From IMG/VR virus record IMGVR_UViG_2541047847_000005: 38,375 bases of DNA; one strand, given 5' to 3'. The stretch comes from a virus. Taxonomy: Duplodnaviria; Heunggongvirae; Uroviricota; Caudoviricetes. The notes beneath the pieces are model-generated. The model ran no database searches. It was not told the origin of the DNA and was given only the letters and a program-made list of their open reading frames with translations. Both the position numbers and the translations under genes were made by a program. Positions 1 through 38,375 of the stretch are shown one piece after another (within the stretch, counting starts at the first letter, position 1; every line of letters begins with the position of its first letter).

Positions 1-1026
1 ATGAAAAAGATGATGATAGCCACACTGGCTGCCGCCAGCGTGCTGCTTGCCGTTGCAAATCAGGCGCATGCTGGCGCGACGCTTGATGCCGTTCAGAAAA
101 AAGGTTTTGTGCAATGCGGGATCAGTGATGGATTACCTGGGTTCTCTTATGCCGATGCTGACGGTAAGTTTTCAGGTATTGATGTAGATGTTTGTCGTGG
201 TGTTGCCGCTGCTGTATTCGGTGACGATACGAAAGTGAAATATACCCCGCTCACTGCAAAAGAACGCTTCACCGCTTTACAGTCAGGGGAGGTGGATTTG
301 CTCTCCCGTAATACGACCTGGACTTCATCTCGCGATGCCGGGATGGGAATGGCATTTACTGGCGTCACTTATTACGACGGCATTGGCTTCCTGACGCACG
401 ATAAAGCGGGGCTAAAAAGCGCGAAAGAACTGGATGGCGCTACCGTCTGTATTCAGGCGGGGACTGATACCGAACTCAACGTCGCCGATTACTTCAAGGC
501 AAATAATATGAAGTACACGCCAGTAACCTTCGATCGCTCAGACGAATCAGCGAAAGCTCTGGAATCAGGCCGCTGTGATACTCTGGCCTCGGATCAATCA
601 CAACTGTATGCCCTACGCATCAAATTAAGCAACCCAGCTGAATGGATTGTCTTACCGGAAGTTATCTCTAAAGAACCACTTGGGCCGGTAGTTCGTCGTG
701 GCGATGATGAATGGTTCTCGATTGTACGCTGGACGCTTTTCGCCATGCTGAATGCTGAAGAGATGGGCATCAATTCCCAGAACGTCGATGAAAAAGCGGC
801 TAATCCAGCAACGCCTGATATGGCACATCTGCTGGGTAAAGAAGGCGATTACGGCAAGGATCTGAAGCTGGATAATAAATGGGCCTTTAACATCATCAAA
901 CAGGTGGGTAACTACTCGGAAATTTTCGAGCGTAACGTAGGTTCAGAAAGCCCGCTGAAAATTAAACGTGGGCAAAATAATCTCTGGAATAACGGCGGTA
1001 TTCAGTACGCGCCGCCCGTGCGTTAA
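1..1026 (+). CDS. yhdW: periplasmic substrate-binding protein of an amino-acid ABC transporter (YhdW/AapJ-like)
   Basis: 341-aa ORF starting at position 1; N-terminal Sec signal peptide MKKMMIATLAAASVLLAVANQAHA; resemblance to E. coli YhdW recalled from memory, not searched; followed by a permease gene. Confidence 0.8.
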   Translation: MKKMMIATLAAASVLLAVANQAHAGATLDAVQKKGFVQCGISDGLPGFSYADADGKFSGIDVDVCRGVAAAVFGDDTKVKYTPLTAKERFTALQSGEVDLLSRNTTWTSSRDAGMGMAFTGVTYYDGIGFLTHDKAGLKSAKELDGATVCIQAGTDTELNVADYFKANNMKYTPVTFDRSDESAKALESGRCDTLASDQSQLYALRIKLSNPAEWIVLPEVISKEPLGPVVRRGDDEWFSIVRWTLFAMLNAEEMGINSQNVDEKAANPATPDMAHLLGKEGDYGKDLKLDNKWAFNIIKQVGNYSEIFERNVGSESPLKIKRGQNNLWNNGGIQYAPPVR

Positions 1027-1093
1027 GTCGGTGTGAGGTAACGAGCGTCGCTACGGCGGCGCTCTCTTCAGCGTTATGCTTTCCGAGGTTTCT

Positions 1094-1423
1094 ATGTCTC
1101 ATCGCCGCTCAACCGTTAAAGGCTCACTCTCTTTTGCCAACCCTACGGTTCGCGCCTGGTTATTCCAGATCCTTGCCGTTGTTGCTGTTGTCGGCATTAT
1201 TGGTTGGTTATTTCACAACACTGTAACGAATCTCAGTAATCGCGGCATAACATCAGGATTTGCTTTTCTTGACCGCGGGGCCGGTTTTGGCATCGTTCAG
1301 CATTTGATTGATTATCAGCAAGGCGACACTTACGGACGCGTTTTTATTGTCGGCCTGCTCAATACGCTACTGGTTTCTGCATTGTGTATTGTGTTCGCTT
1401 CTGTTTTGGGCTTCTTTATCTGA
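1094..1423 (+). pseudogene. yhdX: 5-prime fragment of amino-acid ABC transporter permease (YhdX/AapQ-like), truncated by prophage insertion
   Basis: ATG at 1094 preceded by GAGG; hydrophobic permease-like N-terminus; frame runs into TGA at 1421..1423 after only about 110 codons, and downstream sequence is phage-like. Confidence 0.6.
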
Positions 1424-1430
1424 TCAGACA

Positions 1431-1463
1431 TGAGATAAATGAAGGGGGATCCGTGAGATAAAT
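1431..1463 (+). repeat. two direct copies of TGAGATAAAT (1431..1440 and 1454..1463) at the prophage terminus; candidate transposase end-binding sites
   Basis: exact 10-bp direct repeat spaced 23 bp start to start, 10 bp inside the inferred end. Confidence 0.35.
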
Positions 1464-1616
1464 AACGAATTGGAGTGGGTTAACATGGGTTCTGGTGAAC
1501 AGAACTGAAATTCTTTTCCGCTATACGATAGATAAGTCGGGCATTGAAATCATCCTTCCTGGCAACTTAGAATCGAGTTTGCTGAAACATGACCCGCAAC
1601 AAAAAGGATGATTCCA

Positions 1617-1778
1617 ATGACTACTCAAAACAATAAGCATGATAGCCTGGATTACTCAGAAAAGCCCAAAAGCAAGCACATCGTGACGTTCGAGCGCGAT
1701 TCCGGTAGAAAAGGAGAATCGTCTTCCTCTGCCAATAAAACCACTATGCCGGCAGCCCCTGCCCCAGGGAAAAAATAA
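1617..1778 (+). CDS. hypothetical small hydrophilic protein (53 aa), doubtful
   Basis: ATG at 1617 with AAGGA 9 nt upstream; below the ORF-track cutoff; low-complexity Lys/Ser-rich product; convergent with the gene at 1782..2414. Confidence 0.15.
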   Translation: MTTQNNKHDSLDYSEKPKSKHIVTFERDSGRKGESSSSANKTTMPAAPAPGKK

Positions 1779-1781
1779 ACA

Positions 1782-2414
1782 TCATTCATCGTTCGTTGCA
1801 CGAACGCGCCTGATCTCCACTCTGGCAATCTGATCTGCTGGAATATAGGTTGCCAGAGCTCCCCAGTACTTATCAACCACGCCTTTATACTCTTCCCATT
1901 CGTTACTGCCTGAAGGGCTGCTGTGCGTGACGTAAAGAACCATATCGCCTTTATTCCCCAGGGTAAACGGACCGTTAGGCCACTCTTCAAAGTTCCCTGG
2001 CAGCCGTGACATCATACCGGAACCATCGCGAAGAATCACTCTGACCTCGGTAACGCTGAAGCCTGTTTGATCAAACATTGCCTGCCATGCTGAGCTGGTA
2101 TCGTCAGACCATGAAACATCATTATTCCACAGTAATCTGTACATCCATTTGCGACCGTACCTGCGCCACCACGCACCGCATGTAACGGCACACAGAAGTG
2201 CTGGTGGTGTTGCCAGCCAGGCATTCAGACCTGCCCACATAACAGCCTGGTAAGCCATCATTGCTGTCAGGCCAAAAATCAGCGAAGAAAAAGTCACCTC
2301 AATGGGCTTGTGGTGATCCTTCAGTCCCACATTCGCAATAAAATACCCAATATAGCCACTGGTCAGGGTCACCAGTGTTGCCCATGGCAGATTTAACAAC
2401 GAAACGTCAAACAT
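1782..2414 (-). CDS. membrane protein of unknown function (about 3 TM helices plus about 120-aa soluble C-terminal domain); terminal moron candidate
   Basis: ORF 1782..2492; preferred start is the ATG at 2414 (MFDVSLL...) with AGGGAG 5 nt upstream; hydrophobic segments LVTLTSGYIGYFIANVGL, FSSLIFGLTAMMAYQAVMWAGL, ALLCAVTCGAWW; lies after the early-operon terminator. Confidence 0.55.
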   Translation of the reverse strand: MFDVSLLNLPWATLVTLTSGYIGYFIANVGLKDHHKPIEVTFSSLIFGLTAMMAYQAVMWAGLNAWLATPPALLCAVTCGAWWRRYGRKWMYRLLWNNDVSWSDDTSSAWQAMFDQTGFSVTEVRVILRDGSGMMSRLPGNFEEWPNGPFTLGNKGDMVLYVTHSSPSGSNEWEEYKGVVDKYWGALATYIPADQIARVEIRRVRATNDE

Positions 2415-2452
2415 ATTTTCTCCCTGCATCCTGAATACTAAAGAGAGAGCAT

Positions 2453-2488
2453 AAAAAAAGCACGGTAAGGGGTCTACCGTGCTTTTAT
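2453..2488 (-). terminator. rho-independent terminator ending the early operon
   Basis: stem GCACGGTA / TACCGTGC with 7-nt loop (2460..2482); on the minus-strand transcript it is followed by TTTTTTTAT; on the plus strand by TTTTAT, so possibly bidirectional. Confidence 0.7.
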
Positions 2489-2528
2489 ACAATAAGGAGA
2501 TTTTTGAAAGGACTTTAACAAGCAGGAA

Positions 2529-2927
2529 TTATCTGGATTTGTTAACGTCTTTCGTCTCCTCTGGCAGATCTTCATCAAACAACCTGCCCTGCATCCGATC
2601 CAGTTCTTCTTTTCTGACCCGCTTAACCACGCTGTAGACCCACTGAAGCGAAACACCAAACTTGCGGGCCAGTTCGTGGTGGTTGCGTCCGTTAAACTCC
2701 CTGAAGATTTCCCGGTCGCGCTGACTGACCTTCCATACCATGCCCATCGGGAAATAAACGTTTTGCCCGCCCCAGACCTGCATCATTCGGTTCGCGACGG
2801 CCTGACCAATCTGGTCGGCAATTGCGGGCTCAATATCAATAATCTCGCGAACGGTCTCAGAGGTATGCTGTGCCAGCTCCACCAGGAGTTCCGGCCCTTT
2901 ACTTCGAAACTGATTCAGGTCGCTCAT
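2529..2927 (-). CDS. mor: Mor/C-family transcriptional activator of middle/late genes
   Basis: 132 aa; C-terminal motif FNGRNHHELARKFGVSLQWVYSVVKR matches the Mor/C family helix-turn-helix; last gene of the early operon. Confidence 0.7.
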   Translation of the reverse strand: MSDLNQFRSKGPELLVELAQHTSETVREIIDIEPAIADQIGQAVANRMMQVWGGQNVYFPMGMVWKVSQRDREIFREFNGRNHHELARKFGVSLQWVYSVVKRVRKEELDRMQGRLFDEDLPEETKDVNKSR

Positions 2928-3348
2928 GTTTTACTCCCGCAGCTCTGTGCTGCCACTTCTTCAGTTTCTCAATAACACTGCTTGCCTGTTCAGTATTGAG
3001 CCAGCGCAGGGCGCTGATGCCCGTTTCCCGCTTGATCCACCGCGCTAATGCATTTTCTGAACGGTCACGAACAATGCCGGCAGCAGCCATTTCAAGCCAT
3101 AGCGCACGAATTTTCCTGGACTGCGGATGGTTATCCAGCGGTAAACCGGAGCTGGCTTTTCTGGCTGGTTTAACGCGAAAGCCTTTCTTTTTCATGGATT
3201 CCAGCACGCAGTTTAGTTGTGTGGTATCCATTCCTTTGGTTGAGGCTTTACCGGTCAGCCCCTGTAACATCTGGCGGTAGGTGTCTTCATCCATACCCAG
3301 TTCATTACGGGCAATATGGATAAGCTGTATCAGGCGTTTTTTCTGCAT
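2899..3348 (-). CDS. gemA: GemA-like protein (Mu gp16 family)
   Basis: 149 aa; N-terminal QLIHIARNELGMDEDTYRQML motif typical of GemA; AGGAG 5 nt upstream of ATG; overlaps mor by 29 bp. Confidence 0.6.
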   Translation of the reverse strand: MQKKRLIQLIHIARNELGMDEDTYRQMLQGLTGKASTKGMDTTQLNCVLESMKKKGFRVKPARKASSGLPLDNHPQSRKIRALWLEMAAAGIVRDRSENALARWIKRETGISALRWLNTEQASSVIEKLKKWQHRAAGVKHERPESVSK

Positions 3349-3349
3349 A

Positions 3350-3556
3350 TCATCTCCTTTTTTTCAGTCTGTCGGCAACAATGTCGGTTGCAGCTGGCAG
3401 GGTGACTGGCCAGAACAACATGACGGCGGTCATGTACAGGATGTAATGCGCGGTGTCGTAGTGCCTGCCATAGCCCAGGGAACGATGAAGTCTTGCGCTG
3501 CATGATCCTGCGTACATATACCAGAAAAGAAAACAGACAATGGTTTCAGTAGTCAT
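3350..3556 (-). CDS. small membrane protein, hypothetical
   Basis: ORF 3350..3712, preferred start ATG at 3556 (MTTETIV...) with GGGGAGG upstream; hydrophobic. Confidence 0.4.
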   Translation of the reverse strand: MTTETIVCFLFWYMYAGSCSARLHRSLGYGRHYDTAHYILYMTAVMLFWPVTLPAATDIVADRLKKRR

Positions 3557-3776
3557 TCTGAATACCTCCCCATTCGATATGAATATTACGGGCAGCAATG
3601 ACAGGGTCGTTATTCCACCATGCACCTGACATGTATTTTTCAACCTGTTCGCGTCCGGCAATAACACCAATTGTGATCCCCGGCCTGACGTTCTTAAAAA
3701 AGGCGCGGGCAAAAAGGTATCTGGCAGATATTCGGCAGGCTTTTAATTTCCGGCTGTTACCTGATAGCGTAATCAT
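3546..3776 (-). CDS. hypothetical early protein (76 aa)
   Basis: ATG overlaps stop of the upstream gene (ATGA coupling at 3773..3776). Confidence 0.4.
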   Translation of the reverse strand: MITLSGNSRKLKACRISARYLFARAFFKNVRPGITIGVIAGREQVEKYMSGAWWNNDPVIAARNIHIEWGGIQNDY

Positions 3777-4456
3777 CTGGCCTCCAGTTTCTGTTGTTCC
3801 TGCCCACTGACCGGGCGGTGCAGTCTGACGTTCTGCCCTTCACGAAACCCCGCATAGCGCGAGGCGTCGCCATTGCGGCTTCTTCCCGGTTTACGCGCCC
3901 TGGTGGTTTGCGTCTGCGGGTATTTATGTTCCAGCCACTGTTGCATCAGTTCACGCTCATCATCGGTCAGGGCAAAGGACTGTATTTCACTGATAACGGC
4001 CAGTACCCAGCCTTCAGCAAACTGGTCTCCACGGCTGGTACGGGTGGCGTTTTTTATTCTTTTGTTCTGTGCGCTGATATACTGCTGACGCGCCTTTTTC
4101 AGCTGGCGGACCAGCACTTCCCAGGTGTACGCAGCCAGTGCCGCTCGTTCCCGGTTACCGTAGAACCCCACAGACGGATGCGTGCCGGGGTGAATGATGG
4201 AGTTAACACCAAATGCCTCGCGGATGATGTTCATCAGGCCCAGCATGTAGCGCGGTGGACGGAGACTGCCTGTCGGCCAGTAATGACTGATGGTTTCATC
4301 AATATCACTCATAGCAATGTCGGAATGTGTGATGCCGTGAACATCCATCAGTTTACGGGCTCGGCGCAGTGCCAGAGCGGCCTCGTGCGGGTTGCCGGAT
4401 GCGGCCAGCGCCAGCAACTTTTTCAGTTTCTCAATGTGTTTATTCTGGTCTGTCAT
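3773..4456 (-). CDS. hypothetical early protein with DUF2786-like N-terminus
   Basis: ORF 3773..4492, preferred start ATG at 4456 (MTDQNKHIEKLKKLLALAASGNPHEAALAL...) with GGAGA upstream; ATGA coupling with upstream gene. Confidence 0.5.
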   Translation of the reverse strand: MTDQNKHIEKLKKLLALAASGNPHEAALALRRARKLMDVHGITHSDIAMSDIDETISHYWPTGSLRPPRYMLGLMNIIREAFGVNSIIHPGTHPSVGFYGNRERAALAAYTWEVLVRQLKKARQQYISAQNKRIKNATRTSRGDQFAEGWVLAVISEIQSFALTDDERELMQQWLEHKYPQTQTTRARKPGRSRNGDASRYAGFREGQNVRLHRPVSGQEQQKLEAR

Positions 4457-4668
4457 TGTTCTGTATCTCCGGTATTTTTCTGCCGTTTCCATGCCCGGAC
4501 AGCGTCGGACAGCTCTTTCAGGCTGTATGCTGCTTTAAGCTTTTCCCATAACCACTGTGTTGTTATGTGCATCAGCAGGGCAGCCAGGGCTGCCCCCGCA
4601 CTGAGGCATGTCGCCAGGCCAGTAAGAATCAGTGTCCATGCGGTGATTTCCCTGAGTATGTCAGCCAT
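4453..4668 (-). CDS. small membrane protein (71 aa)
   Basis: GGGAGG upstream of ATG at 4668; one long hydrophobic segment. Confidence 0.4.
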   Translation of the reverse strand: MADILREITAWTLILTGLATCLSAGAALAALLMHITTQWLWEKLKAAYSLKELSDAVRAWKRQKNTGDTEQ

Positions 4669-4682
4669 TGAATGCCTCCCGG

Positions 4683-4979
4683 TTACTCGTTCGTGTAAAT
4701 CACGCCCAGTCGTGCAGCCAGACGTTCCAGTTTTTTCTGTTTGTGGAAGTCAATCAGCCGGTCCATCCCCTGAAGGCGCAGTTGCTCTGTCATGATTTCC
4801 ACGTCTGCCAGCTCTGCCGCGAGGTCACTTTCGCTGCCCTGTCCGTTCAGATTGCGGGCAGCACTGGCCGCCAGTTCAGCGGCCTCTTCTGTCAGTTTCA
4901 GGGCCTGTGCGTCCGGCCCGAAACGCTGCAGGGCCAGACGGTAGAGGGCGGTGCGGGTGAGTTCGGTGTTTCGTGTCAT
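4683..4979 (-). CDS. MazG-like nucleotide pyrophosphohydrolase-domain protein (tentative)
   Basis: 98 aa; EEAAEL ... AELADVEIM pattern resembles the EExxE...ExxD metal-binding motif of MazG-type NTP pyrophosphatases. Confidence 0.4.
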   Translation of the reverse strand: MTRNTELTRTALYRLALQRFGPDAQALKLTEEAAELAASAARNLNGQGSESDLAAELADVEIMTEQLRLQGMDRLIDFHKQKKLERLAARLGVIYTNE

Positions 4980-4988
4980 GCCGCGCCC

Positions 4989-5261
4989 TCAGTGCTTCCG
5001 GCTGACGGTGATGTGCAGGCCGCCTTCTGCAGTGGTTTCCATCCGGTACGGCACCTCATGCTCTGCCGTGTGGGTGAGTGTGTTCATCAGTACCTGCAGG
5101 GCAGCCTCCTTTCCGTTGGTCGCCACAATGGCCTGTGTGGCCATGCTGATTAGCGCCGTCAGGACGTGCTTCACATCGGTGAGGTCGCGGCATTCACACT
5201 CGTTGACATAGTGTTCAACAAGAGTTCGGGTGCGCTGTCGTGCTTCCTGTGGGGTAATCAT
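4989..5261 (-). CDS. hypothetical early protein (90 aa)
   Basis: AGGGAGG upstream of ATG at 5261; 4-bp overlap with next gene. Confidence 0.4.
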   Translation of the reverse strand: MITPQEARQRTRTLVEHYVNECECRDLTDVKHVLTALISMATQAIVATNGKEAALQVLMNTLTHTAEHEVPYRMETTAEGGLHITVSRKH

Positions 5262-5452
5262 TGCGCGTCCTCCCTGTCAGGGCGGGAGAATTCTATGACG
5301 GGCACGTCCGCCGAAAAATGCTGGCTGCAGTACGGGCAGACCAGGGTGACACGTACTGCAGGTATGTGATACTTACCGGACATCACGGCGATGGCGCTGT
5401 GAAAACGCAGGGCTGTTATATCCCTCTCGCACTGAATACATTTAAATATCAT
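5258..5452 (-). CDS. small zinc-ribbon protein (CxxC ... CxxC)
   Basis: 64 aa with CIQC and CPYC pairs; GAGGAG upstream. Confidence 0.4.
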   Translation of the reverse strand: MIFKCIQCERDITALRFHSAIAVMSGKYHIPAVRVTLVCPYCSQHFSADVPVIEFSRPDREDAQ

Positions 5453-5549
5453 AATTTAATTCTCCTCTGTTTCCGGCGTGCAGAAGCCCGCGGCGCTGAC
5501 GCCGGAATAAAAAAGAAAATGTTTTTATTAAATAATTAACGTGGTGTGT

Positions 5550-6080
5550 TTACTGCACATCCTGCTCAAAAGGAATTATTGAAAAATCCTCAATATCACT
5601 TTTTATGGTAATACCGGGAATATTTTTCACAGCCTCTTTTTCATTCAGAATGGCATCTTTATTTATTTCCTCCTTTACACGAATAAAGCGCTCAAGCCCC
5701 AGACGTCTCAGTAATTCAATAACATTATCCGCCCCGCGAATGCTGACTGACGGCGGACGGTTTCGCCACTGCACCTCGCCGGTGGTGAGGTTAGCGAACT
5801 TCACCTTCCCGTTGCCGGTCAGTTCATCACGGTGCGCCTCACACCATGTCTGGATACCGGACTGCAGTTCGGCCATGCGTTTTTTCAGGCTCTCGGTGAG
5901 CGGGGCATAACGTGCAGTGATGTCGCCAATGGTGTCATTCATTTCTGTTTCAGCCCTGACCAGTTCACGTTGCGCGTCACCAAGCAGTCTGATTCCCTCA
6001 ATGACCTCTTCGCGTGTCCCCGGCACCCAGAGTGCTGCTGCGGCTTTGATACGTTTTGCCCCTTTTGTACTTTTTGCCAT
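5550..6080 (-). CDS. gam: Gam-like host-nuclease inhibitor (Ku-like DNA-end binding protein)
   Basis: 176 aa; colinear with Mu Gam as recalled (RIKAAAALWVP, LVRAETEMNDTIGDIT, WCEAHRDELT, VKSDIEDFSIIPFEQ). Confidence 0.85.
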   Translation of the reverse strand: MAKSTKGAKRIKAAAALWVPGTREEVIEGIRLLGDAQRELVRAETEMNDTIGDITARYAPLTESLKKRMAELQSGIQTWCEAHRDELTGNGKVKFANLTTGEVQWRNRPPSVSIRGADNVIELLRRLGLERFIRVKEEINKDAILNEKEAVKNIPGITIKSDIEDFSIIPFEQDVQ

Positions 6081-6107
6081 ATTTTATGACTCCTCCTGTT
6101 GTGCTGA

Positions 6108-6377
6108 TTACCACAAAGATTCCGGCCACACGACGCGACAGCCGTGCAGTTCGAAAACGCCCTGACGGAAATGTCCCCTGTGGTCATGACCGGTATACAG
6201 ATAACAGGCCTTTCCCTGCTCAAGCATGCGCATGCAATGCGCACTCCGGGAAACGCGGATGACAGGTTTGTTACCCCTGATGGTGATGCTTTGTACATCC
6301 GTGTTCGTCGCCTTAAGCGCCATAATGGCTGACTGCACTTTGCTGATTTGCTGGTTGATACCTGTGGTGGATTTCAT
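6108..6377 (-). CDS. hypothetical early protein (89 aa) in the position of Mu kil
   Basis: starts 2 nt after the stop of the B-like gene; AGGGG upstream. Confidence 0.4.
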   Translation of the reverse strand: MKSTTGINQQISKVQSAIMALKATNTDVQSITIRGNKPVIRVSRSAHCMRMLEQGKACYLYTGHDHRGHFRQGVFELHGCRVVWPESLW

Positions 6378-6379
6378 TA

Positions 6380-7546
6380 TTAAACCCCTTTGACAACGTC
6401 AGCGTTGACCTGTGGAACCCCGATTTCAGCGGCCAGATTCATGGCGGCTATTACCAGGTTACTGACGGCCAGCGGATACAGCAGGCTGACCATATTTTTA
6501 CGATGACTTCCCGGATTGCTCAGGCGGGCACGTATGGCATCCACTGCGCTGGCGTCCATAATGTCCGTCAGTTGTTTACCGGCCCGTTGCAGTTTGAACG
6601 TCAGAAACTCTTCAAGGTTATTGTCCAGAGGCAGAAGTTCGACCACCTCACAGCGCTGAACGACTTCACGGACTTCCATATTGCGTTCAGACAGTTTTGT
6701 CGCCAGTTCCGGCTGGCCAATCAGCACGATGGACAGCAGTTTTTTGAAACCGGACTCCAGCTCAAAAAAGCGTTTGAGGTGTTTCAGTGTCGGAATGGGC
6801 AGACTGTGGGCCTCCTCAATCACCAGAACGTGGCTGAACCCCGCCTGGCTGCTGTCTTTCAGGACGCGATGCAACTGGCGAAAGCGGGCGTCCTGACTGC
6901 GTCTGATGCTTTCCAGTGGTGCGATGGTACTGATAATGGCTTCGGCAATCGCTGCTGCCTTCAGGGTTTTCCCTTTCACATCGTTGTCTTCCATAGCGAT
7001 GATGTATGGCTCGATAACAATTACCGGCGCATTCTCGCGGTTGATACGTTCAGTCAGGTCGCGGCGCAGCGTGGATTTACCCGCACCGGACTCACCGATG
7101 ACGGCCATAAACCCACCATGACGGGCTGTCTGGTACAACGCCTCACGCACGTAGCGAATATCCGGGGTGGTGAACACATCATCAGAACCCTGCATGGCTT
7201 CGTCGGCGAACGGGTCACGGAAAAGACCAAACGCTTTTTTGGTTGCTGGAAATAACACCTGTTTTTTGAGTAACATATTCTCTTCCTCACTGAGGCTCGT
7301 TTTATCTGTGGTACCCGCTGTACGGGGCGTGGCCGCGCCCTGTACAGCATCAAAACTCTTCGTTGTATCAATCCCCTGACTTTCCAGCCAGGACGCAAGA
7401 CGCCGGCGCACTTCTCCGGGGCTGGTGCGGGGCCACGCGTTATGATTCACAATCTGGGCCAGCGTGGCCTCAGAAACATCGACAGCTCTCGCCACCACCG
7501 CCTGTGGAATACGGGCCTCTTTCAGTTGCTGCTTCAGTACCAGCAT
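6380..7546 (-). CDS. AAA+ transposition helper ATPase (MuB-like target DNA activator)
   Basis: ORF 6380..7585, preferred start ATG at 7546 with GGAGGGAAA upstream; Walker A GESGAGKST; Walker B-like HVLVIEEAH; immediately downstream of the transposase. Confidence 0.8.
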   Translation of the reverse strand: MLVLKQQLKEARIPQAVVARAVDVSEATLAQIVNHNAWPRTSPGEVRRRLASWLESQGIDTTKSFDAVQGAATPRTAGTTDKTSLSEEENMLLKKQVLFPATKKAFGLFRDPFADEAMQGSDDVFTTPDIRYVREALYQTARHGGFMAVIGESGAGKSTLRRDLTERINRENAPVIVIEPYIIAMEDNDVKGKTLKAAAIAEAIISTIAPLESIRRSQDARFRQLHRVLKDSSQAGFSHVLVIEEAHSLPIPTLKHLKRFFELESGFKKLLSIVLIGQPELATKLSERNMEVREVVQRCEVVELLPLDNNLEEFLTFKLQRAGKQLTDIMDASAVDAIRARLSNPGSHRKNMVSLLYPLAVSNLVIAAMNLAAEIGVPQVNADVVKGV

Positions 7547-7556
7547 GTTTCCCTCC

Positions 7557-9326
7557 TCAGTTGCCGTTAACAATGCTGATAACACTGCTGCTGGCCGGTG
7601 TGGTCAGCGTGGCCATGACTTCATCCAGTGCGGCTTCCGGTACGCCGTCCGGGTACTGTGCCGTTAACTGGCGGTAATGTTCCGGCGTCCAGGTAAGGCC
7701 GTCGGCGCTGAACTTATCGCGCAGGGCTTTCGCGGCCTCCACATGAGTCATGGGACGTTGTTCAGTGCGCGGCCCGCGTACGTCAGAGGCCTGACCACGC
7801 TTCGGCATATAGGCCGGAAGTGTGGTGTCGTCGATATGTTTATACGGGTCAAGCCGCCCGCCGAACGGCAGCGCCTTCGCCTTGCGTGCGGCGGCTGCAT
7901 CTGCGGCGTTGTCTGTACCGGTAACCAGCGCTTCAGTTTCTTTTGCCGCCATCTGTGCCGGGGTTTCCGGCAGGGCTTTGTAACTTTCGCCAAATACCGC
8001 CGCGCCTTCAGCAAAGCCAAACTCGTTCTTTCTGACCTCTTCGACCAGGAAGAACGTCTCGTGGCCGTCCTCACCGGTCAGAACCACCTGTGCCACATCG
8101 CTGCGCCATGGGTTACGGGTAATCATCAGTTTTTCACCAACCAGTACGCCCGGTACCGTTGATACGTCAAATTCAGTGCCCCGGAACGAGACACGAAGTT
8201 TTGGCGTGACTTTGCGGAGTTCTGGTGCCGCCACAGCCAGTTCACGACATACCTCAACGGAAGGCGCTTTTTTCAGCTGCTCAGCAGTAATCTTCAGCCA
8301 GATATCCGTGCGGGTTTTACCGTGGCGGCTGTGAACAGCCGTGGCGTTAAAGTGGCTGCGCCATTTCGCGGCCAGCGCGTTGAGTTCTTCCAGACTGTGA
8401 ACCGGCCGGAACTTCAGACCCGGCTCCAGCTTGCGTTCGATAATGTCCCGCGCCTTTTCCACCTGTCCGGTGGCGCGGGCGTTATGCGGCTTGTGCGCTA
8501 TCAGGTCAATGCCCAGTGAGCGGCACATGTTTTTCGTCATACCCGCGGTGTTTGCCGAGCCGGGGTCGAGATAGAGTATTTTTGGCACGCCGTGCAGCAC
8601 GTCTGCGCCGCCACGCTCCTGCATGGCGTTGATAAGCACAGAACACAGGTTCTCACCGGATTCCGCACCCGTCACATACTCAACGTAAATCCAGCCGCTG
8701 GCATGGTCGGTAATCTCATAACTCCACACGCGGTCACTGGCGATACGGGCAAGGTTAGCGGGCTTGTTCTTGTAGAATTTCGCGCTGTCCATCACCTGCA
8801 GCCCTTTGTGTCCATTGCTCAGGTAGTAAAGCGTGCAGAGCGAGGCATCAATCTGCCAGACGTGATTGGGATGCAGACTGGCCACTTCGGTATGCGGCGC
8901 AGGGGCATCCAGTTGTTCCGGGTGCAGGCCATAGTTACGCAGGGCACGGCTGATGGCATCTTCGGACAACGGGAAAAACTCACCGGTGGTTTCATCTGTT
9001 CTGCCTGCGGAGATAAAGCCGTTAGCCCGCAGGGTTTCCACTGCATCTGCGATGGAATAGAGACGCTTACCGTTCTTGCGGGTGGCCTCACGCAGTGTGG
9101 CAGATATCAGCGCGGCTTCGTCGCGGGTCAGGGCGCTGCGCCCGGCATCGGCGCGTTTTTTGCGTTTATCAGTCACAGAGACCTCCTTCAGCCTGCGCAG
9201 CAGAGTGGCGCGGGACATGCCAAGTTCAGCACAGGCAGCGTCGTATATTGCACCGCGTTTACCATGCCCCGCGTCACGTGCCGCGCGGGCGACATAAACC
9301 AGTCGTTCAGTCAGGGCAGCATTCAT
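7557..9326 (-). CDS. DDE transposase (Mu A-like, integrase-core fold)
   Basis: 589 aa; N-terminal HTH region; candidate DDE residues in WQIDAS, LYLDPGSAN and GQVEKARDIIE; GGAGG upstream. Confidence 0.85.
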   Translation of the reverse strand: MNAALTERLVYVARAARDAGHGKRGAIYDAACAELGMSRATLLRRLKEVSVTDKRKKRADAGRSALTRDEAALISATLREATRKNGKRLYSIADAVETLRANGFISAGRTDETTGEFFPLSEDAISRALRNYGLHPEQLDAPAPHTEVASLHPNHVWQIDASLCTLYYLSNGHKGLQVMDSAKFYKNKPANLARIASDRVWSYEITDHASGWIYVEYVTGAESGENLCSVLINAMQERGGADVLHGVPKILYLDPGSANTAGMTKNMCRSLGIDLIAHKPHNARATGQVEKARDIIERKLEPGLKFRPVHSLEELNALAAKWRSHFNATAVHSRHGKTRTDIWLKITAEQLKKAPSVEVCRELAVAAPELRKVTPKLRVSFRGTEFDVSTVPGVLVGEKLMITRNPWRSDVAQVVLTGEDGHETFFLVEEVRKNEFGFAEGAAVFGESYKALPETPAQMAAKETEALVTGTDNAADAAAARKAKALPFGGRLDPYKHIDDTTLPAYMPKRGQASDVRGPRTEQRPMTHVEAAKALRDKFSADGLTWTPEHYRQLTAQYPDGVPEAALDEVMATLTTPASSSVISIVNGN

Positions 9327-9329
9327 TGG

Positions 9330-10241
9330 TTATGCCTCCAGCCCGTTAATCTGTGGCGTCGGCTCAGTCAGCCATGAAGGCGCGGCATTGCCTGTTGGCT
9401 CATCCGGCAGGTCAAATGTGGAGCGCAGGCTACGCGCTGTGCTTTCCAGTTGACAGACCAGGCCTGCCATGAAGTCTCTGGGGGTATCAATCATGTTTTC
9501 AGCACAATATGCGCACAGCGTCTCAAAAGCGCTGGACAGTCGAACGGCGATGGCAGATTCCGCCTCAACCGCTAACGCGGTCACTTCTGCCCGCAGTTTC
9601 TTCACCTCTTCATCAGGCTCAGGTGGCTGAATACGGGATTTCTTCTCCAGTCTGGTGGAGAGTGAGTCTATTTTTTCATTTTTGTCGGCGAGTACGCGCT
9701 GTTGTGCTGCGTTGGTTTCGCGCGCTTCGCGCAGGGCCTGACGCAATTCACGTACTGACATGCGATCAACATCGTCAAGCGTCAGTCCGGCAACTGTGCC
9801 ACCGTCGGCCAGTTCAGCAAGGTCGTCGTCATCTTCAGCAACAAGTTCAAATAATTTTGCCTTACCTAAAAGCGACAACGTTGTCGCTTTTGGCTCTAGT
9901 TTTGGTGAAAGGTATTTCAAAGATGCTTTCATCATTCGTTGTGCTGCGCGCACATGCAGACCAAGTTGTTCTTCTACAATTCCAACAAAGTCCCCGTGAG
10001 GTTCATTTTCTTTGAGAATAATAAGTCGTTTACCTGCTTCCAGCATGGCCTCAGCGCTCTGTGCCATATAAAACCGAGCCTCATGAACTATGCGATCACG
10101 CTCATAGGGCTGACCATCGCCAAACTGCTGCATGATCTCCATACGATGCTGTGTCATGGCGTTCAGACTGACATTGAGATCATCCGACAGCGGTACCTCG
10201 GCGTTCAGTTCAGTGTTAATCGGTGATTTGGTGCGTCCCAT
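9330..10241 (-). CDS. hypothetical early protein (303 aa), acidic and coiled-coil rich
   Basis: AAGGAG 6 nt upstream of ATG at 10241; lies between the regulators and the transposase. Confidence 0.5.
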   Translation of the reverse strand: MGRTKSPINTELNAEVPLSDDLNVSLNAMTQHRMEIMQQFGDGQPYERDRIVHEARFYMAQSAEAMLEAGKRLIILKENEPHGDFVGIVEEQLGLHVRAAQRMMKASLKYLSPKLEPKATTLSLLGKAKLFELVAEDDDDLAELADGGTVAGLTLDDVDRMSVRELRQALREARETNAAQQRVLADKNEKIDSLSTRLEKKSRIQPPEPDEEVKKLRAEVTALAVEAESAIAVRLSSAFETLCAYCAENMIDTPRDFMAGLVCQLESTARSLRSTFDLPDEPTGNAAPSWLTEPTPQINGLEA

Positions 10242-10251
10242 TTATTACTCC

Positions 10252-10560
10252 TTACAAACGACTACCTGAAATGACACGTTGGTTGATTTCGTTAATGCGA
10301 TCCTGTGCACGTGCCATCTCGTTACTGTGGGCCATAGCGATCTGCAGTAACTGGATGCCCGGCGCGAAACGCCCGTTTTCCAGTTTCAGGGCCAACCCTT
10401 CTTCAATGAGGGTGTTGAGTGCCCGGTTGATGTTTGCCGGTGACTCGTGCAGTGCTGCCGCCAGTTCACCGTTGGAAATACCGTTCAGGGCATGACCGCG
10501 CAGCGCTTTGAGTACCCGGAGGATGCGACTGCCGGAGCTTGAAACATTCGTCTTACTCAT
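10252..10560 (-). CDS. winged-helix DNA-binding protein (putative early regulator)
   Basis: ORF 10252..10566, preferred start ATG at 10560; segment ILRVLKAL...ISNGELAAALHESPANINRALNTLIEEGLA looks like a wHTH. Confidence 0.45.
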   Translation of the reverse strand: MSKTNVSSSGSRILRVLKALRGHALNGISNGELAAALHESPANINRALNTLIEEGLALKLENGRFAPGIQLLQIAMAHSNEMARAQDRINEINQRVISGSRL

Positions 10561-10612
10561 CTGCATACCTCTTTTGCGATATGTGATAACCTTTTACAAA
10601 GACTCAAAATCT

Positions 10613-10801
10613 TCAGGCTGCCTGAGCTGTTGATTTCAGCCCCAACTTCACGGCGATTTCATGGGATTTACCGTAACGGGCTTTGGTCTGCCCATTGAGA
10701 ACGCGGTATACCTCATTGCGGTTGTAGCCGTTTTCTTCTGCCCAGCGGGTGAAAGTGATCCCGCGCTGGCGGAAGAGAGCTTTGACTTGTTCTGCAGTCA
10801 T
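10613..10801 (-). CDS. ner: Ner-like DNA-binding protein (Ner/Nlp family), first gene of early operon
   Basis: 62 aa; pattern ALFRQRGITFTRWAEENGY...LNGQ...G..IA..LG resembles Mu Ner / E. coli Nlp; AGGAG 6 nt upstream of ATG at 10801. Confidence 0.7.
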   Translation of the reverse strand: MTAEQVKALFRQRGITFTRWAEENGYNRNEVYRVLNGQTKARYGKSHEIAVKLGLKSTAQAA

Positions 10802-10901
10802 CGTTGTCTCCTTTGTTGATGCAATGATGTTTGCCTTATGTGTGATAGATTATGGTGCAGATTACCTCACCAGTCAACTTAAAGAGTGCAGAAAAACTCA
10901 C
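10802..10901. promoter_or_regulatory. divergent promoter/operator region between ner-like and repressor genes
   Basis: 100-bp AT-rich gap between divergent regulator genes; contains three GTGCAGA / TGCAATGA-like repeats. Confidence 0.4.
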
Positions 10902-11240
10902 ATGATCGGGTTACGTATTAAAGAAGAAAGAGAGCGTCTATCTCTTACACAGCAAGGGTTGGCTGATGCTATAGGTGTGGCAAAGAGAACTTTCATTGAT
11001 TGGGAAAAAGATCGCACTTCTCCTACTGCAGTGCAGTTATCTGCACTATCAGAAATCGGTGTAGATATTTTGTATGTAGTTACTGGGGTGCGGAGTCAGC
11101 CTGTTGTTGCACCTTATGTGTCACAAGAAAAGAAAGAGTTAATGGATGCATTCGACGAAATGAGCCCCGAACAACGGAGGGCAATTCTTGAGGTCGGCAA
11201 AGTCTTCATTCAACCCAAACCAAGCAAACTCGCAGGCTGA
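10902..11240 (+). CDS. XRE-family HTH repressor (prophage immunity repressor)
   Basis: ORF 10749..11240, preferred start ATG at 10902; N-terminal LRIKEERERLSLTQQGLADAIGVAKRTFIDWEKDRTSP is a Cro/C1-type HTH; no LexA-like peptidase domain; low GC. Confidence 0.7.
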   Translation: MIGLRIKEERERLSLTQQGLADAIGVAKRTFIDWEKDRTSPTAVQLSALSEIGVDILYVVTGVRSQPVVAPYVSQEKKELMDAFDEMSPEQRRAILEVGKVFIQPKPSKLAG

Positions 11241-11326
11241 TTTTGACCTGGACACAAAGGACAGGTGGTTGATCTGGATGCTTTCAGAAAACATCGCCAG
11301 TGACATAGTGGAAGTTGTTTGGTTTA

Positions 11327-11357
11327 CCGGAAAGCATTGTGCTTTCCGGTTTTGTTT
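11327..11357 (+). terminator. rho-independent terminator downstream of repressor gene
   Basis: perfect 10-bp stem CCGGAAAGCA / TGCTTTCCGG with 3-nt loop followed by TTTTGTTT; abuts the stop codon of the convergent methyltransferase gene. Confidence 0.6.
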
Positions 11358-12121
11358 CAGAAGTTGCAGATTACCAGTTCACGGCGCGGCGTGGATTTCC
11401 CCGCCAGACTGTAGTTGATGTTCACTGTCTGTATGTTCAGTCCAGTGAACACCTCGCGCATCTGTGGGATATCGTTCACCGAAATTATCATTTTTCCTCT
11501 GATGCACCGGGCCAGCTCTGCCAGCCGCGAGTAGTTCCCTTCAGGAAAATCCACACCATAGCCTTCCGTACCCAGGTACGGTGGGTCGCAGTAGAACAGT
11601 GTGTGCGGACGATCATAACGCTCAATGCACTGTTGCCAGTCCATGTGTTCTATGACTGTTCTGGAAAGCCGCAGGTGTGCTGCTGACAGTTCTTCTTCAA
11701 TACGCAGCAGGTTGAAGCGTGGCGGGGATGTGGTGGAGGTACCGAAGCTGTGCTCTGCCACCTTGCCGCCAAACGCCTGCTTCTGAAGGTAGTAGAACCG
11801 TGCCGCACGCTGGATATCCGTCAGTGTTTCTTCCGGGGTGATCTGCAGCCATTTGTAGATCTGACGGCTGACCAGCGCCCATTTGAACTGGCGGACAAAT
11901 TCTTCCAGGTGATGCTTTACCACCCGGTACAGATTCACCAGTTCACCGTTGATATCATTGATGACTTCGATCTTGCCGGGTGTCTTAAGAAAATAGAGCG
12001 CTGCTGCCCCACAAAACGGCTCCACATAACATTCATGCGCCGGAAACAGCGGCAGGATGTGTTTTGCCAGGCGACGTTTGCCACCAATCCATGGAACGAT
12101 GGGTAATGTCTTCATTTTCAT
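11357..12121 (-). CDS. orphan Dam-class (D12) N6-adenine DNA methyltransferase
   Basis: 254 aa; motif I FCGAAALYF and motif IV DPPY; no adjacent restriction endonuclease gene. Confidence 0.85.
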   Translation of the reverse strand: MKMKTLPIVPWIGGKRRLAKHILPLFPAHECYVEPFCGAAALYFLKTPGKIEVINDINGELVNLYRVVKHHLEEFVRQFKWALVSRQIYKWLQITPEETLTDIQRAARFYYLQKQAFGGKVAEHSFGTSTTSPPRFNLLRIEEELSAAHLRLSRTVIEHMDWQQCIERYDRPHTLFYCDPPYLGTEGYGVDFPEGNYSRLAELARCIRGKMIISVNDIPQMREVFTGLNIQTVNINYSLAGKSTPRRELVICNF

Positions 12122-12312
12122 AATCTGTAAGCCTTTTACAATTATTAAAAATATGGCAGGCTAGTCTGGTCTCGCGAGACTGACTGAACCTCGGTCGGCT
12201 CACAGCCACTTCTGTGGGACGATGGCCAGCCCGGTGGGTCCGAAGCACCGGGCTGGTCGTTCTTTCATGATGCGGCAGGGATAGTGGGATTTCTGTTAAT
12301 GTGGTTTAGGGA

Positions 12313-12528
12313 TTATCCGGGGCGATTTTCTGACCTTATCCGGTCCAGGGCATAAGTAATACCTTCTGCAAAAACAGAAGTATCAAACTGCTTTTGTATT
12401 CCCTGAAAATGAAAAGCGGCACGACAGACACTCAGTTCTCCGCGATGTAACCGGATAATATCTTCCAGAACATTGTTCACTGCTTCAGCACGGCGCTGAT
12501 GTTCTGTTAACGTTAATCGGGGATTCAT
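12313..12528 (-). CDS. hypothetical small protein (71 aa)
   Basis: ATG at 12528 with AAGGAG 6 nt upstream; about 190 bp upstream of the methyltransferase gene. Confidence 0.5.
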   Translation of the reverse strand: MNPRLTLTEHQRRAEAVNNVLEDIIRLHRGELSVCRAAFHFQGIQKQFDTSVFAEGITYALDRIRSENRPG

Positions 12529-12529
12529 G

Positions 12530-12931
12530 ATGCACTCCTTAAATGATGATTTTTATGCACTCACCGGCAAAATATTCTGCCGATTACTGAACACGCATCC
12601 GGCACCTCAGGTTTTGATTTATTCTGGTTTTTTCGATATCCCGGACCAGGTTGATCACGACCAGAAAAAGTGCCGGTATTTTATTGATACGCTGATATGG
12701 CTTCGGGATAACAGCTATATTCGTTACTCTCAGTTGCTGGCTGTGGGAGCGGCTGATGTCGTCCTCACGGAAAAAACGCTCCGTCTGCTCAATGCCACGC
12801 CGACCCTTCTGCAGCCCCGGCCCGCACCATTTAAAGAGTCACTTCTGGATGCAGTAAAAACCGGTGAAAATGCAGTCATCGCTGAATGCGTATCCCGGAT
12901 TATGCGTTACGTGTTTAATGAACGTAAGTGA
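12530..12931 (+). CDS. hypothetical protein (about 133 aa)
   Basis: ORF 12527..12931; about 400 bp open on plus strand with no competing ORF; ATG at 12530 has GGGGA 6 nt upstream; start overlaps the start of the divergent 71-aa gene. Confidence 0.4.
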   Translation: MHSLNDDFYALTGKIFCRLLNTHPAPQVLIYSGFFDIPDQVDHDQKKCRYFIDTLIWLRDNSYIRYSQLLAVGAADVVLTEKTLRLLNATPTLLQPRPAPFKESLLDAVKTGENAVIAECVSRIMRYVFNERK

Positions 12932-13650
12932 GGTTTATCCGCTGTCTGCATAATCCCGATAGCCAGTGCGAGGGGAAGTAATTCCGGGGAAACTCTTTCA
13001 AACAGCGACTCCCATTCTCCTCTCGCCATCACTCTGTCCAGCCCGCCCCCCAGTTGCATTTCAGCAATCTTCCTGATTTCCCGGAACAACGCCGCTTTGA
13101 TCTCTTCGTGCTCAGCTTTATTTTCCGGTGTCAGAATGTATTCGTCGAAGAACCGGGGAGGCTGGTTAACGGGGAGCGTGTTCACCGGGATGTGTTCCTG
13201 TTTCCCGTACTTCGGGGCAGAAAAACATTCTGTTGGCTGACCGGTGAGTTTACGTAGCTCCTTCATGAGCAGCTCCTGATCGTAAACTGTCATCAGTGCC
13301 GCAATGGTGGCATGCAGTGCATCGGGCAGTATCCAGGGTTGCCGGCCCGTGGGGCATATAACATCCAGCAGCTCATTCGTCCGACAGATACGCTCCTCGC
13401 CGTATGACAACAGGCCCTGTCCCGTGTATTCCTCTAGCCTGATCACTGTGCCACCCCGTGGCTTCTGCCAGGTCGTCAGATCTTCGCCATTCATACGGCG
13501 CTCATTCTCCACGTCAGCAGCATCGACAATGACGCTGTTTCCGAGTTCCTGTTTCACCATCTCTTCTATCCGCGCCAGTACGTAACTTTTACCGCTGCCC
13601 ACAGGACCGGACACAGTGACAGTGATGACCGGATTCAGTGTGTGCGTCAT
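12907..13650 (-). CDS. P-loop NTPase/kinase-like protein of unknown function
   Basis: 247 aa; Walker A GPVGSGKS at residues 15-22; GAGGAG 8 nt upstream of ATG; not a recognisable Mu core gene. Confidence 0.6.
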   Translation of the reverse strand: MTHTLNPVITVTVSGPVGSGKSYVLARIEEMVKQELGNSVIVDAADVENERRMNGEDLTTWQKPRGGTVIRLEEYTGQGLLSYGEERICRTNELLDVICPTGRQPWILPDALHATIAALMTVYDQELLMKELRKLTGQPTECFSAPKYGKQEHIPVNTLPVNQPPRFFDEYILTPENKAEHEEIKAALFREIRKIAEMQLGGGLDRVMARGEWESLFERVSPELLPLALAIGIMQTADKPHLRSLNT

Positions 13651-13780
13651 ATCGTATTCTCCTCTGTGAATAATTCATCGTTTATCCTGCACATCCCGTA
13701 TCCCCGGCTCTCTTAACGCGCTTTAAAATCCTTCGCGCCCTGTATTTGTGATGCTGTCTCCACCAGACAAGGAGACACAC

Positions 13781-14131
13781 ATGAAAAACCTGAAAAAATT
13801 CATTCCCCCTGTTAAAAAACCTCGCCTCAGCGGCTGGCTGCTGACCTCAGTGCTGTTGCTGGGCACCATCGCTCTGGTCTCGCCACAGCAGTTGCCTGTT
13901 GTGATCTACAAGCTGGCACTCATCACGCTGGCAGCAGTGCTGGGTTACTGGCTTGACCGTTCGCTCTTCCCCAAAGCCCGTCCCGGTCAGTACCTGAAAC
14001 ATGACGACAGGCTGATGGCTGAAGGGCGTTTCCCGGTACAGACCGGCCTTCACCTGGTGTTTTCTGCTGCGTTAATCCGCCGTGCACTGATTGTTGCAGC
14101 GGTCTGTCTGGCTGTTGCGATGGGGCTTTAA
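13781..14131 (+). CDS. holin-like membrane protein (first gene of lysis cassette)
   Basis: ORF 13748..14131, preferred start ATG at 13781 with GGAGA 5 nt upstream; about 3 hydrophobic segments; immediately precedes the endolysin gene. Confidence 0.5.
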   Translation: MKNLKKFIPPVKKPRLSGWLLTSVLLLGTIALVSPQQLPVVIYKLALITLAAVLGYWLDRSLFPKARPGQYLKHDDRLMAEGRFPVQTGLHLVFSAALIRRALIVAAVCLAVAMGL

Positions 14132-14133
14132 TC

Positions 14134-14871
14134 ATGAACTGGCCGCAGATCACCTGGATTGTATGCATGTCCCTGAAACTGGCTTTCGAAGCCTTTAGGG
14201 TCTTCATCAGAACCGAACGCCTGTCAGTCCGCGCCGGGACCTTTCTGGTTCATATGGCACGGGTATTCTTTGTCGCAATGTTGCTCTGGTGTGGCGGCTT
14301 CTTCAGTCAGGCCCGCGCAGCGCAGCCTCCGCAGGCAGCGCTGCAGTATCGCGATGATGTGATCCGTAATGCCCGGCTTGAATGGGGACTGTCTGCGCCG
14401 GTGGCTGATTTCGCTGCGCAACTGCATCAGGAAAGCGGCTGGCGACCTGATGCGATCTCGCCGGTTGGCGCTCAGGGACTGGCGCAGTTCATGCCCGCCA
14501 CCGCCGACTGGATAAGTCAGTTGATGCCGGGGCTTAACAGCCGTGAGCCATTTAATCCGGCATGGGCCATCCGGGCGCTGGTCAGCTATGACCGCTGGCT
14601 GTGGCAGCGCGTCAGCGCCGCCAGTGACTGCGAGCGTATGGCCATGACACTGTCGGGCTATAACGGTGGTCTGGGCTGGGTACAGCGGGACAGGCGGCTT
14701 GCATCACAAAAAGGGCTGGACAGCACCCGCTGGTTTGGTCATGTCGCCACGGTGAATGCCGGACGCAGCACTGCCAGCTGGCGGGAGAACCGTCATTATC
14801 CCCAGCGCATCCTGTTCACGCTGGCCCCGCGTTATCTCTCATGGGGAGGGGCAAGCTGTGTGGGTACGTAA
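14134..14871 (+). CDS. endolysin, lytic transglycosylase (SLT domain) with N-terminal signal or SAR sequence
   Basis: motif HQESGWRPDAISPVGAQGLAQFMP typical of SLT catalytic region; hydrophobic MARVFFVAMLLWCGGFFSQA near N-terminus; alternative start ATG at 14254. Confidence 0.8.
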   Translation: MNWPQITWIVCMSLKLAFEAFRVFIRTERLSVRAGTFLVHMARVFFVAMLLWCGGFFSQARAAQPPQAALQYRDDVIRNARLEWGLSAPVADFAAQLHQESGWRPDAISPVGAQGLAQFMPATADWISQLMPGLNSREPFNPAWAIRALVSYDRWLWQRVSAASDCERMAMTLSGYNGGLGWVQRDRRLASQKGLDSTRWFGHVATVNAGRSTASWRENRHYPQRILFTLAPRYLSWGGASCVGT

Positions 14872-15511
14872 GTTACGGTCGCTGCCGTGGCGGGTCATTA
14901 TGCTGGCCATTCTCCTGAACACCTTCCTGCTGGCGATCTGGTGGCTGGGATACAGCACAGGCCACGACCGGGCCTCCGCTGACGGTCAGGCGGCGCTCAG
15001 CCGCCTGCAGGCGGATTTTGACGGATACCGGGCAGAACAGGCCCGGCGTGAGGTGGCGGCGTTGCGCGCATGGTCTGAGCGTTATCAGGAGCAGGTAGCC
15101 GCCGGGCAACGGGCTGAAGCTGGTTATCTTGAGCAGATTGCTCAACTGGAGGACCAGAACAAACAACTACAGGGGCAAATTAACGATGTCACACAGCGCT
15201 GGATTGATGAAAAAGGTAAGAGCCATCCCATTGAGTGCGTGTTTACTCGCGGTTTCGTGCGCCAGTACAACGCCGCACTCGGATACGACAACGCATCCGT
15301 CGACACCGGTCATTCAGACTCAGTTGCCGCCGCTGGCACCGGCACTGGCGCAGCGACCGGGCAACCTGAAACCGCTGACGCCCGGTTACGCAATTCGGGT
15401 GTCTCCCAGCTTGACGTCCTTGCCAACATCATCGACAACGCAGGGCAATGTCGTCGCTGGCGAAACCAGATAAACGCGCTACTGGATGAACGGGAAGGAT
15501 TACAGAAATGA
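14858..15511 (+). CDS. i-spanin (Rz-like)
   Basis: ORF 14756..15511, preferred GTG start at 14858 with GGGGAGGG upstream; N-terminal TM segment then coiled-coil-like periplasmic domain. Confidence 0.6.
   Translation: MWVRKLRSLPWRVIMLAILLNTFLLAIWWLGYSTGHDRASADGQAALSRLQADFDGYRAEQARREVAALRAWSERYQEQVAAGQRAEAGYLEQIAQLEDQNKQLQGQINDVTQRWIDEKGKSHPIECVFTRGFVRQYNAALGYDNASVDTGHSDSVAAAGTGTGAATGQPETADARLRNSGVSQLDVLANIIDNAGQCRRWRNQINALLDEREGLQK
15207..15473 (+). CDS. o-spanin (Rz1-like lipoprotein) embedded in i-spanin gene
   Basis: ORF 15129..15473 in the +1 frame inside the i-spanin gene; from ATG at 15207 gives MKKVRAIPLSACLLAVSC lipoprotein signal followed by a Pro/Thr-rich mature part. Confidence 0.55.
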   Translation: MKKVRAIPLSACLLAVSCASTTPHSDTTTHPSTPVIQTQLPPLAPALAQRPGNLKPLTPGYAIRVSPSLTSLPTSSTTQGNVVAGETR

Positions 15512-15834
15512 CACTGCAGGTTGAATTCTGGACGGTGGTGAGTTTTTTGCTCACCTTCATGGGGTTTGTGGGAGGGCTCGCCAAATGGTTGTTCAGTAAA
15601 ACAGAAGAACGCCAGGCGGCACGATTCGCCTCCCTTGAGCAGGCCCTGCAACAGTCCGCCTCCAACTGGGGCGAACTGGAAAAAGAATTTATGCGATTTA
15701 AAGCGGATTTACCGCTGAATTATGTCCGTCGCGAGGATTATATCCGTGGCCAGACAGTCATCGAGGCCAAACTGGACGCACTCTACAACAAACTGGAAGT
15801 GGTACAGCAGTACCGCAATACCGGAGGTCAATAA
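15508..15834 (+). CDS. membrane-anchored hypothetical protein (108 aa)
   Basis: N-terminal TM segment then charged helical region; position between lysis genes and terminase. Confidence 0.45.
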   Translation: MTLQVEFWTVVSFLLTFMGFVGGLAKWLFSKTEERQAARFASLEQALQQSASNWGELEKEFMRFKADLPLNYVRREDYIRGQTVIEAKLDALYNKLEVVQQYRNTGGQ

Positions 15835-16145
15835 TGGTCGATATTACCCGGGTACGCCGCGAATCCCTGCGCTGGAGTCTGCTGGTTGCCCTGAACAAAA
15901 CCCGCCCTTATACCGCCAGCGAGACGCTGCTGCTGGAAGTGTCCCGCGCCATCTACCCGGACACCACGCAACTGGAGCTGCGCCGTGAGCTTGATTACCT
16001 GGCAGATCGCAAGATGGTGGAACTGGAGAAGAGGCCTTCCGGTGACTGGTTTGCCGATCTGAGTCGCCTTGGTGTGGATATTGTGGAATACACCGTGGAA
16101 TGCGGCCCCGGTATTGCCCGCCCGGAAAAATACTGGAGTGAGTGA
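15834..16145 (+). CDS. hypothetical protein (103 aa)
   Basis: start overlaps stop of upstream gene; position just before terminase genes. Confidence 0.45.
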   Translation: MVDITRVRRESLRWSLLVALNKTRPYTASETLLLEVSRAIYPDTTQLELRRELDYLADRKMVELEKRPSGDWFADLSRLGVDIVEYTVECGPGIARPEKYWSE

Positions 16146-16690
16146 TTATGGGACGTCGCAGCAGCATTGATTCTCTGCCGAAGGAGGTCCGTCGCTGGCT
16201 TGAGCGGGCACTGACGGAGAATAATTTCACCGGCTATGCAGAGCTTGAAAGTCTGTTGAAGGAAAAGGGGTACAGCATCACCCGCTCTTCCCTGCAGCGG
16301 TTTGGCTACAAAATGGAGCAGCAACTGGCCCGGGTGCGGGCGGCAACCGAGGCAGCGCGTCTGCTTGCCCGGGAGGCCGGAGACGATCCTGATGACCGTT
16401 CAGCCGGGCTGATAACCCTCGTCCAGACCGAAATGACGGATATCCTGATGCGCCTGCAGGAGTCGCGGGAAAACGACGATCCCTTCGCCCGGGCAAAACT
16501 GCTGGCAACGGCTTCAAAAAATATCGCCACACTGACCCGCGCCTCGGTCAACCTCAAGCGCTATCAGGCAGAAGTCAGAGAGAGGGTTGAACGTGCTGCC
16601 GCTGCCGCCGAGAAAATTGCCCGTAATGGCGGGCTCTCTGCGGAAGCCGTACAGGCACTGCGCCGGGAAATTCTGGGGGTGGTATCATGA
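16142..16690 (+). CDS. terminase small subunit (Mu gp27-like)
   Basis: 182 aa basic/helical protein immediately upstream of and overlapping the large terminase gene. Confidence 0.55.
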   Translation: MIMGRRSSIDSLPKEVRRWLERALTENNFTGYAELESLLKEKGYSITRSSLQRFGYKMEQQLARVRAATEAARLLAREAGDDPDDRSAGLITLVQTEMTDILMRLQESRENDDPFARAKLLATASKNIATLTRASVNLKRYQAEVRERVERAAAAAEKIARNGGLSAEAVQALRREILGVVS

Positions 16691-18210
16691 CGGAGCTGCC
16701 GCCGCACATTCCTGACACCGCGAGTTATAAGGCCCCTCCCGTTCTGTTGCCCTACCAGCAGCGCTGGGTGGCAGATGCCTCTCCGCTTAAGGTGATAGAA
16801 AAGAGCCGTCGTACCGGTATTACATGGGCTGAGGCATCCGATAACGTACTGACCGCCGCCTCTTCTGCGCCAGCAGGCGGGATGAATGTGTATTACATCG
16901 CTTATAACCAGGACATGACCGTCGAATACATTCAGGCGTGTGCGATGTGGGCACGGGCATTCAACTATGCGGCCAGTGAAATTGAAGAAGGATTCTGGGA
17001 AGAGGACGACGACGACAAACACATCAGGACTTACACCATCAAATTTCCTGACTCCGGCTTTCGTATTGTTGCGCTCTCCAGCCGCCCGTCTAACCTGCGT
17101 GGCCGTCAGGGTATTATTGTTATCGACGAAGCGGCGTTCCATGAGCAACTGGACGAACTGCTGAAAGCGGCGCTGGCGATGCTTATCTGGGGGGGAAAGG
17201 TACGCGTTATCTCCACCCATGACGGTGACGACAATCCGTTCAATACGCTTATCGGGGATATCCGTGCCGGACGTCAGGGAGGCAGCGTACATCGCATTAC
17301 TTTCCGGGAAGCCGTATCTGAGGGGCTGTTCCGGCGCGTTTGTCTGCGCACCGGGAAGGAATGGTCGGAGGCATCCGAGCAGGCCTGGATGGCGTCGGTG
17401 TACAAATTCTACGGTGCCGGTGCATCCGAAGAGCTTGACTGTATTCCGGCCAACGGTGGCGGTGCCTGGCTGTCCCGAGCCCTGATAGAGTCCCGCATGT
17501 CCGCTGATACGCCGGTATTGCGTCTGACCTGCAAGGAAGGTTATGAACTGCTGTCTGATGAGGTTCGCTTCCGCGAGACGCAGGACTGGCTTGATGAGCA
17601 TCTGAAACCATTACTGGAGGCGCTCCCCGCTGGTGCCCGCTCTTTTCTGGGGCGTGACTTTGGCCGTAGCGGGGATTTGTCGGTGGACTACCCGTTGTTG
17701 CAGGAGAAGAACCTGATACGACGCGTGCCATTCGTACTGGAGTTGCGTAACGTGCCGTTCAGGCAGCAGGAGCAAATCACCTGGTATCTGATGGATGGCC
17801 TGCCCGGTCTGCTGGGTGCAGCGTTTGATGCCCGTGGTAATGGTGCCTATCTGGCTGAATACGCCATGCAGCGCTACGGCTCCGGCCGGGTTCAGCAGGT
17901 GATGCCAACCGAAGGCTGGTACCGGGAGCATATGCCTCCGGTCAAAGCTGCACTGGAAGACGGTAACCTGGTGGACTTACCAAAGGATGAAGACACACTG
18001 GATGACCTGCGGGCCGTTCAGGTGGTGAACGGTGTCCCCCGCGTGCCGGAGCAACGCTCAAAAGCAAAGGCTGATGGTGGTAAACGTCACGGGGATTCAG
18101 CCATCGCACTGGCGCTGGCGTATTTCGCCAGCCGTGAAATTAACAAAGGGCCGGTGAAGGCAAGCTCACGCCGTCGTCGTCAGGCGGCCCGCATGCTGGA
18201 GGGGTACTGA
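16687..18210 (+). CDS. terminase large subunit (Mu gp28-like)
   Basis: 507 aa; ATPase-like N-terminal region (GIIVIDEAAF) and nuclease-like C-terminal region; position before portal. Confidence 0.8.
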   Translation: MTELPPHIPDTASYKAPPVLLPYQQRWVADASPLKVIEKSRRTGITWAEASDNVLTAASSAPAGGMNVYYIAYNQDMTVEYIQACAMWARAFNYAASEIEEGFWEEDDDDKHIRTYTIKFPDSGFRIVALSSRPSNLRGRQGIIVIDEAAFHEQLDELLKAALAMLIWGGKVRVISTHDGDDNPFNTLIGDIRAGRQGGSVHRITFREAVSEGLFRRVCLRTGKEWSEASEQAWMASVYKFYGAGASEELDCIPANGGGAWLSRALIESRMSADTPVLRLTCKEGYELLSDEVRFRETQDWLDEHLKPLLEALPAGARSFLGRDFGRSGDLSVDYPLLQEKNLIRRVPFVLELRNVPFRQQEQITWYLMDGLPGLLGAAFDARGNGAYLAEYAMQRYGSGRVQQVMPTEGWYREHMPPVKAALEDGNLVDLPKDEDTLDDLRAVQVVNGVPRVPEQRSKAKADGGKRHGDSAIALALAYFASREINKGPVKASSRRRRQAARMLEGY

Positions 18211-19706
18211 TGGCTAAAGGTATCTGGGTTTCACCCGATGAATTTGTTGCTTTTTCTGAGCCTCAGAAATCACTGACCGCGCAGATTGCCTCCCGCAGCC
18301 GCGCGATCGACTTTTACGGACTGGGCATGTATCTGCCCAATCCTGATCCCATTCTCAAGGCTCAGGGACGGGATATCCGTATCTACCGCGAACTGCGCAC
18401 CGACCCGCTGGTCGGGGGCTGTATCCGCAGACGTAAAGCAGCGCTTAAATCGCTGGAGCGTGGACTGGAGCGTGGTCACGCCTCTGCCCGGGTCTTCCGT
18501 TTCATCCGCGACATGCTCGACGATCTGGATCTGTCCCGCATCATCGGTGAAATGAGCGATGCCGTGCTCTACGGGTATCAGCCCTGTGAAATCATGTGGG
18601 GCCGTTCGGTCAGGTCGTGGGCGGTGACGGATATTGTCGGCAAACCGCCTGAGTGGTTTCAGTTTGATACGGACAACTGCCTGCGCTTCCGGGCGCGTGA
18701 TGCGGGTGTGGAGGGTGAGCTGCTGTCACCGTCAAAATTCGTGGTGCCGGCACAGGATGCCTCGTATGACAATCCTTACGGTTTCCCGGACCTGTCCATG
18801 TGCTTCTGGCCGGTCGCCTTCAAGAAAGGCGGGATGAAATTCTGGCTCCGCTTTGCCGAAAAGTTTGGCTCCCCGTGGGTGATCGGTAAGCACCCGAGGG
18901 GGGCAAATGATGCAGAGATTGAAAAACTGCTGGACTCCATGGAGCAGATGGTGGAGGACGCGGTGGCCGCCATCCCCGATGACAGCAGCATCGAACTCAA
19001 AGCCGCGGATGGTAAGGCGGACAGCAGCGAGGTATTCCGCGAGCTGATCACACTGTCACGCAGTGAGATCTCCATTGCATTACTTGGTCAGAATCAGACC
19101 ACGGAAGCGAACAGTAACAAGGCCTCTGCACAGGCCGGGCTGGAGGTAACGGCTGATATCCGCGATGCGGATGCGGACATCATTCAGGCAGCAGTGAATC
19201 AGGTTATCAGAACGGTGGTCACCCTGAACTTCGGCGATGTGCCGTGTCCGGTCTGGGCCATGTGGGAACAGGAGACCATTGATGACACCCGCGCCACCCG
19301 CGACGAAAAACTCACCCGGGCGGGTCTGCGTCTGACCCCGCAATACTTTAAGCGTGAGTACCAGCTGCAGGACGGCGATATTGACGAGACACCACCGTCG
19401 GAACGCCAGAATAACATGCTGCCGCTGTCATTTGCCGAGGCGATTGATGCCGATATTCAGGCTCAGCAGCAGCTTGACGACGCGCTGGACATTCTGATGA
19501 ACGGAGGTGTGTTAAATGGCACGCTGGAACCCGTCCTGGCACCTCTGTTTAAGCGGGTCGAAAACGGGGTTAACCCGACTGAGCTGCTGGGCGAACTGGC
19601 GGAGCTCTACCCTCAGATGAACACGGACGATCTGCAGGAACGGCTGGCCCGTATTCTCTTTGTGGCAAATATCTGGGGACGTCTGCATGAGCGTGACAAC
19701 GGCTGA
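18210..19706 (+). CDS. portal protein (Mu gp29-like)
   Basis: 498 aa; follows large terminase with ATGA overlap; size and position typical of a Mu-type portal. Confidence 0.8.
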   Translation: MAKGIWVSPDEFVAFSEPQKSLTAQIASRSRAIDFYGLGMYLPNPDPILKAQGRDIRIYRELRTDPLVGGCIRRRKAALKSLERGLERGHASARVFRFIRDMLDDLDLSRIIGEMSDAVLYGYQPCEIMWGRSVRSWAVTDIVGKPPEWFQFDTDNCLRFRARDAGVEGELLSPSKFVVPAQDASYDNPYGFPDLSMCFWPVAFKKGGMKFWLRFAEKFGSPWVIGKHPRGANDAEIEKLLDSMEQMVEDAVAAIPDDSSIELKAADGKADSSEVFRELITLSRSEISIALLGQNQTTEANSNKASAQAGLEVTADIRDADADIIQAAVNQVIRTVVTLNFGDVPCPVWAMWEQETIDDTRATRDEKLTRAGLRLTPQYFKREYQLQDGDIDETPPSERQNNMLPLSFAEAIDADIQAQQQLDDALDILMNGGVLNGTLEPVLAPLFKRVENGVNPTELLGELAELYPQMNTDDLQERLARILFVANIWGRLHERDNG

Positions 19707-20508
19707 ACTGGCGTACTGCATGACGCTTCCCCCGAAGCGGGCAGTCAGTTACCTGAAGTCCAAAGGGTATCAGATTACCTGGGACTGGGAAGAAATGTGG
19801 CAGGAGGCCCATGCCCGCGCCTTTACCGTTGCTAAAGTGACCCGCCTGGATATCCTGGAAGATATTCGCGGGGCACTGCAGCAGGCTGTCGATGAAGGAA
19901 AAACCGATCGCTGGTTCCGGCAGGAGCTGGAGCCGGTGCTGAAGCGTAAGGGATGGTGGGGACCACGTGACACGACTGACCCGGTAACGGGTAAGCCGGT
20001 CACCATTCAGCAGGGCAGTCCGTGGCGGCTCGATACCATCTTTCGCACCAATATGTCCGTACTCTACAGCGCCGGTCGTTGGGCGGAACAGATGGAAAAC
20101 GTCGACGACAGGCCGTACTGGATGTATACCGGCATCAACGACAGCCATACCCGCAGGAGCCATCTGGCGCTGCATGGTCTGGTGCTGCGCTGGGATGACC
20201 CGTTCTGGCAGGCATTTTACCCGCCGAACGGCTGGCGCTGCCGCTGTAGTGTGATTGCCCTGAGTGCGGCGGATGTCCGTGCCCGTGGCCTGAAGGTTAT
20301 CAGCTCCGGCTCTGCCATGGGCCAGGAACTGAAACTGGTCTCAGAGAAAACCGGCGAAATGCGGAACGTGGCCACCTTTAATACCGGCACCACGAAGGTG
20401 ACCACCGACGTCGGCTGGTCTTATGCACCGGGGGCAGCATACCGTCCCGACCTGGCCCGCTATCAGGGTACGCTTCAGCCACTGGCACAACAGGAACTGA
20501 GAGGATAA
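19687..20508 (+). CDS. head morphogenesis protein (Mu F-like)
   Basis: ORF 19660..20508, preferred ATG at 19687; motif HTRRSHLALHGLV...FYPPNGWRCRC typical of the Mu F family. Confidence 0.7.
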   Translation: MSVTTAELAYCMTLPPKRAVSYLKSKGYQITWDWEEMWQEAHARAFTVAKVTRLDILEDIRGALQQAVDEGKTDRWFRQELEPVLKRKGWWGPRDTTDPVTGKPVTIQQGSPWRLDTIFRTNMSVLYSAGRWAEQMENVDDRPYWMYTGINDSHTRRSHLALHGLVLRWDDPFWQAFYPPNGWRCRCSVIALSAADVRARGLKVISSGSAMGQELKLVSEKTGEMRNVATFNTGTTKVTTDVGWSYAPGAAYRPDLARYQGTLQPLAQQELRG

Positions 20509-20510
20509 CA

Positions 20511-20969
20511 ATGGCTTCCGATAACCTGGTCAGTATCACCATTAACGATAAATCCCTGCGCCGGAGCCTCCGTGCGCTGGATCTTGCTGCCACAGACCTG
20601 GAGCCCGCGATGCGCAAAATCGCCGGAACCCTGCTGGCGGAAACACAGTTTAACTTTCTTGATGAGGGGCGTCCGGGGTGGATCCCCTCGCTGGCAGCGG
20701 AAGAACGTGACGGGCAGACACTGCAGGATACCGGGCGTCTGATGGGGTCAGTATCAACCGACCATGACGACCGGCAGGCTGTTGTGGGGACCAACGTTGT
20801 TTACGGTGCCATTCACCAGTTCGGGGGTAAAACGGGGCGTAATGAGTCTGTTGAACTTCCGGCCCGCCCGTTCCTGCCGGTGACGGGGGATGGAGAACTA
20901 CAGCCTGAAGTGGTAATCCCCATCCTCGATACCATTGTCCGCCATCTTGAATCAGCGGCCCGTCGCTGA
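20511..20969 (+). CDS. virion morphogenesis protein (Mu G-like)
   Basis: 152 aa in the Mu G position between F and I. Confidence 0.55.
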   Translation: MASDNLVSITINDKSLRRSLRALDLAATDLEPAMRKIAGTLLAETQFNFLDEGRPGWIPSLAAEERDGQTLQDTGRLMGSVSTDHDDRQAVVGTNVVYGAIHQFGGKTGRNESVELPARPFLPVTGDGELQPEVVIPILDTIVRHLESAARR

Positions 20970-21183
20970 GTTTTCTCTCTTCAGGCGGGTGATTTATCAT
21001 TGCCAGCGAATGAGGGGCTGTATTACCTTTATAAAGGCTTTACAGCCTCTGTTTTATAACCGCCTCCGGTTCACCGCATTGCTTTCCCTGTCCTTCTCCC
21101 CTGATGTTTTCTAAAGCAGATTAAAATCGCCGGGCCTGCATTTCTCACAAACTGTCTCCGACAACATAACGCGGGACAGCAAA
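20970..21183 (+). promoter_or_regulatory. intergenic region upstream of the I-like gene; candidate late promoter
   Basis: 214-bp non-coding gap inside the otherwise tightly packed late region; two small hairpins followed by T-rich runs. Confidence 0.3.
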
Positions 21184-22299
21184 ATGTCAGCCATTCACAT
21201 TTTTAAAGCCGGTACTCATACCGATATGCACGGCAAAAAACTGCCGTTCACGCCAGACGATCTTGCCGCCTGCGTGAAAGCCTATGACCCGTCCGTCCAT
21301 GAAGCACCACTCGTGATTGGTCATCCCAGAATGGAAGACCCGGCGTGGGGCTGGGTGAAAGCCCTGTCGCTCAGCGGCGTCGATCTGATGGCAGAGCCTG
21401 CCCAGCTGGACCCGCAGTTTGCTGAGATGGTCACCGACGGACGATTCAAAAAAGTGTCCGCCTCTTTCTACCTCCCGGATTCACCGTCCAATCCGAAGCC
21501 CGGCGTGCTCTACCTTCGCCATGTGGGCTTTCTCGGGGCACAGCCACCTTCCGTCAAGGGGCTGAAACAGGTGTCCTTCAGTGAGCAGGAAGAAGGTGTG
21601 GTGGAGTTCGCCGACTGGCAGGCCATCACGAATGCCTCCCTGTGGGGAAAGCTGCGCGATTTTCTGATCGCCCGCTTCAGTCTGGACGAGGCAGAAAAAG
21701 TCCTGCCGGAATGGCAGCTCAACAGTCTGCGCGAAGAGGCGTACCGCGACACACTGTCGCAGGATGCAGCAGGTGCACAATTCAGTGAGACAGGCCCGGG
21801 GCCGTCTTCCGCAAGTAACGAGGAATCATCGATGACAAAAGAAGAGATTGAAGCCCTTCAGGAGGAGAACCGCCGCCTGAAGCAGCAGGCTGCTGATCGC
21901 GATGCGCGTGATGCACAGGTCAGACAGGAGCAACTGCATAAGGACAATGTGGCCTTTGCAGAAAAACTGGTCGCAGAGGGCCGTCTGGCTCCCCGCGCCT
22001 CCTCCGTGGTGGTTGCCCTGCTGGATGCCGTCGCCGGTGGCGACAAGCCGGTGGAGTTTGCTGAGGGGGAAAGCCGCACACCGCTGGCCACCGCCTTTCG
22101 TTCATTGCTCTCCGACGGGGAGCCGGTGATGAATTTCGCCGAACAGGCCACAAAAGAGCGTGTCGGCGACACGGTGAAGGTGGATGTGGCAGAGTTTGCG
22201 GAAGCCGATCCTGAGCGTCTGGCCCTGCATCAGAAAGCAGTGGCCCTGTCCAAAAAAGAAGGCATCAGCTATGAGGCTGCTGTCGCACGCTGCCTGTAA
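21184..22299 (+). CDS. head maturation protease/scaffold (Mu I-like)
   Basis: 371 aa; N-terminal protease-like domain and charged helical Ala/Glu/Arg-rich C-terminal scaffold-like region; directly upstream of the major capsid gene. Confidence 0.7.
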   Translation: MSAIHIFKAGTHTDMHGKKLPFTPDDLAACVKAYDPSVHEAPLVIGHPRMEDPAWGWVKALSLSGVDLMAEPAQLDPQFAEMVTDGRFKKVSASFYLPDSPSNPKPGVLYLRHVGFLGAQPPSVKGLKQVSFSEQEEGVVEFADWQAITNASLWGKLRDFLIARFSLDEAEKVLPEWQLNSLREEAYRDTLSQDAAGAQFSETGPGPSSASNEESSMTKEEIEALQEENRRLKQQAADRDARDAQVRQEQLHKDNVAFAEKLVAEGRLAPRASSVVVALLDAVAGGDKPVEFAEGESRTPLATAFRSLLSDGEPVMNFAEQATKERVGDTVKVDVAEFAEADPERLALHQKAVALSKKEGISYEAAVARCL

Positions 22300-22313
22300 T
22301 TTAAGGAGAGAGC

Positions 22314-23267
22314 ATGTCTGATTACTTAAAAGGTAAACGTGTCGTTGATCCGGTACTGACCAGTATCGCCCGTGGCTATAAAAATGCCGCATTCATCGGC
22401 GAACGTATTTTCCCCGTCGTGCTGACGGACAAGGAAGGCGTGCGTGTACCGACCTTCGGGAAAACCGCCTTTGTGGAATATGACACCGAGCGTGCCGTCG
22501 GGGCGGACAGCAATGTTCTGGTCCGTGAAAAAACAGGCACGCTGGACCTGGTGCTGGGTGAACACGATCTGGCTGCGCCGGTGGACTATCGCGAGCAGGC
22601 GGAGTCCATGTTTAACGAAGAGAGCAAGGCCATCCGTCGCGCCACGAATGGCGTGAACCTGCGCCGTGAACTTATCGCTGCCCGTCTGGCTCAGGATGAA
22701 AAGGTCTACCGTACCGGGCACGTCAAAAAACTGACAGCCAGTGATCGCTGGGCCGGTGGTAAGGGGGACCCCATCGGGGTGATTGAAGCCGGTATGGAAG
22801 CGGTCCGTACGGCCACGGGGCTGCGTCCTAACCTGATGACCATGGGGGCCGGCGTGATGGCGCTGCTGAAGTTCCACCCGGCGATTCAGGCCGCCATCGG
22901 AGCCAACGAACGCAAGCGCATCACCACAGAAATCCTGCAGGACCTCTTTCAGATCGAAGAGATCGTCATCGGTGCCCCGGTCTCCCTGCCGTCCATGAAA
23001 GCGGCAATGGATAAGAACAGCGTGCCGGCGGATATCTGGGGAGACAATCTGATGCTGCACTATGTCGGCAAACCGCAGCCGGGGGCGGACAGCGCGGACG
23101 AGAACGAGCCGTCCTTCGGCTACACCCTGCGTCGTAAGGGGATGCCTGTTGCCGACAAATACGACGGAGCCGGTGGCAAGGTGAAGTACTGCCGTTATAC
23201 CGATATCTACAAAGTCGCCGTGGTTGGTGGCGATGCCGGGTATCTCATTACCGGTATCAGTAAATAA
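22314..23267 (+). CDS. major capsid protein (Mu T-like)
   Basis: 317 aa; AAGGAG upstream; position after protease/scaffold. Confidence 0.8.
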   Translation: MSDYLKGKRVVDPVLTSIARGYKNAAFIGERIFPVVLTDKEGVRVPTFGKTAFVEYDTERAVGADSNVLVREKTGTLDLVLGEHDLAAPVDYREQAESMFNEESKAIRRATNGVNLRRELIAARLAQDEKVYRTGHVKKLTASDRWAGGKGDPIGVIEAGMEAVRTATGLRPNLMTMGAGVMALLKFHPAIQAAIGANERKRITTEILQDLFQIEEIVIGAPVSLPSMKAAMDKNSVPADIWGDNLMLHYVGKPQPGADSADENEPSFGYTLRRKGMPVADKYDGAGGKVKYCRYTDIYKVAVVGGDAGYLITGISK

Positions 23268-23276
23268 GGAGGCGTT

Positions 23277-23615
23277 ATGGGAACCACTCAGCAGGTCATT
23301 CTGATCACAACCGTAACGGCAGGGGCAGCACTGGCACAGCAGCGTTTTGTCGGGGCAGATAATACCCCCTGTAAAGCCGGTGCCGCAGCGCTCGGGGTTG
23401 CCGAAGTGGATGCTGTTACCGGCGACAGCACGCCGGTGAGCGTTCTGGGCATTATTGCTGTCGAGGCCGGGGCCGCTGTCAGCCGTGGTGTGGCTGTTCA
23501 GTCAGATGCTCAGGCCAGAGCCGTGCCGCAGTCCGGCGACGGTAAATCCTGTGGTATTGCACTTGATGAAGCCGGGGGTGAAGGCGACGTCATTCGTATC
23601 CTGCGCGGGGTGTGA
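23277..23615 (+). CDS. small Ala/Val/Gly-rich head-associated protein (DUF2190-like)
   Basis: 112 aa; AGGAGG upstream; position after capsid gene. Confidence 0.5.
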   Translation: MGTTQQVILITTVTAGAALAQQRFVGADNTPCKAGAAALGVAEVDAVTGDSTPVSVLGIIAVEAGAAVSRGVAVQSDAQARAVPQSGDGKSCGIALDEAGGEGDVIRILRGV

Positions 23616-23616
23616 C

Positions 23617-24063
23617 ATGTACTGCACCCTGGAGGATTTGCTTGCGCAGGTGCCGGAGCGGACGCTTATCGAGCTCACCAGTGAAGAGATGGACTTCGAC
23701 TCGCCTGCAACAGTGAATACCCGTGTGGTGGACAGCTGTATCCGCTATGCCGACGAGCTGATTGATGCCCATCTGCGCGGACGCTATATCCTGCCACTGG
23801 CAGAGATACCGACTGTTCTGCGGGACATTGCCATCACGCTGGTCCGTTACCGGCTCTACGCCCGCCGCCCGGAAGGTGACCTCCCGGATACGGTGAAGGA
23901 TGACCACAAAGAAGCGCTGCGGCAACTCAGGGAGTTACGTGATAACAGGCTCACGCTGGGGCTGCCGTCCACTCAGAAAGATGTGCCTGAGCCTGGCGAG
24001 TTTCGTGTACGCAGTCGCCCGGCCACTTTCGGCGGTCGTGACGGTTTACTGGAGAAATACTGA
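23617..24063 (+). CDS. head-tail connector protein (Mu gp36-like)
   Basis: ORF 23455..24063, ATG at 23617 overlaps upstream stop; conserved module position. Confidence 0.5.
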   Translation: MYCTLEDLLAQVPERTLIELTSEEMDFDSPATVNTRVVDSCIRYADELIDAHLRGRYILPLAEIPTVLRDIAITLVRYRLYARRPEGDLPDTVKDDHKEALRQLRELRDNRLTLGLPSTQKDVPEPGEFRVRSRPATFGGRDGLLEKY

Positions 24064-24527
24064 TGAACGTTCTGCCCGTCCTTGATGCGGTACTGGCCCG
24101 GTTACGCGAGAAGCTGCCGCAACTGCAGGTGGAGTACTTCCCGGAGAAACCGGCTGAATATCGCCTGAACCATCCGGTTGGCGCGTTGCTGTTGAGCTAT
24201 GCCGGTTCGCGCTTTGACAGGCCGGATGATACCGGTGCGGTGATCCAGTCTCAGACTATCCAGCTCTGCGTCACGGTGGTCTTCCGCCAGCTCAACGGTA
24301 AAAAAGGGGCGATTAATGTCCTGGATGCTGTCCGCCGCATTCTCGGTGGCCACACCCCGCCCGGCTGCCGCCGCCGTATCTGGCTGACCCGCGAGGTGTT
24401 TATCGGTGAAGTCAGGGGGCTGTGGCAGTACGCCCTCGACTTCGCGACTGAAAGCGTCTTTATCGAAGACAGCGATTTACCGTCCGGCCCGCTGTTAACC
24501 GAAGTGAACTATGAGGAAAGCGAGTGA
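24063..24527 (+). CDS. head-tail joining protein (Mu gp37-like)
   Basis: ATGA overlap with upstream gene; module position. Confidence 0.5.
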   Translation: MNVLPVLDAVLARLREKLPQLQVEYFPEKPAEYRLNHPVGALLLSYAGSRFDRPDDTGAVIQSQTIQLCVTVVFRQLNGKKGAINVLDAVRRILGGHTPPGCRRRIWLTREVFIGEVRGLWQYALDFATESVFIEDSDLPSGPLLTEVNYEESE

Positions 24528-24778
24528 TGAAAGAATACCGCTATTCCGGCCCGGCCAGCGGCGTCACGCTGTCGGACGGAACCGAAATCCTGCTCTGGCC
24601 GGGGAAGACGGTTTCCCTGCCGGAGGAGCATGACTACGTGAAGGTACTGGTGGCGCTGAAACATCTGACGCCGGTACCTGAAGAGACTAAACCCGCCGGC
24701 ACACCGGCTGTGCAGTCACCAAAGCGCAGAAGCAGCAGTGACAGCGAAGTGAAAACGGAGGACACCCATGGCAGCTAA
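24524..24778 (+). CDS. hypothetical small protein preceding sheath
   Basis: 84 aa; overlaps both neighbours. Confidence 0.45.
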   Translation: MMKEYRYSGPASGVTLSDGTEILLWPGKTVSLPEEHDYVKVLVALKHLTPVPEETKPAGTPAVQSPKRRSSSDSEVKTEDTHGS

Positions 24779-26195
24779 CTATCTGCATGGTCCCGAAACC
24801 ATTGAGGTGGAAAACGGTGCCCGCCCGGTTAAAACGGTGAAATCTGCCGTTATTGGCCTGATTGGTACCGCCCCGATGGGGGATGTCAATACGCTGGTAC
24901 AGTGCCTGTCTGAGAAAGACGCAGCGGCATTTGGCAGCCAGTTCACCGGCTTTACCATTCCGCAGGCGCTGGATGCGATTTATGACCATGGTGCAGGCAC
25001 CGTTCTGGTCATTAACGTCCTCGACCCGGCGAAACATAAAACGGCGATCGAGGATGAGGTGGTTACCTTTGACAAATCGACAGGGCAGGCCAGACTGGCG
25101 CATCCGGTTGTCGCTAATGTGGTGGTGAAAAACAGTGAAGGCAGCACCTCCCACACGGCGAACACGGACTACCGTGTTGATGCGCAGGCGGGTGTGCTCA
25201 CGAACCTGGGCAAGGCTATTGAGGCCGGTGGCAGCGTGAAGGTGAGCTATGAGTACGCGGACCCGTCGAAGGTGACTGCGGCGGACATCATCGGCGGGGT
25301 GAACAGCGCCGGAAACCGAACCGGCATGAAGCTGCTTAACGACAGCTTCAACCTGTACGGCTATTTCGCCAAAATTCTGATTGCGCCGGTGTTCTGCACC
25401 CAGAAGAGTGTCGCAGTTGAGCTTATCGCCATGGCAGAGAAGCTGGGCGCGGTAACCTACATTGATGCGCCTGTCGGTACCACCTTTGCACAGGCTCTGG
25501 CAGGTCGTGGCCCGGAAGGCACCATCAACTTCAATACCAGCTCCGACCGCGTCCGTCTGTGCTACCCGCATGTGAAGGTATACGATCCGGTGACAAACAC
25601 GGAGCGTCTGGAGCCGCTCAGCCAGCGTGCAGCAGGTCTGCGTGCCCGTATCGACCTTGAGAAGGGCTACTGGTGGTCATCCTCCAATCAGGAGATTCTG
25701 GGGATCACCGGCGTGGAGCGCCAGCTGTCCGCGATGATTGATGACCCGCAGAGTGAGGTGAACCTGCTTAACGAACAGGGGATCACCACGGTATTCAGCA
25801 GTTACGGCAGCGGCCTTCGTCTGTGGGGTAACCGGACGGCAGCATGGCCAACGGTCACCCATATGCGTAACTTTGAGAACGTTCGCCGCACCGGTGATGT
25901 GATCAACGAGTCCATTCGTTATTTCAGCCAGCAGTACATCGACATGCCGATTACTCAGGCGCTGATTGATGCACTGACGGAGTCGGTCAACGCCTACGGT
26001 CGCAAAATGACTGGTGATGGTGCGGTACTGGGCTTCCGTTGCTGGTTTGATCCGGCCCGCAATCCGGAGACGGAGCTGGCCGCCGGGCACCTGTTGCTGA
26101 GCTACAAATATACGCCACCACCGCCGCTGGAGCGACTGACGTTTGAGACTGAGATCACCTCGGAATACCTGTTAACCCTGAAAGGGGGCAACTGA
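24768..26195 (+). CDS. contractile tail sheath protein
   Basis: 475 aa; followed by the tube gene with ATGA overlap; order typical of Mu L / P2 FI. Confidence 0.8.
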   Translation: MAANYLHGPETIEVENGARPVKTVKSAVIGLIGTAPMGDVNTLVQCLSEKDAAAFGSQFTGFTIPQALDAIYDHGAGTVLVINVLDPAKHKTAIEDEVVTFDKSTGQARLAHPVVANVVVKNSEGSTSHTANTDYRVDAQAGVLTNLGKAIEAGGSVKVSYEYADPSKVTAADIIGGVNSAGNRTGMKLLNDSFNLYGYFAKILIAPVFCTQKSVAVELIAMAEKLGAVTYIDAPVGTTFAQALAGRGPEGTINFNTSSDRVRLCYPHVKVYDPVTNTERLEPLSQRAAGLRARIDLEKGYWWSSSNQEILGITGVERQLSAMIDDPQSEVNLLNEQGITTVFSSYGSGLRLWGNRTAAWPTVTHMRNFENVRRTGDVINESIRYFSQQYIDMPITQALIDALTESVNAYGRKMTGDGAVLGFRCWFDPARNPETELAAGHLLLSYKYTPPPPLERLTFETEITSEYLLTLKGGN

Positions 26196-26716
26196 TGTCA
26201 AAGATTGAGATAAACCGCATCACGAATGCCAACATCTATCTGGATGGTACTAACCTGCTGGGACGGGCTGAGGAAGTCAAACTCCCCGATGTCTCCATGA
26301 TTATGCAGGAACACAAGGCGCTGGGGATGGTGGGTAAGGTGGAACTCCCGGCTGGTTTTGACAAACTGGAAGGCGAAATCAAATGGAACAGCTTTTACCG
26401 CGATGCGATGCTGTCTGCCGCGAACCCGTACAGGTCGCTGGCACTGCAGTGTCGTTCCAGCGTCCAGCGCTACAGCTCGCAGGGGCTGATTGACGAAATC
26501 CCGCTGGTCACCTTCCTGACGATTATGTTCAAGAAGAACCCGCTGGGGACGTTCAAACAGCACGAGAACGCCGAGTTCTCCAGTAGCTTCACCTGCACGT
26601 ATATCAGACAGGTACTGGATGGTGAAGAGCTGCTGCAACTGGACTATCTGGCCAACATCTTCCGGGTCGGCGGTGTTGATCAACTGACTGACTACCGTAT
26701 CAATATCGGGGGCTGA
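26195..26716 (+). CDS. tail tube protein
   Basis: 173 aa immediately after sheath; order typical of Mu M / P2 FII. Confidence 0.8.
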   Translation: MSKIEINRITNANIYLDGTNLLGRAEEVKLPDVSMIMQEHKALGMVGKVELPAGFDKLEGEIKWNSFYRDAMLSAANPYRSLALQCRSSVQRYSSQGLIDEIPLVTFLTIMFKKNPLGTFKQHENAEFSSSFTCTYIRQVLDGEELLQLDYLANIFRVGGVDQLTDYRINIGG

Positions 26717-26718
26717 CG

Positions 26719-27000
26719 ATGAGTGTTGAACTGACGGATAAAGGAAGACGATGTGCGGCACTGGGCATGTCAAATGGTACGTGGTTTACCCTCCTTGATA
26801 TTCCGGGGGTGGAAACCCTTTTTAATACCCGTAAAACCAATGACCCGATTGACTGCACACGTTCAAAGGCCCGCAAACTGGCGGATTTGATTGAAGCATG
26901 GGAGCCTCCCGACCACTGGTTCTCCGGCACCGGCAAATCTGAGGGAAAGACGCTTCTCATCGCTTTCCTGCGTAACTGCAAGGGGTTTCGCACTTGCTGA
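26719..27000 (+). CDS. hypothetical protein (93 aa)
   Basis: ORF between tube and chaperone genes; followed by a GC hairpin and T-rich run. Confidence 0.4.
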   Translation: MSVELTDKGRRCAALGMSNGTWFTLLDIPGVETLFNTRKTNDPIDCTRSKARKLADLIEAWEPPDHWFSGTGKSEGKTLLIAFLRNCKGFRTC

Positions 27001-27097
27001 CATCACAGGGGCTCCGGCCCCTTCTTCTTAATCTCCTTTAATATCCGTCACGCGCTTCTCCCGACATACTGCCCTGAACTTACACAGGAGCACAATC

Positions 27098-27433
27098 ATG
27101 TCACAGACCCCATCCGATACTTTTAAATTGTCTTATCCCTTCACCACTGCTGCAGGCACCAGAATTGAGCAGGTTGAACTGAAACGCCTGACGGTAAAAG
27201 ACCTGAAGCAGGTGCGCAAAATCAGCAAAAACCCGGCAGACTGGGACGAACCGCTGATTGCCCGCAGTACTGGTCTTCTCCCGGAAGATCTCGACAATAT
27301 GGACCTGGCTGATTACCTGCAGTTACAGAAACGATTTCAGCTCATCACGGGGATGGGTGAGAGCGACAAAGGCGCTGACGCAGGCGCAGGGGCTGCTGGC
27401 GAGATGGTTCCGGTTTCAGCCGGGGGAGATTGA
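27098..27433 (+). CDS. tail assembly chaperone (P2 gpE-like)
   Basis: 111 aa; N-terminal motif LSYPFTTAAGTRIEQVELKRLTVKDLKQV; directly upstream of the tape measure gene. Confidence 0.65.
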   Translation: MSQTPSDTFKLSYPFTTAAGTRIEQVELKRLTVKDLKQVRKISKNPADWDEPLIARSTGLLPEDLDNMDLADYLQLQKRFQLITGMGESDKGADAGAGAAGEMVPVSAGGD

Positions 27434-27515
27434 TGCCCTCGATACTGACGATCTGGAGATGTGGCTGGAGCAGGCTGAAGAGCAAATAAAAAGCGAGTAC
27501 GGCGACAAATCATAA
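27258..27515 (+). CDS. overlapping ORF, candidate frameshift extension of the tail assembly chaperone
   Basis: second frame open across the 3-prime end of the chaperone gene and ending just before the tape measure gene, the conserved position of chaperone frameshift products; slippery site not identified. Confidence 0.35.
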   Translation: MPAVLVFSRKISTIWTWLITCSYRNDFSSSRGWVRATKALTQAQGLLARWFRFQPGEIDALDTDDLEMWLEQAEEQIKSEYGDKS

Positions 27516-27590
27516 TACAGACAGCCGCCAGTAGCGGCTGTTCTGCGTTATCCCCTCACGTCTTTTCACCTTCCCCGGAGGTTAACCACT

Positions 27591-30500
27591 ATGTCGGGAC
27601 AGTTTTCAGTCGGCGTTGTTATCGGCGGGATGATTGGCAGCACATTCCGTTCTGCAATGAGCGGTACCCGCCGTGCGCTTGATTCCCTGAGCGATACCTC
27701 ACGCCGCCTGCAGGAACGTCAGAACGCTTTAACCCGTGCAACAGAACGTTATGGTCAACTGGGTTCTTCCCGGATGCAGCATCTCAACAGCGAGCTGCTG
27801 CGGGTAAGCCGCACCATGGAGCAAATTGAGCGCCAGCAGCGCCGTCTGTCAGCGGCATCCGCTACCAGTGATGCGCTGAAAGCTAACCGCATGGCGCTGT
27901 ATGGTCAGGGGATTGAAGCGTATGGCATGGCTCAGACTGTTTATCATACGGTTTCCCCTGCCGTTCAGCAGTCCATGTTTTTTCAGGACAAAATGATTGA
28001 TATGTCGATCACCGCAAAATATGACAATAAAACGCGGGATGCACTTGCCGGACAGATAAAAGGCTGGGCGCTTAAATACAATCAGTATCAGGATGAGCTG
28101 CAGGAGGCGGTGGGTTCACTCATCAGCGACAATATTGATAATGTGTCAGATATCGGTTTTCTGATGCCGGATATTGCCCGCGCGGCAACGGCAACACGCA
28201 CGTCTGCTCAGGACTGGGCAAAAGTGGCCGCAGTCTGGCAAAACTCCCTGAAAGGTGCGGCCAGAGATTTTGGTGCCGTTCAGAATATTATGGCTTATGC
28301 CGGTGACCAGGGGTCATTTGAAATCCCGGATCAGGTCAAGTGGATGCAGTCCCTGGCCCCAATGATGGCGGGTATTGCCAGTGGAAAAGAGGCTGTTGCT
28401 GAAATCGGGGCCAGTCTCCAGATAGCAAAAATCGGTGCAGGTTCCACCGACGAAGCAGCCAATAATTTTAAAAACTTTCTTACCAAAATTTTTGCCCGCG
28501 ATACTCAGAAACAGTTTGCTGATCTGGGTATTGATTTGCAGGGATCTATTGCGAGTTATAAAGCTGCGGGGATCTCTCCGATTGAAGGGATGTTGAGTGT
28601 TATAGAACGTTACCTCAATGCCAAAAGCCCCGAAGCGCTGGCCGGCTTCAAATCCGCCATGAAAATAAAGAATGATACGGCAAGAGATGAGGCACTTCAG
28701 GCTCTGGCGAAAAACTTTGGTCTGGGTGATATGTTCGCGGATATGCAGGTCATGGCATTTATCCGCCCGATGCTGGCCAACATGGACAGATATCGCGAGA
28801 TCCGCGCCGGTGCTCTCAGGGCTGCGGATAACGATTTGCTTGCCAGTGCTTATGATCAGCGGCTGAAATCTCCCCTTGAAGCCACTAAAACACTTATGGT
28901 CAGCAGTCGCGATCTGGCAATTACGCTGGGCGATCAATTAGCTCCATCTTTTATTTCTTTGACTCAGGAACTGCTTCCACTCATTCAGGGGGCAAAACAC
29001 TGGGTAGCGACTCACCCGCAATTTGTCAGTGGGGCTTTTAAGCTCATCAGTGCGCTCCTTGCGATTAAGATAGCGACTGTTGGTCTCAAACTGGGGCTGA
29101 ATCTCCTTATTTCCCCCTTTGTGAACGTCTGGAAAACTACTGTTTTACTCCGGACCAACTGGCATCGACTGGCTACCGCACTCGGAGAAGGTGGCAAATT
29201 ACGCTGGCTTGTCACTGGATTCAGCCGACTGACCAGCGGAGGACTGAAACTCAGCAAAGTTCTGGCGGGCAGCCTCGTTCGCGGTTTTATGAGCGCTGCA
29301 CGTGCCGTTCTCTGGATTGGGCGAGCGCTGATGATGAATCCCATCGGTCTCGTTATCACCGCTGTCGCGGCAGCAGCTTACCTTATCTACCGCAACTGGG
29401 GGGCTGTCAGTGGTTGGTTTAAACAGCGCTGGGCTGACATTCAGGAAGCCTTTAACGGCGGCATTGTGGGAATTGGTAAGTTGCTGATTAACTGGTCGCC
29501 GGCAGGCCTGCTCTATAAAGCCTTTGCGGCTGCGCTGAAATATTTCGGCGTTGCTCTGCCGGCAAAGTTCACCGACTTCGGTGGCCATCTTATCGACGGT
29601 CTGATTAACGGTATCAAAAACAAATGGGGGTCGCTCAAATCCAGTGTAACCGGAATGGGTGACAGCATCAGTAGCTGGTTTAAACAGTGCTGGGCTGACA
29701 TTCAGGAAGCCTTTAACGGCGGCATTGTGGGAATTGGTAAGTTGCTGATTAACTGGTCGCCGGCAGGCCTGCTCTATAAAGCCTTTGCGGCTGCGCTGAA
29801 ATATTTCGGCGTTACTCTGCCGGCAAAGTTCACCGACTTCGGTGGCCATCTTATCGACGGTCTGATTAACGGTATCAAAAACAAATGGGGGGCGCTCAAA
29901 TCCAGTGTAACCGGAATGGGTGACAGCATCAGTAGCTGGTTTAAACAGTGCTGGGCTGACATTCAGGAAGCCTTTAACGGCGGTATCGCGGGAACTGGTA
30001 AGCTGCTGATTAACTGGTCGCCGGCAGGTCTGCTCTATAAAGCCTTTGCAGCTGCGCTGAAATATCTTGGTGTTGATCTGCCGGCAAAGTTTACCGACTT
30101 CGGTGGCCATCTTGTCGATGGTCTGATTAACGGTATCAAAAACAAATGGGAGTCGCTCAAATCCAGTGTAACCGGAATGGGTGACAGCATCAGTGGCTGG
30201 TTCAGCGAAAAGCTGGGCATTCATTCGCCGAGCCGCGTGTTTATGGGCTTTGGTGACAATATCGCGCAGGGGGCCGCCATTGGCCTGCAGCGGACCACTC
30301 CGCTTGTAGCTCTGGCCGGGCAGCGAATGGCCAGTGAACTGCTCCCCAGAATGCCCGTGAGCATTCAGGGGCCAGAAATACGGGATAACACTTCAGGTGT
30401 TCGCTTCAGTATGCCGTTGCCCGATATCAATGGGTTTATGTCGTCTGCTAAAAATGCGATCGGAGCCGTAATCAATAGTTTGTCTTCCATGCCCGCTATT

Positions 30501-30803
30501 CCGCTCTCCACCCGGGCATCGATTTTACCAGGGCAACGTCTGGCAAATGAGATGACACCGGATGTTCCCCGTATCCCCTCGCCTGAAATCCTGGCTGCCG
30601 GATATTCAGGCCGTGGTGCAGCTGCAACCGGCGGTGGAACGTCTGGTGGTATCCAGGTCAGCTTTAATCCTCAGTTTTTCCTCAATGGCAGGGAAACCAC
30701 AGCGCCTGCAGGACTGACTGGTGCCCTGAATATGAGTCTGCATGAGCTGGAAAAAATGCTGGAGCGTCTGCTGGCTCAGAAACAACGTAAGGAGTACCGC
30801 TGA
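27591..30803 (+). CDS. tail tape measure protein with internal tandem triplication
   Basis: 1070 aa; GGAGG upstream; long helical protein after the chaperone genes; contains 3 near-identical 87-aa repeats. Confidence 0.9.
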   Translation: MSGQFSVGVVIGGMIGSTFRSAMSGTRRALDSLSDTSRRLQERQNALTRATERYGQLGSSRMQHLNSELLRVSRTMEQIERQQRRLSAASATSDALKANRMALYGQGIEAYGMAQTVYHTVSPAVQQSMFFQDKMIDMSITAKYDNKTRDALAGQIKGWALKYNQYQDELQEAVGSLISDNIDNVSDIGFLMPDIARAATATRTSAQDWAKVAAVWQNSLKGAARDFGAVQNIMAYAGDQGSFEIPDQVKWMQSLAPMMAGIASGKEAVAEIGASLQIAKIGAGSTDEAANNFKNFLTKIFARDTQKQFADLGIDLQGSIASYKAAGISPIEGMLSVIERYLNAKSPEALAGFKSAMKIKNDTARDEALQALAKNFGLGDMFADMQVMAFIRPMLANMDRYREIRAGALRAADNDLLASAYDQRLKSPLEATKTLMVSSRDLAITLGDQLAPSFISLTQELLPLIQGAKHWVATHPQFVSGAFKLISALLAIKIATVGLKLGLNLLISPFVNVWKTTVLLRTNWHRLATALGEGGKLRWLVTGFSRLTSGGLKLSKVLAGSLVRGFMSAARAVLWIGRALMMNPIGLVITAVAAAAYLIYRNWGAVSGWFKQRWADIQEAFNGGIVGIGKLLINWSPAGLLYKAFAAALKYFGVALPAKFTDFGGHLIDGLINGIKNKWGSLKSSVTGMGDSISSWFKQCWADIQEAFNGGIVGIGKLLINWSPAGLLYKAFAAALKYFGVTLPAKFTDFGGHLIDGLINGIKNKWGALKSSVTGMGDSISSWFKQCWADIQEAFNGGIAGTGKLLINWSPAGLLYKAFAAALKYLGVDLPAKFTDFGGHLVDGLINGIKNKWESLKSSVTGMGDSISGWFSEKLGIHSPSRVFMGFGDNIAQGAAIGLQRTTPLVALAGQRMASELLPRMPVSIQGPEIRDNTSGVRFSMPLPDINGFMSSAKNAIGAVINSLSSMPAIPLSTRASILPGQRLANEMTPDVPRIPSPEILAAGYSGRGAAATGGGTSGGIQVSFNPQFFLNGRETTAPAGLTGALNMSLHELEKMLERLLAQKQRKEYR
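29415..30197 (+). repeat. 3 tandem copies of a 261-bp in-frame repeat inside the tape measure gene
   Basis: repeat units start at 29415, 29676 and 29937 (TGGTTTAAACAG...); each encodes WFKQ.WADIQEAFNGGI...KNKW..LKSSVTGMGDSIS with few substitutions. Confidence 0.9.
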
Positions 30804-31687
30804 TGTTTGCCGTACTGGGTGATATTGAGTTTGAGCTGATTACCTACTGGGACGGCTTCGAGGCCACGTTCGGCGTCGATTATGCGGAGCATGCCCGCAT
30901 CGGGGGTAAGCCTGGCCTGCAGTTCGTCGGCGACAGGCTGGACGAAATCCAGATAAGTCTGGTCTTCCATCAGCATTATTGTGTACCCGATGTGGAGCTG
31001 GCGAGACTGCGAACAACCATGAAAGCCCATCAGGCACTGGCGCTGGTCTTCGGCAACGGTGACTATCGCGGCTGGTTCGTGATTACCGATGTGACTGCAA
31101 CCAGCGAGCAGACTGACAGTACCGGCAACGTGCTGGCTGTCAGTGCCACCGTGTCTCTCCGGGAATACACCGGTGACCCGAAAAATCCTCTGCAACCACC
31201 GGCAATACGCACGAAGCTCCCGGGTGTCGGGGCGGTCTCCGGTGCCATTCCTTCACCTTCCGGGGTGGCGCAGTTCATCCGCAACGGCGTCAACTATGCG
31301 AAACAGGCGCAGTCTGTACTCCAGACCACTATCAGCGCCGTTCGGGTGACACAGAAAATGAAGGATAACCCCGTTGTCGCACTGACCCGTGTGCCGGGGC
31401 TGATGAGCGGACTGGGTAATATCTCCGGGGCTCTGGGGAAAAGTGTTCCGGCGTTTAACGCACTCTCTGAATCCATGCCCGATGCCATCAGTCTGGCCAG
31501 AACAGCCAGCGAAGCAGCCACGTATGTACAGCAGGCACAGTCTGCGCTGAGTGGTGTGGACAAAAGAAATATTGCAGGTGCTCTGGATACCGTTTCCGGG
31601 CAGCTTAACGCCGTCGGAACAGCATTCAACCGCATGTCTCCGGGATTAAGTGCAATGGCCGCCAGAATACTGACGAGGAGTGTGTGA
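30803..31687 (+). CDS. tail protein (P2 gpU-like N-terminal domain; Mu N position)
   Basis: 294 aa; ATGA overlap with tape measure gene; module order. Confidence 0.55.
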   Translation: MFAVLGDIEFELITYWDGFEATFGVDYAEHARIGGKPGLQFVGDRLDEIQISLVFHQHYCVPDVELARLRTTMKAHQALALVFGNGDYRGWFVITDVTATSEQTDSTGNVLAVSATVSLREYTGDPKNPLQPPAIRTKLPGVGAVSGAIPSPSGVAQFIRNGVNYAKQAQSVLQTTISAVRVTQKMKDNPVVALTRVPGLMSGLGNISGALGKSVPAFNALSESMPDAISLARTASEAATYVQQAQSALSGVDKRNIAGALDTVSGQLNAVGTAFNRMSPGLSAMAARILTRSV

Positions 31688-31899
31688 TGTTTCTTGAACA
31701 TGTTACCCGTGACGGAGAGCGCTGGGATTCGCTGGCATGGCAGTACTACGGTGACCCGCTGGGCTATCCCCGGATTATTGCCGCCAATCCGCACGTGGCC
31801 ATCACGCCGGTGCTGCCCTCCGGGCTGTTGTTACTGATCCCGGTGATTGAGGCTGAAGAAGCCCGTACAGAAGAGGATATTGCCCCATGGCTGAGATAA
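31687..31899 (+). CDS. tail protein X (LysM-like)
   Basis: ORF 31684..31899, ATG at 31687; motif WDSLAWQYYGDP...IIAANPHVA...VLPSGLLLLIP resembles P2 gpX family. Confidence 0.6.
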   Translation: MFLEHVTRDGERWDSLAWQYYGDPLGYPRIIAANPHVAITPVLPSGLLLLIPVIEAEEARTEEDIAPWLR

Positions 31900-33041
31900 A
31901 CAGCACTGCGCAAGTCACATCAGCGTTAACCGGCGTCAGCGATGTGCTGACACCGGTGTTCACTCTGTGGTATCTGCAGAAAAACATCACCTCTGATATC
32001 GCGCCTTATGTCACCCGTGTGACCTGGAGCGATAACATCAAAAATGAGTCCGATACCATTGAGGTGGAGCTGGACGACACCGATGGCCGCTGGCTGGATA
32101 AGTGGTATCCGGGCAAGGGTGACACGCTGACGCTGAAAATGGGCTATCAGGGCGAGAAGCTGCTGTCCTGCGGTACGTTCTCTATAGACGAGATCGAAGT
32201 GAGTTCGCCCGCTTCCGTTGTTTCTATCCGTGGGGTGGCCACCTCGGTTAACAGTGCCCTGCGGACTAAAACCAGTCGTGGTTTTGAGAACACCACGCTG
32301 GCAGCTGTTGCGGGGCGGATTGCCAGAAAGCACCGGCTGAAACTGGTGGGCAGCATTGAGTCCATCAGAATCGACCGGGTGACCCAGTATGCTGAAACCG
32401 ACGTGGGTTTTCTGCGCCGGCTGGCCAGCGAGTATGGTTATGCAGTGAAAGTGGTCAGTGACCAGCTGATTTTTTCTCATCTGGCCACACTGCGCAGTCA
32501 GGAGCCGGTCAGGCAGTTAAAACCGCAGGATGTGGCCCGCTTTTCCCTGCGTGACACCATCAACCGGGTCTATAAATCTGCAAAGGTAAAACACCAGAAA
32601 AGCAGCAGTAAAAAACTGATCGTCTACGAAGCTGATGGTGGTACCCGTGAAAGCGACAAAAAGCTCAAAGGTGGTAAGGTTACCAGCGCTGACTCACTTA
32701 AAGTTAACAGCCGCGTCAGCGACCCGGACAGTGCCCGGATTAAAGCGGATTCAGCACTGGCCAGACATAACGAATACCAGCAGAACGGCTCCCTGACGCT
32801 GACGGGAACACCTCAACTGACAGCAGGCAACAAAATTGAACTGGTGGGTTTTGGGCAGTTATCCGGGCCATGGCTCATAACCACTGCCCGCCATGCGTTT
32901 GACCGTAACAGCGGCTACACCACAGAGCTGGAAGTGGCACGGGGGCCAGTCACAAGAGGGAAAAAACAAAAAACTCAGAAACTCACGGTTTATCACCCGG
33001 ATGGCAGTACATCGACGGTGATTAAGGAGAAGAAAAAATGA
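31887..33041 (+). CDS. tail protein, late control D family (Mu P-like)
   Basis: 384 aa after the X-like gene; module order. Confidence 0.7.
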   Translation: MAEINSTAQVTSALTGVSDVLTPVFTLWYLQKNITSDIAPYVTRVTWSDNIKNESDTIEVELDDTDGRWLDKWYPGKGDTLTLKMGYQGEKLLSCGTFSIDEIEVSSPASVVSIRGVATSVNSALRTKTSRGFENTTLAAVAGRIARKHRLKLVGSIESIRIDRVTQYAETDVGFLRRLASEYGYAVKVVSDQLIFSHLATLRSQEPVRQLKPQDVARFSLRDTINRVYKSAKVKHQKSSSKKLIVYEADGGTRESDKKLKGGKVTSADSLKVNSRVSDPDSARIKADSALARHNEYQQNGSLTLTGTPQLTAGNKIELVGFGQLSGPWLITTARHAFDRNSGYTTELEVARGPVTRGKKQKTQKLTVYHPDGSTSTVIKEKKK

Positions 33042-33634
33042 CTGGTGTCACTCGTCAGGTCGGTACGGTCAGTGCCGTTGATGCCGACAGGGTTCAGGCC
33101 CGCGTTCGTCTGCCTGAATGCGATAACCTGCGCACAAACTGGCTTAACGTGCTGCAGCGCAATACCCAGGATAACAAAGATTACTGGCTCCCTGACGTGG
33201 GGGAGCAGGTTGAGGTGCTGCTCGATGCCAACGGCGAGGATGGTGTTATTCTGGGCGCGGTGTATTCAGACGTCGATAAACCACCGTTCAGTGACAAAAA
33301 TATCCGGGGAACCCGGTTTGCTGATGGTGCAGAGTACAGCTACAACCGGAAGACGCACACTCTGATCATCCGGGGCGGCATTGAGCATATTGTCATTGAG
33401 TGTGGTGCTGATGTGGTATTGAAAACACAGAAAGCCACGATTGACGCACCGGAAACCGAACTTACCGGAGATCTGCGTGTCAGGGGTAAACTGATTTACG
33501 AAGGAGGCATGGCGGGTTCTGGTGGTGAAGGTGTTACCGCGACCATCCATGGCAATATCGAGATTAAAGGGAATGCCCATGCCACGGGCAGTATGTTGTC
33601 TGATGGCGAAAACTCCAGCCACCACTCCCACTGA
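33038..33634 (+). CDS. baseplate spike/assembly protein V
   Basis: 198 aa; ATGA overlap with upstream gene; N-terminal OB-fold-like region and C-terminal Gly-rich tip. Confidence 0.7.
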   Translation: MTGVTRQVGTVSAVDADRVQARVRLPECDNLRTNWLNVLQRNTQDNKDYWLPDVGEQVEVLLDANGEDGVILGAVYSDVDKPPFSDKNIRGTRFADGAEYSYNRKTHTLIIRGGIEHIVIECGADVVLKTQKATIDAPETELTGDLRVRGKLIYEGGMAGSGGEGVTATIHGNIEIKGNAHATGSMLSDGENSSHHSH

Positions 33635-33688
33635 GCTTTTTAAACGCCTTTAATATCAGCGTTCCCGCACGGGGGCAATACTGCCCCC

Positions 33689-34036
33689 ATGAAAACAACC
33701 TCAGTATTCTGGCAACCAGCCCTGCAGGCTCCCGGCGAAATTGTCCGGGGGCTGGATGATATCCGGCAGGCGATTCAAATTATCCTGCGGACTCCCCGCG
33801 GCAGCGACCCGCATCGCCCGGAGTTCGGCAGCAATCTGCATCTTTATATCGACTGGCCTGTAGACCGGGCCATTCCGCATGTGGTGCGCGAATCCGTCGA
33901 TGCCATCCGGCGCTGGGAGCCCCGCTGCCAGCTTATGTCAGTTAAACCCGCCGTCGACGGCGAACATCTTACGCTCCGGGTGAGCTGGAAAGGCTCAGAC
34001 GGACAGACCCGGACTCAGGAGCTGCTATGGCGCTGA
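33689..34036 (+). CDS. baseplate protein W (gp25-like)
   Basis: 115 aa directly upstream of and overlapping the J-like gene. Confidence 0.6.
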   Translation: MKTTSVFWQPALQAPGEIVRGLDDIRQAIQIILRTPRGSDPHRPEFGSNLHLYIDWPVDRAIPHVVRESVDAIRRWEPRCQLMSVKPAVDGEHLTLRVSWKGSDGQTRTQELLWR

Positions 34037-35130
34037 CAGAACCCGATTTTATTGAACGCGATGCCGACAAAATCACGGCAGAAATGATTGCGAAGTATGA
34101 AGCGGATACCGGCAAAACGCTGTACCCGGCACAGGCAGAACGTCTGCTGATTGATCTGTGGGCCTATCGCGAAATGCTGGTCAGGGTTGCGGTACAGGAG
34201 GCAGCAAAGCAGAATCTGGTCGCCTTTGCCCGTGAGCCGATGATTGATTACCTCGGTGAACTGGTTGGTGTATACCGTCTTGCCGCGCAGCCTGCCACCA
34301 CCACGCTCCAGTTCTCCGTAGATGAGGCACTGGCCATTGATGTGCTGATCCCGGCAGGCACCCGCGTCAGCGCTTCCGACAGCGTTATTTTTGCCACCGA
34401 TACAGATGTGGTACTGAAGGCCGGATTGCTGCTGGTCAATGTCACGTCCACCTGTACCGAACCCGGTACCGCTGGTAACGGCTGGCAACCTGCGCAGGTC
34501 AGTCAGTTACTCGATGAGATTGATAACGTCGACCTGCTGGTGAGCAATCTGACGGCCAGTTCCGGCGGTTCAGAACAGGAAGACGATGACAGGCTCCGGG
34601 AGCGTATCAGGCTGGCCCCGGAGTCATTCACCAATGCCGGAAGCCGTGGCGCATACCGCTTTCATGCCATGCAGGCCCATCCCAACATTGTCGATGTTGC
34701 TGTGCTTTCCCCGGTTCCCGGGACCGTAGATCTGTATCCGCTGCTCAGTACCGGTCTGCCGGACGGCGGTGTTCTCACGCTGGTAGAGAGTTTCTGCTCT
34801 GATGAGAAAGTCAGGCCACTCACTGATACAGTGCGGGCTAAAACACCAGTGAAGGTGGATTACACCATTGAAGCCAGGATTACGATCTATCGTGATCAGG
34901 ATGCCAGGTCTGTAAAAGATGCCGCTAACAGCGCCATACAGAACTGGGTGGCATCACGTGCCGCCACGCTGGGGCGCGATATTGTCCCCAGCCAGATTAT
35001 CAGTGCATTGTCCGTTTCCGGGGTGTACCAGGTTGAACTGGTGACACCGGCACTGCGGGTGGTGGCAGAAAACGAATGGGCAAACTGTACGGCAATCACT
35101 CTTAACATGACTGGAGTGTCTGATGACTGA
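34027..35130 (+). CDS. baseplate protein J
   Basis: 367 aa; module order W-J-I. Confidence 0.8.
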   Translation: MALTEPDFIERDADKITAEMIAKYEADTGKTLYPAQAERLLIDLWAYREMLVRVAVQEAAKQNLVAFAREPMIDYLGELVGVYRLAAQPATTTLQFSVDEALAIDVLIPAGTRVSASDSVIFATDTDVVLKAGLLLVNVTSTCTEPGTAGNGWQPAQVSQLLDEIDNVDLLVSNLTASSGGSEQEDDDRLRERIRLAPESFTNAGSRGAYRFHAMQAHPNIVDVAVLSPVPGTVDLYPLLSTGLPDGGVLTLVESFCSDEKVRPLTDTVRAKTPVKVDYTIEARITIYRDQDARSVKDAANSAIQNWVASRAATLGRDIVPSQIISALSVSGVYQVELVTPALRVVAENEWANCTAITLNMTGVSDD

Positions 35131-35701
35131 GCCATTACAACTCCCGCCACCGCTTGAGGGTGATATCAGTCTCAGGACGCTGGGAAGACTGGCAGGACGG
35201 CTGGATAACATCGACCTGAGCGTACTGATGGTCTTTCTCGTCGATATCGTCGACAGTTCCGCGCTGCCATGGCTGGGCGAGCAGTTCTCACTGTCTGGCG
35301 ATGGCTGGGAGCTGGCGGAATCGGACGATGTTCGCCGCATGCTTATAAAAGCAGCCATCGAACTGCACCGGTATAAAGGGACGCCGTGGTCAATCCGGGA
35401 AGTTATCCGCCGTTTTGGCTTTGGTGAAGTGGATCTGATTGAAGGCACAGGTCGTCTCAGTTACGACGGCAATCGCAGCTATAACGGACTGTTTGTTCAT
35501 GGAGATGCAGCCGCCTGGGCAGTTTATCGCGTTATTCTGAAACAGCCCATTACTAACGATCAGGCCGCGATGCTGCGTCAGACGCTGGCTGCATTTGCAC
35601 CGGCCCGCTGCCATCTGGCCAGCCTGGAGTATCAGTCTGTGGCCATTCGCTATAACAATACTGCCATCCATGATGGCAGTTATAACCACGGGAGCAGTTG
35701 A
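35123..35701 (+). CDS. tail protein I (P2 gpI-like)
   Basis: 192 aa overlapping J and the fibre gene. Confidence 0.7.
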   Translation: MTEPLQLPPPLEGDISLRTLGRLAGRLDNIDLSVLMVFLVDIVDSSALPWLGEQFSLSGDGWELAESDDVRRMLIKAAIELHRYKGTPWSIREVIRRFGFGEVDLIEGTGRLSYDGNRSYNGLFVHGDAAAWAVYRVILKQPITNDQAAMLRQTLAAFAPARCHLASLEYQSVAIRYNNTAIHDGSYNHGSS

Positions 35702-35703
35702 TT

Positions 35704-37299
35704 ATGGGAAACCTGAATGAAACAGAAAAGTGGGAAGAAAATATCTATCAACTGGAGACATCAGATCCGGTTCTGGGTGGTGCAGACGGGATATCAAATC
35801 GAGCCCCCCGGCAACTGGCAAACAGGACGAAATGGCTGAAGAAGAAAACGGAGGAAGCCGCACAGTCACTGGCTGAACACGTACGTTCCCGTAACCACCC
35901 GGACGCGACACTGACAGCTAAGGGGTTCACCCAACTGAGCAGTGCCACCAACAGCACCTCTGAAACGCTGGCCGCCACACCAAAAGCGGTCAAGGCTGCA
36001 TACGACCTGGCAGCCGGCAAGGCGCCTGCCAGCCACACTCACCCGTGGAGTCAGATAACGGGAGTGCCTGCGGCTTCACTGACGGCAAAAGGCACCGTAC
36101 AACTGAGCAGCGCCACGGACAGTCAATCAGAAACTGAGGCTGCCACGCCGAAGGCTGTGAAAATCGCGTATGATCTGGCCCGGGGAAAATACACAGCCCA
36201 GGATGCAACAACGACCCGTAAAGGGATCGTACAACTGAGCAGTGCCATCAACAACACGTCTGAAACGCTGGCCGCTACACCGAAAGCTGTCAAGGCTGCA
36301 TATGACCTGGCTAACGGGAAGTACACAGCCCAGGATGCAACCACGACACAAAAAGGGATAGTTCAGCTCAGTAGCGACACCAACAGCACTTCTGAAACAT
36401 TAGCTGCAACTCCAAAAGCGGTTAAAGCTGCATACGATCTAGCAGCCGGAAAGGCACCATCCAGTCATACACATCCCTGGAATCAGATCACTGGTGTGCC
36501 AACAGCTTCATTGACAGCGAAAGGCATCACTCAGCTCAGTAGTGCCACTAACAGCACGTCTGAAGTGCTGGCCGCTACACCGAAAGCTGTCAAGGCTGCA
36601 TACGATCTGGCAAACGGAAAACAACCGGCAGATGCCACGCTCACTGCTCTGGCAGGACTTGCCACTGCAGCAGATCGGGTGCCTTATTTTACCGGAGCAG
36701 ACCGCGCAGCGCTGGCAACCCTTACAGCTATTGGTCGCGCTATTATCGCTAAGGGCAGTATAAAAGATGTCCTCAATTACCTTGGTTTAGGAGAAGGCTC
36801 GGCGCTACCCGTTGGTGTGCCTGTTCCATGGCCCACCGCCACGCCGCCAGCAGGCTGGTTGAAGTGCGACGGGCGCGCCTTTACAAAAGAACAATATCCT
36901 GTTCTGGCCAGAGCCTACCCGACCCTCCGTCTTCCCGATTTACGCGGTGAGTTTATCCGTGGATGGGACGACGGGCGCAAAGTTGATACAGGACGTAAGT
37001 TGCTGTCCGCACAAGGGGCAACGCTGTTAAGAACAGCAATGCTGGATTATTATAACCAGGACACTACGGGAACCTCGGGGATAGTCGGCATGGGATTCAA
37101 CAATGAAGATTCCATTACAGACCTTCGTGAGGGCAGCTTTAAAATGCCGGACGGGACAACATTCAGCGATCCTGTCGTGGCAATGTCAGACAATGGTATG
37201 CAGGCTACTATTCTGACCTCTATCAGAAGCGGGTATGCGAAGGGTATCACTGTCAGACCCCGTAGCATTGCACTTAATTACATTGTGAGGGCAGTTTAA
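35704..37299 (+). CDS. tail fibre protein with 5 tandem fibre repeats and collar-like C-terminal domain
   Basis: ORF 35698..37299 (TTG at 35698, ATG at 35704 with GGGAG upstream); repeats of the form KG.TQLSSATNSTSETLAATPKAVKAAYDLA.GK; C-terminal PDLRGEFIRGWDDGR motif. Confidence 0.85.
   Translation: MGNLNETEKWEENIYQLETSDPVLGGADGISNRAPRQLANRTKWLKKKTEEAAQSLAEHVRSRNHPDATLTAKGFTQLSSATNSTSETLAATPKAVKAAYDLAAGKAPASHTHPWSQITGVPAASLTAKGTVQLSSATDSQSETEAATPKAVKIAYDLARGKYTAQDATTTRKGIVQLSSAINNTSETLAATPKAVKAAYDLANGKYTAQDATTTQKGIVQLSSDTNSTSETLAATPKAVKAAYDLAAGKAPSSHTHPWNQITGVPTASLTAKGITQLSSATNSTSEVLAATPKAVKAAYDLANGKQPADATLTALAGLATAADRVPYFTGADRAALATLTAIGRAIIAKGSIKDVLNYLGLGEGSALPVGVPVPWPTATPPAGWLKCDGRAFTKEQYPVLARAYPTLRLPDLRGEFIRGWDDGRKVDTGRKLLSAQGATLLRTAMLDYYNQDTTGTSGIVGMGFNNEDSITDLREGSFKMPDGTTFSDPVVAMSDNGMQATILTSIRSGYAKGITVRPRSIALNYIVRAV
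35908..36620 (+). repeat. 5 tandem imperfect repeats (about 35-45 codons each) inside the tail fibre gene
   Basis: recurring TPKAVKAAYDLA and QLSSATNSTSE peptide motifs; approximate boundaries. Confidence 0.6.
36889..36980 (+). repeat. left copy of 92-bp near-perfect inverted repeat inside fibre gene
   Basis: reverse complement of 38200..38291 with 1 mismatch; flanked by lower-identity homology from about 36811. Confidence 0.8.
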
Positions 37300-37913
37300 T
37301 GAGTAACACTGCAGTTCTGGATGAAAACGGTATCGCCACTGTAGCGGGCGATATCACTGTATATCACTATGACGAGGAAACCCGGGAATACACCTCATCC
37401 TCTGTGGAGTATCTCGCCCTTGGGGTGGGTACTCCGGCACATTCGTGCGCCGATGCACCGCCGGAGGCAATTTCGGGTTACGTGGTTTGCCGGACTGCCA
37501 CGCTGAACGGGTGGGAGCATGTGCCTGATCACCGCGGCGAGACGGTATACAGCACGGAGAACGGTAACCCCGTTCTGATTACCCAACCGGGTGATTACCC
37601 GGCGGACACCACCACAAAACAGCCAGCCACGCCATGGGATACCTGGAACGGTGAGGCGTGGGTAACCGATACTGAACGGCAGCGAACCGCAGAGCTGGAG
37701 ACTGCCAGACTGCAACGCCAGAAACGGGTGGATCAGGCGATGAAGTCCATCGACCTCATCAACCTCAAACTGCGGGCAGGTCGCAGTCTGAAACCAGAAG
37801 AAACGGCAAAACTGAACGCCGTGCTGGATTATATCGACGAGCTGAACGCACTGGATATCAGCACGGCACCTGAAATCAGCTGGCCGGAAGCGCCACTGGC
37901 ACTTGCCAGTTGA
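37299..37913 (+). CDS. tail fibre assembly protein (Tfa)
   Basis: 204 aa; TAATG overlap with fibre gene; C-terminal APEISWPEAP motif typical of Tfa chaperones. Confidence 0.75.
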   Translation: MSNTAVLDENGIATVAGDITVYHYDEETREYTSSSVEYLALGVGTPAHSCADAPPEAISGYVVCRTATLNGWEHVPDHRGETVYSTENGNPVLITQPGDYPADTTTKQPATPWDTWNGEAWVTDTERQRTAELETARLQRQKRVDQAMKSIDLINLKLRAGRSLKPEETAKLNAVLDYIDELNALDISTAPEISWPEAPLALAS

Positions 37914-37919
37914 ACGGTA

Positions 37920-38375
37920 TCACGCCGCCCTCACGATATAGTTAAACGCGATATTGCGGGGGCGGGTTATGTTAAAGAATGCTCCGTTTAATTCGGCTTT
38001 TGCGCGACTGTTTGTTCCACCCAGCATTGCGTACCACAAATAATCGCTACGGTAATTCCCCGCAAACACCTTATCGCCGCCATAGTCAATATTATTTCCG
38101 TTACTCATGTACGAGATATCAAGCGCAGAATCGTTATCGTCATGACCGCCGACCAGTGTACCTTTCTGCCATGAAAGCAACTTACGCCCCTCGTCAATCT
38201 TGCGCCCGTCGTCCCATCCACGGATAAACTCACCGCGTAAATCGGGAAGACGGAGGGTCGGGTAGACTCTGGCCAGAACAGGATATTGTTCTTTGGTGAA
38301 CGTAGCTCCGTTGCACTGTAACCAGCCTGCTGGCGGTGTGGCGGTGGGCCATGGAACCGGTACACCAACAGGCAA
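37920..38375 (-). CDS. alternative tail fibre C-terminal module on opposite strand (5-prime end beyond window)
   Basis: translation shares about 70 aa (PVGVPVPWPTATPPAGWL...PDLRGEFIRGWDDGRK) with the plus-strand fibre and ends with the same NYIVRA tail; ORF is open to the window edge. Confidence 0.6.
   Translation of the reverse strand: MPVGVPVPWPTATPPAGWLQCNGATFTKEQYPVLARVYPTLRLPDLRGEFIRGWDDGRKIDEGRKLLSWQKGTLVGGHDDNDSALDISYMSNGNNIDYGGDKVFAGNYRSDYLWYAMLGGTNSRAKAELNGAFFNITRPRNIAFNYIVRAA
38200..38291 (-). repeat. right copy of 92-bp near-perfect inverted repeat
   Basis: reverse complement of 36889..36980. Confidence 0.8.

Follow-up and report, generated by a model that had tools for sequence, protein, structure and literature searches.

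The window, by which we mean the whole stretch of 38,375 nucleotides analysed here, joins a piece of host chromosome to a phage element inside a permease gene. Its first 1420 positions comprise E. coli yhdW and the first 109 codons of yhdX, and match the yhdW-yhdX region of several E. coli strains, ATCC 11775, NU14 and ZJ3920 among them, with 100% identity. The yhdX frame starts with the ATG at 1094 and is open up to codon 109 (ATC, 1418-1420), and the TGA at 1421-1423 is derived from the insert. The features around the junction are:

1..1026, plus strand: yhdW (aapJ-like), host gene for the substrate-binding protein of an amino-acid ABC transporter, 100% identical to and annotated in ATCC 11775, NU14 and ZJ3920
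1094..1420, plus strand: 5' fragment of the host permease gene yhdX, codons 1-109, from the alignment to intact yhdX
1415..1420, no strand: left copy of the target-site duplication TTTATC, from the right junction of the GCA_000459535.1 contig
1421..38375 in the window, no strand: BcepMu-type transposable prophage, 37,695 bp in total

In the alignment to the intact yhdX of strain ZJ3920, 60 of 60 positions are identical up to 1420 and the similarity is random from 1421 on. Comparison with an uninterrupted allele thus fixes the junction exactly at 1420|1421, and the intact allele is unlike the window beyond 1421. The original prediction had the yhdX frame intact to 1420 and closed by a TGA at 1421; this description holds, and all features that it listed lie where it had placed them. 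Exact protein look-up recovered the truncated YhdX of 109 aa on at least 24 contigs, drawn from several SRA read sets as well as one NCBI assembly, and an assembly error can therefore be discounted as the source of the junction. At least six assemblies or read sets that are independent of one another contain the identical yhdX junction, which is absent from all complete E. coli genomes searched, among which the top coverage is 74%.

The early operon of the phage part reads leftward and comprises the immunity region, tnpA, tnpB, gam, gemA and, at the left end, mor; tnpB is the next gene downstream of tnpA. The genes that follow the early operon are directed rightward and encode lysis functions, a Mu-like head and a P2-like tail (sheath, tube, baseplate). 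The small terminase subunit, a DUF3486 protein, is encoded at 16142-16690. The gene order of the E. coli element is identical to that of BcepMu. The following features of the early region are relevant here:

2456..2486, minus strand: strong intrinsic-terminator-like hairpin after mor, 13 pairs and a T-run, from the terminator scan
2529..2927, minus strand: mor, late or middle transcription activator (Pfam Mor, E = 1e-43)
2899..3348, minus strand: gemA (Pfam GemA on the gene in the same place of contig piece L008, 11806-12255)
5550..6080, minus strand: gam, host-nuclease inhibitor (Pfam Phage_Mu_Gam; so annotated in M-17)
6380..7546, minus strand: tnpB, AAA+ transposition ATPase, ExeA/Eha-like (AAA_22, E = 4e-20; phrog_296 'DNA transposition protein', E = 2e-93)
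7557..9326, minus strand: tnpA, DDE (rve) transposase of BcepMu/B3 type, 589 aa (Pfam rve; identity to BcepMu gp09 and B3 TnpA)

TnpA is encoded intact. Over at least 98% of its 589 aa it is 68.5% identical to BcepMu gp09 and 56.6% identical to B3 TnpA, and its identity to the transposase of phage PhiKM is 98.6%. The putative triad D160, D254 and E290 (DD35E-type) is invariant in comparison to BcepMu and is aligned with the core of Tn552 p480. Against Pfam, TnpA matches rve alone, without a match to the Mu DNA-binding and Mu-transpos_C domains, and against PDB sequences there is no match to MuA at E <= 0.01. A tblastn search of plasmids with TnpA mainly returned the IS481 family at ~25% identity, and no Tn552.

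Right end, target duplication and insertion sites

The right junction was read on contig KE701168.1 of GCA_000459535.1, which was matched via exact look-up of the truncated YhdX and of the tail-fibre protein. Pieces of this contig (L008 and L031) agree with the window at every position over 11.4 and 12.7 kb (0 mismatches), and the last 50 bp of the element are L031 13363-13412. The right junction on this contig is ...GCGCATCA|TTTATCGGT, in which the element closes with a terminal CA; further excerpts of it are ...GCGCATCA|TTTATCGGTCTGG and ...GCATTTATCGCGCGGCGCATCA|TTTATCGGTCTGGCGAGAC. Past the bar, yhdX resumes 6 bp before the point at which the left flank stops, so that, on the intact allele, left and right flank share 6 bp. 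The right junction therefore gives the prophage a size of 37,695 bp, 5'-TG...CA-3' termini and a 6-bp target-site duplication, TTTATC. Its right end corresponds to window position 39115, which is 740 bp past the window, and identical ends, with TGATCAG on the left, are present in six other copies.

The TGATCAG start had been considered consistent with the 5' TG ends of transposable phages, and the terminal CA observed at the right end bears this out. The target duplication that had been predicted for the right end is likewise present, but its length had been given as 5 bp (TTATC), and is in fact 6 bp (TTTATC). The difference is explained by the transposase, which belongs to the Tn552-related BcepMu/B3 type instead of being a MuA.

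The insertion in yhdX is one of many. The left end of the element is found in E. coli at at least 20 distinct loci, including rstB, tdh, malE, fliC, rfaH, fadM, flgJ and yhdX, and 20 distinct right flanks were recovered. Six further E. coli copies, each at its own locus, could be read at both junctions and are flanked by ACCAGC, CATTTC, GCTTTC, ACCTTC, TCTGAG and GCTCGC, respectively; including TTTATC, the 6-bp duplication is perfect in all seven paired junctions. The first 1.1 kb of the element is matched over at least 80% in 118 of 5426 complete E. coli genomes, with up to three matching places of the left end per genome if full and partial matches are counted together.

Two other origins of the junction have to be weighed, namely site-specific integration by an integrase at attP/attB and a chimeric assembly. 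Prophages of the integrase type are generally frequent, and a serine recombinase gene is indeed located near the right end. This sole recombinase, however, is a 190-aa Resolvase/HTH_7 protein whose gene adjoins an inverted repeat of 200 nt within the tail-fibre genes, which makes it a Gin-like invertase rather than an integrase. The window contains no tRNA, no tyrosine or large serine integrase with a fixed att site was found, and the insertion sites are all different. Site-specific integration is refuted by the occurrence of the same ends at at least 20 unrelated loci, each with a different 6-bp duplication, and a chimera is contradicted by the yhdX junction recurring in six or more data sets, assemblies or reads, of independent origin. 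We regard the probability of either origin as practically negligible. That transposition, and not site-specific integration, splits yhdX had been proposed before, and the exact 1420|1421 junction, the CA with its adjoining target repeat and the at least 20 loci substantiate it.

For the host, the YhdX permease should be non-functional and the yhdWXYZ operon should be disrupted, because the insertion interrupts yhdX behind codon 109 and a stop follows at once. The right phage end provides an in-frame ATG, which opens a 302-aa ORF consisting of 16 phage-encoded residues and YhdX 108-393. This fusion ORF is located downstream of the outward-reading invertase gene, from which yhdY and yhdZ could be transcribed.

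Terminal repeats and a proposed mode of transposition

The left end of the prophage begins with two adjacent units of 23 bp, each of which contains one copy of a 10-bp core:

1421..1443, plus strand: 23-bp unit 1, putative outer transposase-binding site, with the terminal 5'-TG (cleavage end) and the core TGAGATAAAT at 1431-1440
1444..1466, plus strand: 23-bp unit 2, putative inner transposase-binding site, with the core TGAGATAAAT at 1454-1463

Both copies of TGAGATAAAT are exact and occupy nt 11-20 and 34-43 of the element, with a start-to-start distance of 23 bp. Taken alone, the 10-mer shows no enrichment when one mismatch is permitted (4 matches vs 1.46 expected); the bipartite motif GNGATAAAT-N14-GNGATAAAT has a single occurrence in the 38-kb window and none in 100 shuffles. 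Read inward, the E. coli element and BcepMu have these ends:

E. coli element, left end: TGATCAGACAT-GAGATAAATG-N13-GAGATAAATA
E. coli element, right end: TGATGCGCCGC-GCGATAAATG-N13-GCGATAAATG
BcepMu, left end: TGAAGAGAGGT-GAGATATTTC-N13-GCGATATTTC
BcepMu, right end: TGAAGCGCGGC-GCGATATTTC-N13-GCGATAAATT

The repeat cores are located at nt 12-21 and 35-44 in all four ends, and both ends of both elements have the layout TGA-N8-G(A/C)GATAAAT-N13-G(A/C)GATAAWT. B3 has this layout as well, at both of its ends, with slightly degenerate cores (GAGAAATAC and GCGATAAAG). Related ends were sought with the pattern TG-N11-GATA-N19-GATA in 80 loci with related transposases from species-representative genomes. 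The pattern is present in 37 of these 80 loci, from Enterobacterales, Burkholderiales, Neisseriales, Pseudomonadales and others, and all 37 matches are on the expected strand and 3.4-7 kb downstream of tnpA, compared to about 3 random-strand matches expected by chance. The remaining loci, in which the strict pattern is missing, may have divergent ends or lie on cut contigs. The consensus of the related left ends is TGA...G..gTGAGATAAat-N13-g.gaGATAA.T.

The ends of BcepMu and phiE255 carry 23-bp imperfect direct repeats, which have been proposed as transposase sites (PMC2920897). Judging from their sequence, we interpret the two TGAGATAAAT repeats as the putative TnpA-binding sites of this family. 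The two direct repeats that had been reported at 1431 and 1454 are thus confirmed as exact, and their layout is conserved in BcepMu, B3 and the 37 related left ends. Transposition into yhdX would proceed with TnpA bound to the two 23-bp units of each end and pairing both ends, followed by nicking 3' of the terminal CA on each strand. The resulting 3'-OH ends would be joined, with a stagger of 6 bp, to phosphates of a target bound by TnpB, and gap repair or replication would then yield the TTTATC duplication.

A classical Mu-type prophage with MuA, a 5-bp duplication and L1-L3/R1-R3 sites was the implicit assumption of the original prediction, and several features agree with it: the TG...CA ends, the Mor, GemA and Gam genes, the random insertion, and the invertible tail-fibre segment with its Gin-like invertase. 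The duplication, however, is of 6 bp in seven of seven copies, which together with the transposase family refutes this assignment. Further, TnpA possesses the Pfam domain rve only and has its nearest phage relatives in BcepMu and B3, the early operon, like that of BcepMu, is reversed compared with Mu, and each end displays two adjacent 23-bp units and not three spaced sites. A Mu-type origin in the strict sense is therefore highly improbable. Transposase, gene order and the 6-bp duplication therefore identify the element as a phage of the BcepMu/B3 type, not as Mu sensu stricto, and we consider it very well supported that the prophage is a transposable (Mu-like) myovirus of the BcepMu/B3 type, 37.7 kb long, whose left terminus is window position 1421 and which was inserted into E. 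coli yhdX by DDE transposition.

Accessory module, hairpin and G-run array at the left end

Inward of the terminal repeats, the left end contains the following features:

1472..1496, plus strand: remnant of a G-run array with 10-bp phasing, candidate pac or accessory site (GGA 1472, GGG 1477, GGG 1487, GG 1494)
1489..1505, plus strand: hairpin GTTCTG-gtgaa-CAGAAC with a T-rich tail GAAATTCTTTT to ~1516, from the terminator scan (element nt 69-85)
1544..1573, plus strand: sigma-70-like promoter TTGAAA-18-TAGAAT, upstream of the 53-aa ORF, a consensus match only (10/12)
1617..1778, plus strand: 53-aa ORF of the accessory module (phrog_15726; WP_001571575.1)
1782..2414, minus strand: 210-aa ORF of the accessory module, with a hydrophobic N-terminal region (phrog_12870)

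Close enterobacterial relatives such as the prophages of Trabulsiella, Mixta and Erwinia (L035-L048) are homologous to the element at nt 1-69 and again from nt 1153 (mor), and the homologous parts are separated by 128 bp in these enterobacterial relatives versus 1083 bp in the window. Because homology to the close relatives ends at nt 69, the hairpin lies exactly at the outer edge of a lineage-specific module. This module comprises the 53-aa ORF, the 210-aa ORF and the terminator after mor; neither ORF has a hit in Pfam, NCBIfam or PADLOC, and in PHROGs both match only families of unknown function.

The hairpin at 1489-1505 has a folding energy of -9.6 kcal/mol (z = -1.9), which 8 of 200 shuffles match; its stability is marginal and not clearly beyond chance. 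At the corresponding position of the relatives' left ends there is no hairpin, i.e., it is unconserved outside the E. coli lineage, and a test for known RNAs found no match in Rfam. The hairpin and its T-rich run had been pointed out earlier, and both are present at 1489-1505; as a functional feature, however, the hairpin is not sustained, given its marginal statistics and lack of conservation. We consider it most likely that the hairpin is incidental. Its interpretation as an operator palindrome was tried and rejected, as similar palindromes in the immunity region or elsewhere are not above chance (3 vs 1.4 expected). Further inward, a 16-nt inverted repeat (1542-1557/1604-1619) pairs the -35 region with the ribosome-binding site and the ATG of the 53-aa ORF. 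This pairing dominates the fold of 1530-1640 (-22.9 kcal/mol; z = -1.7), and cannot form in a transcript begun at the internal promoter.

A regular array of G-runs emerges from the comparison of left ends. In 36 distinct left ends the starts of G-runs peak at nt 46, 56, 66 and 76; of 70 distances between successive runs, 44 measure exactly 10 bp. The same array is found at the left end of B3, is conserved from B3 over BcepMu to the enterobacterial prophages, and does not occur at the right ends of the E. coli element, BcepMu and B3. The window retains G-runs at nt 57, 67 and 74. Those at nt 67 and 74 fall within or beside the left arm of the hairpin, which therefore overlaps the array. The first G-run (nt 46) is missing from the window, whose sequence past nt 69 is wholly replaced: in the E. 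coli lineage the 1.08-kb two-gene module takes the place of nt 70-196, with the array partly kept, and the lineage is still spreading. The array is a plausible candidate for a pac or accessory site.

Several readings of this region can be compared. The hairpin with its T-tail may act as an intrinsic terminator that, jointly with the inverted repeat masking the ribosome-binding site, insulates the prophage end from host read-in; IS10 is insulated from read-in transcription by a comparable arrangement. The terminator scan lists the hairpin on the plus strand only (7 pairs, tail GAAATTCTTT), so oriented that it would meet transcription coming from yhdWX; the inverted repeat of 16 nt is able to mask the ribosome-binding site of the 53-aa ORF, and a diverged plasmid copy retains the hairpin and the T-run. 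In that plasmid copy, however, the outer pair is broken and no second change restores it. The T-run begins 4 nt past the stem and contains interruptions, and the stability is marginal both for the hairpin (z = -1.9, 8 of 200 shuffles) and for the larger fold (z = -1.7), in addition to the missing hairpin in the relatives and the missing Rfam match. A terminator role that blocks yhdWX read-in is a weak possibility, and insulation by hairpin and inverted repeat together appears quite unlikely.

Alternatively, the hairpin is incidental and its left arm belongs to the left-end-specific G-run array, which would serve as pac or as an accessory protein-binding site. This is suggested by the phasing at nt 46, 56, 66 and 76 in 36 left ends, by the presence of the array in B3 and its lack at right ends, and by the G-runs that the window keeps at nt 57, 67 and 74; moreover, the pac of BcepMu is located at the left end (PMC2920897). 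The array of the window is nevertheless incomplete, and if the full array were essential the lineage could not spread, yet it does. We regard this explanation as a real possibility that falls short of being probable. Doubtful, in our view, is the more extensive proposal that the sub-terminal left end holds two undescribed functional elements, i.e., the G-run array at nt 46-80 as a pac or accessory transpososome site and, at the outer edge of the accessory module, the hairpin with its T-run and the inverted repeat, which could insulate this module from host read-in.

Significance and comparison with known systems

Element type, end repeats and duplication length are already described, and near-identical phages are deposited. 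Only two points are mildly new: the phased G-run array that left ends share across the family, and the fact that a cargo module has partly replaced it in the E. coli lineage; the array constitutes a concrete candidate for a pac or accessory site of the BcepMu/B3-type family. For a widespread transposable prophage of E. coli the exact boundaries are now fixed, with its ends, its 6-bp duplication and its core sites; otherwise the value of the analysis lies mainly in annotation, and includes the observation that yhdX is disrupted in the source lineage. The end architecture of BcepMu and B3 is extended to at least 37 prophages of Enterobacterales, Burkholderiales, Neisseriales and Pseudomonadales, and the pattern TG-N11-GATA-N19-GATA can be used to delimit such prophages, which integrase-centred tools may miss.

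With Mu the E. coli element shares the transposable temperate lifestyle, the TG...CA termini, the Mor, GemA and Gam proteins, repeated (here putative) transposase sites at both ends, presumably left-end packaging, and an invertible tail-fibre segment with a Gin-type invertase. The early genes of Mu run in the same direction as its late genes, whereas the early operon of the E. coli element is opposite to the late genes, which is the BcepMu orientation. Mu has three transposase sites per end. It also differs in its duplication of 5 bp (PMC8705779) versus 6 bp, and the E. coli TnpA lacks the Mu-specific Pfam domains.

TnpA was also compared directly with p480 of Tn552 from pN315. The two are 23% identical over 144 aa, restricted to the catalytic core (pairwise E = 5e-5), with D, D and E aligned, which suggests a distant kinship more than membership of the Tn552 family, and the record of BcepMu labels its transposase 'Tn552/IS1604 rve transposase'. 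Tn552, however, is a staphylococcal transposon and not a phage, and p480 possesses the Pfam domain Mu-transpos_C, which is missing from TnpA and from BcepMu gp09.

The Pseudomonas phage B3 (Beetrevirus) and B3-like phages form a further group; B3 resembles the E. coli element in its TnpA (56.6% identity over the full length) and in the layout of its left end, including the G-runs phased at 10 bp. It has a 6-bp target duplication and TG...CA ends (PMC8705779), and the same footprint is reported for B3/Tn552-family transposases in general, whereas Mu leaves 5 bp (PMC8705779). The repeat cores of B3 are more degenerate than those of the E. coli element, and B3 is classed in Siphoviridae (PMC8705779), whereas the tail genes of the E. 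coli element are P2-like.

The nearest deposited phage genomes are Escherichia phage PhiKM, Klebsiella phage KP12 and Escherichia phage Phi06_2974 B, with DNA identities in the early region of 96% for PhiKM and 86% for the other two, and TnpA identities of 98.6% (PhiKM) and 93.5% (Phi06_2974 B). Their similarity only begins at element nt ~1149 (mor), and they are devoid of the 1.08-kb module that bears the hairpin.

The Burkholderia phage BcepMu (Bcepmuvirus), which is grouped here with phiE255, is similar in its transposase, with a TnpA identity of 68.5%, and its gene order is matched. BcepMu also has the TGA terminus and two G(A/C)GATA(A/T)(A/T)T cores 23 bp apart at both ends. It differs in its host, and a nucleotide search with the E. 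coli element returns enterobacterial relatives only, with no similarity to BcepMu. In contrast to BcepMu, the E. coli element has the 1.08-kb two-ORF module at its left end, and at the right end, where BcepMu has an acyltransferase, it has a Mu-G-like invertible tail-fibre segment with an invertase. Lineage-specific cargo at the ends is likewise a feature of BcepMu and phiE255 (PMC2920897).

Organisation of the left end

The left end carries, immediately inside the two putative transposase sites, an accessory module that replaces 128 bp conserved among close relatives (the enterobacterial prophage L035 and others). The features discussed in this section lie in the window as follows:

1422-1425, GATC site at the terminus (TGATCA)
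1448-1451, GATC site between the two putative transposase sites (GGATCC)
1490-2572, accessory module of 1083 bp
1542-1557 and 1604-1619, arms of a 16-nt inverted repeat (94% complementary)
11357-12121, prophage-encoded D12-class (Dam-like) methyltransferase

Two ORFs lie in the module, one of 53 aa and one of 210 aa whose N-terminal region is hydrophobic, together with the hairpin and a terminator. The module is missing from PhiKM and KP12, both deposited phages, since their match to the window begins only at about nt 1149 of the element. Through the 16-nt inverted repeat, a promoter-like site (1544-1573) has its -35 region paired with the ribosome-binding site and ATG of the 53-aa ORF; the fold z-score of the region is only -1.7, and the pairing could mask translation solely on transcripts reading in from beyond the end of the element.

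Immediately after the second putative transposase site, the left ends of BcepMu/B3-type elements display G-runs (GGGA) phased at 10 bp (nt 46, 56, 66 and 76); the comparison covers 1466-1500 of the window, the first 100 nt of the left ends L035-L102 and 1-80 of locus L118. These runs are absent from the right ends of BcepMu/B3-type elements, and we regard the array as a candidate pac or accessory site. The pair of GATC sites, at the terminus and between the transposase sites, is likewise confined to the left end. Together with the methyltransferase it brings to mind a control of end use by methylation, which is only a thought because the terminal GATC is not kept in relatives.

Solo copies of left-end sequence on plasmids

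A solo copy of window 1430-1574 (about 145 bp, 90% identical) is found on large E. coli plasmids of 180-220 kb, represented by:

L116 4001-4144 (NZ_CP098193.1 43000-43143), solo copy of window 1430-1574, with counterparts on some 100 further plasmids of this kind

The copy includes both TGAGATAAAT sites and the hairpin, of which the outer pair is broken; the terminal TG is displaced, and remnants of IS1 and IS3 adjoin the copy. It is probably the decayed end of a related element.

Variation among copies and the right end

Up to three places per genome are matched by the left-end query in other genomes. In the copy of E. coli FORC_031 (32,867 bp) a deletion of about 6 kb has removed tnpA, tnpB and adjacent early genes, but this copy still possesses both ends and its own 6-bp duplication. 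Cargo differs between copies, and an ORF runs from the right end into yhdX:

window 12527-13650, region of variable cargo separating the immunity genes from the lysis genes
L031 (source contig, past the window) 12762-13334, Gin-like invertase gene, reading outward
L031 13365-14273, fusion ORF of 302 aa

The cargo region of the window holds a 134-aa and a 247-aa ORF (phrog_2266 and phrog_3787), where the M-17 and KE50 copies have a nucleoid-associated protein and a 401-aa hypothetical protein instead. The right end of the prophage supplies an in-frame ATG, which creates an ORF of 16 phage-end residues joined to YhdX 108-393, directly downstream of the invertase gene.

Target sites and tail-fibre inversion compared with Mu

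At 20 target sites the 6-bp duplications lean weakly and symmetrically towards C at position 2 (12 of the 20) and G at position 5 (8 of the 20), a pattern reminiscent of the central-GC preference in target choice by Mu; the sample is too small to trust. A second likeness concerns the tail fibre:

window 36808-37007 and 38173-38372, 200-nt inverted repeat (88%)

The repeat flanks alternative tail-fibre C-termini and the assembly gene, making up an invertible host-range segment that resembles the G segment of Mu. The window terminates within this segment, both orientations of which occur among other copies.

Follow-up and report, generated by a model that had tools for sequence, protein, structure and literature searches.

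The closest described counterpart of the locus reported here is found in P. stutzeri, where three novel proline-rich small proteins encoded beside a DUF6338 gene have been detected by digest-free MS with 44–114 PSMs (PMC10433244). Two of these proteins have the sequences MVSS...APPPPKK and MTKK...VQGGVNKETTSQRPSAPPSAPPPPPKKGG, and the peptides were held to be species-specific by the authors (PMC10433244). In P. stutzeri ATCC 14405, the DUF6338 gene (locus Pstu14405_RS12030) is flanked by peptides ending in PPPPKK or PPPPPKKGG. DUF6338 (PF19865) is a family without known function; thus, comparison with it yields no mechanism. Further points of reference are P22 SieA, T4 Imm, HK97 gp15, and lambda RexB, with which the locus shares the character of a small, terminator-bounded membrane-protein cargo of temperate phages. 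For the phage that carries the locus, the nearest model is BcepMu (Bcepmuvirus), in which the early region is likewise inverted and mor closes the early genes by the genome end.

The window, i.e., the whole stretch of DNA analyzed (38,375 nucleotides), consists from position 1421 onward of a BcepMu-like transposable (Mu-like) E. coli prophage. In BcepMu, mor lies 364 bp from the genome end, nothing stands between the two, and no homologue of the membrane gene described below is present, whereas in the enterobacterial lineage a 1.1-kb cassette has been gained at this position. The cassette comprises a gene for a membrane protein and a small gene convergent on it. As judged from their sequences in many loci, the two genes form a conserved module that is co-inherited across very distant bacteria. 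Both have already been deposited as ‘hypothetical protein’; the pairing, the predicted fold, and the mobility pattern are new. Through the pairing, two hypothetical proteins become a defined two-gene unit that is easy to test, and the abundantly expressed proline-rich small proteins of P. stutzeri are linked to a general system.

The prophage end and the membrane-protein gene

Bases 1..1420 of the window are E. coli chromosome and hold the gene of a periplasmic amino-acid-binding protein together with the 5′ part of a neighboring permease gene. We take these two genes to be yhdW and yhdX, the prophage being inserted in the latter; the truncated permease gene (1076..1423) breaks off at 1423. 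Identical copies of the prophage occupy varied chromosomal sites in other E. coli genomes, and their similarity to the window always starts at position 1420/1421. The phage end is therefore placed at TGATCAGACATGAGATAAAT at 1421, inside the truncated gene, and the element that begins there moves by transposition. The prophage terminus (1421..1543, without strand assignment), defined by this insertion-site comparison and by an alignment of 11 prophage ends, contains a terminal TG, two repeats, and a plus-strand hairpin (1488..1506) found in a terminator scan. The repeats, CATGAGATAAAT at 1429..1440 and CGTGAGATAAAT at 1452..1463, are probable transposase-binding sites. The transposase itself (7557..9326, minus strand) shares 68.5% identity with BcepMu gp09 and 93–99% with the transposases of PhiKM and KP12, two Bcepmuvirus-like records. 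Region 1421–2520 is complete in 118 of 5,426 complete E. coli genomes (~2%). An Rfam search of 1300..2700 returned chance-level matches only.

The early operon runs on the minus strand and points outward. It includes the genes of Gam (5550..6080), a DUF2786/DUF7168 protein (3773..4492), and GemA (2899..3348; PF06252, 1e-40), all on the minus strand, followed by mor (2529..2927, minus strand; PF08765, 1.1e-43), which encodes a Mor-family transcription activator and, as the last early gene, is the upstream neighbor of the cassette beside the genome end. The operon had been predicted to close at a strong terminator (2453..2488), and an intrinsic terminator is indeed present at 2446..2486 on the minus strand, with a 13-pair stem (2486..2456) followed by a T7 tail to ~2446 and a folding energy of −19.1 kcal/mol (z = −7.3). 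Since the stem also folds on the plus strand (−16.7 kcal/mol), where it has A7 upstream and a T-rich stretch downstream, the terminator is considered bidirectional. A hairpin with a T-run separates mor from the membrane gene in all nine enterobacterial loci examined, with hairpin sequences that differ from locus to locus.

The membrane-protein gene (1782..2414, minus strand) starts with ATG at 2414, ends with TGA at 1784..1782, and encodes 210 aa. Its ribosome-binding site, AGGGAG (2420..2425, minus strand), was read from the sequence and lies 5 nt before the ATG and 32 nt past the terminator T-run, so that the gene follows the terminator with an AGGGAG of its own, as originally described. Purine-rich, SD-like sequences stand at the matching place upstream of the gene in homologous loci. 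A 236-aa extension beginning with TTG was ruled out, because M1 is conserved in 33 of 33 aligned homologues. The original prediction had further made this the last gene before the genome end; that part does not hold, since the small ORF, its promoter, and the putative transposase-binding repeats intervene.

Hydropathy analysis revealed three hydrophobic segments in the membrane protein, with TM helices at about residues 11–28, 37–60, and 65–83. The N-terminus is neutral or acidic and RRYGRK follows TM3; this distribution of charges predicts an N-out/C-in topology. An AF2 model built from an alignment of 33 sequences (pLDDT 84) has helices at residues 11–28, 37–60, and 65–97 and a β-domain at residues 119–205, the third helix continuing as a basic juxtamembrane helix before the β-domain. 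This bears out the earlier description of a protein of about 210 aa with about three TM helices and a soluble C-terminal domain. The protein is a predicted inner-membrane protein that combines three TM helices with a putative cytoplasmic small β-barrel of the Sm/LSm-like type (residues 119–205). In the model, this domain has an N-terminal helix and a strongly bent, five-stranded antiparallel sheet, and it superposes on Sm proteins, although sequence identity to Sm/LSm structures is 8–18% and Foldseek gives weak E-values, none better than 0.06. A further difference from Sm/LSm proteins, above all the divergent LSm domains with peptide-motif ligands (LSM14–4E-T, EDC3), and from SH3-like barrels is that the domain is membrane-anchored.

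Family searches placed the protein among proteins without assigned function. Pfam and NCBIfam gave nothing above threshold for the window proteins of the cassette, no PADLOC-DB v2 HMM matched them or six relatives at E ≤ 1, and a profile search of the membrane protein against PDB sequences found nothing below E 0.6. The protein matches PHROG 12870, which has no functional category, over its full length. A word-indexed search identified 72 relatives, most of them from Enterobacterales and some, more distant, from Bradyrhizobium and Allosphingosinicella, and an exhaustive profile search identified 522 cluster representatives (50% identity; E ≤ 1e-3) across bacteria and phages, nearly all of 200–215 aa and alignable from end to end. 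Among the 150 representatives listed, nearly all have 196–258 aa and are aligned over the full length. The only match in a phage record was that of Synechococcus phage Ssp-JY41 (29% identity), in which the gene lies at the extreme end of the record.

The relation to DUF6338 is a distant one. The window protein has the architecture of that family, whose proteins are about 200 aa long (~170–220 aa), start with TM helices, and end in a soluble region, but it does not match the PF19865 HMM even at E ≤ 10. Matches at E ≤ 0.01 were obtained for 12 of 57 diverse members of the family, at model positions 30–144; the best relatives score 22–26 bits, and all fall below the gathering threshold of 26.5 bits. 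One member (P0052) is labelled ‘DUF6338 family protein’ by NCBI. On the strength of these profile matches, the membrane-protein family is regarded as a distant, sub-threshold sister group of the uncharacterized Pfam family DUF6338. A second profile search, run with a diverse alignment, reached no bona fide DUF6338 members; since it stopped short of that family, the P. stutzeri gene is linked to the present one through the sub-threshold HMM matches and a small-protein motif common to both systems, as described below.

The convergent small gene and its pairing

A 53-aa ORF (1617..1778) had been noted as a possible gene converging on the membrane gene, with the two stops 3 bp apart. Several observations establish it as a real one. 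The ORF lies on the plus strand, its stop is 3 nt from that of the membrane gene, and it encodes a hydrophilic, disordered protein, MTTQNNKHDSLDYSEKPKSK...MPAAPAPGKK. It is preceded on the same strand by a sigma-70 promoter, TTGAAA-N18-TAGAAT (1544..1573), with 10/12 consensus matches in a promoter scan, and by a Shine-Dalgarno sequence, AAGGA (1604..1608). TTGAAA, TAGAAT, and AAGGA(T) are all kept in the window and in eight related prophage ends from Citrobacter, Serratia, Symbiopectobacterium, Salmonella, and Klebsiella. In close pairs, pN/pS of the small gene is 0.13–0.34, synonymous changes being three- to seven-fold commoner, which indicates that the ORF is translated and under purifying selection. 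The protein matches PHROG 15726 over its full length and is annotated as ‘hypothetical protein’ on at least 1000 contigs.

Across loci, the small proteins have 33–62 aa, with 16% Pro and 10% Lys, and hydrophobic residues are nearly absent. A Pro-rich tail is present in all 35 of them, and in 30 the final four residues include Lys or Arg. The motif [Y/F/H]xP occurs 38 times against 13.6 expected, a 2.8-fold excess that was equalled in none of 1000 shuffles. The proteins are built of one to three of these motifs and a Pro-rich, usually basic tail of the PPxPKK type; the enterobacterial versions have a degenerate DYSENPK motif only. The range is illustrated by the proteins of the window (...LDYSEKPKS...MPAAPAPGKK), Citrobacter (...VEYSENPKS...TPPAPLGKK), Bradyrhizobium (...GNHIPTTNERPSTPPPSPKKK), and IMG/VR phages (...GNYTPTTNETPAPKPPGK and ...GNFRPDTGKNTSEAKPPAPKKK). 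At some loci, the small gene is present in several tandem copies. The P. stutzeri peptides share VQG..N..T..RPS.PP with the alphaproteobacterial partners identified here, but the genes encoding them are co-directional with the DUF6338 gene and triplicated, whereas the arrangement found here is convergent.

Of 35 loci from Enterobacterales, Alphaproteobacteria, and metagenomes, 31 have a convergent small ORF behind the membrane gene. The automatic criterion, i.e., a convergent, hydrophilic ORF whose 12 C-terminal residues include two or more Pro, identified a partner in 26 of 32 loci, compared with 4 of 370 control gene ends, for which the remaining ORFs of these loci were used (Fisher p = 4e-31, for loci that are not phylogenetically independent). 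Two further pairs were recognized by eye (L066 and L067), in which the small ORF overlaps the membrane-gene stop by 17–20 nt, and three further loci complete the count. Generally, the two stops lie within a few bases of each other or the genes overlap by up to 20 nt, and the pairing is kept down to ~30% identity of the membrane protein. By this comparison of loci, the small ORF is an obligate-looking partner of the membrane gene. Yet, an intact membrane gene occurs without the small gene in L019, L020, L054, and L059, and L026, L027, and L029 combine an intact small gene with a frameshifted membrane gene. Because each gene thus occurs without an intact other, the partnership is not obligatory for viability. 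Tail type and barrel variant appear to covary among the pairs, a pattern that may be only apparent and could be explained by shared ancestry.

Distribution and expression of the cassette

The order mor, terminator, membrane gene, and prophage end is shared by prophages of Citrobacter, Serratia, Klebsiella, Salmonella, Symbiopectobacterium, Pantoea, and Arsenophonus. In KP12, a different 109-aa ORF follows mor, and none of 69 phage records holding a transposase homologue contained a homologue of the membrane protein. Homologues with 37–43% identity are found in unrelated phages at other positions: behind capsid/connector, portal/MuF, or terminase/portal genes, in the interval separating capsid from terminase, and in that separating tape-measure from tail-tip genes; one adjoins a CI-like S24 repressor gene. 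Neighbors outside phages include serine recombinases, IS1595 copies, an HNH nuclease, and a methyltransferase, as well as Abi_alpha, RT+DUF2326, and DUF4411+M78 genes, so that an association with defense islands is suggested by a handful of loci. The GC content of the cassette is 47.5% versus 54–55.5% in the backbone, a modest difference, and GC3 is 0.52 for the membrane gene versus 0.64 for mor and the transposase gene.

The cassette is therefore present in some members of the lineage, absent in relatives, and bounded at a fixed place between conserved phage genes, as are morons and exclusion genes. This distribution supports its assignment to moron-type accessory cargo, as opposed to a core lytic gene. 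The same reading had been part of the original prediction, which proposed a homology search as one way to check it; it is borne out by the absence of the membrane gene from BcepMu, KP12, and the 69 transposase-bearing records and by its unrelated positions elsewhere, the homologues being accessory and not conserved as a core lytic gene among relatives. The cassette is probably involved in phage–host conflict rather than in the phage’s own life cycle, and its distribution nominates it as a candidate phage-exclusion or defense module. It differs from known exclusion genes in having a conserved convergent small-protein partner and in the lack of an identifiable promoter for the membrane gene.

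With respect to this promoter, a minus-strand consensus scan detected no sigma-70 promoter between the terminator and the ATG, and an alignment of nine intergenic regions between mor and the membrane gene revealed no common −35/−10. Only the Symbiopectobacterium and Pantoea versions have an extended −10 (TGtTACTAT or TGtTACAAT) right after the T-run. A Mor-dependent promoter motif was also considered and rejected, as a k-mer comparison with the regions upstream of late operons gave short, inconsistently spaced matches only. In several other phages, the membrane gene lies 1–29 nt behind a same-strand upstream phage gene. Such close abutment suggests co-transcription, and the membrane gene may owe its expression to phage operons and not to the repressed prophage.

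The arrangement of the stops bears on the transcripts of both genes. Their 3-nt spacing leaves no room for either transcript to terminate in between; hence, the RNA of the small gene must continue through the membrane gene in antisense orientation and may extend to the bidirectional terminator. Such antisense overlap predicts mutual interference between the two transcripts.

Function of the cassette

Divergent LSm domains and SH3-like barrels commonly bind proline-rich linear motifs, and the Foldseek matches of the membrane protein include LSM14 in complex with a 4E-T peptide; on this ground, binding between the motifs of the small protein and the barrel of the membrane protein may be envisaged. 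The reading that we favor, tentatively and at somewhat less than an even chance, is that of a two-gene mobile cassette in which the small protein regulates a membrane effector in phage–host or phage–phage conflict. The small protein would be made constitutively in the lysogen from its own promoter, and its transcript would continue antisense through the membrane gene until the bidirectional terminator. The membrane gene would be transcribed at a low level, in BcepMu-like phages by attenuated read-through of the terminator from the upstream phage operon. The proline-rich motifs of the small protein would then bind the β-barrel domain and regulate the membrane protein, which would act on the envelope, either by excluding incoming phage or by a holin-like permeabilization. 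Phage exclusion, defense, or abortive infection is our best guess at the use of such a regulated membrane activity, and neither gene would be needed for the phage’s own replication.

Two alternatives attribute the activity to the membrane protein in more familiar terms. It might act alone, expressed in the lysogen as a factor for superinfection exclusion or lysogenic conversion that blocks DNA entry in the manner of SieA, Imm, and gp15, the small ORF being incidental. The membrane location, the strong ribosome-binding site, the insulation from the early operon by the terminator, the accessory distribution, the position at the prophage end, and the four loci that keep the membrane gene without the small ORF all speak for it. 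However, an incidental ORF is difficult to reconcile with co-inheritance in 31 of the 35 loci, even where the membrane proteins are only ~30% identical, and expression in the lysogen fits poorly with the lack of a conserved promoter in both the scan and the nine-region alignment and with the position 1–29 nt behind late genes in other phages, which suggests lytic co-transcription. In addition, no homology to SieA, Imm, gp15, or Cor was found by PHROG category, PADLOC, or fold search, and RexB likewise shares neither sequence nor fold similarity with the membrane protein. Acting alone in this manner is unlikely, although superinfection exclusion or lysogenic conversion as such is plausible. A role in the timing of lysis, in which a holin-like membrane protein and an antiholin-like small inhibitor tune permeabilization in lytic growth, is distinctly unlikely as well, even though the three-TM N-out/C-in topology is that of class I holins and the gene is co-oriented with, and often tightly behind, phage lytic operons. 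Foldseek matches to LydA-type and other holins are weak (E 0.01–0.6) and span generic TM hairpins only, and a single family member matches Phage_holin_9 (5.6e-4). Class I holins have fewer than ~150 aa and are encoded in the lysis cassette, whereas the present protein has 210 aa, including a folded cytoplasmic domain of 110 aa that is atypical of holins, and is encoded ~11 kb from the SLT/lysis genes. Indeed, the phage has its own lysis cassette by the SLT transglycosylase (window ~13748–15834, following the PhiKM annotation), and the two-gene cassette is also found outside phages, by recombinases and IS elements.

The remaining alternatives assign the leading part to the pair as an addiction module or to the small protein itself. 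In a toxin–antitoxin module, the membrane protein would be the toxin, and the labile small protein, its antisense transcript, or both would be the antitoxin. A disordered, constitutively promoted partner, convergent and overlapping transcription that recalls type I systems, and the presence of the cassette on mobile elements beside other TA/Abi genes are compatible with this. In type I systems, however, the toxin is a small hydrophobic peptide and the antitoxin an RNA, whereas the small gene here encodes a hydrophilic protein under purifying selection. The four loci with an intact membrane gene but no small gene and the three in which the small gene stays intact by a frameshifted membrane gene make a strict toxin–antitoxin relation unlikely, since each gene occurs without an intact other. 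The P. stutzeri small genes are moreover co-directional and in three copies, and no TA family was matched in Pfam or PADLOC; overall, an addiction module seems very unlikely. It is more improbable still that the small proline-rich proteins are themselves effectors hitting the ribosome exit tunnel or DnaK, with the membrane protein as a receptor, exporter, or immunity factor. YLPRP/SYLPRPTPP is the core of the insect proline-rich antimicrobial peptides oncocin and pyrrhocoricin, which target the ribosome or DnaK, and the [S]Y-x-P-[KR]-P motifs, as well as SYTPKP, THIPRPSP, and TYIPDS, are reminiscent of it; the enrichment of [YFH]xP over shuffles and the tandem gene copies at some loci point the same way. 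Against this, the enterobacterial versions carry the degenerate DYSENPK only, no signal peptide or dedicated transporter is present, and the peptides persist beside a broken membrane gene, which argues that they are not strongly self-toxic. An antimicrobial role was also raised by the authors of the P. stutzeri study, in which, however, the peptides were abundant in healthy cells (PMC10433244).

A broader version of the favored regulatory reading, quite unlikely in our estimation, is that the pairs represent an unrecognized, widespread two-component class. In such a class, proline-rich proteins with SYxPKP-like motifs and a PPPPKK tail would act through a membrane-anchored LSm-like receptor, sensing or perturbing the translation or chaperone state and eliciting a membrane response during infection. 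In either version, the membrane protein would provide a naturally occurring bacterial example of an LSm/SH3-like barrel tethered to the membrane, with a possible part in the recognition of linear motifs rich in proline.

Features of the prophage terminus

The end of the prophage is marked by two direct repeats located just inside the terminal TG, at window positions 1429–1440 (CATGAGATAAAT) and 1452–1463 (CGTGAGATAAAT). The repeats are kept in 10 related prophage ends, with the consensus TGATCAGACGTGAGATAWWT ... CGTGAGATAAAT, and are probably transposase-binding sites. Between these repeats and the promoter of the small gene (1544–1573, plus strand) lies a plus-strand hairpin (1488–1506, GGTTCTGGTGAACAGAACT), which consists of a 7-bp stem followed by a T-rich tail and could block host transcription entering the prophage. 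On the host side, a permease gene located downstream of a binding-protein gene (1076–1423) is cut down to 115 codons by the prophage insertion, which presumably abolishes the function of the transporter in this strain.

Over its last ~145 bp (1430–1574), the prophage shows ~90% identity to unannotated stretches of many IncF/ColV-type E. coli plasmids. In one of these plasmids, pST95-32-2, the matching stretch adjoins IS3/IS1 remnants. The plasmid stretches have the appearance of solo ends left behind as fossils by a related transposable phage.

The mor terminator and the nearest phage record

The terminator of mor, the last gene of the early operon, spans 2446–2486, with an A7 tract at one flank and a T tract at the opposite flank. 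Either strand folds stably (−19.1 and −16.7 kcal/mol), and the terminator is probably bidirectional; the transcript of the small gene would then end there too. In such a case, this transcript would cross the membrane gene (1782–2414, minus strand) in antisense before stopping at the mor terminator.

The nearest phage record is that of PhiKM (PQ738613.1, labeled “partial genome”; locus L012, 20200–21129), which diverges from the window at position 2569, within the 3′ end of mor. Past this point, PhiKM carries a gene annotated as “Fe2+ ABC transporter permease”. Since the divergence is probably a host junction or an assembly artefact, the record is uninformative on the presence of the cassette formed by the membrane gene and the small gene.

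Small proteins and neighboring genes in related loci

The small Pro-rich proteins differ in their tails, and the tail type pairs with the sequence form of the predicted barrel of the membrane protein. The tail PAP[LG]xKK pairs with the barrel variant NGPFTLGNxGD (window, L015, L016, and L009), and PP[PS]R with GxFVLGNEKD (L021, L055, L047, and L049). This pairing may reflect coevolution or shared ancestry alone. In place of a single Pro-rich small ORF, some loci contain two or three paralogs in tandem, namely L071 (1961–2405, minus strand), L077 (4156–4600, minus strand), and Pseudomonas stutzeri CP036186.1 (2666728–2667116).

A third conserved gene occurs in Bradyrhizobium and Afipia, located 0–3 nt upstream of the small ORF and apparently in one operon with it (L002, 10802–11272; L022, 6789–7313; L025, 6791–7342; and L027; all minus strand). 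Its product of 156–183 aa has the N-terminal motif ...FDDxPLGGFFMF... and no Pfam match. The loci carrying this gene also have a serine recombinase gene ahead of the membrane gene. At the L026 locus of a Bradyrhizobium MAG (about 3020–5860), a frameshifted copy of the membrane gene adjoins genes for an RVT_1 reverse transcriptase and for a DUF2326/AAA protein, an arrangement that resembles a defence island.

What the first reader, a model, noticed from the sequence alone, without database searches (positions are those of the whole stretch)
2453..10901. Early operon runs toward the genome end and finishes with a single Mor-type activator
In canonical Mu the repressor lies next to the left end and the early genes (ner, A, B ... 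gam, gemA, mor) are transcribed away from it. Here the same gene series is on the minus strand, starting in the middle of the element and terminating about 1 kb from the left end, with repressor, accessory island and late genes diverging to the right. As far as I recall this resembles the BcepMu-type arrangement rather than Mu. Only one Mor/C-family activator is present in the window, suggesting a simplified early-to-late cascade.
Basis: partly seen in the sequence, partly recalled or inferred. Interest (0 to 1): 0.4.

Follow-up and report, generated by a model that had tools for sequence, protein, structure and literature searches.

The report
BcepMu-type prophage early operon, one Mor
This is the leftward-reading early (transposition and regulation) operon of a BcepMu-type transposable prophage common in E. 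coli; the layout and the single Mor activator are already documented for this phage group, so the finding is correct but ordinary.

Summary
Seventeen tightly packed minus-strand genes run from a sigma-70-like promoter (10877-10849) to a strong terminator (2486-2456) just after mor. The terminator lies about 1.0 kb from the prophage left end (1421). The order is Ner-like, wHTH, DUF3102, rve transposase, AAA ATPase, Gam, small ORFs, DUF2786, GemA, Mor.

The element is colinear with Burkholderia phage BcepMu and Pseudomonas phage B3. It is 99% identical to prophages in about 100 complete E. coli genomes and 96% identical to phage PhiKM (genus Bcepmuvirus). The literature already describes this two-cluster layout.

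The transposase and ATPase are not MuA/MuB homologues; only Mor, GemA and Gam match Mu.

A Mor+C profile finds one gene in the window and one in a complete relative, against two in Mu.

New detail: a dyad TTAA-N6-TTAA, nearly identical to the Mu Pm Mor box, sits 31 nt upstream of a -10-like hexamer before the lysis, head, tail and baseplate operons and before dam. That geometry centres it at -43.5. The sites are conserved in KP12 and mostly in BcepMu. This supports a two-tier cascade with direct Mor activation, which is inferred, not shown.

Verdict: already known; low interest.

The parts
1421..1463 (.). Prophage left end (TGATCAG...) with two direct TGAGATAAAT repeats, 23 bp apart; candidate transposase-binding sites
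   Evidence: Three-way alignment of independent insertions; repeats; the same repeat type occurs inverted at the right end of relative L002
2456..2486 (-). Intrinsic terminator ending the early operon (13-bp stem, T7 tail)
   Evidence: sequence
2529..2927 (-). mor: the only Mor/C-family activator, last gene of the early operon
   Evidence: Pfam PF08765 E 1e-43; family motifs conserved in alignment A1; single copy
2899..3348 (-). gemA (gp16 family)
   Evidence: Pfam PF06252 E 1e-40
3350..5452 (-). Eight semi-essential-type early ORFs: 3350-3556, 3546-3776, DUF2786/DUF7168 3773-4456, 4453-4668, NTP-pyrophosphohydrolase-like 4683-4979, 4989-5261, 5258-5452
5550..6080 (-). gam (host-nuclease inhibitor), 62% identical to Mu Gam
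   Evidence: Pfam E 1e-40; tblastn
6108..6377 (-). Small conserved ORF (phrog_2041)
6380..7546 (-). ExeA/AAA_22 ATPase; functional analogue of MuB, not a homologue
   Evidence: Pfam; 59% to BcepMu gp08, no hit in Mu
7557..9326 (-). rve (DDE) transposase of the BcepMu gp09 / B3 ORF12 type
   Evidence: Pfam rve; 69% to BcepMu gp09, no hit to MuA
9330..10241 (-). DUF3102 protein
10252..10560 (-). IclR/MarR-like winged-helix regulator
10613..10801 (-). Ner/Cro-like HTH protein, first gene of the early operon
   Evidence: 71% to B3 ORF17, 46% to BcepMu gp16
10849..10877 (-). Candidate early promoter Pe (TTGACT-17-CATAAT, 10 of 12 matches)
10855..10901 (.). Two 16-nt direct repeats GTGCAGAnnAMCTCAC (10855-10870 inside the Pe spacer; 10886-10901); candidate operators
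10902..11240 (+). XRE-type repressor, divergent from Pe
12267..12309 (-). Candidate Mor-dependent promoter Pdam: dyad CTAA-N6-TTAA 12309-12296, -10 CATCAT 12272-12267
   Evidence: a box is present in 14 of 15 relatives with otherwise unrelated flanks
11357..12259 (-). Structured leader of about 140 nt (12259-12122) plus dam methylase gene (12121-11357)
   Evidence: Pfam and PADLOC methyltransferase hits; fold z -4.4; covariation
13713..13755 (+). Candidate late promoter Plys: dyad TTAAcgcgctTTAA 13713-13726, -10 GATGCT 13750-13755, upstream of holin 13781
   Evidence: conserved in KP12 and BcepMu
21111..21153 (+). Candidate late promoter PI: dyad CTAAagcagaTTAA, -10 CAAACT 21148-21153, upstream of protease/scaffold gene 21184
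27028..27070 (+). Candidate late promoter Ptail: dyad TTAAtctcctTTAA, -10 CATACT 27065-27070, directly after terminator 27007-27022 and upstream of tail gene 27098
33640..33682 (+). Candidate late promoter PW: dyad TTAAacgcctTTAA, -10 AATACT 33677-33682, upstream of gpW-like baseplate gene 33689

Best explanation
The region is the early operon of a BcepMu-type (Bcepmuvirus-like) transposable prophage. The prophage is inserted in a yhdX-like permease gene.

Proposed course of events. When the XRE repressor (10902-11240) leaves its operators, host sigma-70 RNA polymerase starts at Pe (about 10842). It transcribes leftward through the Ner-like regulator, the wHTH protein, DUF3102, the rve transposase, its AAA ATPase partner, Gam, accessory ORFs, GemA and finally Mor. 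It stops at the terminator 2486-2456, before the left-end cargo and the transposase-binding end.

Mor is made last from this roughly 8.4-kb transcript, so it acts as a delay timer. It then binds TTAA-N6-TTAA dyads centred at -43.5 in place of a -35 element. In this way it directly switches on five promoters: dam, lysis plus head, head plus sheath/tube, tail, and baseplate plus fibres. There is no C-type second activator, so the cascade has two tiers instead of Mu's three.

Shown: gene identities, order and strand, single copy of Mor/C, colinearity with BcepMu and B3, and the presence, enrichment, positions and conservation of the dyads.

Inferred: the promoter and terminator are used, Mor binds the dyads, and activation is direct.
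For: Identity and layout. Pfam hits. Colinear protein matches to BcepMu and B3 on the same strands. 99% identity over 1421-12200 to prophages in 102 complete E. coli genomes at other insertion sites, and 96% to phage PhiKM, genus Bcepmuvirus.

Operon limits. Promoter and terminator. In BcepMu itself, microarray data show co-induction of gp16 through gp1 with a 10-fold to 1.9-fold gradient (PMC2830190).

Single activator..

Mor boxes in the window. The exact dyad TTAA-N6-TTAA occurs 3 times in 38 kb against 0.28 expected, with 0 of 100 shuffles reaching 3. All three are intergenic and upstream of plus-strand late genes. With at most one mismatch and a NANNNT hexamer at +31 there are 8 hits against 0.61 expected (0 of 300 shuffles).

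Mor boxes in BcepMu. Four hits against 0.06 expected, all upstream of plus-strand genes: gp19, the holin, the protease/scaffold gene and the baseplate gene.

Positive control. The same rule picks out the Mu Pm region, GTAAagccggTTAA + TATCCT. That numbering reproduces the published -57G and -54A, and the published 5+6+5 dyad at -51 to -36 (PMC4390567, PMC4287176).

Conservation. The dyad and -10 are conserved while the spacers diverge, in KP12 and in IMG/VR relatives.

No alternative promoters. The plus strand of 13.6-33.6 kb has no sigma-70-like promoter with 10 of 12 matches or better. Terminators precede PI and Ptail.
Against: There are no transcript or binding data for this element.

The dyad rule was derived from these same sequences. 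The window statistics are therefore partly circular; Mu Pm is the only fully independent check.

The -10 hexamers are weak, with 3-4 of 6 matches.

The predicted start of PW coincides with the ATG of the gpW-like gene. That means either a leaderless mRNA or a promoter that serves the downstream genes.

BcepMu lacks a clean box before its tail-assembly genes. B3, whose Mor is 29% identical, has no hit with this rule.

Several early ORFs and the wHTH protein have unknown roles and could add a regulatory tier.
Confidence: 0.7

Rival explanations
1. A three-tier cascade is retained. Mor activates only a subset of promoters, or an unrecognised middle gene. A second activator outside the Mor/C family, for example the IclR-like wHTH protein, the DUF2786 protein or another early ORF, then turns on the late operons.
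For: Nine early ORFs have no assigned function. The wHTH regulator is conserved in BcepMu and B3.
Against: The same Pm-like dyad at the same distance from a -10 hexamer precedes every late unit. No second shared motif was seen. All candidate regulators lie in the early transcript, so none is positioned as a 'middle' gene behind a Mor box.
Confidence: 0.15
2. The TTAA-N6-TTAA elements are not Mor sites. They would be AT-rich promoter or UP-like elements, or sites for a host protein. Late expression would then come from read-through or from weak constitutive promoters relieved by loss of the repressor.
For: The motif is short and AT-rich in a GC-rich late region. The rule was found post hoc.
Against: The motif is enriched more than ten-fold over dinucleotide shuffles. 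Four of the five proposed promoter dyads sit at offset 31 from a NANNNT hexamer on the strand of the downstream gene; the fifth, PI, fits with one mismatch in the dyad. The BcepMu late-promoter box matches the experimentally defined Mu Pm Mor box at 14 of 16 positions. Terminators directly upstream of PI and Ptail argue against read-through.
Confidence: 0.12
3. The inverted early region is a local rearrangement or assembly artefact of a canonical Mu-like prophage in this one genome.
For: None beyond the unusual appearance relative to Mu.
Against: The same arrangement is present in 102 complete E. coli genomes, and in PhiKM, KP12, BcepMu, phiE255 and B3. The transposase is not MuA.
Confidence: 0.01

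Closest known systems
Burkholderia phage BcepMu (AY539836; genus Bcepmuvirus) and phiE255
   Same: Mor as the leftmost gene on the bottom strand, followed by GemA, ExeA-type ATPase, rve transposase, DUF3102, wHTH and a Ner-like gene. A divergent XRE repressor. Then holin, SLT endolysin and Rz, Mu-like head genes and P2-like tail genes on the top strand. A single Mor/C gene. The same dyad boxes before the holin, protease/scaffold and gpW genes.
   Different: Protein identity is 34-69%. The E. coli element adds about 1 kb of cargo between mor and the left end. It also has Mu-type Gam, dam with a structured leader, and an invertible tail-fibre segment with invertase; PMC2771037 states that BcepMu has no inversion system. 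It lacks the BcepMu SSB, HU and acyltransferase genes.
Escherichia phage PhiKM (PQ738613), Klebsiella phage KP12 (OM835952) and prophages in about 100 complete E. coli genomes (for example SK1144)
   Same: Essentially the same element: 96%, 86% and 99% nucleotide identity over the early region, with the same gene order.
   Different: Different insertion sites. PhiKM and KP12 differ downstream of mor and in the immunity and accessory region. The tail-fibre segment lies in the opposite orientation to SK1144.
Pseudomonas phage B3 (Beetrevirus)
   Same: The same leftward early operon ending in GemA and Mor at the left end, and a single Mor. Transposase 57%, ATPase 55%, Ner-like 71%, Dam 63% identical.
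   Different: B3 is a siphovirus. Its Mor is only 29% identical and it has no TTAA-N6-TTAA sites under my rule. Its dam lies in the late region behind a Com-like gene.
Escherichia phage Mu (Muvirus)
   Same: Replicative-transposition lifestyle. Gam (62%), GemA (36%) and Mor (31%) are homologous. Mor is the last early gene, followed by a terminator. The activator dyad is centred at -43.5, and the Pm box GTAA-AGCCGG-TTAA is almost the same sequence.
   Different: In Mu the repressor is next to the left end and early genes read inward. MuA and MuB are unrelated to the transposase and ATPase here. Mu has Mor plus C and a middle operon.

Membership tests
BcepMu-type transposable phages (Bcepmuvirus-like) | Two-cluster layout: regulators, transposase and small genes on the bottom strand ending at the left end; repressor at the interface; lysis, head and tail genes on the top strand | tested here: met
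   layout described in PMC2771037
BcepMu-type transposable phages (Bcepmuvirus-like) | Tn552/IS1604-like rve transposase plus ExeA-type ATPase instead of MuA and MuB | tested here: met
   Pfam rve and AAA_22; 69% and 59% identity to BcepMu gp09 and gp08; no hit in Mu
BcepMu-type transposable phages (Bcepmuvirus-like) | P2-like tail module and Mu-like head and terminase genes | tested here: met
   RefSeq and GenBank annotation of near-identical relatives: gpD, V, W, J, I, X, sheath, tube; DUF935 portal; Mu F and G homologues. Not rescored by me.
BcepMu-type transposable phages (Bcepmuvirus-like) | Transposon-like ends (TG...CA), insertion at many sites, short target duplication | tested here: met
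   Ends TGAT...ATCA and a 6-bp TCGAGA duplication in SK1144. Three different insertion sites. The window's own right end lies outside the window.
BcepMu-type transposable phages (Bcepmuvirus-like) | [quoted passage not shown] | not testable with these tools
   Needs virion DNA sequencing
Mor/C family transcription activators | Match to PF08765, with the GG-x-x-x-Y-x-P linker and a C-terminal HTH | tested here: met
   E 1e-43 over the full profile; invariant G54, P60, G80, N82, Y98, R105 in alignment A1
Mor/C family transcription activators | Target promoters lack a -35 element and carry a 16-bp imperfect dyad centred at -43.5 | tested here: inconclusive
   Dyads with the right geometry were found and are enriched. 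No start-site or binding data exist.
Muvirus (phage Mu proper) | MuA/MuB transposition proteins; c repressor adjacent to the left end; early genes read inward | tested here: not met
Muvirus (phage Mu proper) | Two paralogous activators, Mor and C, with a middle operon | tested here: not met
   One hit in the window and in the complete relative against two in Mu

The most novel reading that the evidence does not exclude
One Mor-type protein directly drives all late transcription in BcepMu-type phages. It acts through boxes nearly identical to the Mu Pm Mor box (GTAA/CTAA/TTAA-N6-TTAA at -43.5). Its targets include a late dam gene whose roughly 140-nt structured leader sequesters the ribosome-binding site. 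That leader would be a Com-less counterpart of Mu mom control. On this reading the two-tier cascade is ancestral, and Mu's C with its distinct late boxes is a later duplication and re-specification.
Probability: 0.5. Interest if true: 0.35.

Novelty: already known. Interest (0 to 1): 0.15.

Why it matters
The finding mainly serves correct annotation. This common E. coli prophage should be read as a BcepMu/B3-type transposable phage, not as a rearranged Mu, and its 'A' and 'B' genes are analogues of MuA and MuB, not homologues. The useful by-product is a concrete, cheaply testable regulon map: one early promoter, one terminator and five Mor-box promoters. It uses an operator sequence shared with Mu Pm, which makes this element a simple system for studying Mor/C-type activation. 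It also bears on how Mu's three-stage cascade evolved.

Tried and rejected
**Second Mor/C gene.** I looked with tblastn (E up to 100) and with a Mor+C HMM run with filters off on six-frame ORFs. Targets were the window and a complete relative. Nothing scored better than E 0.4.

**Cargo and accessory genes.** I searched for a defence or known function for the left-end cargo (1608-1778, 1782-2414) and the accessory genes (12313-13650). PHROGs gave only families of unknown function. PADLOC gave nothing significant.

**Rfam.** The whole window gave no hit at gathering thresholds.

**Genome of origin.** I tried to find a genome with the same yhdX junction so as to read the window's own right end. 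No complete E. coli genome covers the junction.

**Mor-type promoter for ORF 1782-2414.** A one-mismatch dyad lies at 2518-2505, between mor and its terminator. Its -10 position falls in the terminator stem and matches only 2 of 6 positions, and the region is not conserved in PhiKM or KP12. I treat it as unsupported.

**SD-sequestering hairpins at Plys and PI.** I first read CTGTCTCC...GGAGACA as leader hairpins. Their 5' arms lie upstream of the predicted start sites, so they would form only in read-through RNA. This is left open.

**Literature.** The primary BcepMu (Summer 2004), B3 (Braid 2004) and Pm (Artsimovitch & Howe 1996) papers are not held. I cannot exclude that Mor-box promoters of BcepMu or B3 were already described there.


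Full report
**What is in the window**

Bases 1-1420 are host DNA: a periplasmic amino-acid-binding protein gene (1-1026) and the 5' part of a yhdX-like permease gene (1076-1423), which is cut off. From 1421 to the end of the window (38375) everything belongs to a Mu-like prophage.

The left end is fixed by aligning three independent insertions: the window, E. coli SK1144 (in ssuB) and FORC_031. They become identical exactly at TGATCAGACATGAGATAAATG, which is window 1421.

Two TGAGATAAAT repeats 23 bp apart follow the end. [quoted passage not shown]

The window stops inside the tail-fibre region, so the right end is not present.

**Check of the observation**

Between 2529 and 10801 there are 17 abutting or overlapping ORFs, all on the minus strand. 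Listed in the direction of transcription:

| ORF | Coordinates | Evidence |
|---|---|---|
| Ner/Cro-like HTH | 10613-10801 | Pfam HTH |
| IclR/MarR-type winged helix | 10252-10560 | Pfam |
| DUF3102 | 9330-10241 | Pfam, just under cut-off |
| rve transposase | 7557-9326 | Pfam E 1e-8 |
| AAA_22/ExeA ATPase | 6380-7546 | Pfam E 4e-20 |
| Small ORF | 6108-6377 | phrog_2041 |
| Gam | 5550-6080 | Pfam E 1e-40 |
| Four small ORFs, one NTP-pyrophosphohydrolase-like | 4453-5452 | |
| DUF2786/DUF7168 | 3773-4456 | Pfam |
| Two small ORFs | 3350-3776 | |
| GemA | 2899-3348 | Pfam E 1e-40 |
| Mor | 2529-2927 | Pfam E 1e-43, full-length |

A sigma-70-like promoter, TTGACT-17-CATAAT (10 of 12 matches), lies on the minus strand at 10877-10849, just upstream of the Ner-like gene. 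The best terminator of the region, a 13-bp stem followed by T7, lies at 2486-2456, 43 nt after the mor stop codon.

A 16-nt repeat, GTGCAGAnnAMCTCAC, occurs inside the Pe spacer and again 31 nt away. These are candidate operators for the divergent XRE repressor (10902-11240).

**What it is**

The early region is 99% identical over 1421-12200 to prophages in 102 complete E. coli genomes at other chromosomal sites. It is 96% identical to Escherichia phage PhiKM, which GenBank places in Bcepmuvirus, and 86% identical to Klebsiella phage KP12.

The records of BcepMu, phiE255 and Pseudomonas phage B3 show the same map. Mor is the leftmost gene on the bottom strand, followed by GemA, small genes, ATPase, transposase, DUF3102, wHTH and a Ner-like gene. 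Then comes a divergent repressor, and then lysis, head and tail genes on the top strand.

| Window protein | Identity to BcepMu |
|---|---|
| Mor | 56% |
| GemA | 43% |
| ATPase | 59% |
| Transposase | 69% |
| DUF3102 | 44% |
| wHTH | 34% |
| Ner-like | 46% |
| Repressor | 36% |
| Holin | 52% |
| SLT endolysin | 61% |

All of these matches are colinear. Against Mu, only Mor (31%; 35% to C), GemA (36%) and Gam (62%) match. The transposase and ATPase give no hit to MuA or MuB. The 'same gene series as Mu' is thus a functional analogy for ner, A and B, not homology.

The layout is in the literature. Lavigne et al. 2009 describe BcepMu as genes 1-13 on the bottom strand and 17-52 on the top strand, with lysogeny control at the interface. 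They also note a Tn552/IS1604-type transposase and P2-like tails (PMC2771037).

Microarray data for the BcepMu prophage in B. cenocepacia J2315 show co-induction of gp16 through gp1. The gradient runs from about 10-fold down to 1.9-fold, as expected for one long leftward transcript (PMC2830190).

**One activator only**

- tblastn with the window Mor gives one hit in the window; the next best has E 0.41.
- It gives one hit in the complete 38.5-kb SK1144 prophage and one in BcepMu.
- Across phage records, Mu, D108 and SfMu have two matching places (Mor and C). BcepMu, phiE255, PhiKM, KP12 and the B3-like phages have one.
- A profile built from Mor, C and relatives (alignment A1) was searched with filters off against all six-frame ORFs. 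It finds one gene each in the window, SK1144, BcepMu, B3 and KP12, and two in Mu. The next hit has E 0.47.
- The part of the prophage beyond the window holds only tail-fibre genes and an invertase.

**How late genes are probably switched on**

The intergenic regions before the holin, the protease/scaffold gene, the tail-assembly gene and the gpW-like gene share a dyad, TTAA-N6-TTAA; it reads CTAA-N6-TTAA before the protease gene.

Enrichment:
- The exact dyad occurs three times in the 38-kb window against 0.28 expected; 0 of 100 shuffles reach 3. The three sites are 13713, 27028 and 33640.
- In each case, and at 21111, a -10-like hexamer lies exactly 31-36 nt after the dyad centre: GATGCT, CAAACT, CATACT and AATACT.
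- Allowing one mismatch and requiring NANNNT at that offset gives 8 hits in the prophage against 0.61 +/- 0.86 in 300 dinucleotide shuffles. None of the shuffles reaches 8.
- BcepMu gives 4 hits against 0.06 expected. All are on the plus strand, before gp19, the holin, the protease/scaffold gene and gpW.

Fit to the known family geometry. Mu Mor binds two 5-bp inverted repeats separated by a G/C-rich hexanucleotide, centred at -43.5 (-51 to -36). This element replaces the -35 hexamer (PMC4390567, PMC4287176). C binds a 16-bp dyad at the same position (PMC2582627).

Positive control. The rule recovers the Mu Pm region, GTAAagccggTTAA followed by TATCCT. The numbering it implies reproduces the published bases -57G and -54A. 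The BcepMu boxes, CGTAAAGCCGATTAAA, match that Mu Pm box at 14 of 16 positions.

Conservation. The dyad and the -10 hexamer are kept while the intervening spacer diverges, both in KP12 and in IMG/VR relatives down to 73% protein identity.

Other observations:
- The plus strand of the late region has no sigma-70-like promoter with 10 of 12 matches or better.
- Terminators lie directly upstream of the PI and Ptail boxes.
- A fifth box lies on the minus strand at 12309-12296, before dam. A box is present in 14 of 15 relatives that share the dam leader, although the flanks and spacers are otherwise unrelated.

Model. Mor is the last product of the early transcript and directly activates five promoters, giving a two-tier cascade. 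This is inference. No start sites or binding data exist. The rule was derived partly from these same sequences. The -10 hexamers are weak. The predicted PW start coincides with the ATG of the gpW-like gene. B3 shows no such sites.

**Comparison and novelty**

The element works like BcepMu and B3 and passes the testable membership criteria for the BcepMu type. It fails those for Muvirus: no MuA or MuB, the repressor is not at the end, and there is no C.

The architecture and the single Mor/C gene are visible in records deposited in 2004 and in published descriptions. The very same prophage is already in RefSeq many times. The finding is therefore already known.

The Mor-box map appears in none of the open papers that a full-text search returned for 'Mor', 'BcepMu' and 'promoter' terms. 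The primary BcepMu and B3 papers could not be read, so I do not claim it as new.

**Verdict**

Novelty: already known. Interest is low (0.15). The most novel reading still open is direct Mor control of all late units plus a translationally gated dam gene, with Mu's C as a derived duplicate.

Noticed in passing
window 12122-12309 (minus strand); relatives L063-L079 and L005 25006-25157: dam is preceded by a conserved leader of about 140 nt. Homology among relatives starts right at the predicted -10/start site. It folds at -57.4 kcal/mol (z -4.4). The RNAalifold consensus has 8 pairs with compensatory changes. A near-invariant helix, CUGUGAGCC/GGCUUACAG, covers the Shine-Dalgarno region. There is no Rfam match and no Com-like ORF. 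It may be a translational gate on a late methylase, analogous to Mu mom/Com.
   Followed up: partly
window 36782-38374 versus L002 39346-37754: The distal tail-fibre segment lies in the opposite orientation to the 99.7%-identical SK1144 prophage. That prophage carries a recombinase gene next to it (L002 39927-40499). This is a Mu G-segment-like invertible host-range switch, which published BcepMu is said to lack (PMC2771037).
   Followed up: partly
window 1421-2456: There is about 1 kb of cargo between the mor terminator and the left end. It comprises a 210-aa predicted membrane protein (1782-2414, minus strand, phrog_12870) and a 56-aa ORF (1608-1778, plus strand, phrog_15726). Both are of unknown function with no PADLOC hit. 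BcepMu has no such genes, and PhiKM and KP12 carry different genes here. It is a likely moron or exclusion-gene slot.
   Followed up: partly
window 2505-2518 (minus strand): A one-mismatch Mor-like dyad, TTAAagtcctTTCA, lies between the mor stop codon and the terminator. A transcript started 44 nt downstream would begin inside the terminator hairpin and so escape it, which recalls the overlap of the Mor box with the early terminator in Mu. The -10 match is poor (CACGGT) and the site is not conserved.
   Followed up: partly
window 13756-13780 and 21152-21180: The lysis and head leaders both contain CTGTCTCC paired with GGAGACA or GGGACAG over the ribosome-binding site. The 5' arm lies upstream of the predicted Mor-dependent start. 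Only read-through RNA would have its RBS occluded.
   Followed up: no
window 33677-33691; L003 about 30811-30826: At the baseplate promoter the -10 hexamer is followed after 6 nt by the ATG of the gpW-like gene, both here and in BcepMu. The hexamer lies within a small hairpin (GGGGGCAatacTGCCCCC). This implies either a leaderless mRNA or a promoter that serves the downstream genes.
   Followed up: no
window 27123-27136 (plus strand): An extra one-mismatch dyad with CAGAAT at +31 lies inside the tail-assembly gene, 95 nt downstream of Ptail. It is also present in KP12.
   Followed up: no
window 29407-30202: The tape-measure gene (27591-30803) contains tandem repeats of about 261 bp, seen as offset self-matches in blastn and a ladder of 62-aa antisense ORFs. 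The SK1144 copy is annotated as an incomplete pseudogene in this region.
   Followed up: no
L062 (E. coli FORC_031) 2500-5341: A relative in FORC_031 goes from GemA and two small ORFs almost directly to DUF3102. It appears to lack Gam, the ATPase and the transposase, so it is a deletion derivative that can no longer transpose.
   Followed up: no
window 5550-6080: Gam is 62% identical to Mu Gam but has no counterpart in BcepMu or B3 by tblastn. The early region is a mosaic of BcepMu/B3-type and Mu-type modules.
   Followed up: partly

What the first reader, a model, noticed from the sequence alone, without database searches (positions are those of the whole stretch)
4683..4979. MazG-like pyrophosphohydrolase candidate inside the early operon
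The 98-aa protein carries an EExxE ... ExxD-like arrangement (EEAAEL, AELADVEIM) typical of all-alpha MazG-type NTP pyrophosphatases. Phage-borne MazG proteins have been proposed to degrade alarmones or other signalling nucleotides, which would be an anti-host or counter-defence function. The call rests on motif spacing only.
Basis: partly seen in the sequence, partly recalled or inferred. Interest (0 to 1): 0.4.

Follow-up and report, generated by a model that had tools for sequence, protein, structure and literature searches.

The report
Small MazG-type nucleotide pyrophosphatase in prophage
The 98-residue gene is real and very probably encodes a small MazG/HisE-type nucleotide pyrophosphatase made early by a Mu-like E. 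coli prophage; databases already label it this way, so the finding is ordinary, and what the enzyme degrades is still unknown.

Summary
Window 4683-4979 (minus strand) is a 98-aa gene with a Shine-Dalgarno site. It lies in the leftward early operon of a BcepMu-type transposable prophage and is under purifying selection (dN/dS about 0.16).

The EExxE...ExxD motif is weak evidence by itself (0.55% of shuffles). It is, however, invariant or nearly so across a very large phage family (more than 10,000 clusters at 50% identity), as are Q25, Q66, K83 and R86.

The family is PHROG 2245, "NTP pyrophosphohydrolase" (E=5e-34). RefSeq and IMG already use equivalent names. The direct links to curated MazG/PRA-PH models and to solved structures all point the same way but fall below thresholds. 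Three profile-profile tests were negative.

The protein is best read as a divergent minimal member of the all-alpha NTP pyrophosphohydrolase superfamily, not a MazG-family member in the strict sense. The AF2 model (pLDDT 94) is one long helical hairpin. Its active-site pattern matches phage MazZ.

The substrate is not determined. I favour dNTP-pool house-cleaning for replicative transposition. This is a new member of a known kind, of low to moderate interest.

The parts
4683..4979 (-). CDS of the 98-aa protein, a minimal all-alpha NTP pyrophosphohydrolase-like protein (PHROG 2245)
   Evidence: ORF list and translation. PHROG 2245 at E=4.8e-34. dN/dS 0.155. AF2 model with pLDDT 94.2 and helices 9-20, 22-44 and 50-91.
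4986..4990 (-). Shine-Dalgarno sequence GAGGG, 6 nt upstream of the ATG, overlapping the TGA stop (4989-4991) of the upstream 90-aa gene
   Evidence: Read directly from the sequence.
4875..4889 (-). Codons for E31-E32-A-A-E35, the first acidic (metal-binding) motif, on helix 22-44
   Evidence: E31 and E32 are invariant and E35 is at least 90% conserved in 101 relatives. The motif aligns with EEMGE of the Bacillus MazG structure 5ie9. It corresponds to E34/E35/E38 of MazZ (PMC8342488).
4803..4814 (-). Codons for E56-L-A-D59, the second acidic motif, at the start of the long helix 50-91
   Evidence: D59 and A58 are invariant and E56 is at least 90% conserved. The motif aligns with ELGD of 5ie9. 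In direct-coupling analysis it couples with E32 and E35. It corresponds to E50/D53 of MazZ.
4722..4742 (-). Codons for K80-Q-K-K83-L-E-R86, a conserved basic patch on the C-terminal half of the long helix; predicted phosphate-binding residues, probably acting across a dimer interface
   Evidence: K83 and R86 are invariant. E61-K80 coupling scores 3.05 against a shuffle maximum of 2.43. K83 is coupled or co-lost with E32, E35, E56 and D59. The role is inferred by analogy with R83 of MazZ.
2529..10566 (-). Context: the leftward early operon of the BcepMu-type prophage. Gene order is HTH regulator, DUF3102 protein, transposase, ExeA/AAA transposition protein, 89-aa protein, Gam, 64-aa Zn-ribbon protein, 90-aa protein, this gene, 71-aa membrane protein, DUF2786/DUF7168 protein, small ORFs, GemA, Mor.
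   Evidence: Pfam and PHROG scans. Same gene order in phage PhiKM and in RefSeq prophages.
2456..2486 (-). Terminator-like hairpin (13-bp stem followed by a T-run) directly after mor; the likely end of the early transcription unit
   Evidence: Consensus scan. This is a pattern match only and is not proof of function.

Best explanation
**What it is.** The gene encodes a minimal, single-domain member of the all-alpha (MazG/HisE-fold) nucleoside-triphosphate pyrophosphohydrolase superfamily. It is transcribed with the transposition and replication genes from the early promoter of a BcepMu-type transposable prophage.

**Shown here.**
- The protein is a confident long helical hairpin: helix 9-44, kinked at G21-P22, packs against helix 50-91.
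- E31/E32/E35 on one helix and E56/D59 on the other are conserved and coupled.
- K83 and R86 are invariant.

**Inferred.**
- The five acidic residues bind two or three Mg2+ ions.
- Two hairpins pair antiparallel, so that K80/K83/R86 of one chain reach the acidic cluster of the other. This would give composite active sites, as in MazZ and other small MazG enzymes.
- The enzyme cleaves the alpha-beta phosphoanhydride bond of a nucleoside triphosphate, giving NMP plus PPi.

**Most likely biological role (inferred).** The enzyme conditions the deoxynucleotide pool during the burst of replicative transposition. It would remove dUTP or other non-canonical dNTPs, or trim particular dNTPs. This phage has no dUTPase or any other nucleotide-metabolism enzyme. 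The substrate itself has not been determined.
For: **Family assignment.**
- PHROG 2245, 'NTP pyrophosphohydrolase', E=4.8e-34. Two further NTP-PPase/MazG-like PHROGs match at E=5e-4 and 4e-3.
- Public names agree: PGAP and IMG.
- The family is very large: 10,444 cluster representatives at E<=1e-3.

**Conservation.** Q25, E31, E32, L36, A58, D59, Q66, K83 and R86 are invariant, and E35 and E56 are at least 90% conserved. A set of charged and polar invariants like this points to an active site, not just a helical scaffold.

**Weak links to curated models and structures that all point to the same superfamily.**
- 17 of 66 relatives match Pfam MazG at E<=0.01, best E=2.2e-5. Three more match MazG-like and three match PRA-PH.
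- The consensus of the close relatives scores 18.4 bits on PRA-PH and 16.6 bits on MazG.
- The family profile picks up five small MazG-type structures among its top 11 PDB hits: 5ie9, 2q73, 2q5z, 2gta and 1vmg. For 5ie9, whose alignment was printed, EExxE and ExxD are in register.

**Structure.**
- The AF2 model has pLDDT 94.2 and pTM 0.80.
- The top Foldseek PDB hits are DCTPP1, iMazG and Bacillus MazG (probabilities 0.90-0.98). YpjD, HISN2 PRA-PH, AF1178 and E. coli MazG follow.
- BFVD hits named NTP pyrophosphohydrolase reach TM 0.72-0.81 at E down to 1.8e-4.

**Active-site pattern.** It matches the MazZ crystal structure: E34/E35/E38, E50/D53 and R83, with the pocket at a dimer interface (PMC8342488). 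Covariation supports the hairpin and places K80/K83 functionally next to the acidic cluster.

**Context.**
- Relatives always lie in phage replication or nucleotide modules.
- The gene is nearly core to the prophage lineage: 621 E. coli genomes carry it, against 637 that carry the transposase.
- The closest phage, PhiKM, has no dUTPase.

**Precedent for the role.**
- A mobile-element-borne MazG-like protein in E. coli substitutes for Dut (bioRxiv 10.1101/2020.05.25.114553).
- Cyanophage MazG prefers dGTP and dCTP (PMC6850273).
Against: - No curated model is passed. Pfam PRA-PH gives 15.1 bits against a cutoff of 21.3. NCBIfam HisE gives 14.5 bits against 42.7.
- The Pfam matches cover only the N-terminal half of the protein.
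- No Foldseek match to the PDB is significant: best E=0.10, TM no higher than 0.51.
- hhalign against E. coli MazG and against the PRA-PH phage-plasmid family is negative.
- The PHROG, BFVD, PGAP and IMG names are automated annotations. They are not independent of each other, and none rests on experiment.
- No member of this subfamily has been characterised biochemically, as far as my searches show.
- E. coli already has an efficient Dut, so a dUTPase role is not obviously needed.
- The dimer geometry with residues acting in trans rests on one robust covarying pair. That pair is driven largely by a single sub-clade.
Confidence: 0.5

Rival explanations
1. The protein is an alarmone hydrolase that acts as an anti-host or counter-defence factor. 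It would hydrolyse (p)ppGpp, or (p)ppApp, early in the lytic cycle. That would block the stringent response and alarmone-dependent abortive infection, for example by MazEF or by pathways downstream of TIR effectors.
For: Atd1, a single-domain MazG-like enzyme of Pectobacterium phage PcCB7V, dephosphorylates ppGpp (apparent Km about 50 uM). It lowers cellular (p)ppGpp and partly rescues cells and phage T5 from TIR-STING and retron-TIR (bioRxiv 10.1101/2022.06.09.495361). The window gene is expressed early and lies in the accessory part of the early operon, where Mu-type phages keep host-modulating genes.
Against: Purified cyanophage MazG neither binds nor hydrolyses (p)ppGpp (PMC6850273). No relationship between this subfamily and Atd1 could be shown. 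tblastn with the query and with a distant family member finds no Pectobacterium phage, and the Atd1 sequence could not be retrieved. There are no PADLOC hits. Relatives lie in replication and nucleotide modules, not in recognisable anti-defence islands.
Confidence: 0.2
2. The protein is a non-catalytic helical protein that keeps a MazG-like shape but works by binding a partner. For example, it could act as a regulator or anti-repressor, in the way staphylococcal phage dimeric Duts derepress SaPI Stl repressors.
For: The protein is very small and the model is a simple helical hairpin. Dimeric all-alpha Duts of staphylococcal phages are reported to have such moonlighting roles (PMC5608427, seen in the list; I did not read it in detail).
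Against: The invariant residues are exactly the acidic and basic residues expected for metal and phosphate binding. They are not a hydrophobic interaction surface. They are kept across phages of Firmicutes, Bacteroidota and Proteobacteria, which share no common partner protein.
Confidence: 0.07
3. The protein is not a MazG relative at all. It would be a generic coiled-coil or helical-hairpin phage protein in which an acidic motif arose independently, and the automated names would propagate a weak similarity.
For: Every direct comparison with curated MazG/PRA-PH models and with solved structures is below threshold. Designed helical bundles and other unrelated helical proteins score as well as MazG structures in the PDB profile searches. 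hhalign tests are negative. The motif occurs by chance in 0.55% of shuffles.
Against: The weak hits are not random. Five MazG-type structures are among the top 11 profile hits; for 5ie9, whose alignment was printed, the motifs are in register. Seven different all-alpha NTP-PPase entries are among the top Foldseek hits. Some relatives reach E=2.2e-5 on Pfam MazG. The full pattern of EExxE, ExxD and a downstream basic residue reproduces a crystallographic active site.
Confidence: 0.08

Closest known systems
Small single-domain all-alpha NTP pyrophosphohydrolases with solved structures: integron iMazG (2q5z, 2q73), Bacillus-conserved MazG (5ie9), B. subtilis YpjD (2gta), human and mouse DCTPP1/RS21-C6 (7mu5)
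   Same: They are about 100 residues long and all-helical. EExxE sits on one helix and ExxD on the next, with the same spacing. They are the top fold and profile hits, and they work as homo-oligomers.
   Different: Similarity is below significance: Foldseek E>=0.1 with TM 0.44-0.51, and PDB profile E 0.01-0.4. In the model, the helix carrying ExxD continues unbroken for 42 residues, and the Foldseek superpositions on those structures are poor (TM at most 0.51, rmsd 5-8 A). From my own knowledge of these structures they have a helix-turn-helix at that point. The C-terminal half, with motifs VEIMxEQ and KxxKLxRL, matches no curated model.
MazZ of Z-genome phages (cyanophage S-2L), a (d)GTP-specific MazG-HisE-fold enzyme
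   Same: It is a phage-encoded small enzyme. Its active-site pattern of E34/E35/E38, E50/D53 and R83 parallels E31/E32/E35, E56/D59 and K83/R86. [quoted passage not shown]
   Different: No sequence match was detected. MazZ has two extra C-terminal beta-strands and sits in a purZ-datZ gene triad, which is absent here. Nothing suggests Z-DNA in this prophage.
Atd1 of Pectobacterium phage PcCB7V, a MazG-like (p)ppGpp-depleting anti-TIR factor
   Same: [quoted passage not shown]
   Different: No BLAST-level hit to Pectobacterium phages was found. The Atd1 gene was picked because it lies next to a phage nucleotidyltransferase gene, and no such gene was seen in this window.
MazG-like/PRA-PH dUTPase analogue on E. 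coli phage-plasmids (WP_085453089.1 of Rousset et al.; the pHCM2-type family of about 290 aa, alignment A4)
   Same: [quoted passage not shown] Its role in the nucleotide pool was shown genetically: it makes dut dispensable.
   Different: It is about 290 aa, passes Pfam PRA-PH (37 bits) and is embedded in a thyA-nrdAB-dhfr cluster. Profile-profile comparison with the window family is negative. I also did not confirm that the pHCM2 protein is the same protein as WP_085453089.1.
E. coli MazG (two tandem MazG domains, in the relA-mazEF operon)
   Same: It has the same superfamily chemistry, and EExxE/ExxD motifs are present.
   Different: It is 263 aa with two domains. hhalign shows no significant match, and Foldseek ranks it only 39th.

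Membership tests
All-alpha NTP pyrophosphohydrolase superfamily (MazG / HisE / dimeric dUTPase) | Acidic motifs EExx(E/D) and ExxD on two adjacent helices, 12-28 residues apart, conserved across relatives | tested here: met
   E31-E32-x-x-E35, then 20 residues, then E56-x-x-D59. These residues are invariant or at least 90% conserved in 101 relatives and are mutually coupled.
All-alpha NTP pyrophosphohydrolase superfamily (MazG / HisE / dimeric dUTPase) | All-helical fold superposable on solved members (the helical-hairpin module of the four-helix bundle) | tested here: inconclusive
   The AF2 model is all-helical with pLDDT 94.2. The top Foldseek PDB hits are DCTPP1, iMazG and Bacillus MazG (probabilities 0.90-0.98), but E>=0.10 and TM<=0.51.
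All-alpha NTP pyrophosphohydrolase superfamily (MazG / HisE / dimeric dUTPase) | Statistically significant sequence or profile similarity to established members | tested here: inconclusive
   Transitive evidence only. 17 of 66 relatives match Pfam MazG at E<=0.01, best 2.2e-5. PDB profile hits to five MazG-type structures come at E 0.01-0.4. hhalign against E. coli MazG and against a PRA-PH family is negative.
All-alpha NTP pyrophosphohydrolase superfamily (MazG / HisE / dimeric dUTPase) | Homo-dimer or tetramer with active sites at subunit interfaces | not testable with these tools
   Only monomer prediction was available. Covariation of E61 with K80, and of K83 with the acidic cluster, is suggestive.
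All-alpha NTP pyrophosphohydrolase superfamily (MazG / HisE / dimeric dUTPase) | Mg2+-dependent hydrolysis of NTP to NMP plus PPi | not testable with these tools
   This needs biochemistry.
PHROG 2245 (phage 'nucleoside triphosphate pyrophosphohydrolase') | Significant match to the family profile | tested here: met
   E=4.8e-34 and 119 bits, covering residues 1-97.
Pfam MazG (PF03819), MazG-like (PF12643) and PRA-PH/HisE (PF01503) | Score at or above the curated gathering threshold | tested here: not met
   The query scores 15.1 bits on PRA-PH against a cutoff of 21.3 and has no MazG hit. The consensus of the close relatives scores 18.4 bits on PRA-PH and 16.6 bits on MazG against cutoffs of 21.3 and 22. 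NCBIfam HisE scores 14.5 bits against 42.7.
HisE (phosphoribosyl-ATP pyrophosphatase of histidine biosynthesis) | Placement in, or fusion to, histidine biosynthesis genes | tested here: not met
   The gene lies in a phage early operon between gam and gemA/mor, with no his genes nearby.
Dimeric dUTPase family | Match to the dimeric dUTPase profile, or to the MGE-borne dUTPase analogue family | tested here: not met
   The Pfam scan at E<=1 returned only PRA-PH and UPF0102. hhalign against the pHCM2-type family is negative. This bears on membership only; dUTP as a substrate is not excluded.
Atd1-type phage (p)ppGpp hydrolases | Sequence relationship to Atd1, and activity on ppGpp | not tested
   The Atd1 sequence is not given in the paper text. 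No Pectobacterium phage appears among the tblastn hits.

The most novel reading that the evidence does not exclude
This subfamily has more than 10,000 clusters at 50% identity, is not covered by Pfam or NCBIfam at their curated thresholds, and is found in temperate phages of Proteobacteria, Firmicutes and Bacteroidota. It might be a distinct 'long-hairpin' class of nucleotide pyrophosphatase. Its conserved Q25 and Q66 and its K/R residues acting in trans might specify a signalling or defence-derived nucleotide, such as (p)ppGpp or (p)ppApp alarmones, or chain-terminating or otherwise modified NTPs made by host immunity. It would then be a widespread, unrecognised phage counter-defence enzyme and not a house-cleaning one.
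Probability: 0.15. Interest if true: 0.6.

Novelty: new member of a known kind. Interest (0 to 1): 0.25.

Why it matters
For this window it matters little, because automated pipelines (PHROGs, PGAP, IMG) already give the gene this name.

The wider point is that the subfamily is very large and confined to phage early and replication modules, is missed at the curated thresholds of Pfam and NCBIfam, and has no biochemically characterised member. It is carried by about 11% of complete E. coli genomes.

Knowing its substrate would show how temperate and transposable phages tune the host nucleotide pool. It would also show whether small MazG-type enzymes are in general house-cleaners, as the E. coli dUTPase analogue and cyanophage MazG suggest, or alarmone-targeting counter-defences, as Atd1 suggests.

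Tried and rejected
- **phmmer of the query against PDB sequences:** only noise (IWS1, EsrB).
- **NCBIfam:** only a sub-threshold HisE hit.
- **Profile searches of PDB sequences with three alignments:** MazG structures recur but never below E=0.01, and designed helical bundles and a STAS-domain protein intrude.
- **hhalign of the family against E. coli MazG:** nothing.
- **Direct link to the E. coli mobile-element dUTPase analogue:**
  - tblastn against plasmids found only Mu-like prophage copies.
  - My first candidate in pHCM2, the 131-aa gene between dhfr and thyA, turned out to be HAD-like.
  - The true PRA-PH protein is 309 aa. Neither it nor its family alignment matches the window family.
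- **'Bridge' relatives that pass Pfam MazG:** the ten I picked reach at most 21.2 bits against a cutoff of 22. The better relative behind E=2.2e-5 was not identified individually.
- **Longer relatives with extra regions:** no informative fused domains.
- **tblastn with the family consensus:** no match, probably because of the low-complexity filter.
- **PADLOC:** no hit for this gene or its neighbours.
- **Coupling analysis:** the first run had a coordinate offset. It was corrected.
- **Promoter and terminator scans:** counts no higher than in shuffles. Only the hairpin after mor and one promoter-like site upstream of the operon are worth noting.
- **HisE function:** rejected on genomic context.

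Full report
**1. The observation**

Window 4683-4979 on the minus strand is an ATG-initiated ORF of 98 codons. Its product is MTRNTELTRTALYRLALQRFGPDAQALKLTEEAAELAASAARNLNGQGSESDLAAELADVEIMTEQLRLQGMDRLIDFHKQKKLERLAARLGVIYTNE.

- A GAGGG ribosome-binding site lies 6 nt before the ATG. It overlaps the stop codon of the upstream 90-aa gene, and the gap between the two genes is 9 nt.
- The motif pattern on its own is weak evidence. It arises in 0.55% of composition-preserving shuffles. A second, clearly fortuitous, match lies in the Gam ORF.
- The gene is under purifying selection. dN/dS is 0.155 against the 73%-identical orthologue of Klebsiella phage KP12, at dS 1.4.

**2. Where it sits**

The window is a BcepMu-type transposable prophage in an E. 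coli-like chromosome.

- The nearest cultured relative is Escherichia phage PhiKM (genus Bcepmuvirus), 99% identical for this protein.
- The early genes run leftward on the minus strand. The order is HTH regulator, DUF3102 protein, DDE transposase, ExeA/AAA transposition protein, an 89-aa protein, Gam, a 64-aa Zn-ribbon protein, a 90-aa protein, this gene, a 71-aa membrane protein, a DUF2786/DUF7168 protein, small ORFs, GemA and Mor.
- The only strong minus-strand terminator-like hairpin follows mor.
- The segment occurs in 621 of 5,426 complete E. coli genomes, always on chromosomes and at unrelated sites. The transposase occurs in 637, so the gene is almost core to this prophage lineage.

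**3. What family it belongs to**

Direct comparison with curated libraries is weak.

- Pfam gives only PRA-PH at E=0.032: 15.1 bits against a cutoff of 21.3.
- NCBIfam gives only HisE at 14.5 bits against a cutoff of 42.7.
- phmmer against PDB sequences gives noise.

PHROGs is unambiguous. phrog_2245, 'nucleoside triphosphate pyrophosphohydrolase', matches at E=4.8e-34 over the whole protein. Two more NTP-PPase/MazG-like PHROGs match weakly.

Close homologues are confined to Enterobacterales prophages and are mostly called 'hypothetical'. An exhaustive HMMER search with their alignment found 10,444 cluster representatives at E<=1e-3 and 1,906 at E<=1e-10. None of the 120 best relatives from a second search carries a precomputed Pfam domain. 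The family is therefore very large, but it is missed at the curated thresholds of Pfam and NCBIfam.

The link to MazG/HisE is transitive, and every line points the same way.

- 17 of 66 distant relatives individually match Pfam MazG at E<=0.01, best E=2.2e-5. Three match MazG-like and three match PRA-PH.
- The ten relatives I checked individually peak at 21.2 bits, just under the 22-bit cutoff.
- The consensus of the close relatives scores 18.4 bits on PRA-PH and 16.6 bits on MazG.
- The family profile finds five small MazG-type crystal structures among its top 11 PDB hits: 5ie9, 2q73, 2q5z, 2gta and 1vmg, at E 0.01-0.4. For 5ie9, EExxE and ExxD align in register with EEMGE and ELGD.

Newer RefSeq records name the protein 'nucleoside triphosphate pyrophosphohydrolase family protein' (WP_001295929.1). 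IMG names it 'NTP pyrophosphatase (non-canonical NTP hydrolase)'.

Several tests were negative. hhalign of the family found nothing against E. coli MazG or against a PRA-PH-positive phage-plasmid family.

**4. Structure**

- Two AF2 runs agree. With 101 sequences the model has pLDDT 94.2 and pTM 0.80, and all five models lie between 93.5 and 94.2 (first run).
- The helices are 9-20, 22-44 and 50-91. This amounts to one long hairpin, kinked at G21-P22.
- Foldseek against the PDB gives no significant hit. The leading entries are DCTPP1 (E=0.10, TM 0.51), iMazG and Bacillus MazG. YpjD, HISN2 PRA-PH, AF1178 pyrophosphatase and E. coli MazG come further down (compare).
- Against viral predicted structures, the top hits are proteins named NTP pyrophosphohydrolase (TM 0.72-0.81, E down to 1.8e-4). 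Those names come from the same annotation stream.

**5. Active-site reading**

- In 101 relatives that are 27-46% identical to the query, the invariant residues are Q25, E31, E32, L36, A58, D59, Q66, K83 and R86. E35, E56, V60, I62 and M63 are at least 90% conserved.
- Mean-field direct-coupling analysis on 242 non-redundant sequences recovers the hairpin (pairs with i+j near 94, such as L36-V60 and L12-L84). It also couples E32 and E35 with E56 and D59.
- A second set of pairs has i+j near 141: E61-K80, E61-D77, E56-K83 and D59-K83. These cannot be contacts within a straight helix.
- E61-K80 scores 3.05 against a shuffle maximum of 2.43 and has a median bootstrap rank of 4 of 3,160. It is largely driven by one sub-clade that changes E/K to T/M.
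- I read this as a hint that the basic C-terminal segment meets the acidic cluster across an antiparallel dimer, or by fold-back of the helix.
- This fits the MazZ crystal structure. [quoted passage not shown] It also fits M. tuberculosis MazG, where four acidic residues bind Mg2+ and are required for activity (PMC10014863).
- The chemistry of the motif and its conservation are shown here. The dimer geometry and catalysis are inferred.

**6. What it does**

- Distant relatives always lie in phage early, replication or nucleotide modules. Neighbours include Gam and a replication organiser; a DnaC-like loader, methylases and RusA; D5 primase and NrdD/NrdG; and SSB. All lie upstream of terminase.
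- The family occurs in phages of Clostridium, Vibrio, Cellulophaga, Xanthomonas, Stenotrophomonas, Klebsiella and Escherichia.
- PhiKM has no dUTPase and no other nucleotide enzyme except a DNA adenine methylase. PADLOC models give nothing.

The experimental precedents diverge.

| Enzyme | Reported activity | Source |
|---|---|---|
| Cyanophage MazG | Hydrolyses dGTP and dCTP, not (p)ppGpp | PMC6850273, |
| MazZ | Specific for (d)GTP | |
| Mobile-element-borne MazG-like PRA-PH protein in E. coli | Makes dut dispensable | bioRxiv 10.1101/2020.05.25.114553, |
| Atd1 | Depletes (p)ppGpp and blunts TIR-based abortive infection | bioRxiv 10.1101/2022.06.09.495361, |

None of these could be tied to this subfamily by sequence.

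I therefore commit to an Mg2+-dependent (d)NTP pyrophosphohydrolase that conditions the nucleotide pool for replicative transposition. My confidence is about 0.8 for the enzyme class and about 0.5 once the dNTP-pool role is included. The alarmone or counter-defence reading is the main rival, at about 0.2.

**7. Comparison and novelty**

The protein works like the small single-domain MazG-type enzymes (iMazG, Bacillus MazG, YpjD, DCTPP1, MazZ). It fails the curated Pfam and NCBIfam thresholds, and its C-terminal half matches no curated model. [quoted passage not shown]

The class assignment is already made by PHROGs, PGAP and IMG, so the finding is ordinary: a new, uncharacterised member of a known kind. 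Some interest remains in the size of the uncurated subfamily and in its undetermined substrate.

Noticed in passing
window 1-1430 and about 1430-38375: The whole window is a BcepMu-type transposable prophage. It is inserted in an amino-acid ABC-transporter operon: a periplasmic binding protein is at 1-1026, and the permease ORF that starts at 1076 is cut off near 1425-1430. Copies of the same prophage sit at unrelated sites in other E. coli genomes (next to ycaL/cmk, and next to rstB/tus). The probiotic strain M-17 has three places that match.
   Followed up: partly
window 1782-2492 (-): An ORF of 236 aa lies beyond the terminator-like hairpin after mor, at the very end of the prophage. Its real start is probably near residue 27, which would give about 210 aa. 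It matches phrog_12870 (unknown function) and has no PADLOC hit. It is present in the M-17 copy but absent from the AVS0967 copy. It therefore looks like a variable cargo gene (moron), possibly for exclusion or defence.
   Followed up: partly
window 35698-38375: The tail-fibre gene (35698-37299, +) and the tail-fibre assembly gene (37299-37913, +) are followed on the opposite strand by a fragment that matches tail-fibre C-termini (37920-38375, -). The fragment runs into the window end. This is the layout of an invertible host-range segment, as in the Mu G and P1 C regions. Any invertase would lie outside the window.
   Followed up: partly
window 4453-4668 (-), 4989-5261 (-), 5258-5452 (-), 6108-6377 (-): Four small conserved early proteins of unknown function flank the gene: a 71-aa protein with a hydrophobic helix (phrog_3958), a 90-aa protein (phrog_3691), a 64-aa protein with two CxxC pairs (phrog_3401, Zn-ribbon-like) and an 89-aa protein (phrog_2041, named 'HI_1482 family' by PGAP). 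None matches PADLOC.
   Followed up: no
window 6380-7585 (-): The transposition ATPase next to the DDE transposase is an ExeA/AAA_22-type protein with an N-terminal HTH (phrog_296, 'DNA transposition protein'). Pfam returned no phage-Mu-specific family for it, only general P-loop/AAA families.
   Followed up: no
window 11357-12121 (-): A DNA methyltransferase gene (phrog_56, E=6e-101; annotated as DNA adenine methylase in PhiKM) lies on the minus strand between the regulatory region and the late genes. That is opposite to the orientation of the late operon.
   Followed up: no
L013 26832-27761 (-) (pHCM2, NC_003385.1): A 309-aa protein annotated 'hypothetical' lies between thyA and nrdB of the Salmonella Typhi phage-plasmid pHCM2. 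It passes Pfam PRA-PH (37 bits). It belongs to a family of about 290 aa found on phage-plasmid contigs of roughly 100-115 kb, with an abundant E. coli member. It is probably the type of MazG-like dUTPase analogue that Rousset et al. described; identity with WP_085453089.1 was not confirmed.
   Followed up: partly
family alignment, query positions 61, 68, 77 and 80: A sub-clade of about 10 family members replaces E61/K80 with T61/M80, together with C at position 77. The swap is coordinated, at positions 19 residues apart on the same predicted helix.
   Followed up: partly

Follow-up and report, generated by a model that had tools for sequence, protein, structure and literature searches.

A variable cargo slot upstream of the lysis genes of an Escherichia coli BcepMu-type prophage holds two accessory units

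Genes and features between the immunity repressor and the holin gene

We analysed the region between the immunity repressor and the lysis genes of a BcepMu-type transposable prophage of E. coli; the window is the whole stretch of DNA under analysis, 38,375 nt long. A sequence-only reading had described four genes between the repressor and a holin-like gene, and all four open reading frames are found there, encoding a Dam-family methyltransferase (Dam) and proteins of 71, 134 and 247 aa (p71, p134 and p247). The third had been given as 133 aa, which is its length from the second ATG. The flanks are also as described, with an HTH_3 repressor that ends at 11240 and a PF13272 holin that follows the four genes. 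The features, in window coordinates, are as follows.

10902-11240, plus strand: immunity repressor, HTH_3/Xre type (Pfam HTH_3, E 3e-7); left edge of the variable region
11326-11350, plus strand: intrinsic terminator of the repressor transcript, an 11-bp perfect stem then TTTTGTTT
11357-12121, minus strand: orphan Dam-family N6-adenine DNA methyltransferase, D12 class (PF02086, TIGR00571, phrog_56)
12169-12180, no strand: perfect 12-bp palindrome GTCTCGCGAGAC, upstream of Dam
12221-12261, plus strand: strong hairpin then T-rich tail (-31.8 kcal/mol, z -4.7)
12268-13709, no strand: inserted cargo cassette, 1,442 bp, where homology to ten empty-site relatives ends and resumes
12313-12528, minus strand: p71, 71 aa, divergent partner of p134 (phrog_4490, E 1.6e-52)
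12526-12529, no strand: CATG overlap of the p71 and p134 start codons on opposite strands, read in the sequence
12527-12931, plus strand: p134, 134 aa, or 133 from the second ATG (phrog_2266, E 6e-44)
12907-13650, minus strand: p247, a 247-aa mosaic protein, divergent from the holin gene
13423-13650, minus strand: N-terminal mini P-loop domain of p247 (residues 1-76, about 75 aa, with Walker A)
p247 residues ~100-135, minus strand: module M1, shuffled among relatives
p247 residues ~170-247, minus strand: C-terminal extension, shuffled among relatives
13710-14131, plus strand: conserved region upstream of the holin gene, and the gene itself; homology resumes at 13710, the right edge of the slot
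13781-14131, plus strand: holin gene (PF13272, E 1.5e-41)

The repressor gene is annotated in RefSeq as a helix-turn-helix transcriptional regulator, and the terminator predicted behind it is present (-18.5 kcal/mol, z -5.2, with a T-run after the stem). The interval between the repressor and Dam is a second variable slot, spanning 122-2010 nt in relatives and empty in this prophage (116 nt). An Rfam search of 10000-14500 gave no match.

Dam, the palindrome and the hairpin belong to the prophage backbone

Dam matches PF02086 (E 6e-29, 102 bits against a cutoff of 22), TIGR00571 (117.4 bits, cutoff 114.85) and phrog_56 (E 6e-101), and the E. coli Dam equivalog model NF008152, with a cutoff of 441, gives it just 68 bits. 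Its translation contains CDPPY, the catalytic DPPY motif, and EPFCGAAA, the FxGxG AdoMet-binding motif. No nuclease or cognate restriction endonuclease gene adjoins it; its neighbours are the repressor and p71. Among 74 scorable IMG/VR relatives, 61 carry Dam at 81-100% identity, and its dN/dS of 0.04-0.23 indicates strong purifying selection. In 32 of these 61 it lies about 250 nt from the holin gene with nothing between. Dam is a conserved backbone gene of the enterobacterial BcepMu-like clade, separate from the cargo; of the four genes that had been placed outside the phage core, p71, p134 and p247 are accessory but Dam is not.

The strong hairpin and the perfect palindrome reported from the spacers are both present, but they do not form part of an accessory island: both occur in relatives without the cassette and are therefore backbone. 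The palindrome GTCTCGCGAGAC is identical in the cassette-free relative L025, and the stem of the hairpin is kept, with a variable loop, in L025, L032, L049, L063, L064 and L070. The palindrome is a possible operator. The hairpin, just past which the cargo is inserted, looks like a terminator on the plus strand, and it would keep rightward read-through out of the late (lysis) operon.

The Dam-holin junction is a variable cargo hotspot

Sequence comparison with ten empty-site relatives, which have about 36 nt where the cassette stands, shows that backbone homology ends at 12267 and returns at ~13696-13710, directly upstream of the lysis genes. The insertion spans 12268-13709, and not the whole of 11241-13780 as had been supposed. 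Of the 61 relatives in which Dam and the holin gene are both present, 32 have nothing at the junction, 13 have p247-family cargo there and 16 have other cargo. The earlier reading had proposed a comparison of related prophages as a check for a variable hotspot, and this comparison finds one: the Dam-holin junction is a genuine variable cargo ("moron") hotspot, and 12268-13709 is very probably accessory cargo within it. The other cargo in these slots is mostly uncharacterised. The only hints of defence in it are a 2TM effector-like match and a KwaA-like match, each at E ~8e-5.

The prophage type is found in 636 of 5,426 complete E. coli genomes (~12%), ST131 strains included. The complete cassette, with intact ORFs, is present in 475 of the 5,426 (~9%), and about 100 genomes have only the 5' part of p247. 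The base composition bears out only part of the description of an AT-rich island. At 50.9%, the GC content of the described island is modestly below the 54.7% of the window as a whole; 11% of segments of its size have a GC content at least as low. By gene, only p71 (44.4%) and p134 (47.2%) are clearly low, whereas p247 (53.6%) and Dam (52.5%) lie near the window value.

The same position on the genome map is occupied in Burkholderia phages. In BcepMu (gp18-gp20) and KS10 (genes 11-12), two or three uncharacterised genes likewise separate the immunity repressor from the holin/SLT lysis cassette, but these genes are different, are all co-oriented with the repressor and are not accompanied by Dam (NC_005882; PMC2628397). 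Using tblastn, we found no match to p71, p134 or p247 among the Burkholderia phage records in the phage collection, BcepMu included.

Lambda rexAB and P2 old, tin and fun are examples of lambdoid morons and lysogenic-conversion cassettes. Like morons, the cassette is accessory, dispensable, variable between close relatives, partly deviant in base composition and bounded by a terminator-like hairpin. Unlike them, it has genes in mixed orientations with overlapping 5' and 3' ends and does not form a simple promoter-gene-terminator unit.

Natural variants divide the cassette. L081 carries the p71/p134 pair without a full-length p247, and its adjoining 102-aa ORF resembles the C-terminal extension of p247 only. 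In L074 and L077, p134 is lost through a clean in-frame deletion of 318 nt that leaves p71 and p247 intact, and in L006 and L023 p247 survives only as its 5' part. The three cassette genes are at least two independent units, p71/p134 and p247, and the picture of one island has to be given up. We also rejected a single three-gene system, since natural variants separate p71, p134 and p247.

The same variants bear on a compact restriction-modification-like or toxin-antitoxin arrangement, in which Dam would modify or protect, with p247 as effector and p71 or p134 as controller. A methyltransferase does adjoin the cassette, p71 has the size of a controller (C) protein, and Dam weakly matches PD-Lambda-5_B of PADLOC (E 3e-16). 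However, generic Type II/orphan methyltransferase models fit Dam far better (E 6e-113), Dam persists in the 32 relatives with an empty slot, and the cassette genes are divergent or convergent rather than arranged as an operon. Profile searches found no enzymatic, nuclease or toxin motif in p71, p134 or p247. Variants without p134, or without both p71 and p134, persist, which argues against addiction. We regard such an arrangement as highly improbable. Of its specific forms, a restriction-modification system of Dam plus cassette was rejected because Dam is conserved without the cassette, and a Type II toxin-antitoxin module because the genes are divergent, natural p134 deletions keep p71 and p247, and p247 fragments persist without the pair.

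p71 and p134 form a divergent pair with overlapping start codons

p71 is small and probably helical. Its homologues are found in E. coli only, apart from one in L081 with 29-31% identity, and its dN/dS is 0.3-0.7, from few changes. Homologues of p134 reach further, with 30-32% identity in P2-like phages and 53% in Serratia. Its dN/dS of ~1, from 6-8 changes, together with its loss in some lineages fits relaxed constraint as well as diversifying selection. The genes lie on mixed strands, as had been noted, but their Shine-Dalgarno sequences are uneven: judged by eye, those of p71 (AAGGAG) and p247 (GAGGAG) are good, that of p134 (GGGGA) is moderate and that of Dam is weak.

To the eye, the sequence pattern of p134 looks like a winged-helix-like core with a C-terminal helix, as in a DNA binder. 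p134 gave no significant match to an HTH family of Pfam; none of seven members of its family matched Pfam at E values up to 5, and a PDB profile search gave no match either. Its AlphaFold2 (AF2) model, built from a shallow alignment, has a pLDDT of 47.3 and is too poor for the absence of a Foldseek match to be meaningful. A profile search of the genome contigs with the p134 alignment found nothing.

Two names attached to p134-like proteins were not upheld. DUF2513 is a UniRef name only and was not reproduced by profile searches; a literature search on "DUF2513" found no paper. The annotation in phage Midge as an H-NS inhibitor like T7 gp5.5/5.7 received an hhalign probability of 0.1-0.3%, in a comparison that is weak because the templates are single sequences.

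The start codons of p71 and p134 overlap in a CATG on opposite strands, and the same overlap is seen in L081, phage Midge and phage ST147-VIM1phi7.1. It recurs in all 42 P2-like IMG/VR contigs with p134 homologues, each of which has a small CATG-overlapping partner whose ORF is intact despite many substitutions. The portal gene (gpQ) stands beside the pair in 42 of 42, and in all 40 contigs that reach the replication gene gpA the pair lies between gpQ and gpA. The p134 homologues of Midge and ST147-VIM1phi7.1 likewise lie between portal and gpA. Other BcepMu-like relatives have p134-like genes downstream of the repressor in the same orientation as it, and such co-oriented sites downstream of a repressor are often used by lysogen-expressed genes. 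Judged from homology and position, the p134 family is mobile between cargo hotspots of unrelated temperate phages.

The P2 gpA-gpQ position is the tin/old defence hotspot (Rousset et al. 2022, PMC9122126; Vassallo et al. 2022, PMC9519451). Like the slot described here, it is a fixed site in a temperate phage that exchanges unrelated small gene sets, and it shares with the cassette the p134 family and a small divergent partner in CATG overlap. The phage studied here, unlike P2, is a transposable BcepMu-type myovirus, and its slot is bounded not by cos but by Dam with a terminator-like hairpin and by the holin upstream region. The P2 site is known for defence, and the p71/p134 pair is a candidate for such a role. 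The placement in the P2 hotspot concerns the p134 family only: we detected no homology between the small partners of the BcepMu-type and P2-type pairs, and treating those partners as homologues was rejected on this sequence comparison. The P2-type pair sometimes adjoins an Abi-P2-type reverse transcriptase.

Because of the start-codon overlap, each promoter of the pair must by its predicted geometry sit inside the partner gene and face the other. A scan for consensus promoters together with reading by eye gave no convincing promoter for p71, p134 or p247 in the cassette. Convergent face-to-face promoters are a feature of the P2 C/Cox and 186 CI/Apl switches. p71 and p134 would resemble these as small divergent genes with converging promoters and overlapping 5' transcripts, as the CATG overlap suggests. 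They differ in having no sequence similarity to the switch genes, in lying away from the immunity locus, in being dispensable and in that their promoters are predicted ones.

p247 and its P-loop-like N-terminal domain

p247 carries a Walker A motif, GPVGSGKS, at residues 15-22, with GKN in place of GKS/T in some relatives; the only possible Walker-B-like stretch is an hhhhEE pattern at residues 68-74. Its Pfam P-loop matches are all below the gathering score. Against PDB sequence profiles the cassette proteins gave nothing but the Walker A region of p247, where the N-domain profile matches that of ABC nucleotide-binding domains (NBDs; E 1e-5, ~35 residues covered). Residues 8-46 align to the strand-Walker A-helix-strand core of ABC NBDs. 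Compared with ABC-type and other ASCE P-loop NTPases, however, the domain of p247 is only ~75 aa long and has no signature motif, Q-loop or H-loop.

p247 matches 52 representative clusters, mostly through residues 1-76 only, and the remaining modules are shuffled among the clusters. These comparisons place p247 in a family confined to phages, in which a 75-aa P-loop-like N-domain is constant and helical C-terminal modules are shuffled. A profile search of genome contigs with the N-domain found four loci. The AF2 model has a pLDDT of 46.8, again from a shallow alignment; Foldseek results on the AF2 models (E > 0.5, TM < 0.35) are not meaningful at such pLDDT.

In all BcepMu-like relatives that carry one, the p247-family gene is directly divergent to the holin gene, and an N-domain gene is divergent to the holin gene also in Salmonella and others, whose holins are only 64-68% identical. 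This position is one reason to consider that the cassette regulates the prophage itself, with p71/p134 as an auxiliary switch of a DNA-binding protein and a small partner, and with p247 modulating late or lysis expression. The convergent promoters implied by the CATG overlap, as in the P2 and 186 switches, would suit this, as would the location of the cassette between the terminator-like hairpin and the conserved region upstream of the holin gene, a presumed late promoter. Yet half of the relatives have an empty slot and the same holin upstream region, so late expression does not depend on any cassette gene. P2-like phages, with an unrelated switch of their own, carry the pair too; L074 and L077 have lost p134, and no HTH family is significant. 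Self-regulation seems to us fairly improbable.

The truncated and chimeric forms of p247 (141, 158 and 182 aa), with recombination breakpoints inside the gene, raise the possibility that the cassette is a functionless passenger, recombination debris linked to a successful prophage common in E. coli, ST131 included. The ~100 genomes with only the 5' part point the same way, as do the deletion of p134 in some lineages with its dN/dS of ~1 and the near confinement of p71 and p247 homologues to E. coli. Against decay stand the dN/dS of p247 (0.10-0.38), its N-domain, which is 40-57% identical across genera with intact ORFs, the strong Shine-Dalgarno sequences of p71 and p247, and a p134 family that keeps its start overlap down to 30% identity. 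The intact ORFs in 475 genomes, the dN/dS of p247 and the intact partner in 42 of 42 P2-like contigs argue for real, maintained genes, and we consider a passenger quite improbable.

Candidate roles of the cassette

Searches for a function returned little. p71, p134 and p247 gave nothing against Pfam and NCBIfam beyond P-loop noise for p247, and all three fall in PHROGs labelled unknown function, as do the shuffled modules of p247 relatives. In PADLOC-DB v2.0.0, p71 and p134 match no family; the best match of p247 (E 0.0098) is to the P-loop region of SngB, and none passes the reporting thresholds. No paper on any of the three turned up when the literature was searched by RefSeq protein accession. 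Profile searches and AF2 models (pLDDT ~47) gave no function for these proteins, to which the sequence-only reading had been able to assign no motif. The suggestion of a moron or defence/anti-defence locus holds for the variable hotspot; a PADLOC match for p71, p134 or p247 was not obtained. The locus is a cargo locus of the ordinary phage kind with uncharacterised genes.

The explanation we favour takes the slot as the stretch from the terminator-like hairpin, which would lie downstream of the Dam promoter region, to the conserved sequence before the lysis genes, filled here by a 1.44-kb cassette of two independent accessory units. The p71 and p134 promoters, facing each other inside the partner genes, would interfere mutually and make the pair a small switch. 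A p134 gene with a small partner in the CATG geometry moves between cargo hotspots of unrelated temperate phages, the partner sequence not being conserved between the two phage groups, and p247 is anchored beside the holin gene in BcepMu-like relatives. The cassette genes would benefit the prophage or its host against other phages through exclusion or abortive defence, and would not be phage replication or morphogenesis functions.

The cassette is a reasonable candidate for phage-versus-phage competition, and a defence role is plausible. An anti-phage role taken by itself is a tentative proposal, possible rather than probable, while the combined statement of accessory cargo in a variable hotspot with an anti-phage role has slightly less than even odds. 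Several points weigh against defence: p71, p134 and p247 have no homology to any known defence protein in PADLOC and no enzymatic or toxin domain, no promoter stands out in the cassette, and the P2-type pair, always portal-side and very widespread, could belong to a partly conserved complement of phage genes and not be defence cargo that is swapped. The dN/dS of p134 with its loss in some lineages, the mostly uncharacterised nature of the other cargo and the lack of homology between the two kinds of small partner count on the same side. A more specific version seems somewhat unlikely. In it, p71/p134 would form a new module, complete with two genes and acting against or between phages, in which the conserved CATG overlap gives face-to-face promoters and a bistable or interference switch, with the p134 geometry spread among BcepMu-like and P2-like hotspots; p247 would be a phage-only mini-P-loop family whose C-terminal modules could be exchanged to supply specificity or effector functions.

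Exclusion of other phages by either unit would bear on the host range of therapeutic phages in clinically important lineages, and the Mu-type prophage slot would then join the few defence hotspots that have been mapped (P2, P4, lambdoid). If there is no phenotype, the locus is one more variable cargo region of unknown function. The conserved start-codon overlap offers a clear-cut case in which to test gene regulation by convergent promoters in a mobile unit of two genes.

The cassette could instead serve anti-defence or host takeover, expressed early in lytic growth and acting with the orphan Dam against restriction or other immunity. It adjoins Dam, whose classic function is anti-restriction, p71 and p247 are on the same strand as Dam, and the proteins are small, quick to diverge, restricted to phages and without a recognised fold; the dN/dS of ~1 of p134 would suit an arms race. 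We nevertheless find this unlikely. Dam is conserved independently of the cassette, so their adjacency reflects the position of the slot and not linkage, and the conserved hairpin stands between p71 and Dam. Elsewhere, p134-type genes point the same way as the lysogeny repressor, and the P2-like pair sits in a hotspot known for defence, not anti-defence (PMC9122126).

Gene content of the repressor-holin region

The prophage is of the BcepMu type (genus Bcepmuvirus) and resides in E. coli. DNA similar to positions 10500-14200 was found in 636 of 5,426 complete E. coli genomes, and this interval is 100% identical in E. coli K56-43-un and 96.6% identical in Escherichia phage PhiKM. The genes are arranged as follows:

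1-1026, plus strand: host gene for a family 3 solute-binding protein (PF00497), left end of the window
Early genes, minus strand: transposase, DUF3102-like, IclR-like, Ner-like
10902-11240, plus strand: HTH_3 repressor
11357-12121, minus strand: Dam methyltransferase
12313-12528, minus strand: p71
12527-12931, plus strand: p134
12907-13650, minus strand: p247
After p247: holin (PF13272), SLT endolysin and late genes

Since the window begins in a host gene, the left end of the prophage is placed at ~1450-1800. This left flank is unlike that of K56-43-un, where codB adjoins the prophage; differing flanks are expected of a transposable phage that inserts at random.

A variable slot between Dam and the holin gene

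The sequence-only reading had described four open reading frames between the repressor and the holin gene, all of which are present as described, and had proposed that they form a lower-GC accessory island. We retrieved 80 related IMG/VR loci via the holin and mapped the window proteins onto them. Among the 61 relatives with both Dam and holin, the interval between the two is empty in 32, holds p247-family cargo in 13 and holds other genes in 16, in line with the proposed variable cargo (moron) locus. In the empty state, Dam and holin lie 247-258 nt apart with no gene between them. Boundaries were set by alignment of the window with ten relatives whose site is empty: homology extends up to 12267 and resumes from about 13696-13710, with sharp junctions and only ~36 nt in place of the intervening DNA. 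The real insert is thus 12268-13709 (1,442 bp) and carries p71, p134 and p247, hereafter the cassette. The complete cassette is found in 475 of the 5,426 genomes, and ~100 further genomes retain only the 5' part of p247, under the RefSeq label "ABC transporter ATPase". Low GC is clear only for p71 (44.4%) and p134 (47.2%); for the region as a whole the drop is weak, 11241-13780 having 50.9% GC vs 54.7% in the entire window, and a content that low occurs in 11% of segments of the same size.

Variable accessory slots are well known in temperate phages; the Dam-holin slot behaves like them, and its occupants are uncharacterised proteins. The comparison of occupied and empty sites indicates a cargo site exchangeable by recombination and a cassette that is dispensable for the phage family, and we consider it very probable that the cassette is accessory cargo in a variable hotspot. 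The repressor-Dam interval is a second cargo slot, empty here (11241-11356, 116 nt) and 0.3-2 kb long in relatives (loci L025, L023, L049, L072-L076), where its contents include an NA37/YejK-like protein paired with a weakly KwaA-like membrane protein, lipoproteins, and p134-like genes in the orientation of the repressor. Across both slots, the other cargo includes DUF2441, an NA37/YejK-like protein beside a weak KwaA-like match, lipoproteins, membrane proteins and a protein with a weak match to a CBASS-type 2TM effector. Most of this cargo is uncharacterised, so the known-defence signal of the hotspot is faint. In BcepMu itself, which has no Dam, gp18-20 fill the repressor-holin interval, and KS10 has two uncharacterised genes at this position.

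Dam and its upstream elements belong to the backbone

Dam had been counted among the non-core island genes. However, it is found in 61 of 74 scorable relatives, is kept where the slot is empty and has a dN/dS of 0.04-0.23, indicating strong purifying selection; by these comparisons it is part of the phage backbone. The repressor terminator is confirmed at 11326-11350 (z -5.2). The strong hairpin and perfect palindrome assigned to the island both exist, but they are backbone features that also occur in cassette-free phages. The perfect 12-bp palindrome GTCTCGCGAGAC (12169-12180) lies in the conserved Dam upstream region (12122-12267) and is unchanged in cassette-free relatives. It overlaps the likely Dam promoter and may serve as an operator for the phage Dam. 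The hairpin at 12221-12261 (-31.8 kcal/mol, z -4.7) keeps its stem across relatives while its loop varies, and it has a T-rich tail on the plus strand. Cargo is inserted directly after it, and the hairpin would shield the lysis operon against rightward read-through. GATC is rarer than expected across the whole window, with 110 sites observed vs 147 from base composition; this phage encodes its own Dam-family methyltransferase.

The cassette separates into at least two units

No intergenic DNA lies between the three cassette genes: p71 and p134 overlap at their 5' ends as CATG, and p134 and p247 are convergent, with 3' ends overlapping by 25 nt (12907-12931). Natural variants nevertheless split what had been read as a single island of unknown genes. 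Locus L081 has p71-like and p134-like genes and no full-length p247, its adjacent 102-aa ORF resembling only the p247 C-terminal extension; in L074 and L077, p134 has lost 318 nt in a clean, in-frame deletion that leaves p71 and p247 intact; and only the 5' part of p247 remains in L006 and L023, next to cargo of another kind. These variants indicate that the cassette comprises at least two units. A rival reading would make the genes a compact R-M or toxin-antitoxin system, and their natural separation argues against toxin-antitoxin addiction, as it does against a three-component system.

Homologues of p247 at ≥64% identity occur in E. coli alone, among them variants of 141, 158 and 182 aa. A HMMER scan of 1.84 billion representatives with p247 matched 52 clusters, most of them over residues 1-76 only, a region that is always N-terminal in proteins 150-364 aa long whose C-termini differ. 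As we read the sequences, these C-termini consist of short helical modules in varying order, including the recurring module M1 ("PWILPDALHAxIAAL..YDQELL..ELRK") and the p247 C-terminal extension, and PHROG assigns the modules to unknown-function families throughout. The N-domain is laid out as a strand, GPVGSGKS, a helix, a strand and a possible hhhhEE strand, and can be aligned with ABC nucleotide-binding domains at their Walker A region (E 1e-5). Unlike those domains, it lacks the remainder of the NTPase fold, and some family members have GKN in place of GKS. AlphaFold gives no usable fold for p247 (pLDDT 46.8). The protein belongs to a mosaic, phage-restricted family; it would bind nucleotides and carry modules that can be exchanged. 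BcepMu-like relatives with holins of 64-68% identity, including ones in Salmonella, again have a p247-family gene directly divergent to the holin, a position that could also suit self-regulation of lysis or lysogeny by the cassette genes; in a Pseudomonas entomophila prophage, the N-domain lies upstream of HNH and terminase genes. That a modular family of mini-P-loop proteins is anchored beside the holin goes beyond what is routine for such cargo.

The p134 gene and its start overlap recur in the P2 defence hotspot

The start codons of p71 and p134, on opposite strands, overlap as CATG and each has a Shine-Dalgarno sequence; each promoter would thus lie inside the partner gene, face to face. 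Homologues of p134 at 30-32% identity occur in the P2-like phages Midge, FSL SP-004 and ST147-VIM1phi7.1, each with a divergent partner of 63-64 aa and the CATG overlap. None of 42 P2-like IMG/VR contigs lacks the overlap or an intact partner ORF; the portal gene gpQ adjoins the pair in all 42, and the replication gene gpA lies on its far side in all 40 that extend to it. The gpA-gpQ interval of P2-like phages is the tin/old defence hotspot (Rousset et al., PMC9122126; Vassallo et al., PMC9519451). No homology is detectable between the small partners of the BcepMu-type and P2-type pairs, and p134-like genes of other BcepMu-like relatives are partnerless, downstream of the repressor and co-oriented with it. 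These data indicate that the p134 gene, with its start-overlap geometry, moves between the hotspots of two temperate phage families that are unrelated to each other. This conserved overlap, in a pair of genes that the P2 defence hotspot also carries, likewise exceeds the routine.

Nearly all P2-like contigs have a third small gene (~90 aa) that separates the p71-type partner from the portal gene (L004 44-316, Midge gene 047; L098-L139). Given this near-constancy, the P2-type pair may belong to a semi-conserved block of three genes near cos and not be freely swapped cargo. In ~10 of the 42 contigs the pair adjoins a reverse-transcriptase-like gene of the type of ST147-VIM1phi7.1 gp03 (L005 4556-5506, from a Klebsiella phage and annotated 'polymerase'), whose product contains YVDD and resembles reverse transcriptases of the Abi-P2 type.

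By eye, members of the p134 family have in common a sequence pattern like that of a winged helix (F..T..WL..NGYI ... LTEKGL.VLN), together with a C-terminal helix, a reading that no match in Pfam, the PDB or a fold comparison backs. The Midge record gives a similarity to T7 gp5.5/5.7, which we could not reproduce. Together, p71 and p134 would form a small DNA-binding switch. Were the cassette functionless debris, the ratio for p134 would fit (dN/dS ~1 within E. coli, from only 6-8 changes); those for p71 (0.3-0.7 within E. coli) and p247 (0.10-0.38) are lower.

We suggest that the cassette genes help the lysogen or prophage to compete with other phages. An anti-phage function is tentative, and we lean against it; the combined statement, accessory cargo with an anti-phage role, we put just short of an even chance. 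The earlier proposal of defence or anti-defence cargo also allows a rival anti-defence role.

A possible invertible tail-fibre segment at the right end

Apart from the cassette, the right end of the window carries the following:

Within 35698-38375: tail fibre gene (533 aa) and tail-fibre assembly gene (204 aa)
37920-38375, strand opposite to these two genes: second Collar-domain fibre C-terminus

The arrangement fits an invertible host-range cassette like the Mu G segment, inside which the window stops.

Follow-up and report, generated by a model that had tools for sequence, protein, structure and literature searches.

The mom gene of phage Mu is controlled by a late, C-activated promoter and by an inhibitory stem in the com-mom mRNA that blocks translation and is relieved by Com. 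The control of com-mom was summarized in PMC3299994, where mom, which encodes a DNA-modification enzyme, is also reported to be harmful to the host. Mu-like prophages are known in which com is accompanied by a gene for a Dam-related methylase instead of mom; the enzymes Hia5, Hin1523, and Nma1821 of this kind methylate almost any adenine, and phage B3 carries com together with ORF48, a Dam-related methylase in the place of mom (PMC3299994). Dam relatives of relaxed specificity are, like Mom, reported to be harmful to the host, and com-mom of Mu is the textbook case of a phage silencing such a gene.

The stretch of DNA analyzed here, hereinafter the window, is 38,375 nt long and consists almost entirely of a BcepMu-like (Bcepmuvirus) transposable prophage of Escherichia coli integrated beside codB. 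Strain K56-43-un matches its region 10600..13700 with 100% identity and phage PhiKM with 96%, and the region of the methylase gene dam was found in 636 of the 5,426 complete E. coli genomes. The early operon is directed leftward and includes the transposase gene (7557..9326), the gene for Gam, and the gene for a Mor-family late transcriptional activator (2529..2927, minus strand), the product of which matched PHROG 532 "late transcriptional activator" with E = 2e-45 and corresponds to the RefSeq "Mor transcription activator family protein." A repressor-like HTH gene (10749..11240) is directed rightward, and the lysis, head, and tail genes follow in the rightward direction from about 13.7 kb. 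The repressor-like gene and dam are convergent and are separated by a terminator consisting of a hairpin and a T-tract (11326..11350, plus strand).

The dam gene (11357..12121, minus strand, with the start codon at 12119..12121) encodes an orphan D12-class N6-adenine DNA methyltransferase of 254 aa. The protein matched the Pfam family PF02086 (MethyltransfD12) with E = 5.9e-29, its residues 11–234 being aligned to positions 1–248 of the 253 in the profile, as well as PHROG 56 (E = 6e-101) and PADLOC MTase_II (E = 6e-113). The SAM-binding motif I, EPFCGAAALYF, near residue 35 is N-terminal to the catalytic motif IV, CDPPYLG, near residue 178. Searches with Pfam and PADLOC revealed no restriction endonuclease or nuclease family in the ORFs neighboring dam. 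The initial annotation of this gene as an orphan phage methylase of the Dam class (D12) is thus supported by the PF02086 match, the presence of both motifs it quoted, and the lack of a restriction endonuclease family among the neighbors. The term "orphan" holds since, in addition, these neighbors are not the same across related phages (e.g., KP12); in the window, the genes flanking dam belong to PHROGs 4490, 2266, and 3787, for which no function is assigned. The protein shares 61.6%–65.9% identity with the methylases of phi1026b (gp26, 65.5%), vB_E175, and Pseudomonas phage Bise (61.6%), while its relatives in PDB include DpnM and EcoDam, with about 25% identity. At the positions of K9 and R124, which we take to be the GATC-contacting residues of EcoDam, the protein has P and A/E, as seen in a weak pairwise alignment with 2g1p (25% identity). 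This alignment hints at a non-GATC or relaxed specificity of the enzyme.

The spacer upstream of dam contains a perfect palindrome GTCTCGCGAGAC at 12169..12180 and a hairpin at 12226..12256 with arms CCAGCCCGGTG / CACCGGGCTGG, an 11-bp stem, and a 9-nt loop. Both features, as well as the ORF 11357..12121 (minus strand), had been located exactly in the initial annotation. Perfect 12-nt palindromes are not unusual in the window, where eight were found versus 10.4 ± 3.3 in dinucleotide shuffles; perfect stems of at least 11 bp are unusual, with three loci versus 0.1 expected. No second copy of the palindrome with two or fewer mismatches was found in the window. The hairpin had been regarded as not a classical terminator, which is correct: the dam strand after it reads CCAUCGUCCC, without a U-tract, and a terminator scan of the plus strand flagged merely a sub-stem of this hairpin with GGTCGTTCTT.

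The comparison of genomes is decisive for the significance of the palindrome and the hairpin. About 145 bp from the hairpin to the start codon are better conserved than the dam coding sequence itself. In the Klebsiella phage KP12 and in Phi06_2974B, the similarity of DNA spans dam and about 145 bp upstream of it and ends abruptly at TGAAAGAACGACC, and the upstream neighbors are different genes from those in the window. Loci for the analysis were collected using a 20-mer of the palindrome region, which yielded 54 viral contigs, the Dam protein as a query, which yielded 80 viral and 80 genomic loci, and the pattern of one of the helices described below (P3) alone, which yielded 115 loci, including 83 new ones. 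Among these 83 loci, 68 have a Dam homolog starting 77–118 nt downstream of the pattern. An nhmmer profile of the conserved block detected the element in 188 of 219 loci, and it was found upstream of Dam relatives with identity as low as about 51%. Based on 35 diverse copies, a covariance model gave one match per locus in 100 out of 100 loci, on the dam strand every time, and in most loci missed by nhmmer it recovered diverged copies. The sole match of this model in the window was 12117..12269 (minus strand), with a score of 126 bits and E = 5e-24. The right ends of phages Mu and B3 contained no match to the model. In Enterobacterales, Photorhabdus, Chromobacterium, Burkholderia, and others, genes of this Dam subfamily are preceded by the element, and the phages that carry it are Mu-like or lambda-like ones from Gamma- and Betaproteobacteria. 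The same leader precedes DNA-modification genes in hundreds of related phages. The block is non-coding, since the indels between copies are not multiples of three and the NTG codon is not conserved; a small ORF (MKERPARC...) was excluded by indels of 1–2 nt and by its first codon, which is ATG, TTG, GTG, or CTG in different copies.

The element is a conserved structured leader RNA of about 150 nt (12117..12269, minus strand), defined by the covariance model and comprising four helices, P1 to P4, and the ribosome-binding region; the z-score of its fold is -4.6. The palindrome and the hairpin are two stems of this one conserved leader and not two independent signals of the spacer, as had been assumed: the hairpin is helix P2, and the palindrome is the tip of helix P4. 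On the dam strand, the 5′ part of the leader consists of a purine-rich, GAAAGA-like tract (GAAAGA at 12261..12266 in the window, conserved before P1), the 5′ strand of P1 (GAAC, 12259..12262), P2, the junction CAUCAAC, and the hairpin P3 (CACAG-N6/N7-CUGUG, 12201..12216). They are followed by GAGCCNACCAAG, the 3′ strand of P1 (GUUC, 12186..12189), which overlaps the base of P4, the hairpin P4 (12163..12185), AGCCUA, a U-rich linker, AAAGGCUUACAG, and AUG. The ribosome-binding region AAAAGGCUUACAG (12125..12137) contains the Shine-Dalgarno (SD) sequence AAGG at 12132..12135 and the segment GGCUUACAG at 12125..12133. The anti-SD CUGUGAGCC (12197..12205), composed of the 3′ arm of P3 and GAGCC, is complementary to GGCUUACAG.

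The long-range helix P1 was found by RNAalifold unaided, and its variants include GAAC:GUUC, AGAGC:GCUCU, CAGGGC:GCCCUG, GACAGC:GCUGUC, GGAAGC:GCUUCC, and CGGUGC:GCACCG. Over all helices, 88.9% of alignment cells were paired versus 68.5% in shuffles (none of the 500 shuffles was as high) and just 25%–45% when the partners were slid, in an alignment that was fitted to the covariance model and is therefore biased toward the structure. Changes on both sides were observed in 22 of the 25 pairs, and the covariation score was 0.52 versus at most 0.09 with the partners slid. All 11 modeled pairs of P2 have changed on both sides, with 90% of cells paired; the compensatory changes can be seen by comparing CCAGCCCGGTG/CACCGGGCTGG of the window with CCAGCCCGGC/GCCGGGCTGG of PhiKM and CGGTCCGG/CCGGACCG of locus L010. 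For P3, 96.8% of cells are paired, and the variants are CGCAG:CUGCG, CACUG:CAGUG, and CACGGUG:CACCGUG. The top of P4 covaries as well. Its tip is a perfect palindrome of at least 8 nt in 60 of the 81 unique sequences, and 29 different palindromes occur there, with self-complementary tetraloops (UCGA, CGCG, GGCC, and ACGU among them). Thus, at the position of the palindrome, it is the pairing that is conserved and not the sequence. An RNA hairpin alone is insufficient to explain a perfect palindrome that is nearly universal at the P4 tip.

The anti-SD is complementary to the 6–9 nt immediately preceding the start codon of whichever gene comes next. The two segments change together, as in CUGCAAGUC:GGCUUGCAG, CUGCGAGCC:GGUUUGCAG, CCGUGAGCC:GGCUCACG, and CUGCAAACC:GGUUUGUAG, and in the Burkholderia clade they are GUGAA:UUCAC. 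In this helix, 85.6% of cells are paired versus at most 41% with the partners slid, and six of nine pairs have changed on both sides. It includes 157 cells with G·U pairs on the sense strand, which correspond to A·C on the opposite strand. Since the anti-SD:SD helix needs these sense-strand G·U pairs, the RNA is assigned to the sense (dam) strand. The strength of the fold is alike on both strands (z-scores of -4.6 and -4.9), and the mismatches in P2 and P4 show no strand preference after one conserved A·C near the base of P2 is set aside. An early impression that the ratio of G·U to A·C favored the plus strand was discarded, since this bias disappeared without the conserved A·C.

In the minimum-energy fold, the anti-SD is paired with GGCUUACAG, for which the probability of being unpaired is 0.02 in the full leader. 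For the SD sequence AAGG, this probability is 0.36 in the full leader versus 0.99 when the leader is truncated 3′ of the anti-SD. Relative to the minimum-energy fold, a state containing P3 is 2.6 kcal/mol higher, and one containing both P1 and P3 is 9.8 kcal/mol higher. P3 and the anti-SD:SD helix are mutually exclusive, as are the pairing of the P1 3′ strand and the base of P4, and such mutually exclusive helices are, in the predicted folds, the layout of a translational switch. As judged from this modeling, the leader probably hides the ribosome-binding site of the methylase gene. Two additional candidate pairings, AGGCU:AGCCU (base of P4) and AGCCU:SD, are about 85% paired without covariation, so that the details of switching are tentative; the SD may be partly paired in both main states.

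The gene after the element is usually dam; it is com in loci with the order element-com-dam, an N6_N4 methylase gene in locus L297, and the com-mom pair in locus L301. The com gene was found downstream of the leader in at least 15 related loci. The anti-SD:SD helix tracks the downstream gene whether this is dam, com, the unrelated N6_N4 methylase gene, or com-mom. Autoregulation by Dam and a SAM riboswitch were both considered and are unlikely given the copies before the N6_N4 methylase gene and com-mom; it is the copy linked to mom that disfavors a SAM sensor. Outside Enterobacterales, the element is preceded by a same-strand gene, the stop codon of which lies from a few to about 40 nt before it, and in phi1026b it occupies the 142 nt between Rz and dam. 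Therefore, the element is located within a sense late mRNA. For genome annotation, the element is a warning that the "spacer" has a function and that dam calls with an extended N-terminus are artifacts, such as the 285-aa Dam annotated in PhiKM, the N-terminal extension of which reads through the leader.

Just upstream of the leader, a late-promoter-like dyad TAAACCACATTAACAG (12293..12308, minus strand) and the -10-like sequence CATCAT (12267..12272) were identified as a putative promoter. Sister dyads of the type TTAA-N6-TTAA are present on the plus strand at 13713..13726, before the holin/lysis operon, and at 27028..27041 and 33640..33653. Three late operons are preceded by TTAA-N6-TTAA, 28 nt, and then nATnCT or nATnAT, and the dyad on the dam side is a close variant of this arrangement, followed by 28 nt and then CATCAT. 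In Phi06_2974B and locus L143, a single dyad is located between the divergent dam and lysis operons. The predicted transcription start is no more than a few bases away from the abrupt 5′ boundary of the conserved block. Compared with the KP12 type, the window has 7 nt less between the dyad and the leader, and transcription initiated at a constant distance from the dyad could therefore begin within the 5′ strand of P1. Since the dyad is common to three late operons and the prophage has a gene for a Mor-family activator, dam is probably a fourth late unit, as mom is in Mu.

E. coli EC958 carries the same prophage (at 1.00–1.04 Mb) with the same leader, and its Dam is identical at 251 of 254 residues. 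For M.EcoMIV, a D12-class orphan methylase of an EC958 prophage, neither a transcript nor a methylation motif was found in the lysogen (PMC4659465). We infer that M.EcoMIV is the EC958 copy of this dam; the silence of M.EcoMIV fits late-only expression, provided that the two are the same gene. If the reading presented below is true, the leader would explain why prophage methylases like M.EcoMIV are absent from the methylomes of lysogens.

In view of the computed element with its covarying helices, the strand on which it lies, and its constant location ahead of the first cistron, we find it fairly likely that a structured 5′ leader of about 150 nt gates the translation of a late, mom-like dam mRNA. 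Its function would be the sequestration of the SD. The leader has a predicted three-way junction, in which P1 closes P2 and P3, followed by the long hairpin P4, and the 9 nt that precede the start codon provide an alternative partner for the 3′ arm of P3 together with the next four bases. In the predicted ground state, the ribosome-binding region is paired, so that translation of the methylase would be held down by default and released solely when P3 or the whole junction is stabilized or kinetically trapped. Transcription would probably start at the 5′ edge of the element or in its immediate vicinity, from a candidate late promoter that shares its dyad with the late operons and presumably depends on the Mor-family activator. 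Two gates would thus act on dam, which as a late gene would fill the role of com-mom, the modification of progeny DNA against host restriction. By analogy, this anti-restriction role of dam is plausible since Dam-related methylases take the place of mom in prophages of the Mu type (PMC3299994) and since, in another phage, the leader precedes com-mom. As to the input of the switch, our rough guesses are equally divided between a gate that is kinetic or constitutive, for which the conserved SD-like purine tract at the 5′ end might serve as a standby site, and a phage or host RNA-binding protein, each of which is quite possible. A small molecule seems rather doubtful in this role, and a trans or antisense RNA more doubtful still.

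Several other explanations of the conserved block were weighed. The three-way junction might be a sensor, belonging to a new class of riboswitches or recognized by an RNA-binding factor of the phage or host, that reports the late or lytic state and licenses translation of the DNA-modification enzyme of the phage (Dam, N6_N4 methylase, or Com-Mom), with the self-complementary loop of P4 serving for RNA-RNA dimerization; we regard this as unlikely, although by no means negligible. Somewhat less likely is a sense-RNA element that does not hide the ribosome-binding site, namely a processing or stability element (e.g., a site for RNase III or RNase E in the long P2 and P4 stems) or an attenuator of late-operon transcription. 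Such a role would agree with the length and near perfection of the P2 and P4 stems, the position of the element between cistrons in phi1026b, and the CUUUCC or UUUUCC that follows P2 on the sense strand in the Burkholderia clade. However, most clades have no sense-strand U-tract after P2, and from pure stability or attenuation one would not expect the 3′ arm of P3 to covary with the bases preceding the start codon, as it does for four kinds of downstream genes. A small RNA of the opposite strand, starting near the dam start codon, ending at the hairpin, which is then followed by UCGUUCUUUCA, and controlling the dam leader as an antisense RNA, is improbable. A sigma-70-like sequence TTTTCA-16-TACAAT is present at 12115..12142 (plus strand), but it is not conserved, being replaced by TGCAAT or TACTGT or absent in other clades. 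Likewise, the invariant purine tract before P1 would form a U-rich tail on the plus strand, whereas the tail in many clades resembles CCUCCUCU and is not a U-run. Several C·A mismatches in P2 of the E. coli-type copies become G·U on the plus strand, and P3 gains three G·U pairs on that strand only. Against this, when the one conserved A·C is left out, P2 contains 57 A·C versus 41 G·U cells and P4 contains 41 versus 38, without a strand bias, and the 157 G·U cells of the anti-SD:SD helix would be A·C on the plus strand. Moreover, the element is found inside late operons.

The initial annotation had proposed that the palindrome could be an operator for a dimeric regulator. In this case, it would be a DNA site for a phage regulator, and the hairpin would be unrelated to it. 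The P4 tip is indeed a perfect DNA palindrome (60 of 81 sequences) far more often than an RNA tetraloop requires, and a roadblock is conceivable, the palindrome being about 95 bp downstream of the predicted transcription start. Yet the palindromes at this homologous position are of 29 different kinds amid otherwise near-identical flanks, the window has no second site, three loci (L071–L073) keep the stem through G·U pairs only, and the palindrome is flanked by RNA helices that covary over a long range. The operator proposal is therefore not upheld and appears highly improbable. The equal frequency of 12-nt palindromes in the window and in shuffles would allow the palindrome and the hairpin to be incidental features of the spacer, but the observed conservation and covariation, along with a constant position in over 180 loci, refute this, and the probability of such a coincidence is practically negligible. 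We thus retain the leader that gates translation as the preferred reading.

Comparison with described RNAs showed that the leader is apparently new. Against Rfam 15 (4,227 families), there was no match at the gathering score in the whole window and nothing relevant at E ≤ 10 in 12080..12340. In 2017, Weinberg et al. reportedly described the D12-methyl RNA motif as a candidate cis-regulatory RNA upstream of phage or bacterial adenine methylase genes; in the window, the comparison with Rfam gave no match to this motif. A bulk survey (PMC10690425) mentions four further candidate RNAs, which are unnamed and precede N6-adenine methyltransferase genes in IMG/VR; no function is described for any of these candidates. 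In common with riboswitch-type or protein-responsive leaders that have a switching P1 and sequester the SD, the leader analyzed here has a short P1 closing the junction, a P1 3′ strand shared with a downstream helix, and an anti-SD segment. The conserved nucleotides of the junction combined with variable stems are riboswitch-like, and, as is characteristic of riboswitches, a conserved, covarying, aptamer-like fold was found before non-homologous genes of the same function (D12-class Dam, N6_N4 methylase, and Com-Mom). This likeness to riboswitch leaders concerns the fold and the associated genes.

The Dam encoded in the window is similar to Hia5, Hin1523, Nma1821, and ORF48 of B3 in being an orphan enzyme of the Dam family with the DPPY motif in a Mu-like prophage, the likeness to Hia5 being by description. 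Unlike those genes, dam in the window adjoins a repressor-like gene and is not accompanied by com: no ORF for a Com-like zinc ribbon (CxxC...CxxC) was present in any frame of the window. As in Mu com-mom, we deal with a DNA-adenine-modification gene that is late (here by prediction) and whose ribosome-binding region is located in an RNA helix (here predicted and covarying). Both phages are transposable and have a gene for an activator of the Mor/C family, and the leader described here precedes a genuine com-mom pair in locus L301. In contrast to the system of Mu, which has no copy of this leader, it is a multi-helix RNA of about 150 nt, located upstream of com where com exists. In function, the leader resembles the translational gate of Mu and the expression platforms of riboswitches, while in structure it forms a family of its own. 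It would represent a compact RNA switch that can be tested by compensatory mutations. If this reading is true, the leader is a second, RNA-based solution to the problem solved by com-mom in Mu, and one that is far more widespread than that of Mu.

The dyad TTAA-N6-TTAA occurs on the plus strand of the window 5' of the lysis operon (13713-13726) and 5' of two tail/baseplate units (27028-27041 and 33640-33653), and a minus-strand copy (12293-12308) lies 5' of dam, the orphan D12-class methylase gene. At all four of these window sites the dyad is followed at a constant distance by a -10-like hexamer, and in Phi06_2974B (L004) and locus L143 a single dyad is common to two divergent operons. The dyad looks like a candidate site bound by the Mor-family late activator. 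Directly downstream of the Mor-family gene, a further perfect 11-bp-stem hairpin (2456-2486) was found, which is presumably a terminator.

Upstream of dam, two divergent ORFs with strong PHROG matches were identified, one on the minus strand (12313-12528, PHROG 4490) and one on the plus strand (12527-12931, PHROG 2266). Their start codons overlap head-to-head by 2 nt; each promoter would need to be located within the coding sequence of the other ORF.

Across the prophage (1401-38375) GATC was rarer than expected under a Markov model, with 105 sites observed vs 177 expected. The tape-measure gene is a single intact ORF of 1070 aa in the window (27591-30803), whereas in K56-43-un (L001 36992-40204) it is annotated as two pseudogene pieces. 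Thus the window may come from a strain other than K56-43-un, although the dam region matches 100%.

In PhiKM (L002, PQ738613) the annotated dam (5769-6623) encodes 285 aa, and its 30 added N-terminal residues come from reading through the leader, the conserved structured RNA element upstream of dam. One additional T in a T-run allows this reading frame, and the 285-aa protein is probably an artefact of annotation.

In L042 and L058 the leader is complete, but the downstream dam is cut to a 27-codon remnant. Several other loci (L250, L254, and L273) retain only its 5' half beside unrelated genes. An extra partial leader (P1-P2 part) is located in L069 (1837-1896), about 1 kb upstream of the full copy. 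In Pseudomonas phage Bise (L220) genes for a four-helix-bundle protein and a reverse transcriptase (836-2592) immediately precede the leader-(probable com)-dam unit; this pair looks like a diversity-generating retroelement.

Modification genes other than dam are preceded by the leader as well. The junction part of the leader in L297 (817-928) lies upstream of an N6_N4 (PF01555) methylase without relationship to Dam, and its UGUGAG remains complementary to CUCACA immediately 5' of the methylase AUG. The IMGVR_UViG contig L301 carries a leader copy (1158-1307) with an ORF downstream, where one reading frame holds both the zinc ribbon (PF10122) of Com, known from the com-mom operon of Mu, and the Mom domain (PF25680); this ORF is com-mom, fused or overlapping.

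What the first reader, a model, noticed from the sequence alone, without database searches (positions are those of the whole stretch)
12313..12931. Face-to-face divergent genes whose start codons overlap
The minus-strand 71-aa gene starts at 12528 and the plus-strand gene at 12527 or 12530, so the two start codons overlap. Each gene's Shine-Dalgarno sequence (AAGGAG for the minus gene at 12535..12540 on the plus strand; GGGGA for the plus gene at 12519..12523) lies inside the first codons of the other. Both promoters must therefore lie inside the partner's coding sequence, which would make expression of the two mutually interfering, as in a switch or toxin-antitoxin-like pair.
Basis: seen in the sequence. 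Interest (0 to 1): 0.5.

Follow-up and report, generated by a model that had tools for sequence, protein, structure and literature searches.

The report
Conserved head-to-head phage gene pair
Two real prophage genes point away from each other from a shared start site, so each gene's ribosome-binding site lies inside the other gene; the layout recurs in most sampled lineages of a widespread phage protein family, which suggests a built-in either/or expression device that nobody has tested.

Summary
The minus ORF (12313..12528, 71 aa) and the plus ORF (12527 or 12530..12931, 134/133 aa) meet at CATGATG, and each Shine-Dalgarno sequence lies in the partner's first codons. A bare ORF pair like this is not rare: 11 CATG sites in the window have ORFs of at least 60 codons both ways. 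Comparison is what makes it real. The window is a BcepMu-like E. coli prophage. The 134-aa protein (phrog_2266, at least 212 clusters at 50% identity, no Pfam family, confident winged-helix model) keeps a 63-90-aa divergent partner at or within 4 nt of its start in 8 of 11 sampled lineages, including P2-like phages at about 30% identity. All 33 distinct junction sequences examined in the window-type and P2-type loci share the CATG overlap. Both ORFs show third-position-biased substitution, and the codons that encode the partner's SD are frozen. Spacing and N-terminal alignment favour 12530 as the start here, which leaves a 1-nt gap rather than an overlap. The geometry forces the two mRNAs to be antisense across both ribosome-binding sites, so mutually exclusive expression is the best model. 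No promoter or transcript start could be placed, and nothing supports a toxin-antitoxin pair. Function is unknown. I file it as a new variant of cis-antisense or face-to-face switches.

The parts
12313..12528 (-). Small partner gene, 71 aa (phrog_4490); predicted three-helix bundle
   Evidence: ORF; PGAP CDS WP_001069609.1; phrog_4490 E=1.6e-52; homolog in a Serratia prophage at 30% identity, E=6e-11; alignable with partners from four other lineages (A8); AF2 pLDDT 87.7, helices 3-28, 34-47, 50-67
12527..12931 (+). Large partner gene, 134 aa from ATG 12527 or, more likely, 133 aa from ATG 12530 (phrog_2266); winged-helix domain plus two C-terminal helices
12526..12532 (.). Junction CATGATG: minus start codon (12526-12528) and the two candidate plus start codons (12527-12529, 12530-12532)
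   Evidence: Sequence; CATG overlap in 33/33 distinct junctions and in L073, L074, L075, L080, L081; 4-nt gap in L066-68
12535..12540 (-). Shine-Dalgarno AAGGAG of the small gene, encoded within codons His-Ser-Leu of the large gene
   Evidence: -8.7 kcal/mol, spacer 5-6. The equivalent CTCC/CCTC motif occurs in the first 18 nt of the large gene in 8 of 9 sequences examined from partner-bearing lineages and in none of the three partner-less lineages. In the P2-type group Leu5 is CTC in 38/38 sequences
12519..12523 (+). Weak Shine-Dalgarno-like GGGGA of the large gene, encoded within codons 2-4 of the small gene
   Evidence: -5.7 kcal/mol. In the P2-type group the equivalent small-gene codon Ser4 is TCC in 35/35 sequences and Asn3 is AAT in 30/30
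12907..13650 (-). Neighbouring 247-aa gene (phrog_3787, Walker-A-like GSGKS at the N-terminus) that overlaps the 3' end of the large gene tail-to-tail by 25 nt; possible source of read-through transcription into the small gene
   Evidence: Mosaic: the N-terminal 74 aa are 54% identical to the 258-aa gene at the same place in L073; residues 182-233 are 48% identical to the 89-aa gene at the same place in Serratia
12148..12268 (+). Context element: conserved structured RNA / plus-strand terminator-like element downstream of a promoter-like site (12115-12142); read-through would be antisense to the small gene and enter the large gene
   Evidence: z=-4.5; 36 pairs, 6 with compensatory changes; no Rfam family

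Best explanation
This is a portable two-gene phage accessory module. A ~135-145-aa winged-helix protein (phrog_2266) and a 63-90-aa helical protein are encoded back-to-back from one shared, roughly 35-nt bidirectional translation-initiation region. Both are real protein-coding genes (shown). Each start codon and SD lies inside the first codons of the partner, so any translatable mRNA of one gene carries a 5' leader that is perfectly complementary to the ribosome-binding site and first codons of the other (this follows from the geometry). The transcription units are therefore face-to-face. I infer that the two genes are expressed in an either/or manner, by two routes. Convergent RNA polymerases interfere with each other. 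When both mRNAs are present they pair over both ribosome-binding sites, which blocks translation and makes an RNase III substrate, so only the mRNA in excess is translated. The winged-helix protein probably binds DNA and biases the switch, and the small protein probably acts on or with it (speculative). The module sits in accessory or defence hotspots: the Dam-holin slot of BcepMu-like prophages and the cos-proximal gpA-gpQ hotspot of P2-like phages. There it may separate a lysogenic from a lytic expression state. My estimates: both genes real and the arrangement selected, about 0.9; mutual negative coupling through antisense overlap, about 0.5; the winged-helix protein as the DNA-binding regulator of the pair, about 0.3.
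For: Arrangement: the sequence matches the finding's coordinates. CATG overlap in 33/33 distinct junctions among 61 loci. The same overlap occurs in distant lineages L073, L074, L075, L080 and L081, and L066-68 has a 4-nt gap, making 8 of 11 sampled lineages of a family with 25-30% pairwise identity.

Coding: pairwise differences by codon position are 10028/6123/36959 for the large gene and 7660/5903/16156 for the small gene. The small partners belong to PHROGs 4490, 2454 and 25421, and the large proteins all to phrog_2266.

Dual coding of the SDs: Leu5 is CTC in 38/38 and Ser4 is TCC in 35/35. The small-gene SD scores -6.6 to -10.6 kcal/mol in most lineages, against a background mean of -2.9. 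The CTCC/CCTC motif is present only in partner-bearing lineages.

Extra constraint near the junction: synonymous diversity is 0.23 in large-gene codons 1-10, 0.13 in codons 41-50 and 0.24 in small-gene codons 1-10, against 0.4-0.5 elsewhere. Nucleotide conservation peaks at -5..+55 and +100..+145. The latter coincides with a recurrent weak minus-strand promoter-like site, TAGTCA-16-TAAATT. Window and L079 differ at 2 of 100 aligned positions at the junction, against 6-12 per 100 in the flanks.

Context: the slot is variable in BcepMu-like phages, and the P2-type copy lies in the gpA-gpQ hotspot (PMC9122126).
Against: No transcript start or promoter was identified. Sigma-70 scans give background-level, positionally inconsistent hits, and no conserved RNA structure lies upstream of the large gene's start. 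No conserved operator or palindrome was found; only short two-copy repeats that may be chance. The conserved side of the junction differs between lineages: the large-gene side in the P2-type group and the small-gene side in the window type. A winged-helix fold is also used for protein-protein contacts, as in cullin, kleisin and RPA32, and the putative recognition helix is not conserved in its polar residues. P2-type small partners are not detectably homologous to the others (hhalign probability 0.1). Three lineages of the large protein lack the partner, so the large protein can work alone. In the window the small gene could simply be read through from the 247-aa gene.
Confidence: 0.5

Rival explanations
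1. Genome economy without cross-talk. Both genes are real but are expressed at different times from distant promoters. For example, the small gene is read through from the upstream minus-strand unit during lytic growth, and the large gene is expressed from its own promoter in the lysogen. The abutting starts are a by-product of compaction in size-limited phage genomes, with no regulatory role for the overlap.
For: No promoters were found near the junction. In the window, Serratia, L066 and P2-type loci the small gene is co-oriented with the flanking operon, so read-through is possible. A natural in-frame 318-bp deletion of the large gene (L059/L060) keeps the small gene and only 54 nt upstream of it. 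P2-like and P4-like hotspots are under packaging-size pressure (PMC9122126).
Against: Compaction does not explain why the offset is held to CATG (or within 4 nt) over 25-30% protein identity and across at least two unrelated small-protein families. Other divergent pairs in the same genomes keep 100-300 bp between them. In L074 and L075 the small gene is the reversed one, with no upstream co-oriented gene to read through from. Even with temporal separation, read-through into the small gene is by definition antisense transcription of the large gene, so cross-talk is hard to avoid.
Confidence: 0.25
2. A protein-level inhibitor/effector pair: toxin-antitoxin-like, an abortive-infection or anti-defence module. 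The winged-helix protein is an effector or sensor, the small helical protein neutralises it, and the head-to-head layout sets their ratio.
For: The module lies in defence or accessory hotspots next to RT, Fic, AbiJ, HipA_2-like and P-loop genes (PMC9122126). Small-partner families track the large-protein clades, which is compatible with co-evolution. Among close E. coli variants, nonsynonymous changes exceed synonymous ones in both genes (for example 25 vs 10 and 10 vs 6), as in arms-race genes.
Against: No toxin, nuclease, kinase or other enzymatic domain. No hit in PADLOC, Pfam or NCBIfam. The genes are divergent, not the co-transcribed operon that defines type II TA systems. The small protein is charged and soluble-looking, not a type I membrane peptide (translation). 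No interaction could be modelled with the tools available.
Confidence: 0.17
3. One of the two ORFs is a chance antisense ORF and only one gene exists.
For: Head-to-head ORF pairs at CATG occur by chance: 11 in this window, one of them at the start of the SLT gene at 14133. The GenBank annotation of phage PhiKM omits the plus gene, and gene callers missed the small ORF in L074 and L075.
Against: Both ORFs stay open and alignable at protein level across lineages whose DNA no longer aligns. Both show third-position-biased substitution. Both fall in independent PHROG families. Both give confident AF2 folds.
Confidence: 0.03

Closest known systems
Face-to-face promoter switches of P2-like phages (P2 Pc/Pe with C and Cox; coliphage 186 pL/pR with CI and Apl)
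   Same: Divergent regulatory genes in temperate phages whose promoters point at each other, so the transcripts overlap and interfere; the result is an either/or developmental choice. (My knowledge of the P2/186 literature; the transcriptional-interference concept is as in PMC5001618 and PMC5423467.)
   Different: There the overlap is about 35-62 nt of 5' leader and the start codons are well separated. Here the start codons themselves overlap or abut and both SDs lie inside the partner's ORF. The proteins are unrelated: winged helix plus three-helix bundle, versus HTH repressor and Cox/Apl. This module coexists with the phage's own immunity switch and sits in an accessory hotspot. Its promoters are unmapped.
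Convergent-transcription bistable switches prgX/prgQ (pCF10) and scbA/scbR (Streptomyces)
   Same: Divergently encoded genes with overlapping 5' transcript regions, in which transcriptional interference plus cis-antisense RNA pairing has been modelled or shown to give bistability (PMC3134472, PMC4519249).
   Different: In those systems the transcript overlaps (53-223 nt) were mapped experimentally, the products are known regulators or signal genes, and the start codons do not overlap. Here nothing has been mapped.
Excludons (Listeria) and other long-5'-UTR antisense arrangements
   Same: A transcript of one gene runs antisense through the divergent neighbour and excludes its expression. If the large gene is transcribed from beyond the small gene (for example from 12115-12142), the whole small gene would lie antisense within its leader.
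   Different: Excludons are defined from transcriptomes and involve long antisense RNAs spanning whole genes or operons. There are no transcript data here, and the defining feature of this pair is the shared initiation region, not a long antisense RNA.
RBS-covering cis-antisense pairs (IS10 RNA-IN/RNA-OUT, hok/sok)
   Same: An antisense RNA complementary to the SD and start codon blocks translation and triggers RNase III cleavage (my knowledge).
   Different: In those systems one partner is a non-coding RNA. Here both strands would be mRNAs, so the titration would be reciprocal.
Type II toxin-antitoxin operons
   Same: A small two-gene cassette on mobile elements, one small protein and one larger, located in defence hotspots.
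   Different: Not an operon, no toxin domain, no match to TA or defence profiles.

Membership tests
phrog_2266 / phrog_4490 (phage protein families of unknown function) | Significant full-length match to the family profile | tested here: met
   134-aa protein: phrog_2266, E=6e-44, residues 2-133 on profile 1-142/144. 71-aa protein: phrog_4490, E=1.6e-52, full length. Relatives L005, P0019 and P0017 also match phrog_2266.
Face-to-face (convergent-promoter) divergent switch | Two divergently oriented genes | tested here: met
Face-to-face (convergent-promoter) divergent switch | Transcript starts placed so that the two transcripts overlap in antisense | tested here: inconclusive
   The overlap follows from the geometry if each mRNA carries its SD. 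No promoter could be placed, however: scans are at background and not positionally conserved. The only hints are indirect, namely the synonymous-site dips. Needs 5' RACE or dRNA-seq.
Face-to-face (convergent-promoter) divergent switch | A product that binds operators at the promoters | tested here: inconclusive
   Winged-helix fold, but no Pfam DNA-binding family and no conserved operator.
Type II toxin-antitoxin system | Co-directional, co-transcribed bicistronic operon | tested here: not met
   The genes are divergent in every lineage.
Type II toxin-antitoxin system | Recognisable toxin domain | tested here: not met
   No Pfam, NCBIfam or PADLOC match for either protein.
Type I toxin-antitoxin (antisense RNA plus small hydrophobic toxin) | Small membrane-active hydrophobic peptide | tested here: not met
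   The 71-aa product is charged and predicted to be a soluble three-helix bundle.
Known anti-phage defence systems (PADLOC-DB v2) | Match to a defence-system protein model | tested here: not met
   0 families for either protein at E<=1.
Named winged-helix regulator families (MarR, IclR, Rrf2, PadR, ArsR, YjcQ/DUF2513) | Sequence-profile match to the family | tested here: not met
   No Pfam hit for the window protein, and 0 of 74 family members hit any of these. The profile search against PDB gives YjcQ at E=0.64 and AspA at 0.47 only. UniRef labels the Serratia homolog DUF2513, but this was not reproduced. Only the fold is similar.
Excludon | Experimentally observed long antisense transcript spanning the divergent neighbour | not testable with these tools
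   No transcriptome data were available for this prophage.

The most novel reading that the evidence does not exclude
The shared bidirectional initiation region is itself the functional device: a self-contained reciprocal-antisense toggle that phages move between genomes as a cassette. The two mRNAs titrate each other over both ribosome-binding sites, so the cell makes either the winged-helix protein or its small partner, never both. That would give a compact RNA-level comparator marking lysogenic versus lytic (or uninfected versus superinfected) state and governing a previously unrecognised immunity or anti-defence function in P2-like and Mu-like prophages.
Probability: 0.2. Interest if true: 0.8.

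Novelty: new variant of a known kind. Interest (0 to 1): 0.6.

Why it matters
Divergent genes whose start codons overlap are usually dismissed as annotation errors. Here the arrangement is held fixed over deep divergence in a family found in about 10% of complete E. coli genomes (556/5426 for this version, 94/5426 for the P2-type version) and in many other enterobacterial prophages. If the reciprocal antisense coupling is real, it is the most compact natural two-gene toggle known to me and a simple model for mRNA-mRNA titration and transcriptional interference. It would also assign a first property to three PHROG families of unknown function that sit in the best-studied phage defence hotspots. 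For annotation, it shows that small ORFs overlapping a neighbour's start head-to-head should not be filtered out automatically.

Tried and rejected
1. Sigma-70 promoter search. The tool scan and my own PWM scan of 18 loci gave no strong or positionally conserved promoter on either strand. The only recurrent sites within the P2-type group are weak.
2. Leaderless-mRNA reading, rejected. No -10-like element sits at the right distance from either ATG (sequences), and the conserved SDs argue for leadered mRNAs.
4. Operators. Only short two-copy repeats were found: ATGCACTC x2 in the window, GCAATGAAT x2 in Serratia, and a 10-nt inverted repeat in one P2-type locus that is not conserved. The palindrome TTAACGTTAA (12507-12516) is absent from Serratia.
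5. Function from sequence. Pfam, NCBIfam and PADLOC were negative, and the profile search against PDB gave only designed proteins and marginal winged-helix hits.
7. Homology between the P2-type small partner and the others. hhalign probability is about 0.1.
8. The idea that the large gene is always the one reversed within an operon, rejected by L074 and L075.
9. Homology to the 186 Tum antirepressor. No tblastn match to 186-like phages.
10. Literature. Nothing turned up for the accessions, for the PHROG ids, or for this pair in the P2-hotspot papers. The Salmonella prophage transcriptome paper does not cover this module.
11. The search for related loci with the deep alignment failed because no stretch was conserved enough.

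Full report
**1. The observation**

Positions 12526-12532 read CATGATG. The minus-strand ORF 12313..12528 (71 aa) starts with the complement of 12526-12528. The plus-strand ORF has in-frame ATGs at 12527 and 12530 and ends at 12931. CTCCTT at 12535-12540 is AAGGAG on the minus strand, 6 nt from the minus start. Its best pairing with the 16S 3' end is -8.7 kcal/mol, against a mean of -2.9 for random 20-mers of the window. GGGGA at 12519-12523 is a weaker SD (-5.7 kcal/mol), 3 nt from ATG 12527 and 6 nt from ATG 12530. Every coordinate in the finding is correct.

Taken alone the pattern is not statistically special. Of the 153 CATG sites in the window, 11 have ORFs of at least 60 codons in both directions. 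One of these is at the start of the SLT gene at 14133. Most are antisense ORFs inside real genes. The case has to rest on comparison.

**2. Where the window comes from**

The region is 100% identical to prophages in many E. coli chromosomes and is found in 556 of 5426 complete genomes. It is 96.6% identical to Escherichia phage PhiKM, classified as Bcepmuvirus. PGAP annotates both ORFs with the 2-nt overlap, as WP_001069609.1 and WP_000972292.1. The PhiKM record omits the plus gene.

The pair lies between a Dam methylase (11357..12121, minus) and the holin/SLT lysis genes (from 13748, plus). A 247-aa minus-strand gene (12907..13650) overlaps the plus gene tail-to-tail by 25 nt. In the related Klebsiella phage KP12 the Dam-holin interval holds a single unrelated gene, so this is a variable accessory slot.

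**3. Both ORFs are genes and the arrangement is conserved**

- The 134-aa protein matches phrog_2266 and the 71-aa protein matches phrog_4490.
- tblastn found relatives of the large protein at about 31% identity in P2-like phages: Klebsiella ST147-VIM1phi7.1, Escherichia Midge and Salmonella FSL SP-004. In all three records a 63-64-aa gene is annotated on the opposite strand with the same 2-nt start overlap.
- Across 61 loci from genomes and viral contigs there are 33 distinct junction sequences. All 33 have a minus ORF of at least 63 codons starting at offset +1, that is CATG.
- An exhaustive profile search found 212 representatives at 50% clustering, nearly all 125-150 aa and matching full length, with no Pfam family.
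- I sampled DNA for eleven lineages of this family. Seven have the divergent small ORF at CATG: the window/Serratia type, the P2 type, L073, L074, L075, L080 and L081. One (L066-68) has it 4 nt away (CATggaaATG). Three (L063, L077/78, L082) lack it.
- In L074 and L075 the small ORF had not been called by the gene finder.
- The small partners fall into phrog_4490, phrog_2454 (P2 type) and phrog_25421.
- Six non-P2 small partners align along their length and share an ...AE.L..AL motif. The P2-type partner is not detectably related (hhalign probability about 0.1).
- In the P2-type group, pairwise differences by codon position are 10028/6123/36959 for the large gene and 7660/5903/16156 for the small gene. 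That is a clear coding signature on both strands.

**4. Which start is used in the window**

In the P2-type relatives the large gene's SD-like AGGGA/GGGAA sits 6 nt from the single ATG. In the window, L079 and Serratia (all CATGATG) that spacing is met by the second ATG. In the protein alignment the homologs' Met aligns with Met2 of the window protein. So 12530 is the more likely start here, and the two start codons then abut with a 1-nt gap rather than overlap. This does not change the essential point, that each SD lies within the other gene's first five codons.

**5. Dual coding and extra constraint at the junction**

- In the P2-type group Leu5 of the large gene is CTC in 38/38 sequences, while other Leu positions use up to five codons. 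CTC supplies the GAG of the partner's GAGG.
- Ser4 of the small gene is TCC in 35/35 and Asn3 is AAT in 30/30. These supply the partner's GGAAT.
- A CTCC/CCTC/CTCT motif occurs in the first 18 nt of the large gene in 8 of 9 sequences examined from partner-bearing lineages. It occurs in none of the three partner-less lineages, whose proteins also lack the extra one or two residues before the conserved N(I/L)E.F(N/D) motif (sequences).
- Synonymous diversity is depressed in large-gene codons 1-10 (0.23) and 41-50 (0.13) and in small-gene codons 1-10 (0.24), against 0.4-0.5 elsewhere.
- The dip at codons 31-50 coincides with the nucleotide-conservation peak at +100..+145. It also coincides with a recurrent weak minus-strand promoter-like site, TAGTCA-16-TAAATT, whose -10 ends 96 nt upstream of the small gene's ATG.
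- Between the window and an 81%-identical relative (L079), the roughly 100 nt around the junction differ at 2 positions, against 6-12 per 100 in the flanks.

These signals point to embedded non-coding function, but they are indirect. They also fall on different sides of the junction in the two lineages.

**6. What the proteins look like**

The small protein is predicted to be a three-helix bundle (pLDDT 87.7) with no significant structural match. Neither protein matches Pfam, NCBIfam or PADLOC models.

**7. Context**

The P2-type copy usually lies about 700 nt from the end of the portal gene, across portal proteins of 63-98% identity. That places it at the cos-proximal edge of the gpA-gpQ hotspot, which Rousset et al. 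showed to hold anti-phage systems (PMC9122126). Neighbours across loci include a reverse transcriptase, Fic, AbiJ, a HipA_2-like protein and P-loop proteins.

The orientation relative to flanking operons is not constant. In the window, Serratia, L066 and the P2 type the large gene is the reversed one. In L074 and L075 it is the small gene. Read-through from a neighbouring operon therefore cannot be the general way either gene is transcribed.

**8. Mechanism**

*Shown:*
- Two real genes.
- A shared bidirectional initiation region about 35 nt long.
- SDs encoded within the partner's codons.
- Conservation of this layout over deep divergence.

*Following from the geometry:* an mRNA that carries the SD of one gene must contain the reverse complement of the other gene's start codon, SD and first codons. 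The two transcription units therefore face each other and the mRNAs are complementary over both ribosome-binding sites.

*Inferred from established knowledge* of convergent promoters and cis-antisense RNAs (186 pR/pL, prgX/prgQ, scbA/scbR, IS10 RNA-IN/OUT; PMC5001618, PMC3134472, PMC4519249):
- Polymerase collision or occlusion.
- Reciprocal mRNA titration with RNase III cleavage.

Together these would make expression either/or.

*Speculative:* the winged-helix protein binds DNA at the locus, and the small protein modulates it.

*Not achieved:* no promoter could be placed, no conserved leader structure exists, and no operator was found.

**9. Rivals**

- *Compaction without cross-talk* (0.25). 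It explains the lack of detectable promoters. It does not explain why the offset is fixed across unrelated small partners.
- *A protein-level inhibitor/effector or TA-like pair* (0.17). The hotspot location fits, as does an excess of nonsynonymous over synonymous changes among close E. coli variants (25 vs 10 and 10 vs 6). But the genes are not an operon and there is no toxin domain.
- *A spurious ORF* (0.03). This is essentially excluded.

**10. Novelty and verdict**

I found no description of this pair under its accessions or PHROG ids, or in the P2-hotspot papers. Mechanistically it belongs with face-to-face and cis-antisense divergent switches, but it is a more extreme and previously unrecognised version:
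- The start codons overlap or abut.
- Both SDs lie inside the partner's ORF.
- Both strands are coding.
- The unit is portable across Mu-like and P2-like phages.

I rate it a new variant of a known kind, interest 0.6. Transcript mapping and dual reporters are cheap and would be decisive.

Noticed in passing
window 12148-12268 (+), with a promoter-like site at 12115-12142: Conserved structured element between the Dam start and the stop of the small gene. It has three hairpins, the last one (12226-12256, CCAGCCCGGTG/CACCGGGCTGG) followed by a T-rich tail like a plus-strand intrinsic terminator. Fold energy is -57.3 kcal/mol, z=-4.5. It is conserved in KP12, Serratia, L079 and L073, with 6 of 36 pairs showing compensatory changes. 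There is no Rfam family and no tRNA. It could be a ~115-120-nt sRNA, or a leader/attenuator whose read-through is antisense to the small gene.
   Followed up: partly
window 12907-12931 and 12907-13650 (-): The 247-aa gene overlaps the 3' end of the large gene tail-to-tail by 25 nt (37 nt in Serratia, 4 nt in L073). The gene is mosaic. Its N-terminal 74 aa (Walker-A-like GSGKS) are 54% identical to a 258-aa protein at the same place in L073. Residues 182-233 are 48% identical to an 89-aa protein at the same place in Serratia.
   Followed up: partly
L059 and L060 (equivalent to window 12581-12898): Natural 318-bp in-frame deletion inside the large gene in two viral contigs. It keeps the small gene, the first 18 codons of the large gene and the part overlapping the 247-aa gene. 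L016 has a truncated large gene.
   Followed up: partly
window 12313-12931 compared with L010, L011, L012, L016, L079: Among close E. coli variants, nonsynonymous codon changes outnumber synonymous ones in both genes (for example large gene 25 vs 10 and small gene 10 vs 6 against L079). The more diverged P2-type group shows clear purifying selection. This may indicate relaxed or diversifying selection in this lineage.
   Followed up: no
window 12122-13747 compared with L069 (Klebsiella phage KP12): The interval between Dam and the holin is a variable accessory slot in BcepMu-like phages. KP12 has one unrelated 188-aa plus-strand gene there. L074 has AbiJ next to the pair, and L073 has a DUF7424 gene in place of Dam.
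   Followed up: partly
window 14133: The start of the SLT transglycosylase gene (ATG 14134) also sits in a CATG with a 70-codon antisense ORF. This serves as a chance control for the pattern, and I did not examine its conservation.
   Followed up: no
window 12507-12516 and 12466-12506: Perfect 10-bp palindrome TTAACGTTAA 11-20 nt upstream of ATG 12527, and an inverted repeat CAGAACAT/ATGTTCTG enclosing a smaller hairpin flagged as terminator-like on the plus strand. Both are identical in L079 and absent from Serratia. The region's fold is not better than shuffles.
   Followed up: partly
L004/L065-type loci, -215..-186 relative to the junction: In P2-type loci a non-coding block just past the small gene's stop (ATAACATATTGATATAGATCC...) is among the most conserved stretches of the region (0.93). 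Its function is unknown and it has no canonical sigma-70 -10 element.
   Followed up: no
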